The notes below the pieces were generated by a model. That model was given only the letters and a program-made list of their open reading frames with translations, did no database searches and was not told the origin of the DNA. Made by a program: the position numbers and the translations under genes. A stretch of 24,000 nt of DNA, taken from Aeromonas enteropelogenes (GTDB lineage Bacteria; Pseudomonadota; Gammaproteobacteria; Enterobacterales; Aeromonadaceae). The DNA is taken from assembly GCF_000819845.1 (NCBI RefSeq), contig NZ_CDCG01000037.1, positions 239,625-263,624 on the forward strand. The letters are read 5' to 3'. Below are positions 1-24,000 of this stretch, one piece after another. Every line of letters begins with the position of its first letter. Positions within the stretch are counted from its first letter, which is position 1.

Positions 1-117
1 GTCCGGATGCTGGTAGTGGCCGCGATTGAACAGGGTCACCTCGTGCCCCCAGTCCAGTGCCAGCGCGGTGAGATGGCGGCCGAGAAATCCGGTGCCGCCG
101 ATGATCAGCAATTTCAT
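1..117 (-). CDS. NAD(P)-dependent epimerase/dehydratase-family protein, N-terminal 39 codons only (gene runs off the left edge)
   Basis: The reverse complement of 1..117 reads MKLLIIGGTGFLGRHLTALALDWGHEVTLFNRGHYQHPD, a Rossmann GxxGxxG N-terminus. The ATG is the complement of 117..115. Confidence 0.55.
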   Translation of the reverse strand, partial: MKLLIIGGTGFLGRHLTALALDWGHEVTLFNRGHYQHPD

Positions 118-386
118 CCATGTCCCTCCTGATCGGCACAGGCGCTCCCGTCTCCCCACCGATCTGTTCATCCTCTGCGGCTGATGTTGCGCAAACTGAC
201 CGCGCCGCCATCCTGCCGGCTCCTTGTCTGCCCCTACCCTACGCAACTTGGCAGCCAGACACAGCCTGCGCAGCGCCGGGATGGGACGGGGATCACGGCA
301 GCAGACGCGCAGGGATGCTATCGGGTCATGCCTGCGTTTTGGGGCCGGTTGTGCTAAATTGCCCGGGTTTTCAGTCAGGATCCGCC

Positions 387-1091
387 ATGAAGTTCGAAAT
401 CGACACCCTGGGTATCATCCGCTCTCCCTACAAGGAGAAGTTCGCCATCCCGCGCCAGCCCGGTCTGGTCAAATCGGCCCGCGCCCGCCTCGAGCTGCTG
501 CCCCCCTACGATCAGCCGGACGTGCTGCGCGGCATCGAGCAGTTCTCCCACCTGTGGCTCAGCTTCGTGTTTCACCAGACGATGGATCAGGGCTGGCACC
601 CGACGGTGCGCCCACCGCGCCTCGGCGGCAACGAGCGGGTCGGGGTGTTTGCCACCCGCTCCACCTTCCGCCCCAACCCCCTCGGCCTCTCCGTGGTCGA
701 GTTGCACGGGGTTGGCCGCTCGCGCGGCAAGCTGTGGCTGGAGCTGGGGGCGGTGGACTTGCTCGATGGCACCCCCATCGTCGACATCAAGCCCTACATC
801 CCCTATGCCGACAGCCTGCCGGATGCCCGTGGCGGTTTCGCCCCGGATGCCCCCACCCCGCCCCTGTGCGTGAGCTTCACGCCAGAGGCGGAGCAGCAGT
901 TGCAGCCCTGGCTCAAGGCCCATCCCGAGCTGCGCCAGCTGGTGAGCGAGGTGCTGACCCAGGATCCGCGCCCCGCCTACAAGAAAGGCAAGCCGGATGA
1001 CAAGGTGTACGGGGTGCGACTGTTTGACTGCAACGTGCGCTTTAGCATCAGCGAACCCGCTTGCCAGGTGTTGGCCATCGAAGCCGCCTGA
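387..1091 (+). CDS. trmO: tRNA (t6A37) N6-methyltransferase TrmO (YaeB/TsaA family)
   Basis: The 234-aa product from ATG 387 (MKFEIDTLGIIRSPYKEKFAIPRQPGLV...FSHLWLSFVFHQ...RPPRLGGN...GVFATRSTFRPNPLGLS...DGTPIVDIKPY...QDPRPAYKK) is collinear with E. coli YaeB/TrmO as I remember it. The ORF-track start at 120 adds 89 non-conserved residues and was not used. Confidence 0.85.
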   Translation: MKFEIDTLGIIRSPYKEKFAIPRQPGLVKSARARLELLPPYDQPDVLRGIEQFSHLWLSFVFHQTMDQGWHPTVRPPRLGGNERVGVFATRSTFRPNPLGLSVVELHGVGRSRGKLWLELGAVDLLDGTPIVDIKPYIPYADSLPDARGGFAPDAPTPPLCVSFTPEAEQQLQPWLKAHPELRQLVSEVLTQDPRPAYKKGKPDDKVYGVRLFDCNVRFSISEPACQVLAIEAA

Positions 1092-1302
1092 GGCTAACAG
1101 AGCCCCATCAGCGCCCGGTTTCACGAACATTTCACGCACCCGGGCGCCTAATGGCCCTGCAAACGGTGTGGTCAGGTGCTACCCTCTCCCCGGCCGCCCA
1201 CGGCTGCAGTACCCACCCGCCGTTTGCCGCCCATGGAACCGGCCCGACCTCGCGCCCGGCTATGCCACACGGATGTGACGCTCTCACTGAAGGAAACCAA
1301 TC

Positions 1303-1851
1303 ATGCTGATGAATACCGAACAACGCTACGGCGCCCTCAATATCGGGCTGCACTGGCTGACCCTGTTGCTGATGATCGCCGTCTACGCCCTGATCGAATT
1401 TCGTGACATCTTCCCCAAGGGAGATCCGGGACGGGACCTGATGAAACAGTGGCACTTCATGCTGGGGCTGCTCATCTTCGCCCTGGTGTGGGTCCGCCTC
1501 TTTCTGCGCGCCATCAGCCCGACGCCCCGCATCGTGCCCGAGTTGCCACCCATGCTGAGCCTGCTGGCCAAGCTGGCGCCCATCGCGCTCTACGGCTTTA
1601 TCATCCTCACCCCGCTGTTTGGCTGGCTGCTGCTGAGCGCCGGCGGCAAACCCGTCCCCTTCTTCGGCATGACGCTCCCGGCGCTGGTCGCCCCGGATCC
1701 CGAACTCAAGAAGTGGTTCAAGGAGATACACGAGACCCTGGGCAATATCGGCTATGCCCTGATCGCCCTGCATGCGGCGGCGACCCTCTATCACCACCAT
1801 GTGCGCAAGGACAACACCCTGACCATGATGCTGCCGCAGCAGCGCGACTGA
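1303..1851 (+). CDS. cybB: cytochrome b561 (CybB family, four-TM di-haem membrane protein)
   Basis: 182 aa. The motifs RYGALNIGLHWLTLLLMIAVYALIEFR, HFMLG, WFKEIHETLGNIGYALIALHAAATLYHHHVRKDNTL and MLPQ match the conserved His ligands and C-terminal KDNTLxRMxP-like motif of E. coli CybB. The sequence AAGGA lies 9 nt upstream of the ATG. Confidence 0.85.
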   Translation: MLMNTEQRYGALNIGLHWLTLLLMIAVYALIEFRDIFPKGDPGRDLMKQWHFMLGLLIFALVWVRLFLRAISPTPRIVPELPPMLSLLAKLAPIALYGFIILTPLFGWLLLSAGGKPVPFFGMTLPALVAPDPELKKWFKEIHETLGNIGYALIALHAAATLYHHHVRKDNTLTMMLPQQRD

Positions 1852-1867
1852 CATCATCAGCACAGAC

Positions 1868-1898
1868 GAGAGAGGGGGCCAACAAGGCCCCCTCTCTC
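1868..1898. terminator. GC-rich hairpin between convergent cybB and the bactofilin gene (likely bidirectional terminator)
   Basis: GAGAGAGGGGGCC (1868-1880), loop AACAA, GGCCCCCTCTCTC (1886-1898) form a perfect 13-bp stem. It is followed by TTTCT on the plus strand. Confidence 0.6.
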
Positions 1899-1914
1899 TT
1901 TCTGGCAAACCGGT

Positions 1915-2580
1915 TCAAGCCTGCGCGACAAGCGTCTCAGCCACTTTATCCCCGGCTCCCCGGGCCTGCTCTTTTGCCTTGGGCTTACCGCTTTTGCTAT
2001 CGGGCAGCGGGTTATTTGGCGGCTCGATGGTCGCCCTCTCCGCCGGTTGGGAGTGGCCAATAAAATTGCCTCCCTTGCAGATGGAGAGGGTGCCTCCCTT
2101 GAATACGCCCTGCATCCGGCCATTTTCCAGGATCTCCACCTCTTGCGAGCTGCAGGTGCCGTCCAGCAGGCCATTGATGACGACCCTGGGTGCACTCACC
2201 TCCCCTTCGACAAAGCCTCCCTGCATGATGCGCAGCACCCCCTTGCCAATTTCGATGGTACCGTTGACGTGCCCCTGCACCTCCAGGTCACCGTCAAGCA
2301 GCAGATCTCCCTTGAAGCGGGCTCCCGCCGCGATCACGGTAGTGCCCGCCGATGCGCTGTCACCGGACTGACTCGCACGTTTTCGTCCAAACATCCTGAC
2401 TCTCTCCATCAACCAAATGAGCAAAACCAGCGGCATGGGCGCCACCGGCCATAAGTAGTTATCCGACCCCAGCACATAGAGCAGCAGGGCCGCTCCCCAG
2501 CAGAACCAGACGATATAAAGAAGGTCGCTACGCTCCCTGCCTTGCAGGCAGGCGCGCCATCTTCGGGGCTGATCTTTCAT
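1915..2580 (-). CDS. bactofilin-domain (polymer-forming cytoskeletal) protein; start uncertain (long form 2580, short form 2394)
   Basis: The central segment TVIAAGARFKGDLLLDGDLEVQGHVNGTIEIGKGVLRIMQGGFVEGEVSAPRVVINGLLDGTCSSQEVEILENGRMQGVFKGGTLSICKGGNFIGH is a typical bactofilin beta-helix repeat pattern. The long form adds 62 residues with two hydrophobic helices. An in-frame MFGRKR start at 2394 has GGAGAG 7 nt upstream. Confidence 0.7.
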   Translation of the reverse strand: MKDQPRRWRACLQGRERSDLLYIVWFCWGAALLLYVLGSDNYLWPVAPMPLVLLIWLMERVRMFGRKRASQSGDSASAGTTVIAAGARFKGDLLLDGDLEVQGHVNGTIEIGKGVLRIMQGGFVEGEVSAPRVVINGLLDGTCSSQEVEILENGRMQGVFKGGTLSICKGGNFIGHSQPAERATIEPPNNPLPDSKSGKPKAKEQARGAGDKVAETLVAQA

Positions 2581-2793
2581 CCATCACCCTCTCTTGCTGC
2601 ATGAACCGCCGGCAAGATACCGGACTGGATGCCATCAATAGCATCATGTTCGGTTTAAACGACCAGTTGACAAAAAGTCTGAAGTCGGGCTGATTCAGTC
2701 CCGATACAGGCGGGGCGCATTAGGATACGGATTGACTCTGCATGACTAACCCTTTCTAATTGGCAGCCTGGACCTCCTATGACCGCCCATATC

Positions 2794-3468
2794 ATGAAAA
2801 TTTTGTTGGTCGAAGATGACAAGCTGCTCAATCACCACCTCTCCTCCCTGCTGACCGAGGCCGACAATCAGGTCTACAGCACGGATCAGGCTGGTATTGC
2901 GCTGCACTACGCCGCTGACTATCCCATTGATGTGGCCATCATCGATCTCGGCCTGCCGGACATGGACGGCCTGCAGCTGATCCGCCAGATGCGCGAACAA
3001 CAGATCCCCTTCCCCATCCTGATCCTGACCGCTCGTGGCAACTGGCAGGACAAGGTCGAGGGGCTGGAGGCGGGCGCCGATGACTACCTGGTCAAGCCGT
3101 TCCAGAAAGACGAGCTGCTGGCTCGCCTCAACGCTTTGCTGCGCCGCAGCGCCGGGTTTATCTCCCCACGGGTGAAGGCCGGTGATTACGAGCTGGATCT
3201 CTCCCGCAAGGAGCTGACCATCGCCGGCGAAGTGGCGGTACTCACCAGCTTCGAGTACCTCATTCTGGAATACCTGATGCGCAATGCCCGTCAGGTGGTT
3301 TCCAAGCAGCAGCTGCTCGATCAGCTCTACGGCGACGGCGAAGGGGACCCCAATACCATAGAGGTGATGGTGAGCCGGCTGCGCAAGAAGCTGGATCCGG
3401 AAGGGACGATTCAACCCATCTCCACCATCCGTCGCCAGGGCTACATCTTCAACCTGTCGTGCAACTGA
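2794..3468 (+). CDS. phoP: OmpR-family response regulator, PhoP-like
   Basis: The product MKILLVEDDKLLNHHL...DVAIIDLGLPDMDGLQLIRQMR...PILILTARGNWQDKVEGLEAGADDYLVKPF plus a winged-helix C-terminus closely parallels E. coli PhoP from memory. An alternative ATG at 2779 would add MTAHI. The stop overlaps the start of the kinase gene. Confidence 0.85.
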   Translation: MKILLVEDDKLLNHHLSSLLTEADNQVYSTDQAGIALHYAADYPIDVAIIDLGLPDMDGLQLIRQMREQQIPFPILILTARGNWQDKVEGLEAGADDYLVKPFQKDELLARLNALLRRSAGFISPRVKAGDYELDLSRKELTIAGEVAVLTSFEYLILEYLMRNARQVVSKQQLLDQLYGDGEGDPNTIEVMVSRLRKKLDPEGTIQPISTIRRQGYIFNLSCN

Positions 3469-4853
3469 TGCGGCTCCCCCTGTTGCTGCGCCCCGTGCAG
3501 CTGCTGCGCCGCTCCCTGCACATCAAGCTGCTGCTCAGCTCGCTGCTGGTGATCGCCCTTATCATGAGCTTTGCGGTGTATGCCCTCTACCTTGCCCATG
3601 TCGAGGAGTTGAGCCAGAAGGCAAGCGCCCGGATGCAGGAGAACCTGGCCAAGCTCTTCTCCTCCACCGAGCCCTCCCAGAACAAGTCCGCCGATCTTGG
3701 CCACCTCTCCCGCAATGCCGGGGATCGCAACCTCGATACCCTGATCTGCCGCGCCGATGGCGCCCTGGTGTGGTCCAGCCTGCATCTGCCCGAGGTGATC
3801 AACACCAAGCAGACCATCTGCGGGGATCTGATGAAGTACCTGGGGGGGATGGATCTCGACTACTTCTTCAAGAAGCACACCATACAAAACGGCGAGAGCT
3901 ACTTCGTCTACAGCCTGCGTTTTGTTCGCAACCCTGGCACCGGTACCACCGCCTACTACGTGGTGATGATAGATTCCGCCAAGCGCTACCACGCCCAGGC
4001 GCTCGCCTACCTCAGCCAGACCGCGCGCCAGGCGCTGCTGGCCTATATGCTGCTCGCGGGCATGCTGGTGCTCACCACCTTCTGGAGCCTCAGCTCCCTG
4101 CGCACCATCGCCCGCCAGCTCGACGAGATCCGGGCCGGCAAGCTCGACGCCCTCTCCAGCGATGTCGAGCGGGAACTGGCGCCCCTTACCGACTCCATCA
4201 ACCAGTTGCTGGAGAACGAGCGGCAGCAGACCCAACGTTACCAGCACGCCCTCAACGATCTCGCCCACAGCCTGAAAACCCGGCTGGCGCTGATCCAGAT
4301 GACCACCCGGGAGAGCAAGCTCGGGCGCGACATCCACGACAACATCAACGAGCAGATCCTCACCATGGATCAGATGGTCCAGTACCAGCTCAGGCGCGCC
4401 GTCACCGGCCGCCAGCGCCTCGCCAGCAAAGGCACTGAGCCGGTGCCCCTTATCGAGAAACTGCTGGCCAGCCTGACCAAGGTCTATCGCCACAAGAAGC
4501 TGCAGACCCAGTTTCACTTCGATGACGACGCCCTGTTTCACGGTGAGCAGGGGGATCTGATGGAGCTGATGGGCAACCTGCTCGACAATGCCTGCAAGTT
4601 CGCCATCAGCGAGGTGCATGTGACGGTGCGCCGTCAGGCCGAGCAGCTGCGCATCGAAGTGGAAGATGACGGCCCCGGCATAGAGCCGGCCAAATCGGAG
4701 CAGATCTTCCAGCGCGGCGTGCGGGCCGACAGCTCCCCGGGGCAAGGCATTGGCCTCGCGGTCGTGACCGAGATAGTCCACAGTTACGGCGGCCAGATCC
4801 GGGTGGACGAATCGCCCCTTGGCGGTGCCCGCTTTACCCTGATCCTGCCCTGA
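3468..4853 (+). CDS. phoQ: sensor histidine kinase, PhoQ-like
   Basis: TGATG stop/start overlap with the regulator gene (TGA 3466-3468, ATG 3468-3470). The product has two TM segments flanking a periplasmic domain of about 145 aa. It carries H-box LNDLAHSLKTRLALIQ, N-box LMGNLLDNACKF and G-boxes DDGPGI / GQGIGLAVV. The HSLKT-type H-box is characteristic of PhoQ. Confidence 0.8.
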   Translation: MRLPLLLRPVQLLRRSLHIKLLLSSLLVIALIMSFAVYALYLAHVEELSQKASARMQENLAKLFSSTEPSQNKSADLGHLSRNAGDRNLDTLICRADGALVWSSLHLPEVINTKQTICGDLMKYLGGMDLDYFFKKHTIQNGESYFVYSLRFVRNPGTGTTAYYVVMIDSAKRYHAQALAYLSQTARQALLAYMLLAGMLVLTTFWSLSSLRTIARQLDEIRAGKLDALSSDVERELAPLTDSINQLLENERQQTQRYQHALNDLAHSLKTRLALIQMTTRESKLGRDIHDNINEQILTMDQMVQYQLRRAVTGRQRLASKGTEPVPLIEKLLASLTKVYRHKKLQTQFHFDDDALFHGEQGDLMELMGNLLDNACKFAISEVHVTVRRQAEQLRIEVEDDGPGIEPAKSEQIFQRGVRADSSPGQGIGLAVVTEIVHSYGGQIRVDESPLGGARFTLILP

Positions 4854-4858
4854 CCCCC

Positions 4859-4881
4859 AGGGGCCCTGCCACAGGGCCCCT
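4859..4881 (+). terminator. hairpin downstream of phoQ
   Basis: AGGGGCCCTG-CCA-CAGGGCCCCT forms a perfect 10-bp stem 6 nt after the stop. The tail TGCTTTCC is only weakly U-rich. Confidence 0.5.
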
Positions 4882-5035
4882 TGCTTTCCCCTCCTGCAAT
4901 GCGGTTCGCGCCTGTCGTGTGCCCACCGCACAAATCCTCCACCGTTTTCATTCAGATACTTGTGATGCGCCCCATCTCGGTTAAGCTAGGGGGCGTTTTT
5001 GTCTGTTAACCCTTTGATGGACTTGCTATCACACC

Positions 5036-5524
5036 ATGGAAAACATGTTTGAAAGATTGATGTATGCATCGCGCTGGATCATGGCCCCCATCTACCTGGG
5101 ACTCAGCCTTATCCTGCTGGCACTGGGCCTGAAGTTCTTTCAGGAGATCATCCATATCCTGCCGAATATCTTCGCAATGAAAGAGGTGGATCTGGTGCTG
5201 GTCACCCTGTCACTGATCGATATCACCCTGGTGGGGGGGCTCATCGTGATGGTGATGTTTTCCGGTTATGAGAACTTCGTCTCGCGCCTCGACGTGGGGG
5301 ATGAGAGCGACAAGCTGGTATGGCTCGGCAAGCTCGACGCCGGTTCCCTGAAGAACAAGGTGGCCGCCTCCATCGTCGCCATCTCGTCCATTCACCTGCT
5401 CAAGGTGTTTATGAATGCCGAAAATATCCCCAATGACAAGATCAAATGGTACCTGTTGATCCATATCACCTTTGTCGTCTCCGCCTTTGCCATGGGCTAT
5501 CTGGACAAGCTGACCCGCAAATAA
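5036..5524 (+). CDS. yqhA: UPF0114 inner-membrane protein YqhA
   Basis: [46 protein letters not shown]... matches the conserved N-terminus of E. coli YqhA (MYASRWLLAPxYxGLSL...LKFFQEIIH) along the whole 162 aa. Confidence 0.85.
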
Positions 5525-5539
5525 GGCTCGGCCTTCATA

Positions 5540-5575
5540 CACTGCGGCCACCTTCGGGTGGCCGCAGTGTTTTTA
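5540..5575 (+). terminator. rho-independent terminator of yqhA
   Basis: CACTGCGGCCACC-TTCG-GGTGGCCGCAGTG forms a 13-bp stem with a tetraloop, followed by TTTTT. Confidence 0.85.
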
Positions 5576-5911
5576 CTCTTCCCCCTTTCACCGTATCCAG
5601 ACGTCCCACCGACCCATTCAGGCAGCAACCCAGCCCGTGTTTAATTTATTGATCAACGACTGATTATTGCCCATTGCCTCTTCCAGAAAAGGCTTCATTC
5701 GGTATCATGGTCGCTCGACAAAGCACCGCATCCAAAGGCTCGCCATGCGCCTTCTCAGCTATGCCGATTTTGTCCGAAGCATATTGGTTCATAACAGCAG
5801 TGTGGGAGCTGTAACTCAGGGGCGGTAGCATGACCGTAGTGAGTAATCCGTGATGACAAATGTTAAACCTTGAAGGATATGCATCCTTTATACCTATAAA
5901 AGCTCTTTATT

Positions 5912-6127
5912 ATGAAGAAAACTCAAATAATAAATCAATTGGTAGAGGCCGTAGATGTTCATACATTGGAGAGTTTTTCTGCTGATGATTATAGAAATTA
6001 TTTAAAGAGTGAAGGGCTATTTATGGTTAATCATCACGACATTCTAGTATCATCATGTGCTGGATACCCAATTGCCTTATCAAAGAAACATTTAGACATA
6101 TACATTGAAGAATTAAAAAAATATTAG
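5912..6127 (+). CDS. hypothetical 71-aa protein in an AT-rich islet (no recognisable family)
   Basis: Only an ORF of AT-rich codon usage (MKKTQIINQLVEAVDVHTLESF...IEELKKY). There is no convincing Shine-Dalgarno sequence and I recognise no homology. Confidence 0.35.
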   Translation: MKKTQIINQLVEAVDVHTLESFSADDYRNYLKSEGLFMVNHHDILVSSCAGYPIALSKKHLDIYIEELKKY

Positions 6128-6252
6128 ACATCTACTGCCATAATAAAATAGCACATATTATATACTTGTTTTATTCTCGTTTTTATTTTTTAAATGTCAG
6201 TTGTTTACCCTGTTTATTATCAACATTAAAATATCTCTGTTTGAGGGAAGCC

Positions 6253-6534
6253 GTGAGCAAGGTGACACTAAAGGGATTTATTATTGTTCCTCCATCAGAT
6301 TTAGCTCAGGTTAAAGATGAGCTTGCCAGACATATCCAACTGACTCGCACTGAGCCCGGTTGCCTTGTCTTTGAGGTAATTCAAGATAGCGCTAATCCAT
6401 GTCAATTCGATGTCTATGAAGAGTTTGTCGACAATATAGCCTTTCAAGCACACCAAGCCAGAGTCAAATCCTCGTATTGGGGAGAGATTACGGCCAACGT
6501 AGAGCGCCATTATACGGTGACGATAGCTGAATGA
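6253..6534 (+). CDS. antibiotic-biosynthesis-monooxygenase (ABM) domain protein, YgiN-like putative quinol monooxygenase
   Basis: A GTG at 6253 is preceded by GAGGGA. The 93-aa product VTLKGFIIVPPSDLAQVKDELARHIQLTRTEPGCLVFEVIQDSANPCQFDVYEEFVDNIAFQAHQ has the ABM ferredoxin-like signature (TRxEPGCLxFxVxQD...FxVYExFxDxxAFxxH). The ORF-track start at 6166 (TTG) adds an implausible Cys/Phe-rich leader. Confidence 0.7.
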   Translation: MSKVTLKGFIIVPPSDLAQVKDELARHIQLTRTEPGCLVFEVIQDSANPCQFDVYEEFVDNIAFQAHQARVKSSYWGEITANVERHYTVTIAE

Positions 6535-6632
6535 TTTTCAGCTACGAGAAAGTCATCATCTGTCCACGAACGCCCCATGACGCTTGACTCATCGAGTCAA
6601 CTCCATCTCCATTTTTAACTATTGAGGAAACC

Positions 6633-7061
6633 ATGATCCGTCCATTATCTACTGCCGATTTGGATGCCATGGTAGAGCTCTGGTATCAGGCATCCATACG
6701 GGCTCACCACTTTATCCCCGCCTCTTTCTGGTATGCACAGCGGGCGGCAATGCGGGATATCTATCTGCCCGCCAGCGAAAGCTGGGTCTATGAGGAAGGT
6801 AGCCAGCTCCTGGGGTTTGTCTCCTATCACCAGGGAGCACTCGCAGCCCTCTTTATTACCCCGGACAAGCAGTCACAGGGGCTGGGTCGCCAGCTGCTTG
6901 AGCACCTCAAAGGACAATATGAGCGCCTCGATTTGAAGGTATATGCAGAGAATGAAGCTGCGCAGCGCTTCTATGTCCGTAACGGTTTTACCGAGAGTGA
7001 ACATCAGGTGTGCGAGCATAGCGGCCGCGCCGAAATCGTCATGCATTGGCAACGAGGTTAA
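6633..7061 (+). CDS. GNAT-family N-acetyltransferase
   Basis: 142 aa. The acetyl-CoA binding motif A (ALFITPDKQSQGLGRQLLEHL) and the C-terminal AQRFYVRNGF are typical of GNAT enzymes. GAGGAA lies 4 nt upstream of the ATG. Confidence 0.85.
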   Translation: MIRPLSTADLDAMVELWYQASIRAHHFIPASFWYAQRAAMRDIYLPASESWVYEEGSQLLGFVSYHQGALAALFITPDKQSQGLGRQLLEHLKGQYERLDLKVYAENEAAQRFYVRNGFTESEHQVCEHSGRAEIVMHWQRG

Positions 7062-7221
7062 TCGCAGGTGGCCAACAGTAGTACCTAATCCGCCTAGCGA
7101 CGCCATGGCTGGCATGCAGTGGTGAGCTTAATCCGGCCGTATTGCCGGATAACCTCTTCTGTCCCCCCATAGCCCACATAATGCGGCGACCAGCTTCGAG
7201 CTTCCGAGCACTATTCGCCTG

Positions 7222-7255
7222 AACAACAAGGCCACCATTGGGTGGCCTTGTTGTT
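7222..7255. terminator. 15-bp perfect hairpin between the GNAT gene and the convergent sigma-54 activator gene
   Basis: AACAACAAGGCCACC-ATTG-GGTGGCCTTGTTGTT. The plus-strand arm ends in a T-rich run. It lies about 100 nt beyond the stop of the minus-strand activator gene and about 160 nt beyond the GNAT stop. Confidence 0.6.
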
Positions 7256-7358
7256 TCTGGCATCTTCCGGACAAGCCACGGACGGGTTGCAACACCGCCG
7301 CCCATACTCCCGCTGGTATAGGCCACTTCCTTCACGCCACCCTGGCGGGTTCGCCAGC

Positions 7359-8666
7359 TCACAGCAAATCGTGCTTGTCCAGCAGGCGGTAGAGGGTCGC
7401 ACGGGAGATATCGAGCTGGCGCGCCACCTCTTCCAGCTGATCCGGGAAACGGGTCAAGGTCCGTTGCAACGCCTGACGCTCCGCCGCTTCACGCACGGCC
7501 TTGAGAGAGTTGTTCATGTTCAGCAGCTGGGAGTCCCTGTGGATCAGCTCCATATCCTGGGCATCGATAAAGGGGCCCGAACACATGACGGCGGCCCGCT
7601 GTACCCGGTTGCGCAGCTCCCTGACATTGCCTGGCCAGTCGTAAGACTGCATGGCCTGGCGCGCCTTGCGGGTGAAGCTTATCATGCGATTGCCCCGCGC
7701 CTCGGCCAGGACCTCGTCCGCCAGCAGCTGGATGTCTTCGGCTCGCTCACGCAGCGCGGGTGTGCGCAGGCGCACCACATTGAGCCGATAGTAAAGGTCC
7801 ATGCGAAACGAGCCGTTGGCTACCGCCTGCTCTACGTCTATGTTAGTTGCGGCAATGACCCTCACATCGACGCTGCGGGACACATGGCTGCCCACCGCCT
7901 CTATGCTCTCCTCCTGCAAGAAACGCAGCAGGGTCGCCTGATCTTCGAGCGGCAGTTCGCCTATCTCATCGAGGAACAGGGTGCCGCCATCGGCCGCTTC
8001 TATCCTGCCTATCTTGCGACTCTGGGCTCCGGTGAAGGCCCCCTTGACGTGACCGAACAGCTCGGACTGGATCAGCTGGTGGGGCATGGCGCCACAGTTG
8101 ACGGCCACGAAGGGACTATCTTCCCCAAACGCGCTGTAGTGCAGCTCCCTGGCGACCAGCTCCTTGCCGGTACCGCTCGGCCCGGTCACCAGCACCGGCA
8201 GGCGACAGTGCTGCAAGCGCTGGATCTGTTCACGCAGCTGACGAATGGGGGCACTCTCCCCCTGAATGAAGTGCGGTTGTTCCGCTATTTTCGGGCGATA
8301 GCGCCTGATCAGCCGGGCCATGCCGAGGGCATGGCCCAGGCTGTGGGAGAGCCGTATCCGCTCGAGGGGAAAGGTGTGAAAATCATGGAAACAGGCGGCC
8401 AGCAAATTGCGCATCTCCTCACTGGCGAGGGCATCACGCTGGATCAGGCCAATCCACAGGCTGCTCGCGTGCTGCGTGATCAAGGCTGACAATGCCTCGT
8501 GCTGATCAGGCTCGATGGCCACCAGTACCAGGGGATAATCCTTCTCCTGCAACTTTCTCTCTGCCATCGCCAGTGAACTTGCCTGCTCCACCCGCCACTC
8601 GCTTTTGACCAGCAGACTCTCCAGTACGGCACATGAATTGATGAGCAATAATGCCGTTGCTGTCAT
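7359..8666 (-). CDS. sigma-54-dependent transcriptional activator (bacterial enhancer-binding protein) with an atypical N-terminal receiver-like domain
   Basis: The 435-aa product starts at ATG 8666, with AAGGAGG 7 nt upstream. The AAA+ core has Walker A GPSGTGKE, the sigma-54 contact loop GAFTGA, Walker B LFLDEIGE and RVIAATN. The C-terminus carries a Fis-type HTH ([22 protein letters not shown]). The ORF-track start at 8720 is not needed. Confidence 0.9.
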
Positions 8667-8909
8667 ATGGAAACCTCCTTGTTCGAGCTTCTTATAAGCG
8701 TGCCAATCCTGACCCCGCAAGGTTCATGTTTTTATTTTGATAGAAATTCTCATTATCAAAGAGCTTAATTTGAGCACGTCAGGTGACGATAACTATAAAC
8801 CATCCCGCCTAATTGACTGATGCGCAGCAATATTGAGACAAGTCAGTCTTAGGCTGAGAAAAATAAATTCATTGATAAACAACACCTTGGTGGATGACAT
8901 AAAAATGCA

Positions 8910-8925
8910 GTCTCAAATTTGAGAC
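8910..8925. promoter_or_regulatory. perfect 16-bp palindrome, candidate upstream activator sequence for the adjacent bEBP
   Basis: GTCTCAAATTTGAGAC is centred about 62 nt upstream of the -24 element. The TTGAGAC half-site recurs at 8833-8839, where it is followed by an imperfect GTCTTA. Confidence 0.35.
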
Positions 8926-8978
8926 AAAACGGTGCAACCTGAAAACACAAAAATCATTTAAATCAATAGGTTAAATTT

Positions 8979-8994
8979 TGGCACCTCCATTGCT
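8979..8994 (+). promoter_or_regulatory. sigma-54 (RpoN) -24/-12 promoter of the five-gene operon
   Basis: TGGCAC-CTCCA-TTGCT matches the consensus TGGCAC-N5-TTGCW with exact GG/GC spacing. It lies about 40 nt upstream of the first ATG and is divergent from a bEBP gene. Confidence 0.75.
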
Positions 8995-9032
8995 ATATCT
9001 GTAAACCCCAAGTGACAAACAATAGAGATAGC

Positions 9033-9611
9033 ATGATGAAATATATTGTCTTGGCGATCCTTTCACTCCTCCAATTGATGAACTCATCACAAGCGGAGAA
9101 TCGTGTTGATTTGGGGTCGCAAGCGCTTGGCAATATTCGTGGCAACCTGGGCGTCAATATGGTTGCTGGCAATCACAACCAACAAGGCAACCTCGCATCT
9201 ATTTCCCTCTCGGGTCCGGCCGTAATTCAGTTCAGCCAACAGAATCAATCCAGCATCACCCCGGGCGGTCACCAGAGCGTCGCTATCCATGGCGCGGCAC
9301 TTGGCCAGACCCAGGGGCTTTTGAGCATCAACCAGGCAGCGGGTGAAGCCAACCAGCAACTCAATGGCTTCGCATTGTCACTGGGCGACGACGGGATAAG
9401 CGTCGTGACCGACGTGAATCTGGGCAACAGTATCGCCAGCCCCTCCCCGGGCCAGCTCTCCGCAAGCATGACAACCAGCATCTATCTGGATGACAACGCC
9501 CTGAGCGGCAGTAAAGGGGTCATTCAGGTGAACCAGGTCACGGGACAGGGCAACCAGGCCGTCAACATGGTTGCCCTGCCCCTGGCGGGCGCAGTAACGG
9601 CATCACCCTGA
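9033..9611 (+). CDS. secreted repeat protein, FapB-like (putative amyloid nucleator/minor subunit)
   Basis: Signal peptide MMKYIVLAILSLLQLMNSSQA. Three imperfect repeats: GNLGVNMVAGNHNQQGNLASISL, GLLSINQAAGEANQQLNGFALSL, GVIQVNQVTGQGNQAVNMVALPL (DNA about 9126-9584). The protein is N/Q/G/A-rich with no Cys. It is the short-linker version of the next gene. The ORF-track GTG at 9012 is not needed. Confidence 0.6.
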   Translation: MMKYIVLAILSLLQLMNSSQAENRVDLGSQALGNIRGNLGVNMVAGNHNQQGNLASISLSGPAVIQFSQQNQSSITPGGHQSVAIHGAALGQTQGLLSINQAAGEANQQLNGFALSLGDDGISVVTDVNLGNSIASPSPGQLSASMTTSIYLDDNALSGSKGVIQVNQVTGQGNQAVNMVALPLAGAVTASP

Positions 9612-9698
9612 TGCCGCAGGGACAGGAAGCGAAGTCCGGGGGCGCAGCACCTGCCGATGGGCGGATCTTCCCCAGAAAGTTCAATGGAGAGACTCAAT

Positions 9699-10796
9699 AT
9701 GCGTGGACTTATTTACAGCTCATTAGCCGCCGCTGTCATCATGGCGATGTCCGGCACCGCATCCGCCGAGTACCGCGGTGACAAGGATGAGACAGGGGCA
9801 ACCTTGACCAAGAAGGTCAAGGCTGAGGTCGATGTGAAGTACGAAGGCAAGGTGATGGTCGGCGGCTTTGTCAACGTCAACAAGCTCGGCATGGCCGTCG
9901 TGGACAACCAGCAATCCAGCACCATGATAGGCACAGCCCACAGCAGAACGGAGAACGCAAGCAAGATTGATGGCTCGTTCCAGGGGGCATCCGGCAACAT
10001 CGGCGCCAACGTGGCGGCCGGTGACTCCAACGTGCAGGGCAACAGCGTCTCCCTGGCCGCCTATGACCAGGTCGATGCCGAGTTTGTCATGGGCGGTGGC
10101 CACCCTCACGGCAGCACGGGTGGCTCTTCGGATGCCGAGATCTTCTCCAGCCAGAGCGCCAGCATGAACTGGGCCAGCAACCAGGGGCACCAGAACAGGG
10201 CGAGTGTCGGTGGTGGCGCCTTCAAGAATGCCGCAGGCAATATCAACGCCAACGTGGCCTCCGGCTCCGGCAACGTGCAGGCCAACAACCTGGCCGCCTC
10301 GGTATCCACCGGCGCCATGGCGGTGGCCACCGTGGCCAACAGCCAGCATGTGTCCAAGAACCTGACCGAGAACAAGAGCCTGAGCGCCACCAGGACGGTG
10401 GAGAACGCCCCGGTTCACCTCAAGCTCGATGCCAAGGGTAATTACGAGGGGACGAGCAAGCAGTCCAACAATGTCTATCCGGAGATCTGGCAGGATCGTG
10501 ATCACCCCAACGGCGGCAGCCTCTGGGGTCACATCGACTACGACAATCTGGACAACGACGGCAGCAAGGACTCCAAGTTCGAGTTCAAGGAAGAGGGTGA
10601 CATGACACTGCACGGCTCGGTGACCGGCTACATCCCTGTGGTCAACACCTACACCGCCCGTGAGACCTTCAACCATGCCACCATAGACGGCGGCTCCTTC
10701 AATGGCGCCGTGGGCAATATCGGGGTGAACGTCGCGTCTGGCACCAACAATCTGCAAGCGAACAACCTCTCGCTGGCAGCCGGATTTGCCAAGTGA
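9699..10796 (+). CDS. secreted repeat protein, FapC-like (putative major amyloid fibre subunit)
   Basis: ATG 9699 has GGAGAG 7 nt upstream. Signal peptide MRGLIYSSLAAAVIMAMSGTASA. Three repeats (see the repeat feature) are separated by long linkers, and the last repeat sits at the extreme C-terminus. No Cys. Confidence 0.65.
   Translation: MRGLIYSSLAAAVIMAMSGTASAEYRGDKDETGATLTKKVKAEVDVKYEGKVMVGGFVNVNKLGMAVVDNQQSSTMIGTAHSRTENASKIDGSFQGASGNIGANVAAGDSNVQGNSVSLAAYDQVDAEFVMGGGHPHGSTGGSSDAEIFSSQSASMNWASNQGHQNRASVGGGAFKNAAGNINANVASGSGNVQANNLAASVSTGAMAVATVANSQHVSKNLTENKSLSATRTVENAPVHLKLDAKGNYEGTSKQSNNVYPEIWQDRDHPNGGSLWGHIDYDNLDNDGSKDSKFEFKEEGDMTLHGSVTGYIPVVNTYTARETFNHATIDGGSFNGAVGNIGVNVASGTNNLQANNLSLAAGFAK
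9975..10781 (+). repeat. three dispersed imperfect 29-codon repeats inside the FapC-like gene
   Basis: R1 9975-10061 SFQGASGNIGANVAAGDSNVQGNSVSLAA. R2 10218-10304 AFKNAAGNINANVASGSGNVQANNLAASV. R3 10695-10781 SFNGAVGNIGVNVASGTNNLQANNLSLAA. Confidence 0.85.
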
Positions 10797-10805
10797 TCCA
10801 CCCTT

Positions 10806-10832
10806 GGGGGGCCTGTGTGCCCCCCATTTTTT
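10806..10832 (+). terminator. intra-operon hairpin + T-run directly after the FapC-like gene (candidate partial terminator/attenuator)
   Basis: GGGGGGC-CTGTGT-GCCCCCC forms a 7-bp G/C stem followed by ATTTTTT. It starts 10 nt after the stop codon and ends 19 nt before the next ATG. Confidence 0.5.
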
Positions 10833-10850
10833 GCCCACAAGGAGGTGTCA

Positions 10851-11528
10851 ATGCGCTGGCTATTGCCGTTGCTGTTCAGCCCCGTCGTCTGGTCGGCGAC
10901 CCTGCCGATGGGAGAGCATCTCCCGGCGCTGGGGGGGCTTGCCAAACCGGTACAGAGCATCCAGGAGCGCCGCTATGCCAATCTCGAGCGCCAGCATACC
11001 GACTTCAGCTGTGGCGCGGCGGCGGTGGCCACCATACTGCGCCATGCCTATGGCCAGGCGACCAATGAACGCTGGGTGATGGACGGCATGATGGCCATGG
11101 CCGATCCGGCGCAGGTCAAACGCTACGGCTTTTCCATGCTGGACATGAAGCAGTACGTGCAGATGCTGGGGATGCGTGCCCGGGGTTACCGCCTGAGCGA
11201 TACCAAGCTGCGCCAGGTAAGGGTGCCGACCATAGTGCTGCTCAACATTCGCGGCTATCAGCACTTCGCCGTGCTGCGCGCCATCGACCGCCGTGACCGC
11301 GTCTATCTGGCAGACCCTGCCCTTGGCAACCGCATCATCTCGTTCAGGGAGTTCAAGGAGAGCTGGAACGGGATCCTGCTGGCCGTGATCGGTGCTGGCT
11401 ATCGCCCGGACGCTCCCCTGGCCAACCCCTCCCCCCCGTTCTCGGCCAGAGGCAGGGATGGGCTGTTCGCCCCGGTCAATGAAACATCCCTGCTGGACTT
11501 CGGCTTCCAGCACAAAGAGCTAATGTGA
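10851..11528 (+). CDS. periplasmic C39-family cysteine peptidase, FapD-like
   Basis: AAGGAGG lies 6 nt upstream of ATG 10851. Signal peptide MRWLLPLLFSPVVWSA. The catalytic-Cys motif is HTDFSCGAAAVATIL, with His in RGYQHFAVLRAID and Asp in VYLADPALG. This is the typical C39 peptidase-domain layout without an ABC transporter. Confidence 0.8.
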   Translation: MRWLLPLLFSPVVWSATLPMGEHLPALGGLAKPVQSIQERRYANLERQHTDFSCGAAAVATILRHAYGQATNERWVMDGMMAMADPAQVKRYGFSMLDMKQYVQMLGMRARGYRLSDTKLRQVRVPTIVLLNIRGYQHFAVLRAIDRRDRVYLADPALGNRIISFREFKESWNGILLAVIGAGYRPDAPLANPSPPFSARGRDGLFAPVNETSLLDFGFQHKELM

Positions 11529-11535
11529 GGTCACC

Positions 11536-12195
11536 ATGAACATCCGACCCGCCCTCTACCTCGTCTGCAGCCTGGGGGTATTGCCCCTCCCGCTACTGGC
11601 GACATCCGATCCCCTGGCACAGCTGTCGGATCAGTTTGCCCCGGAGCTCTCCGATGGCGAGCTGGAAGGCTTGCGGGGGCGTTATGTCAGCGCTCACGGC
11701 ATCCACTATTTTGGCATCGAGTTCATCTCCACCCTGACCACGGCCCAATCCCGGCAGACGGCAGCCATGAATCTGGCTTTGAGCGTTGAGCAGCACACCC
11801 CCAGGCTGGAGATCCGCATCAAGGAGGGGGCCAGCGCGGTCGCCACGGCCCCGGCCAGCGCCCCTGTGCAGGGGGCCGGGCTGGTGCAGGTGATGCAGCT
11901 GGAAGGGCGCGGCAACCGCTCGGTGAACCTCACCGGCATCGGGACGACGCCCCCCGAGATGGCCGGGGAGCTTGTCTCCGCCGGCCATTATCAGCAGCAG
12001 AGCGTGCTCGGCACCGCCAGTTACAGCGTCTCGGGCAACTACGCGGGTCTGCAGTTCAATACCCCGGATGGCAGCGTCCGGCTGGAGCAGAGCCTGCGGG
12101 GCACGGACTTCAGTCGCGGCCTGCTGCAACTCAATCGGGTCAGGGGGGATGGTTTGCAGACCCTCAACCAGACGAGGATCTGGTTCTCCCGCTAG
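11536..12195 (+). CDS. secreted protein, FapE-like by position; contains two subunit-type repeat segments
   Basis: Signal peptide MNIRPALYLVCSLGVLPLPLLA. GLVQVMQLEGRGNRSVNLTGI and the C-terminal GLLQLNRVRGDGLQTLNQT resemble the G-h-x-Q-V-N-Q-x-x-G-x-G-N-x-x-x-N repeats of the first gene. Its start is 8 nt after the preceding stop. Confidence 0.5.
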   Translation: MNIRPALYLVCSLGVLPLPLLATSDPLAQLSDQFAPELSDGELEGLRGRYVSAHGIHYFGIEFISTLTTAQSRQTAAMNLALSVEQHTPRLEIRIKEGASAVATAPASAPVQGAGLVQVMQLEGRGNRSVNLTGIGTTPPEMAGELVSAGHYQQQSVLGTASYSVSGNYAGLQFNTPDGSVRLEQSLRGTDFSRGLLQLNRVRGDGLQTLNQTRIWFSR

Positions 12196-12254
12196 CCTCT
12201 GCTCCCCTGACGGCACGAAAAAAGGACGATAAACGACAACAAGGATCCGCTCCC

Positions 12255-13451
12255 ATGAAACAGTCCCCCCTGCTGTTGATGATGTTGACCCCGCTGACTT
12301 GCTGGGGTGCCACCGCAGAAGAAGAGGCGTTGCAACAACAGCTGGATCAGTTGCGCCAGCAGCTGATCCAGCAAAACCAGGCGCTCCACCAGCTGCAGGC
12401 CAGACTGGAAGCCGTCAAGAGCAGCGGAGTAACCGCGACGGGCACCGGCACGGCTGCCGTGACACCGGCCAAGGCACCGCAGGAGCCGGACCGTCGCAGC
12501 CCGGAGCCCGGTCGCAGCACCGAAGATCTGCTGCTGGAGCAGCACAACGTCTTCGATCGCGCCCTGACCTTCGACCTCGGCCTCTCCTACCAGCACTACA
12601 ACCGCAAGGATCTCGCCCTGCGCGGCTTTCTCGCGCTGGATGCCATCTTTCTTGGCGAGATCAATCTGGACAGGGTGCGATCCGATCAGATCAGTGCCGA
12701 TCTGGTGACCCGCTACACCCTCAACGATCGCTGGCAGCTGGAGCTCGCCATTCCCTACCTGTTTCGCAGCAGCAACTACCAGAGCACCGGCAAGGATAAC
12801 TCCAGCCGCAGTTTCGAGGAGCAGAGCGTCAGCGACGGGGGCCTCGGCGATCTCAGCCTCGCCGTCTACTACCGGGTCATGGCCGAAGACGAGGAGTGGC
12901 CGGATCTGGTGTGGAATGTCAGGGTCAAGGCACCGACCGGCAAGGACCCCTATGGCATCGAGCTCGACACCTCGGCATCGGGCAACCTGATGACCCCGAA
13001 GGAGCTCGCCACCGGCAACGGGCTCTGGCAGCTGTCGACCGGTTTCTCGCTGGTCAGGACCCTGGATCCCGCCATCCTGTTCGCCAACATCAACTATGGC
13101 CACAGCCTCAAGGAGGATTTTGACGACATCTCCTATCAACCGGGGCAGCAACCGGGCAGCGTCCAACTGGGTGACTGGTTTGAATACGGGCTCGGGGTCG
13201 CATTCGCCCTAAACGAGCGTTTCAGCCTCTCCTTCAACATCAACCAGCGCATCACCCGCGAGTCCGAGCAGGGGGCGGAAGGGTTCGGGATGGAGAAGGT
13301 CATCGGCTCGGATGCCAACGCGGCGAGTTTTGGCATGGGTTCGACATGGGCCATCACCGACCGGCTCTCCATGGTGGTCAACTGGTCGGCAGGGCTCACC
13401 ACGGATGCTCCCGACTACAGTATCGGGATCCGTTTTCCTTACCGCTTCTAG
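12255..13451 (+). CDS. outer-membrane beta-barrel protein with N-terminal coiled coil, FapF-like (putative amyloid secretion channel)
   Basis: Signal peptide MKQSPLLLMMLTPLTCWGA. A Q/L heptad-like segment EEEALQQQLDQLRQQLIQQNQALHQLQARLEAVK is followed by a T/P/A-rich linker. After that comes an alternating-hydrophobic strand pattern ending ...YSIGIRFPYRF, with a C-terminal Phe as in OM barrels. Confidence 0.7.
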   Translation: MKQSPLLLMMLTPLTCWGATAEEEALQQQLDQLRQQLIQQNQALHQLQARLEAVKSSGVTATGTGTAAVTPAKAPQEPDRRSPEPGRSTEDLLLEQHNVFDRALTFDLGLSYQHYNRKDLALRGFLALDAIFLGEINLDRVRSDQISADLVTRYTLNDRWQLELAIPYLFRSSNYQSTGKDNSSRSFEEQSVSDGGLGDLSLAVYYRVMAEDEEWPDLVWNVRVKAPTGKDPYGIELDTSASGNLMTPKELATGNGLWQLSTGFSLVRTLDPAILFANINYGHSLKEDFDDISYQPGQQPGSVQLGDWFEYGLGVAFALNERFSLSFNINQRITRESEQGAEGFGMEKVIGSDANAASFGMGSTWAITDRLSMVVNWSAGLTTDAPDYSIGIRFPYRF

Positions 13452-13494
13452 TCAGACCGAGTGTGAGAGGCTGGTTTTATGGGGAACAAACAAT

Positions 13495-13517
13495 GAGGGA
13501 GGCATGATGCCTCCCTC
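13495..13517. terminator. hairpin between the convergent FapF-like gene and puuB
   Basis: GAGGGAGGC-ATGAT-GCCTCCCTC forms a perfect 9-bp stem. The minus-strand tail (CATTGTTTGTT) is moderately T-rich and the plus-strand tail is not. Confidence 0.5.
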
Positions 13518-13574
13518 GGGTGATTCCGGGCTGACGATAGAGCCTTGCCCTTGCATCGCCTCCCGCTGGGCCGC

Positions 13575-14852
13575 TTACACTCCCAGGCGATCGCGCAGGG
13601 TGTACCAGGCAGCGCCGGCGGCGGTGAAGGGAATGCGGAACATGCGGCCCCCCGGGAAGGGGTAGTGGGGCAGTTTGGCAAACGCATCGAAGCGCTCCGC
13701 CTGACCGCTCAACACCTCGGAGAGCAGCTTGCCCGCCAGATGGGTACAGGTGACGCCGTGGCCGCTGTAGCCCTGCATGTAGTAGATGTTGGGGCCGATA
13801 CGACCAAACTGCGGCAGGCGCGACAGGGTCAGCAGGAAGTTGCCGGTCCAGGTGTACTCCACCTTGACGTCGGCAAGCTGGGGGAAGGTTTTGCGCATCT
13901 TGGGGATGATCAGCCGCTCGATATCCGCCGGATCCCGCGCCCCGTAAACCACACCGCCGCCATAGATGAGCCGGTGATCGGCGCTGGTGCGGTAGTAGTC
14001 GAGCAGGTAGTTGCAGTCTTCCACGCAGTAGTTTTGCGGCAGCAGTGAACGGGCCCGCTCCTCCCCCAGCACTTCGGTGGTGATCACTTGGGTGCCACAG
14101 GGCATGCTCTTGCCGGCGAGCTCGGGCACCAGGTTGCCGAGATAGGCGTTGCCGGCCACCATCACGAAACGCGCCTTGACCGCCCCCTTGGCGGTCTTCA
14201 CCAGCGCAGGCTGGCCCGGCGTGATGCTGGTGACGGCGGATTGTTCGAAAATAAGCCCCCCCTGCATGCGGATCGCCTCCGCCTCCCCCAGCGCCAGGTT
14301 GAGGGGGTGGATATGGCCGCCGCTCTTGTCGAGCAGGGCGCCGACGTAGCGATCGCTCGCCACCACTTCACGCACCCCCTTGGCATCGAGCAGCTCCAGC
14401 TTGTCATTGCCCCACTTCTGCCAGCGGGCCTGCTGGGCCTTGAGTTCGTGCAGCTGCTTCTCGGTCTCGGCGGCGAACACTCCCCCTTCCTGCAGATCGC
14501 ACTGGATGTTGTAGCGCTTGATGCGATCGCGGATGATCTGGCCCCCTTCAAACAACATGGAACCGAGCAGCCTGGCCTGATCCGGCGGGCAGTTCGCTTC
14601 TATGGTGTCGATGTCACGGCTGTAGGAGTTGACGATCTGGCCGCCGTTGCGACCGCTGGCGCCAAAGCCGACCCGGGCCGCCTCCAGCACCACCACCTTG
14701 TATCCCTTCTCCACCAGGTGGAGCGCACTGGAGAGGCCGGTATAACCCGCCCCGATGACGCAGACATCGCACTCCAGTTGCTCGGTCAGAGTGGCAAAAG
14801 GCGCATGTTGATTGGCGCTGGCTGCGTAGTAACTGTTTACATGCTCGGTCAT
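13575..14852 (-). CDS. puuB: gamma-glutamylputrescine oxidoreductase (FAD-dependent)
   Basis: The 425-aa product from ATG 14852 (MTEHVNSYYAASANQHAPF...CDVCVIGAGYTGLSSALHL...GASGRNGGQ...MPCGTQVITTE...YYMQGYSGHGVTCTHLAG...LRDRLGV) is collinear end to end with E. coli PuuB as I recall it. The ORF-track start at 14942 would overlap puuR and is rejected. Confidence 0.9.
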   Translation of the reverse strand: MTEHVNSYYAASANQHAPFATLTEQLECDVCVIGAGYTGLSSALHLVEKGYKVVVLEAARVGFGASGRNGGQIVNSYSRDIDTIEANCPPDQARLLGSMLFEGGQIIRDRIKRYNIQCDLQEGGVFAAETEKQLHELKAQQARWQKWGNDKLELLDAKGVREVVASDRYVGALLDKSGGHIHPLNLALGEAEAIRMQGGLIFEQSAVTSITPGQPALVKTAKGAVKARFVMVAGNAYLGNLVPELAGKSMPCGTQVITTEVLGEERARSLLPQNYCVEDCNYLLDYYRTSADHRLIYGGGVVYGARDPADIERLIIPKMRKTFPQLADVKVEYTWTGNFLLTLSRLPQFGRIGPNIYYMQGYSGHGVTCTHLAGKLLSEVLSGQAERFDAFAKLPHYPFPGGRMFRIPFTAAGAAWYTLRDRLGV

Positions 14853-14902
14853 GATCCCTGTTTCCTTACCGGTTCTTTTCCCTAGCGAGGCATCGCCTGT
14901 CA

Positions 14903-15460
14903 CTAGAAATTTGCCGGGGTATGCGCGCTGACGATGCGGCATGTCTGCCCCGACGGATTGCTGAAGCTGTGGGGCTCGCCCGTGTCGATCACATAGCTGT
15001 CGCCCGCTTCCAGCTGATAACTCTGTCCTGCCACCGTCAGGGTCACCGACCCCTCCAGCACCGTGCCGACCTCCTCCCCCTGGTGCTTGACCTGGCCACC
15101 GGTGTCGGTGCCGGGGGGATAGGTCTCCAGCATGAAGCCGAGCTGGCGGCGGTTGTTGCCGTTGTGCACCAGCTTCATGGAGACCCCCTGGCTGCCCAGC
15201 TCGATCAGCTGCTCGGCCTTGATCACCACGCCCGGCACGCTCTGCTCCTCTTCGGCGAAAAAGCGCGACAGTGGCAGGCCGTAGACGGTGAGCAGCTTTT
15301 GCAGGGAGGCCACCGACGGGCTCACCTTGTCCTGCTCTATCATGCAGATGGCGCCGTGGGTCAGGCCGCTCAGCTCGGCGGCTCGCCGCTGGGAGAGCCC
15401 CAGCTGATGGCGCACCGCCGCCAGCCGCTCCCCCATGCTCTGGTATGGCAACCCGCTCAT
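14903..15460 (-). CDS. puuR: HTH (XRE) + cupin transcriptional repressor PuuR
   Basis: 185 aa, the same length as E. coli PuuR. Matching segments are GLSQRRAAELSGLTHGAICMIEQDKVSPSVASLQKLLTVYGL, GSQGVSMKLVHNGN, KHQGEEVGTVLEG, PHSFSN and RIVSAHTP. Confidence 0.9.
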   Translation of the reverse strand: MSGLPYQSMGERLAAVRHQLGLSQRRAAELSGLTHGAICMIEQDKVSPSVASLQKLLTVYGLPLSRFFAEEEQSVPGVVIKAEQLIELGSQGVSMKLVHNGNNRRQLGFMLETYPPGTDTGGQVKHQGEEVGTVLEGSVTLTVAGQSYQLEAGDSYVIDTGEPHSFSNPSGQTCRIVSAHTPANF

Positions 15461-15584
15461 GGCAGTCCCCGGGTATCTTCGCTCTTGCCTCTTTGGTACA
15501 TGATCAACCTCCCTGTCGCCGCTGGTTAAAATAGCGGACCAATCATCCCCCCGGCTGTTTGCTATGTTACACAGCGCGAGCGTT

Positions 15585-15597
15585 CATTATTTTGCAC
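15585..15597 (-). promoter_or_regulatory. GTGCAAAATAATG box upstream of puuR (candidate shared operator of the puu cluster)
   Basis: On the minus strand this reads GTGCAAAATAATGAAC, about 125 nt upstream of the puuR ATG. The same 13-mer pattern, GTGCAAAWWAATG, occurs upstream of both puuP copies (18804, 20921). Confidence 0.4.
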
Positions 15598-15814
15598 ACC
15601 CTTGATACCATCCTGTGGCACCATATGGGATATACCGTGCGTCACAGCCCATTTTCTAGCATGCCAAACACCAACAATTCAAATATATTTAACACTTGAA
15701 AAACATTTCGGCTCACTTTATGTTCTCCCTGTGCTTATTATTTTATACGGCAGCACCACAGGGAGGGTCGGGTAACCGGCCCCCTGCTGCCCGGATCCAC
15801 ACTCGAGGCTTCCC

Positions 15815-17278
15815 ATGTCAGGAACTACACCCAACAGCAGCTTGATCAAATCCCGCGCCTATATAGATGGTCACTGGTGCGATGCCGCCAGCGGCCGCAC
15901 CTTCGAGGTCACCAATCCGGCCAGCGGTGCCGTGATTACCCAGGTGCCCGACATGAATGCCGAGGATACCCGCCGCGCCATCGACGCCGCCAAGGCCGCC
16001 CAACCGGCCTGGGCCGCCCTGACCGCCAAGGAGCGCAGCAACAAACTTTACGCCTGGTTTGCCGCCATCACTGCCCACACCGACGAGCTGGCCCGCATCA
16101 TGACCTGCGAGCAGGGCAAGCCGCTGGCCGAAGCCAAGGGGGAAGTGGCCTACGGCGCCAGCTTCATCCAGTGGTTCAGTGAGGAGGGCAAACGCGCCTA
16201 CGGCCGCACCATCCCGGGTTTTAGCGGCGATCGCCGTCTGGCCACCATCAAGCAGCCAGTGGGGGTGGTTGCCGCCATCACCCCGTGGAACTTCCCCATC
16301 GCCATGATCACCCGCAAGGCGGGTCCGGCGCTGGCCGCCGGTTGCACCATCGTCATCAAGCCTGCCGCCGAGACCCCCCTGTGCGCCCTCGCCCTGGCGG
16401 CACTGGCCGAAGAGGCGGGCATCCCGGCCGGCGTCATCAACATCATCACCTCCCATCAGGCGGCAGCGGTGGGTGACGAGCTGTGCCAGAACCCTGTGGT
16501 ACGCAAGCTCTCGTTCACCGGCTCGACCCGCATCGGCAAGCTCTTGATGCGCCAGTGCGCCGACACCATGAAGCGGGTGTCGCTGGAACTTGGCGGCAAC
16601 GCCCCCTTCATCGTCTTTGACGACGCAGATCTCGATGCCGCCGTAGCAGGGGCGCTGGCCTCCAAATACCGCAATGCGGGCCAGACCTGCGTCTGCGCCA
16701 ACCGCATCCTGGTGCAATCGAGCGTCTACGACGCCTTCACCGAGAAGCTGACCGCCGCCGTCAAAGCCTTCAAGGTGGGGGATGGCATGAGCGAGGGCAC
16801 CCAGATTGGCCCCCTCATCAACCCCGCCGCCGCCAGCAAGGTGGCCGAACTGGTCAACCAGGCCCGGGACGCCGGTGCCAGGGTGCTGCTGGGGGGGGAA
16901 GCCCACCCCGCCGGCCCGCTCTTCTATCAGCCCACCATCCTCGGCGAGGTGAAGAGGGACAACCCCATCCTGCAGGAGGAGATCTTCGGCCCGGTGGCAC
17001 CGCTGGTGCGCTTTGACAGCGAAGAGCAGGCCATTGCGCTGGCCAACGACACCCCCTATGGCCTGGCCGCCTACTTCTATGGCCGCGACATCGCCCGGGT
17101 GTGGCGAGTTGCCGAGCGGCTCGAATACGGCATGGTGGGCATCAACGAGGGGATCATCTCCACCGAACTGGCCCCCTTTGGCGGCATCAAGGAGTCGGGT
17201 CTGGGCCGCGAAGGGGCGGCCGAGGGGCTGGAGGAGTACCTCGAGACCAAATACCTCTGCTTTGGCGCCATCCGCTAG
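15815..17278 (+). CDS. gabD: NAD(P)+-dependent succinate-semialdehyde dehydrogenase
   Basis: 487 aa of the aldehyde dehydrogenase family. It has AITPWNFP, the catalytic region ELGGNAPFIVFDDAD and GQTCVCANR, and the C-terminal GGIKESGLGREG. It is globally GabD-like and sits next to gabT. Confidence 0.9.
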   Translation: MSGTTPNSSLIKSRAYIDGHWCDAASGRTFEVTNPASGAVITQVPDMNAEDTRRAIDAAKAAQPAWAALTAKERSNKLYAWFAAITAHTDELARIMTCEQGKPLAEAKGEVAYGASFIQWFSEEGKRAYGRTIPGFSGDRRLATIKQPVGVVAAITPWNFPIAMITRKAGPALAAGCTIVIKPAAETPLCALALAALAEEAGIPAGVINIITSHQAAAVGDELCQNPVVRKLSFTGSTRIGKLLMRQCADTMKRVSLELGGNAPFIVFDDADLDAAVAGALASKYRNAGQTCVCANRILVQSSVYDAFTEKLTAAVKAFKVGDGMSEGTQIGPLINPAAASKVAELVNQARDAGARVLLGGEAHPAGPLFYQPTILGEVKRDNPILQEEIFGPVAPLVRFDSEEQAIALANDTPYGLAAYFYGRDIARVWRVAERLEYGMVGINEGIISTELAPFGGIKESGLGREGAAEGLEEYLETKYLCFGAIR

Positions 17279-17482
17279 ACAGGATAACGATCACCCCACT
17301 GACCTTCCCTTCACAAGGGAAGGAGCAAACCCAGCCCTCCCCCCCATGGGAAGGGCATGGGCGGGGTCTGGCCAGCCTGCCAAGGCTTGCCACCACACTA
17401 TTCAAGGACGAAGTGAGCGCTCCCGCCCGGGAGCCTCGCCAACACTCAAGAGAGGGGGCAAACGCCCCCGCAGGGAGGAAAA

Positions 17483-18778
17483 ATGAGTCATTCAGACAAC
17501 CAGTCAAACCAGGCCTGGCAGGCCCGCCGTGAAGCCGCCGTGGTGAACGGCGTCGGTACCCTGCTACCGGTCTTTATCGACAAGGCGCAGAATGCCGAGC
17601 TGTGGGACATCGAGGGCAACCGCTACATCGATTTCGCCTCCGGCATCGCCGTGCTCAACACCGGCCACAACCACCCGAAAGTGGTGGCGGCGGTGCAGGC
17701 CCAACTGGAGAAATTCAGCCACACCTGCTTCCAGGTCACCCCCTACCCCGGCTATATCGAGCTGGCGGAAAAGTTGAATGCCCTGGTGCCCGGCTCCACA
17801 TCGAAGCGCACCCTGTTTCTCTCTACCGGCGCCGAGGCGGTGGAGAACGCCATCAAGATCGCACGCGCCCACACCGGCCGCAGCGGTACCATCGCCTTCA
17901 AGGGGGGCTTTCACGGCCGCACCATGATGGGCATGGCTCTGACCGGCAAGGTGGTTCCCTACAAGACCGGCTTCGGCCCCTTCCCGGGCGAGGTCTACCA
18001 CATCCCCTTCCCCGCCGACTATCTGGGGGTGAGTGAAGAGGATGCCCTGCAGGCCCTCGACCTCTGCTTCAGCGCCGACATCGAACCGAACCGGGTGGCC
18101 GCCATCATCCTCGAACCGGTTCAGGGTGAAGGTGGCTTCTATCCCGCCTCCCCCCGCTTCATGCAGAGCCTGCGCCGCATCTGCGATCAGCACGGCATCC
18201 TGCTGATCTGCGACGAGATCCAGAGCGGTTTCTGCCGCACCGGCAAGACCTTCGCCACCGAGTATGCCGGCATCGAGCCGGACATCATGACCCTGGCCAA
18301 GAGCCTGGCCGGCGGCTTCCCCCTCTCCGCCGTGGTAGGCAAGGCCGACATCATGAACTCGGCCAAGCCGGGTGGCCTGGGCGGCACCTATGCCGGCTCC
18401 CCCATCGCCTGCGCCGCCGCCCTGGCGGTCCTGGAGGTGATCGAAGAGGAGCAGCTCAACCAGAAGGCGCAGGCCCAGGGCGAGCAGATCAAGGCAGGAC
18501 TGCAACGCATAGCCGAGCGTTTTGACTGCATAGGTCAAATTCGCGGCCCCGGCGCCATGGTGGCCATGGAGCTGGTGAAGCAGCGCGATGCCGCCCAGCC
18601 GGATCCCGACCTCACCAAGCGTCTGGTGACCGAGGCGGGCAGGCGCGGTCTGGTCCTGTTGTCATGCGGTGTGCGCGCAAATGTCATCCGTTTTCTCGCC
18701 CCCCTGACCGCCCCTGCGTCCGTGATTGACGAAGGGCTGCAAATCCTTGAAAAGTCACTGGAGGCCGTGCTGGACTGA
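17483..18778 (+). CDS. gabT: 4-aminobutyrate--2-oxoglutarate aminotransferase
   Basis: 431 aa, a class-III PLP aminotransferase. It has NTGHNHPKVVAAV, GFHGRT, LICDEIQSGFCRTG and the PLP-Lys context DIMTLAKSLAGGFPLSAV. GGGAGGAAAA lies directly upstream of the ATG. Confidence 0.9.
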   Translation: MSHSDNQSNQAWQARREAAVVNGVGTLLPVFIDKAQNAELWDIEGNRYIDFASGIAVLNTGHNHPKVVAAVQAQLEKFSHTCFQVTPYPGYIELAEKLNALVPGSTSKRTLFLSTGAEAVENAIKIARAHTGRSGTIAFKGGFHGRTMMGMALTGKVVPYKTGFGPFPGEVYHIPFPADYLGVSEEDALQALDLCFSADIEPNRVAAIILEPVQGEGGFYPASPRFMQSLRRICDQHGILLICDEIQSGFCRTGKTFATEYAGIEPDIMTLAKSLAGGFPLSAVVGKADIMNSAKPGGLGGTYAGSPIACAAALAVLEVIEEEQLNQKAQAQGEQIKAGLQRIAERFDCIGQIRGPGAMVAMELVKQRDAAQPDPDLTKRLVTEAGRRGLVLLSCGVRANVIRFLAPLTAPASVIDEGLQILEKSLEAVLD

Positions 18779-18803
18779 CCAGCATGAAAGTGACCGCTCA
18801 CCA

Positions 18804-18816
18804 GTGCAAATAAATG
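18804..18816 (+). promoter_or_regulatory. GTGCAAATAAATG box, leader copy 1
   Basis: See 15585..15597. It begins 26 nt after the gabT stop. Confidence 0.4.
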
Positions 18817-18837
18817 CAATTTTGCCCCTTTTATCGC

Positions 18838-18866
18838 TTGTCAAGGGGGCCCTGCAAATGCACAAT
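18838..18866 (+). promoter_or_regulatory. sigma-70-like promoter candidate, leader copy 1
   Basis: TTGTCA-N17-CACAAT. Copy 2 has the same hexamer positions and the same 17-nt spacing. The following CGCGGCCA is also conserved. Confidence 0.45.
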
Positions 18867-18878
18867 GCGCGGCCACTG

Positions 18879-18916
18879 AAAGTACCGGTGCAGCCCAGCG
18901 GCATCGGTACTTTTTT
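18879..18916 (+). terminator. intrinsic-terminator-like hairpin + T6, leader copy 1
   Basis: GTACCGGTGC (18882-18891), a 9-nt loop and GCATCGGTAC (18901-18910) form 10 bp including one G-U pair. The stem is flanked by AAA and TTTTTT. Confidence 0.6.
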
Positions 18917-18967
18917 CACAGTGAACAAATCCATAAACGAGGCCGGATCACCCCCGGAAAAGATAGC

Positions 18968-18985
18968 GAGATTGGCAGCAATCTC
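18968..18985 (+). promoter_or_regulatory. 7-4-7 palindrome/hairpin, leader copy 1
   Basis: GAGATTG-GCAG-CAATCTC lies 28 nt upstream of the uORF ATG. The arms are identical in copy 2. Confidence 0.4.
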
Positions 18986-19013
18986 CCGACACCAAGTCTT
19001 AGTGAGGAACAAC

Positions 19014-19145
19014 ATGGGGCATGTCAATGCTTTCCTGCCGGCCCTGGCCGGTGCGCGCCACCCTGGCGCCCTTGATCCCCGGGCCACTCTCCCGGTTTCG
19101 TTGATGGACCGTGCCACCCCGGCACTGCGTGAGGAACAGGCATGA
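19014..19145 (+). CDS. 43-codon upstream ORF (candidate leader peptide) translationally coupled to puuP copy 1
   Basis: GAGGA lies 5 nt upstream of the ATG. The product is [43 protein letters not shown]. The stop TGA (19143-19145) overlaps the puuP ATG (19142-19144) as ATGA. The N-terminal 21 residues are 15/21 identical to the uORF of copy 2. Confidence 0.5.
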
Positions 19146-20494
19146 TGACAACCCCGGCGGTTGGTCTGAAAAAGACCCTGAAACTCTGGCAGGTCGTGGT
19201 CATGGGCCTGGCTTACCTCACTCCCATGGCAGTGTTCGACACCTTCGGCATCGTCACCGAGATCACCGACGGCCATGTGCCGACGGCCTATCTGTTTGCC
19301 CTGATGGGCATGCTGTTCACCGCCCTGAGCTATGGCCATCTGGTACGCAAGTTCCCGTCGGCCGGTTCTGCCTATACCTATGCCCAGAAGGTGTTTCACC
19401 CCTATGTGGGCTTCATGGTGGGCTGGACCTCCCTGCTCGACTACATGTTCATGCCGATGATCAACATGCTGCTGGCCAAGATCTATCTGGAGGCCCTGTT
19501 CCCGAACGTGGAGCCCTGGACCTACATCTTTGGTCTGGCCGCCGTGATGACGGCCCTCAACCTGCGCGGCATCAAGCTGGTGGCCAACTTCAACAGCCTG
19601 ATCGTCATGATGCAGTTCAGCATCATCGCCGTCTTCATCGGCCTCATCGCCTGGGGCGTCTACAACGGTGAAGGGTTGGGAACCGTGGCCAGCAGCCGTC
19701 CCTTCTTCTCCGAGCAGATGCACATCAACCCCCTGCTGACCGGCGCCTCCATCCTGTGTCTGTCGTTCCTGGGTTTTGATGCCATCAGCACCCTGTCGGA
19801 AGAGACCCCGGACGCGGATCGGGTGATCCCCCGCGCCATCGTGCTGACCGCGCTGATCGGCGGCGTGCTGTTCGTCACCACCTCCTACTTCCTGCAGCTG
19901 TTCTTCCCGGACATCTCCCGCTTCCAGCAACCGGATGCGGTCCTGCCCGAGATTGCCCTCTACGTGGGTGGCAAGCTGTTCCAGGCGGTGGTGCTGGTGT
20001 GCACGACAGTGGCAGTGCTGGCCTCGGGGCTGGCCTCCCACGCCGGCGTGTCGCGCCTGCTCTACGTGATGGGTCGGGATCGCGCCCTGCCTGCGCGCTT
20101 CTTCTCCTATATCCATCCGAAGTGGCAGACCCCGGCGCTCAACGTGCTGCTGGTGGGCACCCTGGCCCTCTCCGCCGTGTCGTTTGATCTGGAGATCGCC
20201 CTGGCCCTGATCAACTTCGGCGCCCTGGTGGCCTTCACCTTCGTCAACCTGGCGGTCATTGCCCACTTCTATGTGAAGCTCGGTCGCAACAAGACCCTGA
20301 AGGATCACCTGCTGTTCCTGGTGATGCCCCTGTGCGGCGCCGCCTGCATCGGGGTACTGTGGCTCAACCTCGAGCCCTCCTCCTTCGAGCTGGGGCTGAT
20401 CTGGGCGGCGCTCGGTGCCCTCTACCTGTTCCTGCGTCTGGTGGTGTTCCGCATTCCGCTGCACACCGCCGACAAGGTCGAGGTGGCCCAGTAA
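19142..20494 (+). CDS. puuP: putrescine importer, APC-superfamily permease (PuuP/PlaP family), copy 1
   Basis: 450 aa. [93 protein letters not shown] and [10 protein letters not shown] are near-identical to E. coli PuuP motifs from memory. Confidence 0.9.
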
Positions 20495-20522
20495 GTCTGT
20501 GCGAGCATGAATGTACTGAATC

Positions 20523-20548
20523 AAAAGGAGCCTTTAGGCTCCTTTTTT
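20523..20548 (+). terminator. rho-independent terminator of puuP copy 1
   Basis: AAAAGGAGCC-TTTA-GGCTCCTTTT followed by TT, located 29 nt after the stop. Confidence 0.85.
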
Positions 20549-20920
20549 CATGCCTGATTGAAAGCCTGATAAAAAATCCCTTTGTACTCAATTCCCTGGC
20601 TTGCCCCTCTTGCCCCCACCACCCATGACCAGAAACGGTGTTCACCCGGATAAAGTGACCATTTATTCGCGCCTCTCTCCTCCCTTGTGCCGGTCGCCAG
20701 AGCGGGGGCCATGCACCAGACAGGCCCCCTGCCAACAAACCGGAAGAGGCCACCCGGCCCGGGCGCCTCTTCCTGTGTCAATGCGCCCTGCAGCGGCGAA
20801 ATGGCGAGATTCCGTACTGGATGAGAGCGAGGTTCCCTCATCCAACGTGACCTGAAAAACGGGGAGAAAGGCTGCATGATGGCAACAGGGGGAGAGTGAT
20901 CGCTTACCTGTCAAAGCAGA

Positions 20921-20933
20921 GTGCAAAAAAATG
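20921..20933 (+). promoter_or_regulatory. GTGCAAAAAAATG box, leader copy 2
   Basis: Same position relative to the -35-like hexamer as in copy 1 (box start to TTGTCA = 34 nt in both). Confidence 0.4.
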
Positions 20934-20954
20934 CGATCCGGCGCCCATTATTGC

Positions 20955-20983
20955 TTGTCACGGGGGGGCCACGAATGCAAAAT
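20955..20983 (+). promoter_or_regulatory. sigma-70-like promoter candidate, leader copy 2
   Basis: TTGTCA-N17-CAAAAT. The spacer contains a G7 run (20962-20968). Confidence 0.45.
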
Positions 20984-20996
20984 ACGCGGCCAATTG

Positions 20997-21034
20997 AAGA
21001 ACCGATGTTCCTTGCAACATCGGTTCTTTCTTTT
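20997..21034 (+). terminator. intrinsic-terminator-like hairpin + T-run, leader copy 2
   Basis: AAGAACCGATGTT-CCTTGC-AACATCGGTTCTT forms a perfect 13-bp stem followed by TCTTTT. Confidence 0.6.
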
Positions 21035-21087
21035 GGGCAGAACACCAAACCAACCACAGAGGCCGGAAACCTTCCGGAAGTGATACC

Positions 21088-21105
21088 GAGATTGCCAACA
21101 ATCTC
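21088..21105 (+). promoter_or_regulatory. 7-4-7 palindrome/hairpin, leader copy 2
   Basis: GAGATTG-CCAA-CAATCTC lies 20 nt upstream of the uORF ATG. Confidence 0.4.
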
Positions 21106-21125
21106 CCGACGTTAAGAGGAAAAAA

Positions 21126-21266
21126 ATGGGGCGTTTCAATGCTTTCCTGCCGGCCAACACCGGTATGCGCCTCCCCGGCGCCCTTGATGTACAGGTCTGC
21201 GAATTTTTCGTCTCCCTGTGCGCGTTGCAAGCATGTGCTCCGGCACTGATTGAGGAGAAAGCGTAA
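21126..21266 (+). CDS. 46-codon upstream ORF (candidate leader peptide) translationally coupled to puuP copy 2
   Basis: AGAGGA lies 5 nt upstream of the ATG. The product is [46 protein letters not shown]. The stop TAA (21264-21266) overlaps the puuP ATG (21266-21268) as TAATG. It is below the ORF-track length cut-off, so I translated it by hand. Confidence 0.5.
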
Positions 21267-22615
21267 TGGCATCTCAAGGCGCCAAGCTGCTCAAGACCCT
21301 GACCCTGACTCAGGTTATCGTAATGGGTCTCGCCTATCTGACCCCCATGGCCGTATTCGACACCTTCGCCATCGTCGGTGACATCACCGAAGGCCGGGTC
21401 GCCACCGCCTACCTGCTGGCGCTGGGCGGCATCCTGCTGACCGCCCTCAGCTATGGCCACCTGGTGCGCAAATTCCCCTCCGCGGGCTCTGCCTATACCT
21501 ATGCCCAGAAGGTGTTCAACCCCTACGTCGGTTTCATGGTCGGTTGGTCATCCCTGCTCGACTACATGTTCATGCCGATGATCAACATCCTGCTGGCCAA
21601 GATCTACCTGACCGCCATGTTCCCGGGTGTCGATCCCTGGATCTTCATCTTCGGCCTGGTGACCGTGATGACCTTCCTCAACCTGCGCGGTATCAACCTG
21701 GTGGCCAACTTCAACGGCGCCATCGTCTTTATCCAGCTCGCCATCATCGTCGTCTTCATTGGCCTGATGGGCTGGGGCCTCTACCATGGAGAGGGTGCCG
21801 CCACCCTGATGAGCAGCCGGCCGTTCCACTTCGAGAGCGCCAGCATGGTGCCACTCTTTACCGGTGCGACCATCCTCTGCTTCTCTTTCCTCGGTTTCGA
21901 CGGCCTCAGTTCCCTCAGTGAAGAGACCCCGAACGCCGGCAAGGTGATCCCCAAGGCGATCGTGCTGACCGCCCTCATCGGTGGCGTCATCTTCGTGGTG
22001 GTCTCCTACTGCCTGCAGCTCTATTTCCCGGATCTGGCCCGCTTCAAGGAGCCGGACGCCGTGCTGCCCGAGATCGCTCTCTACGTGGGCGGCACCCTGT
22101 TCCAGAGCATCGTACTGGTGTGCACCACGGTCGCCGTACTGGCCTCCGGCATGGCGGCCCACGCCGGTGTCTCCCGCATCCTCTACGTGATGGGCCGCGA
22201 TCGCATGATCCCGGAGCGGGTGTTTGGTTACATTCACCCCAAATACCGCACCCCGGCCATCAACGTGCTACTGGTGGGCGCCCTGGCCCTCTCCGCGGTG
22301 TCGTTCGATCTGGACATGGCGCTGGCGCTGGTGAACTTCGGTGCCCTGGTGGCCTTCACCTTCGTCAACCTGTCGGTCATCGGCCAATTCTGGGTCCGCG
22401 AAAAGCGCAACAAGAGCCTGAAAGATCACCTGATCTACCTGCTGCTGCCGCTGCTTGGCGCCGCCACCATCGGCGCCCTGTGGATCAACCTGGAGCAGAG
22501 CTCCCTGGAGCTGGGTCTGATCTGGGCTGGCCTCGGCGTCACCTACCTGTTCCTGCGTCTGGCGGTGTTCCGCATCCCGTTCCGCCAGTACGAAGAGGCG
22601 ACCGACGCTCAATAA
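21266..22615 (+). CDS. puuP: putrescine importer, APC-superfamily permease (PuuP/PlaP family), copy 2
   Basis: 449 aa, collinear with copy 1 over the full length with no indels visible by eye. It carries the same PuuP motifs ([44 protein letters not shown]). Confidence 0.9.
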
Positions 22616-22635
22616 TGGCGCGGATACCGGATAGC

Positions 22636-22663
22636 AAAAGGGGAGCGACTGGCTCCCCTTTTT
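22636..22663. terminator. bidirectional rho-independent terminator between puuP copy 2 and the convergent repeat-protein gene
   Basis: AAAAGGGGAGC-GACTG-GCTCCCCTTTT, with an A-run on one side and a T-run on the other. Confidence 0.8.
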
Positions 22664-22706
22664 AATGCGCTGGCCTGGGTGACGGCGCTCCCCGGCCTCT
22701 TATCCG

Positions 22707-23276
22707 TCAGTATGTTCCCGTGTGGCGCAGCACTGCCTTGCCCGCCGCCTTGAGCGGATCATCCACCACGTTATCGACCCGATCCTTGGCGTTGCGTGCC
22801 TTGTGGTAGGCCTCATCCACCCCGGTCGCCTCGGCCGCCTTGCGCTTGGCGTAATCCCCCGGGTTCTCTACCGCATTCTCGACCCGTTGTTTGGTGTTGC
22901 GTGCCCTGTTGTAGGCTTCATCGACCCCGGCCGCCTCGGCCGCCTTGCGCTTGGCGTAATCCCCCGGGTTCTCTACCGCATTCTCGACCCGCTGCTTGGT
23001 GTTGCGCGCCTTGTTGTAGGCTTCATCGACCCCGGTCGCCTCGGCCGCCTTGCGCTTGGCGTAATCCCCCGGGTTCTCTACCGCATTCTCGACCCGCTGC
23101 TTGGTGCTGGCCGCCGAGCAGCGGCTGTTGACGCCGGTCGCGCTGTTGACCGCGGAACCTATCGCCACATCCTTGGCGCTGCAACCGGAGGAAAGAAGAT
23201 TGGCCTGGGACGGCAGGGAGGCCAGCGCCAGAGGCAGGAGGAGAAGGGACCAATGTTTTATGACAGAGTGCTTCAT
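22707..23276 (-). CDS. secreted 189-aa protein with a C-x20-C loop and three tandem 35-aa repeats (unknown family)
   Basis: Signal peptide MKHSVIKHWSLLLLPLALASLPSQA. The loop is GCSAKDVAIGSAVNSATGVNSRC. The unit TKQRVENAVENPGDYAKRKAAEA[TA]GVDEAY[NH][KR]ARN occurs three times, plus one degenerate unit. GGTGAG lies 6 nt upstream of the ATG, and the gene has its own terminator. Confidence 0.7.
   Translation of the reverse strand: MKHSVIKHWSLLLLPLALASLPSQANLLSSGCSAKDVAIGSAVNSATGVNSRCSAASTKQRVENAVENPGDYAKRKAAEATGVDEAYNKARNTKQRVENAVENPGDYAKRKAAEAAGVDEAYNRARNTKQRVENAVENPGDYAKRKAAEATGVDEAYHKARNAKDRVDNVVDDPLKAAGKAVLRHTGTY
22791..23105. repeat. 3 x 105-bp head-to-tail tandem repeat (in frame, inside the CDS)
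   Basis: Units are 22791-22895, 22896-23000 and 23001-23105. By my count they differ from each other at 3-7 positions, and a 59-nt core (GCCTCGGCCGCCTTGCGCTTGGCGTAATCCCCCGGGTTCTCTACCGCATTCTCGACCCG) is identical in all three. A diverged partial unit lies at about 22741-22790. Confidence 0.9.
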
Positions 23277-23415
23277 GACAGACTCACCATTGCTAATAAC
23301 ATGACGCAGCAGTGTACCCTCCCAGGCCCGGCCTTGGCACCGGATAGCTCCTTTATGCTCTTTAGGCTCCTCTGAGCCCGCTTTCTCCGTCAGTTTTTAA
23401 CGCGCCGATGACCTG

Positions 23416-23446
23416 CCAAACAAAAAGGGAGCCATTGGCTCCCTTT
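23416..23446 (-). terminator. rho-independent terminator of the 110-aa secreted-protein gene
   Basis: On the minus strand this reads AAAGGGAGCC-AAT-GGCTCCCTTT followed by TTGTTTGG. Confidence 0.75.
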
Positions 23447-23485
23447 CTTGCGCTACACGGCATACCGCTGGCGACTCCCAGCCAC

Positions 23486-23818
23486 TTAGCCCTTGTTGAC
23501 CACGGCGGTGGCGGCCGACTTGACCGGATCCTTCACCACCTTCTTCACGTCCTTGCTGGTCTGCTTGATATCGTCGCGCGTCTCCTTGAGGCCATCTGTC
23601 TTGTTGTCGATCGTCTCGGCGGTGTTCTTCTTCACCTCTTTCACTTCTTTCTTGGCGTCCTTGGTCTTCTGCTCCACCAGCTTGTCGGTATCACAGCGTC
23701 CCTTGACCCCCAGGGTCGCGTTGAGGGCTTCGTTTTTGGCCGCTTTTTCGAGATTGCACTCGGCCTGCACGCCGGCAGACAGCAACCCCAGGGAAACAAA
23801 CAGTATCCATGCACGCAT
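23486..23818 (-). CDS. secreted 110-aa Lys/Glu-rich protein with a C-x20-C loop, paralog of 22707..23276
   Basis: ATG 23818 gives the signal peptide MRAWILFVSLGLLSAGVQA, followed by ECNLEKAAKNEALNATLGVKGRC. It shares ALN-AT-GV--RC and the C-terminal V-DP[LV]K[AS]A motif with the neighbouring gene. The ORF-track start at 23887 adds 23 residues ahead of the signal peptide and was not used. Confidence 0.65.
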   Translation of the reverse strand: MRAWILFVSLGLLSAGVQAECNLEKAAKNEALNATLGVKGRCDTDKLVEQKTKDAKKEVKEVKKNTAETIDNKTDGLKETRDDIKQTSKDVKKVVKDPVKSAATAVVNKG

Positions 23819-24000
23819 GACAGCACCACTCTCTTTGATGGAAGAAACAGCAGCCAGCATATAACGCTGGTGGCCAAGCACAAGCACGAATACGAACGGA
23901 GCCCTTCATCATCAGGCCCAGGAAGAGGAGCCGACAGTTTCTGACCGATTTCGCCAAAAAAGATCTCCCCGGGCGGTCAACCAGCGCACGGGGTCATGTC

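Follow-up and report, generated by a model that had tools for sequence, protein, structure and literature searches.

A probable fapA-less Fap functional-amyloid module with a divergent sigma-54 activator gene in Aeromonas enteropelogenes

Gene content of the locus

In this study, we analysed a 24-kb stretch of DNA from Aeromonas enteropelogenes (the window), in which five plus-strand genes (9033–13451) lie divergently from a minus-strand gene for a BrfA-type sigma-54 enhancer-binding protein (7359–8666, 435 aa). The five open reading frames agree with those of an earlier note on this DNA, their starts are those of the public gene calls, and the intergenic gaps from fapB to fapF are 87, 54, 7, and 59 nt. 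By sequence comparison, the structural genes are homologues of FapB, FapC, FapD, FapE, and FapF. The earlier note had read them as a Fap-type operon in a non-pseudomonad, and the profile-HMM searches that it proposed bear this out: each of the five products matches an NCBIfam Fap model (E values of 1.9e-24 for FapB, 1.8e-46 for FapC, 5.8e-74 for FapD, 8.6e-9 for FapE, and 6.9e-117 for FapF), and FapF and FapC also match solved Fap structures. All five scores lie below the curated equivalog cut-offs (score/cut-off: FapB 86/190, FapC 159/195, FapD 248/330, FapE 35/250, and FapF 391/700); the products are therefore divergent relatives of the Pseudomonas proteins and not equivalogs by NCBI's rule. 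The genes carry no Fap names in the public annotation, as had been anticipated, and appear there as hypothetical protein, Adhesin, C39 family peptidase, and transporter. The signal peptides described for all five products were also recovered, each with one basic residue, a hydrophobic stretch (best 10-residue Kyte-Doolittle mean of 2.0–2.8), and a small-residue cleavage-like site; these calls come from a sequence heuristic.

Amyloid subunits

The fapB gene (9033–9611, plus strand) encodes a 192-aa minor or nucleator amyloid subunit, whose whole length covers positions 5–186 of the 190 positions of the FapB profile and which is assigned to the precomputed Pfam family PF27129 (FapBC). Three imperfect repeats had been claimed for this protein. 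The second and third match each other clearly (score 66; null 32 ± 5), whereas the first, probed with a FapC repeat, is barely above the null (score 57; null maximum 55). In the 365-aa major amyloid subunit encoded by fapC (9699–10796, plus strand), all three proposed repeats are well supported, with scores of 97–175 against a maximum of 65 in shuffled controls. They occupy residues 92–121, 172–199, and 331–365 (nucleotides 9972–10061, 10212–10295, and 10689–10793), and a long acidic linker separates repeats 2 and 3. FapC matches the PDB FapC fibril entries 9nqd and 9u4u with E values of about 1e-8.

Peptidase, minor component, and secretion channel

The product of fapD (10851–11528, plus strand; 225 aa) is a periplasmic C39-type cysteine peptidase, in line with its earlier description, since it matches Pfam Peptidase_C39 (E 1e-20) and its Gln, Cys, His, and Asp residues align with those of PDB 6mpz. 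The assignment of fapE (11536–12195, plus strand; 219 aa) as a minor fibre-associated component is the weakest of the five, as the model match is partial and limited to the N-terminal half. The gene occupies the syntenic slot between fapD and fapF, and tblastn matches are found at the same position in many loci. The two repeat-like segments once described in FapE are not significant (score 38; null 25.6 ± 4.8, null maximum 43).

The fapF gene (12255–13451, plus strand) encodes a 398-aa outer-membrane amyloid secretion channel. Its signal peptide is followed by a coiled-coil segment made of Q/L-rich heptads, a T/P/A linker, a plug helix, and a beta-barrel with a terminal Phe (...PYRF). The coiled coil, linker, and Phe-terminated barrel agree with the architecture reported in the earlier note. 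Residues 82–398, including the KAPTGK motif, align with FapF in PDB 5o65 (E 2.2e-89).

Two other readings of these genes were weighed. A Fil-type pilus, or another fibre system that combines a C39 peptidase with a barrel protein, would account for the matches of NCBIfam FilB to gene 3 (E 3.9e-30) and of FilC to gene 5 (E 2.2e-11). We regard it as extremely unlikely, because the Fap models outscore the Fil models by a wide margin (248 versus 105 bits for gene 3 and 391 versus 44 bits for gene 5), genes 1, 2, and 4 match the FapB, FapC, and FapE models, and the FapF and FapC products match solved Fap structures. Equally improbable is that gene 5 is a COG4313 or 'MetA-pathway' channel for hydrophobic compounds, in a cluster that serves uptake and not secretion. 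FapF is structurally related to COG4313 channels (PMC6173800), and gene 5 has a Pfam Phenol_MetA_deg match (E 2.9e-8) and the public name 'transporter'; however, the FapF-specific matches are full length and much stronger, its N-terminal coiled coil and linker are characteristic of FapF, and the fapBCDE context of the gene is conserved in 80 loci.

The reported absence of fapA was also confirmed: plus-strand ORFs in the 366-nt intergenic region between the activator gene and fapB are at most 29 aa, and no convincing match was found when ten FapA candidates from Pseudomonas and Halomonas were compared with the 24-kb window. Such an arrangement is not new, as Dueholm et al. (2013) had already catalogued Aeromonas caviae Ae398 with FapA 'Absent' and FapB–F in consecutive genes (Table S1).

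Activator protein

For the activator gene, the most likely start is the ATG at 8666, also used by the public gene calls, and not the TTG at 8720; its public name is 'sigma-54-dependent transcriptional regulator [Aeromonas enteropelogenes]'. Its product contains the Pfam domains VpsR (N-terminal, 5e-12), Sigma54_activat (9e-67), AAA_lid_14, and HTH_8, a Fis-type HTH. The AAA+ sigma-54 interaction domain has a Walker A motif, a Walker B motif (LFLDEIG), and an intact GAFTGA motif, and GAFTGA and both Walker motifs are invariant among 30 fap-linked activator homologues. Over its full length (438 aligned positions, E 5e-118), the protein shares 45% identity with the activator found next to fap in P. 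atacamensis. This comparison was made with the protein at the BrfA position in a fluorescens-group genome, not with the BrfA sequence of PF07 itself; the ORF at that position is 1,326 bp long, the same as the published length of brfA. By its domains and motifs, the product of the divergent gene is a canonical sigma-54 activator and belongs to one family with the fap-adjacent activators of other genera.

Promoter and intergenic elements

The earlier note had paired a sigma-54 promoter with an adjacent enhancer-binding protein, and both were found. A predicted sigma-54 (-24/-12) promoter, TGGCACCTCCATTGCT, is located on the plus strand at 8979–8994, 39 nt upstream of fapB. It is the sole zero-mismatch sigma-54 consensus in the window and the sole sigma-54 site between the activator gene and fapB; sites with up to one mismatch have a background rate of 0.033 per kb. 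The predicted transcription start lies near 9005. All Aeromonas loci keep the promoter at -53/-54 relative to fapB, and most other genera have an equivalent site ahead of their first fap gene.

A perfect 16-bp palindrome, GTCTCAAATTTGAGAC (8910–8925), is centred approximately 87 nt upstream of the predicted transcription start and is the only match to TCTCA-N4-TGAGA (up to one mismatch) in the window. Aeromonas, Oceanisphaera, most Shewanella, and Vibrio (where the spacer is 2 nt) have this motif at -65 to -68 relative to the -24 element, and fluorescens-type Pseudomonas has it at -78 to -80. Of 50 upstream regions, 29 contain the motif, compared with a mean of 2.5 and a maximum of 8 in shuffles. 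In several genera its spacing from the downstream -24 element is fixed, which suggests that GTCTCA-N4-TGAGAC is likely the enhancer (UAS) for the activator. A distal cluster of TGAGA/TCTYA half-sites at 8834–8860 (TGAGAC at 8834–8839 and GTCTTAGGCTGAGAA at 8846–8860) contains, at -132 relative to the -24 element, a copy of the motif with one mismatch and a 3-nt spacer; distal sites with a 4-nt spacer are present at -133/-134 in Shewanella loci and at -153/-155 in Oceanisphaera loci. This cluster is a candidate second activator-binding site, with weaker evidence than the proximal palindrome.

Directly upstream of the -24 element, AATCAATAGGTTA (8961–8973, plus strand) is the sole match in the window to the IHF consensus WATCAANNNNTTR (0.21 expected by chance) and is kept with 0–1 mismatch in four other Aeromonas species. 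The site is unusually close to the -24 element, and we only infer a role for IHF here. Besides the promoter, the most conserved block in a five-species Aeromonas alignment of the divergent intergenic region is the 17-mer GATAACTATAAACCATC (8789–8805), which overlaps a weak minus-strand -10-like TATAGT. With this weak sigma-70-like match, it may be the activator's own promoter.

Linkage of the activator to fap

An activator of the same kind is found beside fap in 70 of 80 loci from many genera, including essentially all Pseudomonas loci. Its position is the only difference in arrangement among the loci, with the divergent one confined to Aeromonas and Oceanisphaera. It could be argued that the adjacency is coincidental, with the activator serving another target and fap controlled by another activator. 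Bacteria have many enhancer-binding proteins, a related activator lies 5–7 kb away in some fap loci, and the link in Aeromonas rests on sequence. Nevertheless, the linkage persists across four different gene arrangements, homology between Aeromonas species starts exactly at the activator stop codon, and A. molluscorum shares only the activator–fapF block. Moreover, deletion of the gene at the equivalent position in P. fluorescens abolishes fap expression (PMC9207406), and the intergenic region holds no second sigma-54 site. Coincidence is thus quite unlikely, and we consider the divergent gene the probable activator of fap.

Hairpins within and after the operon

A terminator scan detected a GC-rich hairpin on the plus strand at 10805–10832, 9 nt past the fapC stop codon, with an 8-bp stem followed by a T6 run and a folding energy of -17.7 kcal/mol. 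Sequence-unrelated hairpins are present at this position in A. lusitana, all five Oceanisphaera loci, S. nanhaiensis, several Pseudomonas loci, and others, but not in all loci; in a scan of loci from four other Aeromonas species, the post-fapC hairpin failed in three. It is a candidate partial terminator that may set the ratio of subunit to machinery transcripts. A palindromic hairpin at 13495–13517, between the convergent fapF and downstream oxidase genes, likely marks the end of the operon transcript. This region folds with -31 kcal/mol (z-score -2.5), and its T-run is better on the minus strand.

Conservation and proposed mechanism

DNA of the activator-to-fapF module is approximately 78% identical between Aeromonas species with every ORF intact, which points to selection. 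FapE and FapB are the most diverged products (65–75% identity). This divergence, the missing fapA, and the scores below the equivalog cut-offs might be taken as signs that the locus is silent, or a decaying remnant unable to make fibres. We consider this very improbable: the six ORFs are intact in dozens of A. enteropelogenes assemblies and four other Aeromonas species; the promoter, palindrome, catalytic residues, and repeats are all retained; and Pseudomonas fibres still form after loss of fapA (PMC3792158).

The activator gene and fapBCDEF thus very probably constitute a complete, self-contained Fap functional-amyloid module, for which we propose the following mechanism. At high c-di-GMP, the BrfA-type activator would act on the GTCTCA-N4-TGAGAC palindrome and, with ATP and possibly the help of IHF, remodel sigma-54 RNA polymerase at the promoter to allow fapBCDEF transcription. 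The hairpin after fapC would probably stop part of the transcripts and thereby keep expression of the subunit genes fapB and fapC above that of fapDEF. Sec would carry all products into the periplasm, where FapD may process them or license secretion, and a trimeric FapF channel would provide the exit for unfolded FapB, FapC, and FapE. With FapB as the seed, FapC would then polymerise into cross-beta fibres that reinforce the biofilm. Like other Aeromonas, this locus has no FapA chaperone, so its fibres may contain a relatively high share of FapB.

Comparison with known systems

The closest parallel is the Pseudomonas Fap system (fapABCDEF; Dueholm et al. 2010, 2013), which has the same fapB-C-D-E-F order, three-repeat subunits, a periplasmic C39 peptidase, signal peptides on all products, and a channel with a coiled coil, plugged barrel, PTG motif, and C-terminal Phe. 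The Aeromonas locus differs in lacking fapA, in its sub-equivalog products (FapF is 38–45% identical to its Pseudomonas relatives), and in the long acidic linker of FapC. The fap operon of A. caviae Ae398 is of the same fapA-less consecutive type in another species of the genus; its activator and promoter were outside the discussion of Dueholm et al. (2013).

The earlier note had considered the regulation to be unlike that of Pseudomonas, a view that does not hold. In P. fluorescens PF07, 5'-RACE mapped a -24/-12 RpoN promoter for fapA-E, the adjoining brfA encodes an RpoN-dependent, c-di-GMP-sensing fap activator, and fap expression is lost in P. fluorescens upon deletion of brfA or rpoN (PMC9207406, PMC13101488). 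BrfA (Guo et al. 2022, 2024), approximately 440 aa long, has the same domain set as the activator described here; both face a -24/-12 promoter before the first fap gene, which in A. enteropelogenes is predicted. Fluorescens-type loci carry a related palindrome, GTCTCA-N4-TGAAAC, upstream of the fap promoter. The activator gene is upstream and divergent in A. enteropelogenes, whereas PF07 brfA is downstream and convergent, and the promoter precedes fapB instead of fapA. Sigma-54 control of fap via an adjacent BrfA was thus published for P. fluorescens in 2022–2024, and neither the fapA-less Aeromonas operon nor this mode of control is new; the locus is real but ordinary.

VpsR of Vibrio cholerae (PDB 7v2b), a c-di-GMP-dependent biofilm activator, resembles the activator in its N-terminal VpsR-type domain (Pfam PF20161) and its overall enhancer-binding-protein layout, and a c-di-GMP response of the Aeromonas activator is putative. 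VpsR works with sigma-70, and it has no GAFTGA and an altered Walker B motif (PMC6158489), whereas the activator described here retains both GAFTGA and the DE pair of Walker B and is encoded opposite a sigma-54 promoter. The curli system of Enterobacteria (csgBAC / csgDEFG) works on the same principle: a nucleator is paired with a major subunit of imperfect repeats, export has its own outer-membrane channel, and a dedicated regulator is encoded in a divergent unit. However, its proteins are unrelated, and CsgD is a LuxR-type regulator at rpoS-dependent promoters and not a sigma-54 activator.

Five structural genes of the Fap type

The five structural genes lie on the forward strand in the order fapB (9033–9611), fapC (9699–10796), fapD (10851–11528), fapE (11536–12195), and fapF (12255–13451). 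They are separated by intergenic gaps of 87, 54, 7, and 59 nt, and all five starts match the public gene calls on identical contigs. An earlier note, made from the sequence alone, had proposed a Fap-type identity for this cluster, and in a profile search each protein matched its own NCBIfam Fap model: FapB (E 1.9e-24, profile positions 5–186 of 190, 86 bits against a cut-off of 190), FapC (E 1.8e-46, 159 bits against an equivalog cut-off of 195), FapD (E 5.8e-74, 248 bits against 330), FapE (E 8.6e-9, residues 20–136 only, 35 bits against 250), and FapF (E 6.9e-117, 391 bits against 700). None of the five proteins reaches its curated equivalog cut-off. A simple hydrophobicity check indicated that the N-termini of all five products resemble Sec signal peptides. 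The earlier observation is confirmed, with minor corrections.

FapB, of the minor or nucleator subunit type, has approximately 190 residues, and its gene is assigned to Pfam FapBC in the precomputed gene table. Three repeats had been described in each of the first two products. Repeats 2 and 3 of FapB resemble each other significantly and repeat 1 is only marginal, whereas all three repeats of FapC, which corresponds to the major subunit, score well over the shuffled null. FapC also matches the fibril structures PDB 9nqd and 9u4u (E about 1e-8) through these repeats. The description of FapD as a stand-alone periplasmic C39 peptidase agrees with its Pfam Peptidase_C39 match (E 1e-20), its signal-like N-terminus, and the alignment of its Gln, Cys, His, and Asp residues with PDB 6mpz, a double-glycine C39 protease domain. 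The assignment of FapE, a putative minor component, is the weakest among the five; its position between fapD and fapF is syntenic in the compared loci, and the two repeats previously noted in it are not significant. In FapF, a heptad-like segment rich in Q and L and a T/P/A linker occupy residues 19–80. Residues 82–398, which run from the plug helix through the final Phe and contain the KAPTGK motif, match the crystal structure of Pseudomonas FapF (PDB 5o65, E 2.2e-89). This layout agrees with the proposed order of coiled coil, linker, and barrel. The fapF product also has a Pfam match to the COG4313-type barrel family. Readings of the cluster as a COG4313 uptake system or as a Fil pilus were both rejected in view of score and context.

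The absence of fapA, also claimed in the earlier note, was borne out. The region upstream of fapB (8667–9032) contains no forward-strand ORF longer than 29 amino acids, and neither this spacer nor the rest of the window holds a fapA gene; FapA candidates of ten loci gave nothing convincing. A tblastn search with Pseudomonas FapA hit the N-terminus of FapE weakly (best E 6.8e-5, in a 24-kb database), but a FapA profile and phmmer found no such similarity across 67 FapE candidates, and the match was judged to be due to chance. Loss of fapA is the commonest known deviation of fap operons, occurring in 6 of 16 genera (PMC3792158), and does not exclude membership in the Fap family. In the same survey, Dueholm et al. 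(2013) placed Aeromonas among the deviating genera, and their Table S1 lists FapA of A. caviae Ae398 as "Absent" and FapB–F as consecutive genes (PMC3792158).

Exact copies of all six proteins (the five Fap products and the activator described below) are present in many A. enteropelogenes assemblies. Their public names were expected to be uninformative, and they are: "hypothetical protein" or "Adhesin" for genes 1 and 2, "C39 family peptidase" for gene 3, "hypothetical protein" for gene 4, "transporter" for gene 5, and "sigma-54-dependent transcriptional regulator" for the activator. The generic names of the five structural genes are explained by scores that fall short of the curated equivalog thresholds. 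With no gene of the six labeled as Fap or BrfA, the current annotation conceals the Fap system.

The activator and its predicted target promoter

The activator gene (7359–8666, reverse strand) is divergent from fapB and encodes a 435-residue enhancer-binding protein with a VpsR-type N-terminus, a sigma-54 AAA+ domain, an AAA lid, and a Fis-type HTH (Pfam). Walker A, GAFTGA, and Walker B (LFLDEIG) are intact, and GAFTGA, Walker A, and the DE pair of Walker B are invariant columns in an alignment of fap-linked activators. An LFRS-type arginine upstream of the AAA+ core, as in FleQ-style c-di-GMP contacts, was not evident by eye. Identity to a syntenic fluorescens-group protein, the BrfA-position protein of P. 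atacamensis (441 amino acids), is 45% (E 5e-118) from residue 6 to the end. The BrfA-position ORF in the fluorescens-group genomes of our set is 1326 bp long, equal to the published length of brfA. The domain architecture, the adjacency to fap with full-length homology, and the −24/−12 promoter of the target together identify the protein, at the sequence level, as a BrfA-type activator. In VpsR of Vibrio cholerae, GAFTGA is missing and Walker B is degenerate, and the protein works at sigma-70 promoters (PMC6158489), whereas the activator described here retains GAFTGA and LFLDEIG and faces a promoter of the sigma-54 type; it therefore falls outside the atypical sigma-70 class of VpsR.

The spacer between the activator gene and fapB is 366 nt long and AT-rich (37% G+C). 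It contains the sole perfect sigma-54 consensus within the window, TGGCACCTCCATTGCT (8979–8994, forward strand), which places the predicted transcription start near 9005, approximately 28 nt ahead of the fapB ATG. In a spacer alignment of five Aeromonas species, this promoter is conserved together with four further elements: the single IHF-consensus match of the window (8961–8973, forward strand), a perfect 16-bp palindrome, GTCTCAAATTTGAGAC (8910–8925), extra TGAGA half-sites (8834–8860), and a 17-mer, GATAACTATAAACCATC (8789–8805), which is almost invariant while the rest of the spacer is variable. Palindromes of this type are the best candidate for the binding site of the activator. The 17-mer overlaps a weak −10-like hexamer on the reverse strand and may serve either as the promoter of the activator gene or as a site for another regulator; on the reverse strand of 8667–9032, no sigma-54 promoter for the activator gene better than four mismatches was found. 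The fapB leader is predicted to be unstructured, and an Rfam search of the locus detected no c-di-GMP riboswitch or other known RNA in it.

Activator linkage across fap loci

A scan with a FapF alignment, covering a single genome of each species, yielded 80 fap loci from Aeromonas, Oceanisphaera, Shewanella, Vibrio, Moritella, Halomonas, Pseudomonas and relatives, Methylotenera, Aquitalea, and others. An activator homolog (tblastn and ORF extraction) stands beside fap in 70 of these loci, with 39–51% identity to that of the window, rising to 75–86% in the four Aeromonas loci. The fap-linked activators are usually 435–460 residues long, and among 30 representatives the sigma-54 domain is present in all and the VpsR domain in 28. 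The regulator published for P. fluorescens thus appears to travel with fap in most genera, as the survey suggests. Where no activator was found (10 loci), contig ends cut six loci. Flanks of 10 kb on both sides hold no BrfA-type activator in L024 (Polaromonas), L044 (Vreelandella sulfidaeris), L048 (Halomonas sp. G11), and L080 (a Caenibius MAG). In these four, fap may be under different control, or the activator gene may lie in another part of the genome.

Four arrangements were observed. The activator gene is upstream and divergent in 9 loci, exclusively from Aeromonas and Oceanisphaera; upstream on the same strand in 24 (Shewanella, Moritella, Halomonas, Marinobacterium, and others); downstream and convergent in 28 (Pseudomonas and relatives); and downstream on the same strand in 9 (Vibrio, Aquitalea, one Amphritea, one Marinobacterium MAG, and, at a distance of approximately 7 kb, Methylotenera). 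Some loci have unusual layouts. In a Moritella locus (L021), fapD precedes fapB; in two Aquitalea loci (L070 and L076), fapF and the activator share one strand, opposing fapBCDE on the other; and in three Methylotenera loci (L037, L050, and L066), fapF is separated from the remaining fap genes, with the activator ~7 kb away.

In most fapA-less loci, a sigma-54 consensus lies 51–123 nt ahead of fapB (146 nt in two Oceanisphaera loci), and in Pseudomonas and some Halomonas-group loci it lies about 510–560 nt before fapB, that is, ahead of fapA. Of 50 regions preceding the −24 element, 29 contain the motif TCTCA-N4-TGAGA (at most one mismatch), compared with a mean of 2.5 and a maximum of 8 in shuffles. 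The palindrome keeps a fixed position relative to the −24 element, at −65 to −68 in Aeromonas, Oceanisphaera, most Shewanella, and Vibrio (with a 2-nt spacer) and at −78 to −80 in fluorescens-type Pseudomonas; Shewanella and Oceanisphaera have a second copy about 66 or 88 nt farther upstream.

We consider it fairly probable that the BrfA-type activator, the GTCTCA-N4-TGAGAC enhancer, and the sigma-54 promoter form an ancestral, portable part of Fap systems in all lineages and are not a peculiarity of Pseudomonas. If so, c-di-GMP acting via sigma-54 would be a general on-switch for Fap in Aeromonas, Oceanisphaera, Shewanella, Vibrio, Halomonas, and others. A regulator linked to fap in most genera and a shared enhancer, as proposed, would make it possible to read fap regulation from the sequence in Shewanella, Vibrio, and Aeromonas. 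Within this ancestral-module reading, the regulator may have moved to the divergent position in Aeromonadaceae, giving a self-contained 6.1-kb cassette (7359–13451).

Boundaries of the cassette and its flanks

DNA homology to the fap loci of A. lusitana, A. aquatica, and A. rivipollensis starts exactly at the activator stop codon (7355–7361) and runs rightwards into putrescine-type catabolism genes, and in A. molluscorum the common DNA is limited to 7361–13451. The left neighbors of the cassette differ between species, and nothing corresponding to the left flank (1–7355) is present at fap loci in other Aeromonas species. These limits of homology indicate that the activator and fapBCDEF behave as one 6.1-kb unit.

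Within the left flank, the G+C content of 5001–7000 is 0.44–0.49, compared with about 0.62 elsewhere in the window, and this stretch beside the cassette may be a lineage-specific insertion. On the forward strand, 5795–5832 matches the JUMPstart element (ops/RfaH antitermination signal; Rfam RF01707) with 41.4 bits, above the gathering score of 35, and precedes three small forward ORFs: 5912–6127, 6166–6534 (ABM-type), and 6633–7061 (GNAT acetyltransferase). JUMPstart elements normally precede long surface-polysaccharide or pilus operons, and this placement is unusual. The right flank (13575–18778 and 19142–22615) encodes a putrescine/GABA-type catabolic set unrelated to fap, comprising an FAD oxidase, an HTH-cupin regulator, an aldehyde dehydrogenase, an aminotransferase, and two amino-acid permeases, and it is syntenic in the loci of three of the four other fap-bearing Aeromonas species.

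Proposed regulation and fiber assembly

We propose a pathway for fap expression and fiber assembly in A. enteropelogenes. The gene identities, promoter, activator family, fap linkage, and conserved palindrome are established by sequence comparison, and the dependence of fap on RpoN and BrfA and the c-di-GMP signal are adopted by analogy from published P. fluorescens work. The activator would bind the palindrome centered at approximately −87, and perhaps the distal half-sites too. Presumably switched on by c-di-GMP, it would then remodel the sigma-54 polymerase at 8979–8994. A GC-rich hairpin and T-run right after fapC (10805–10832) is a candidate partial terminator, at which part of the operon mRNA would end. 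Similar hairpins followed by a T-run, 8–20 nt past the fapC stop codon and with unrelated stem sequences, occur in several genera (the window and the comparison loci L004, L008, L010, L012, L015, L019, L022, L072, and L074). They are found in A. lusitana, all five Oceanisphaera loci, S. nanhaiensis, several loci of Pseudomonas, and some others, though not in every locus. This recurrence suggests selection for the structure, which would either lower fapDEF relative to fapBC or stabilize the fapBC message. Following the Fap model (PMC6173800 and PMC5557850), the products would be exported by Sec, the FapD peptidase and the trimeric FapF channel would serve export and assembly, and FapB would nucleate FapC fibers with FapE as a minor component. 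The locus is a concrete candidate for a biofilm matrix fiber of A. enteropelogenes together with its switch (the activator, sigma-54, and probably c-di-GMP).

Comparison with known Fap systems

Guo et al. (2022) mapped a −24/−12 RpoN promoter before fapA in P. fluorescens PF07 and reported that fap transcription and the biofilm matrix require rpoN and brfA, the latter being the adjacent reverse gene downstream of fapF (PMC9207406). As relayed in PMC13101488 and bioRxiv 10.64898/2026.01.27.702051, Guo et al. (2024) described BrfA as an enhancer-binding protein and direct c-di-GMP sensor that is widespread in Pseudomonas. In the literature we found, the link between BrfA and fap is stated for Pseudomonas only. 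The gene matches, the promoter, and the activator family support the earlier proposal of a fapA-less Fap system under sigma-54 control. The accompanying statement that such control by a dedicated activator is unlike Pseudomonas was incorrect, since both the RpoN promoter and the adjacent brfA are published for P. fluorescens (PMC9207406). The family-wide BrfA-type linkage, the four arrangements, the divergent position specific to Aeromonadaceae, and the shared enhancer proposal are modestly new, although they may already have been published. Compared with fap regulation in Pseudomonas, A. enteropelogenes differs only in where the activator gene lies and which way it is oriented, and our findings extend known biology rather than define a new type of system.

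Follow-up and report, generated by a model that had tools for sequence, protein, structure and literature searches.

Organization of the locus

The window, a 24,000-nucleotide stretch of Aeromonas enteropelogenes DNA, contains two genes for APC importers of the PuuP/PlaP family. Genes for an FAD oxidoreductase, puuR, gabD and gabT lie upstream, and the neighborhood is one of putrescine/GABA catabolism. Importers A and B are paralogues, 72.6% identical to one another, and the importer shares 91–93% identity with the importers of A. veronii, A. fluvialis and others. Both window importers are 63–65% identical to E. coli PlaP and to E. coli PuuP alike, so protein identity cannot assign them to either. 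Each importer gene is preceded by a short upstream open reading frame (uORF) with a strong Shine-Dalgarno (SD) sequence of its own, as the original prediction had claimed, and we confirmed the two uORFs at 19014–19145 and 21126–21266. The uORFs, the importers and their SD sequences are arranged as follows:

19004–19008, plus strand: SD of uORF A, GAGGA as read from the sequence, 5 nt before the ATG at 19014; kept in all leaders
19014–19145, plus strand: uORF A, 43 codons plus stop (TGA, 19143–19145); positional orthologue of E. coli yoeI
19131–19136, plus strand: SD of importer A, GAGGAA, which is also the EE codon pair of uORF A
19142–20494, plus strand: importer A, a PuuP/PlaP-family APC importer with NCBIfam APC matches; likely start ATG 19145
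21115–21120, plus strand: SD of uORF B, AGAGGA, 5 nt before the ATG at 21126
21126–21266, plus strand: uORF B, 46 codons plus stop (TAA, 21264–21266)
21252–21257, plus strand: SD of importer B, GAGGAG, inside uORF B
21266–22615, plus strand: importer B, a PuuP/PlaP-family APC importer with NCBIfam APC matches

In both copies the uORF stop overlaps the importer start, and the SD of the importer falls within the uORF. The TAA of uORF B overlaps the ATG of importer B (21266–21268) in a TAATG junction at 21264–21268, exactly as first described. The ATGA junction that had been described for copy A fared less well. Within 19142–19147 the junction can be read as TGATG or as ATGA, and where the orthologues have CATAATGGCG the window has CATGATGACA, so that the conserved start of importer A is probably the second ATG (19145). 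The overlap in copy A is then probably TGATG, like that of copy B, rather than ATGA. As reported, the peptides of uORFs A and B agree at 15 of 21 N-terminal and at 6 of 9 C-terminal positions, and their EE codons do double as the importer SD.

Promoters and hairpins of the leaders

The likeness between the two copies reaches beyond the uORFs: leaders A and B are alignable over ~330 nt, beginning ~230 nt 5′ of the uORF ATG. The promoters and hairpins predicted in this region are:

18838–18866, plus strand: promoter of leader A (TTGTCA, 17-nt spacer, CACAAT), followed by the GC-rich discriminator GCGCGGCC
18878–18916, plus strand: promoter-proximal hairpin and U run of leader A, terminator-like, putative STnc240 homologue; −22.5 kcal/mol, z −5.4
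18939–18965, plus strand: P1 motif of leader A, GAGGCCGG-loop-CCGGAAAAGATA; stems 18943–18946 and 18954–18957
18968–18985, plus strand: P2 hairpin of leader A, GAGATTG-GCAG-CAATCTC; −8.8 kcal/mol, z −2.8
19037–19052, plus strand: P3 hairpin inside uORF A, GCCGGC-CCTG-GCCGGT; −10.6 kcal/mol; encodes PALAG
19055–19069, plus strand: P4 hairpin inside uORF A, GCGCC-ACCCT-GGCGC; encodes RHPGA
19111–19125, plus strand: P6 hairpin inside uORF A, GTGCC-ACCCC-GGCAC; just 5′ of the importer SD
20955–20983, plus strand: promoter of leader B (TTGTCA, 17-nt spacer, CAAAAT)
20996–21034, plus strand: promoter-proximal hairpin and U run of leader B, putative STnc240 homologue; −18.9 kcal/mol, z −6.1
21059–21085, plus strand: P1 motif of leader B, GAGGCCGG-loop-CCGGAAGTGATA; the pattern is common to 75 leaders
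21088–21105, plus strand: P2 hairpin of leader B, GAGATTG-CCAA-CAATCTC

The two conserved promoters lie directly 5′ of the hairpins and are the only sigma-70-like sites in 18700–21400; among the 75 leaders of the comparative set described below, all 75 have the promoter. Transcription start sites (TSS) are predicted near 18875 in leader A, placed by analogy with rrnB P1, and near 20992 in leader B. From the −10 hexamer to +5 the promoters resemble rrnB P1 (AATGCGCGGCCACTGA versus AATGCGCCACCACTGA), in leader A with a match at 14 of 16 positions, a likeness which suggests that they may be sensitive to ppGpp/DksA.

Transcripts from these promoters must cross the terminator-like element at ~+4 to +42. 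The terminator scanner did not list the two promoter-proximal hairpins, and folding confirmed both; the stem of the one in leader A covaries across taxa. Inspection revealed neither an antiterminator partner nor an alternative pairing for this terminator, which leaves the passage of transcription to the uORF unexplained. We also considered P1 as a K-turn or guanidine-II-like motif, and rejected this by inspection only.

Compared with Rfam, the promoter-proximal element of leader B scored 38.2 bits (E 1e-4, 20968–21035) against STnc240 and that of leader A scored 25.9 bits (18850–18919), both below the gathering score of 55. A search of the leaders with the riboswitch and leader RNA families of Rfam 15 gave no match at gathering score, and an E-value scan returned the sub-threshold STnc240 matches only. 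In the window as a whole, the sole Rfam match at gathering score is JUMPstart, at 5795–5832.

Relationship to the E. coli leaders

E. coli K-12 has annotated uORFs over the starts of both of its paralogous importers: yoeI (b4678, 20 aa, MGQFFAYATVITVKENDHVA) overlaps the start of plaP (b2014) by 11 nt, and ymjE (b4742, 54 aa) overlaps the start of puuP (b1296), also by 11 nt. These annotations contradict the original statement that no such element had been described for puuP. The yoeI-plaP leader has the same elements as the window leaders, in the same order. It contains CTTGTCA, 17 nt, CACAAT and GCGCCGC; a hairpin with a U run; a C/A-rich linker; GAGGCCGG-loop-CCGGA-N-GATA; a second hairpin; GAGGAA; and an ORF that begins ATGGGGCA...TGCTT, has a hairpin ~24 nt into it and, as in the window, overlaps the start of a PuuP/PlaP-family importer. 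A covariance model (R1), built from 38 Aeromonas-type leaders with P1, P2 and P3 annotated, gave the E. coli leader a score of 38.3 bits (E 1e-11) and recovered the leaders of Shewanella, Lonsdalea and deep-branching Aeromonadaceae as well; among the ymjE-type loci it gave 0 matches. Judged by its elements and their order, the ~270-nt leader of each window importer is a unit inherited whole and homologous to the E. coli STnc240-yoeI-plaP leader.

There are also differences. At 43 and 46 codons, the window uORFs are longer than E. coli yoeI with its 20, and they overlap the importer by 1 nt (by 4 nt in copy A, should its first importer ATG be the start) instead of 11 nt. The window has two tandem leader copies, unlike E. 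coli, and beyond MG...A(F/Y) its peptides are unrelated to YoeI. We regard the window uORFs as new, divergent members of the annotated yoeI leader-ORF family and, on the evidence of their leaders, both window importers as being of the plaP/yoeI type.

The promoter-terminator segment of the E. coli leader is STnc240 (Rfam RF02074), which it matches at 68.2 bits against a gathering score of 55. In Salmonella, STnc240 sits between yeeY and yoeI, and it was presented as an independent sRNA that arose from remnants of gabT (PMC8825220). Like STnc240, the window elements span the −10 region and the promoter-proximal terminator and hold the same relative position, between the upstream gene and the uORF and importer, ending in a hairpin and U run. 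Unlike a stand-alone sRNA, the STnc240-like element of the window is part of the importer leader. Leader B has this element with no gabT upstream, which indicates that the element is not a gabT remnant, and our data thus question the published origin of STnc240.

In ymjE-puuP (Pfam PF23692), as in the window, the end of the uORF overlaps the start of a paralogous importer, and a ymjE-type uORF was retained in 30 of 30 leaders (29 loci and E. coli). The ymjE-type leader is unrelated in sequence to the window leaders, and its N-terminal peptide, unlike that of the window uORFs, is under selection at the amino-acid level. We found no mechanistic study in the literature on yoeI, ymjE, the plaP leader or STnc240. 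In E. coli, a yoeI-plaP construct fully restored PlaP-dependent toxin sensitivity; plaP alone did not (PMC11630599).

Conservation of the reading frame

In order to assemble relatives of the leader, we searched with the P1 pattern and obtained 75 leaders in 53 loci, from Aeromonas (mostly with two tandem copies), Shewanella, Pseudaeromonas and other Aeromonadaceae, Lonsdalea and E. coli. The frame that starts at the conserved SD and ATG was open in 75 of 75, with lengths of 20–80 codons. In every leader its stop fell between −8 and +3 of the importer ATG, through junctions of the types ATGA, TAATG/TGATG, TGAATG and ATG-N5-TAA. Summed over the 75 leaders, frame +1 had 111 stop codons and frame +2 had 103, against 0 in the frame of the uORF. 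Thus the preservation of frame and overlap geometry, which had been read from the two window copies, held when the orthologous leaders were checked for stops and frameshifts.

Dinucleotide shuffles gave a chance of an open frame of 0.06–0.66 per leader, and over 20 divergent representatives the product of these chances was ~1e-10. Selection acts on the uORF both to keep it open and to place its end at the start of the importer. Frames in GC-rich sequence are often open, and the shuffle chances for single leaders are in keeping with the idea that the open frames are an untranslated by-product of a GC-rich RNA structure. However, every one of the 75 frames is open, follows a conserved SD and ATG and stops at the importer ATG, even where indels intervene or the sequences are unrelated; stops abound in the other two frames; and yoeI is annotated as protein-coding in E. 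coli K-12. We find an untranslated by-product hardly credible.

Constraint on the peptide and on the RNA

We determined pN/pS in seven groups of equal-length uORFs. Variable columns were evenly distributed over the three codon positions, and pN/pS was 0.48–1.35 in frame versus 0.69–1.64 in the off-frames. As controls we used the first ~40 codons of the importers, which gave 0.00–0.12 in 4 of 5 usable groups; the exceptions were the A43 control, thrown out of phase by a mixture of copies with ATGATG and copies with TAATG, and the Lonsdalea control, which was only 15 nt long. Codons 2–13 of the uORF, taken alone, gave 0.85 versus 0.82 and 0.86 off-frame. The conserved codons among them were almost without synonymous variants: Gly2 was GGG in 63 of 63, Ala6 GCU in 48 of 52, and Pro9 CCG in 59 of 61. 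Applied to the ymjE-type uORF, the same test yielded 0.32 for the N-terminal MFKYPHGEG versus 1.02 off-frame. The test therefore detects selection in a uORF of this kind, and its null result for the window-type uORFs is informative.

The residues that are conserved coincide with RNA elements. LPAxAG maps to hairpin P3 (CCGG-loop-CCGG), whose loop contains the variable x codon, and RxPGA maps to hairpin P4 (GCGCC...GGCGC); EE is the importer SD, and PAL is the 3′ arm of P6, which explains its conservation. The C-terminal part of the uORF is unconstrained except for the importer SD. No amino-acid-level selection is detectable anywhere in the window-type uORF, and the constraint on it appears to act at the nucleotide level. 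RNA-level constraint on the longest conserved stretches had been raised at the outset as a caveat, and the caveat proved well founded. Codon-aware conservation and RNA covariation point the same way, with pN/pS close to that of the off-frames and compensatory changes at 7 of 7 P2 pairs in the R1 alignment. A short functional motif such as MGx-hydrophobic-x-A-F may nevertheless be present in the uORF peptide.

Searches at the protein level agree with these values. The peptide motif NAF[LIMV]P turned up almost nothing among 80 orthologous loci, a first sign that the peptide is not conserved. Neither window peptide matched the NCBIfam model NF033439 (small_mem_YoeI) at E up to 10, against 60.8 bits for E. 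coli YoeI, and neither matched Pfam, the ymjE family PF23692 included. These searches bear on the reading that the uORF encodes a functional small (membrane) protein acting on or with the transporter. NF033439 labels YoeI a membrane protein, and PMC11630599 traces E. coli YoeI to the small-membrane-protein screen of Hemm et al. 2008. However, the window peptides fail the NF033439 model, are without purifying selection and, by eye, are not hydrophobic helices, and a length of 20–80 codons also speaks against a functional protein. We hold this reading to be very improbable.

The same data bear on the possibility that the nascent uORF peptide is a polyamine-sensing arrest peptide, whose stall would change importer translation or the access of Rho, as with TnaC, SpeFL and MdtU. 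Like the window uORFs, these three lie upstream of polyamine or catabolic genes. SpeFL and TnaC are conserved at or near their C-terminal stall site, and SpeFL, MdtU and TnaC work through Rho or through rearrangement of a ribosome-binding site at a distance. Regulation by MdtU needs translation of the uORF, and in its peptide, too, the C-terminal stall site or its vicinity is conserved (PMC7815308); the supplements of that paper do not mention yoeI, ymjE, the plaP leader or STnc240. The window uORFs differ from all three in that their peptide is unconstrained and their stop sits on the downstream start.

Several observations would fit arrest: the putrescine importer adjoins puuR, gabD and gabT, the N-terminal MG-x-hydrophobic-x-A-F pattern recurs from E. 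coli to Aeromonas, plaP of Dickeya is repressed by putrescine (PMC12039241), and a ribosome stalled on the uORF stop would mask the importer SD and ATG. However, no part of the uORF shows selection at the amino-acid level; the conserved N-terminal codons are the GGG, GCU and CCG codons that lack synonymous variation; the stop-proximal residues are fixed only where they spell the importer SD; the length of the uORF varies four-fold; and the test is one with the power to find peptide-level selection in the ymjE-type uORF. The analogy with TnaC and SpeFL that had been drawn for these uORFs is thus not borne out, and we consider an arrest peptide improbable.

Structure of the leader RNA

The P1 stem, CCGG/CCGG, was invariant in 59 of 59 aligned sequences, with a variable loop. 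P1 is without covariation because its stem never varies, and this invariance points to sequence-specific recognition or alternative pairing. P3 is partly variable, and it lies ~24 nt after the uORF ATG across taxa with differing stems, such as ACGGU/ACCGU in E. coli and, in one leader of the set (L026), CUCCG/CGGAG; by eye, stems other than CCGG are present in E. coli, Shewanella, L026 and L040. The P4 stem is substituted by GGUCG/CGACC in a further leader (L025). RNAalifold returned no structure from the whole-leader MAFFT alignment of all taxa because that alignment was too gapped, and the covariance-model alignment was used instead.

The region of uORF initiation was not more structured than shuffles, with z above 0 in 19 of 22 representatives, and sequestration of the uORF SD by a local hairpin was rejected on this ground. 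The uORF body is rich in GC and its fold is strong in absolute terms, at −0.24 to −0.43 kcal/mol per nt, but exceeds dinucleotide shuffles only modestly (mean z −0.96). In the minimum-energy folds of 17 of 19 representatives the importer SD was at least partly paired, and in the whole-leader fold of copy A the importer SD and ATG were largely unpaired (0.65 and 0.97); the whole-leader minimum-energy folds thus disagree on whether the importer SD is masked. Duplexes between the N-terminal segment of the uORF (UGCUUUCC) and the importer SD barely beat shuffles in energy (mean z −0.47).

Translation of the uORF and of the importer

The frame and its end on the importer start are kept and the peptide is not, which makes the uORF most likely a translated coupling device in a larger conserved leader. 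We give a probability of roughly 60% to the reading that it is translation of the leader ORF itself that matters, not the product, and that this translation couples or unmasks translation of the importer within the structured leader.

In the arrangement that we envisage, a sigma-70 promoter with an rrn-P1-like, GC-rich discriminator would be followed by a terminator-like hairpin a few nt past the predicted TSS, and then by a C/A-rich linker, the invariant GGCCGG...CCGG hairpin (P1) with GATA after it, and the covarying P2. A strong, unstructured ribosome-binding site would come last, and from it the uORF would run through a chain of GC-rich hairpins to the importer start codon. The uORF would be translated, and selection would keep the act of translation up to the importer start, not the peptide. 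Ribosomes loading at the accessible uORF site would melt the hairpins over or beside the importer SD, terminate on the importer ATG and re-initiate there, and importer synthesis would consequently depend on translation of the uORF. The points of control would all lie 5′ of the uORF: the promoter (possibly ppGpp-sensitive), the promoter-proximal terminator and P1/P2. We infer the coupling, its positive sign and these controlling signals; the leader homology, ORF preservation, overlap geometry, lack of peptide-level selection and P2 covariation described above were observed.

Several points speak against coupling. The importers have strong SDs of their own that could permit independent initiation; sequestration of the importer SD is not uniform, copy A being predicted to be open; the uORF body is little more structured than shuffles; the promoter-proximal terminator has no evident antiterminator partner; and the peptide may carry a short functional motif. 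Translationally coupled overlapping genes (ATGA, TAATG) resemble the window in their stop-start overlap and in having the downstream SD in the upstream ORF. In such gene pairs, however, the upstream partner is a functional protein gene, whereas in the window it would be a leader ORF of dispensable sequence. The earlier suggestion that these uORFs are leader peptides or coupling devices is thus upheld as to their placement for coupling, given the overlap geometry of 75 of 75 leaders, and not as to arrest.

The comparison of leaders speaks for YoeI-type ORFs being retained because they are translated, not because of what they encode. In E. coli and Salmonella, yoeI goes by the name of a small membrane protein and STnc240 by that of an sRNA. 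These two orphan annotations appear to belong to a single leader, whose conservation extends from Enterobacterales to Aeromonas and Shewanella. What the present analysis adds is that yoeI-type ORFs are, as far as comparison of sequences can tell, conserved as ORFs and not as peptides, and that they form one conserved leader with STnc240.

Possible regulation by polyamines

The polyamine-responsive uORFs of eukaryotes (MAGDIS in AdoMetDC, uCC in AZIN1) exert feedback control, and their peptide sequence is essential. Like the window uORFs they are found on polyamine-pathway mRNAs; dependence on the peptide sequence is, on present evidence, theirs only. In the bacterium Dickeya oryzae, putrescine represses both plaP mRNA and a reporter for the plaP upstream region, the repression is dose-dependent at 0.02–0.1 mM putrescine, and plaP expression is up 6.3-fold in a speA mutant (PMC12039241). 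ppGpp likewise represses plaP in this organism, and no mechanism is named for the repression by putrescine (PMC12039241). According to a statement in the same paper, putrescine is without effect on plaP of Proteus mirabilis.

These reports raise the question of whether the leader RNA is itself the sensor, with the terminator and/or P1-P2 responding to polyamines or to a trans-acting factor and the uORF relaying the signal. Consistent with such a sensor, P1 and the bases beside it stay the same throughout Enterobacterales, Aeromonadales and Shewanella although the loops vary, the terminator stem retains ACCG...CGGU over the same three groups, and putrescine feedback was seen with the plaP upstream-region reporter. 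However, the leaders have no riboswitch match in Rfam, P1 is a predicted structure whose lack of variation leaves no covariation to support it, no alternative antiterminator pairing was found, plaP of P. mirabilis does not respond, and a protein repressor at the promoter is an equally possible explanation. We regard the RNA as sensor as a live alternative, though an unlikely one.

A broader proposal is that the whole leader, from the rrn-P1-like promoter and the promoter-proximal terminator (STnc240) through the invariant P1 and P2 to the coupling uORF, might be a cis-acting device, a natural polyamine-responsive RNA or ribosome switch, for feedback by intracellular putrescine on PlaP-type importers across Gammaproteobacteria. 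We offer it tentatively, with the odds running against it. If it were true, 'YoeI' and 'STnc240' would be two read-outs of one regulatory element and not a small protein and an sRNA. The leader is a specific candidate for the element through which putrescine feeds back on plaP in Dickeya. For annotation, the uORFs of Aeromonas and Shewanella are missed by protein similarity and can be detected with an RNA model of the leader.

Promoters of the importer genes

The promoters of both PuuP/PlaP-family importer genes, A and B, resemble the core of the E. coli rrnB P1 promoter. They share with it the -35 hexamer TTGTCA and a GC-rich discriminator, and from -10 to +5 the alignment reads AATGCGCGGCCACTGA for the importer promoters versus AATGCGCCACCACTGA for rrnB P1.

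18861-18879, 20978-20996: rrnB P1-like cores of the importer promoters (rrnB P1 comparison locus L083, 155-172)
18824-18850: inverted repeat GCCCC...GGGGGC bracketing the -35 hexamer
18790-18818, 20896-20935: two boxes 5' of the -35 hexamer
first box, a near-palindrome: GTGACCGCTCAC / GTGATCGCTTAC
second box: GTGCAAATAAATGCA / GTGCAAAAAAATGCG

This likeness to rrnB P1 suggests that the importer promoters are subject to stringent or growth-rate control; ppGpp has been reported as a repressor of Dickeya plaP (PMC12039241). In other lineages, runs of G or C, or small stem-loops, occur in the promoter spacer (e.g. CCCCatctGGGG in L025). Leaders A and B and other Aeromonas all conserve the two upstream boxes; the E. 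coli leader has neither. The boxes may act as operators of a regulator such as PuuR, which is encoded nearby.

The STnc240 element

In the yoeI-plaP leader, the stretch that corresponds to the Rfam family STnc240 takes in the -10 region and the promoter-proximal terminator; the Rfam hits lie as follows.

18850-18919: STnc240 element, leader A
20968-21035: STnc240 element, leader B
L081 5210-5284 (-): STnc240 element, E. coli yoeI-plaP

It has been proposed that STnc240 derives from the 3' end of gabT as a remnant (PMC8825220). The window leaders argue against this origin, since no gabT precedes the element in leader B, and in leader A at least 72 nt separate it from the gabT stop codon upstream.

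Upstream ORFs of yoeI and ymjE type

The ymjE-type uORF, found upstream of puuP proper, was compared in 30 leaders (29 fetched loci and E. coli). It is 55–70 codons long (L050-L079, Enterobacteriaceae; E. coli L082, 3178-3345 (-)), and in all 30 it closes with an 11-nt overlap, ATG-N5-TAA. Its N-terminal MFKYPHGEG is under purifying selection at the amino-acid level, with a pN/pS of 0.32 versus 1.02 off-frame. As a candidate arrest peptide, the ymjE-type uORF is stronger than the uORFs of the window. A mini-ORF, ATG-AGA-TGA, overlaps its start.

In Lonsdalea (L045-L049), the yoeI-type uORF has 80 codons and a terminal junction, ...CATGTCGCATAA, identical to that of E. coli. A start-stop mini-ORF, ATGTGA, lies directly 5' of its ATGGGG start, about 62–70 nt 3' of the P1 motif.

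Polyproline motifs (AEPPGG, IPPA/IPPT, PPATDWTPPP) occur in several yoeI-type uORFs (L043, L044, L062, L027-L032) and in E. coli ymjE (L082), and EF-P-dependent pausing could take place at them. In the yoeI type these motifs coincide with GC-rich hairpins and may therefore be a by-product.

Other features of the window

An Rfam scan of the window gave JUMPstart as its sole match at the gathering threshold. The spacer of ~420 nt between importer A and leader B has no homology to leader A, and its Rfam matches, to hairpin-rich sRNA models, are weak and sub-threshold.

5795-5832 (+): JUMPstart RNA (RF01707), 41.4 bits against a gathering score of 35
20495-20916: spacer between importer A and leader B
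12255-13451 (+): ORF resembling FapF, the fibril amyloid transporter (NCBIfam match under the curated cut-off, E 7e-117)

Upstream of the puu/gab cluster there may be an operon for Fap functional amyloid.
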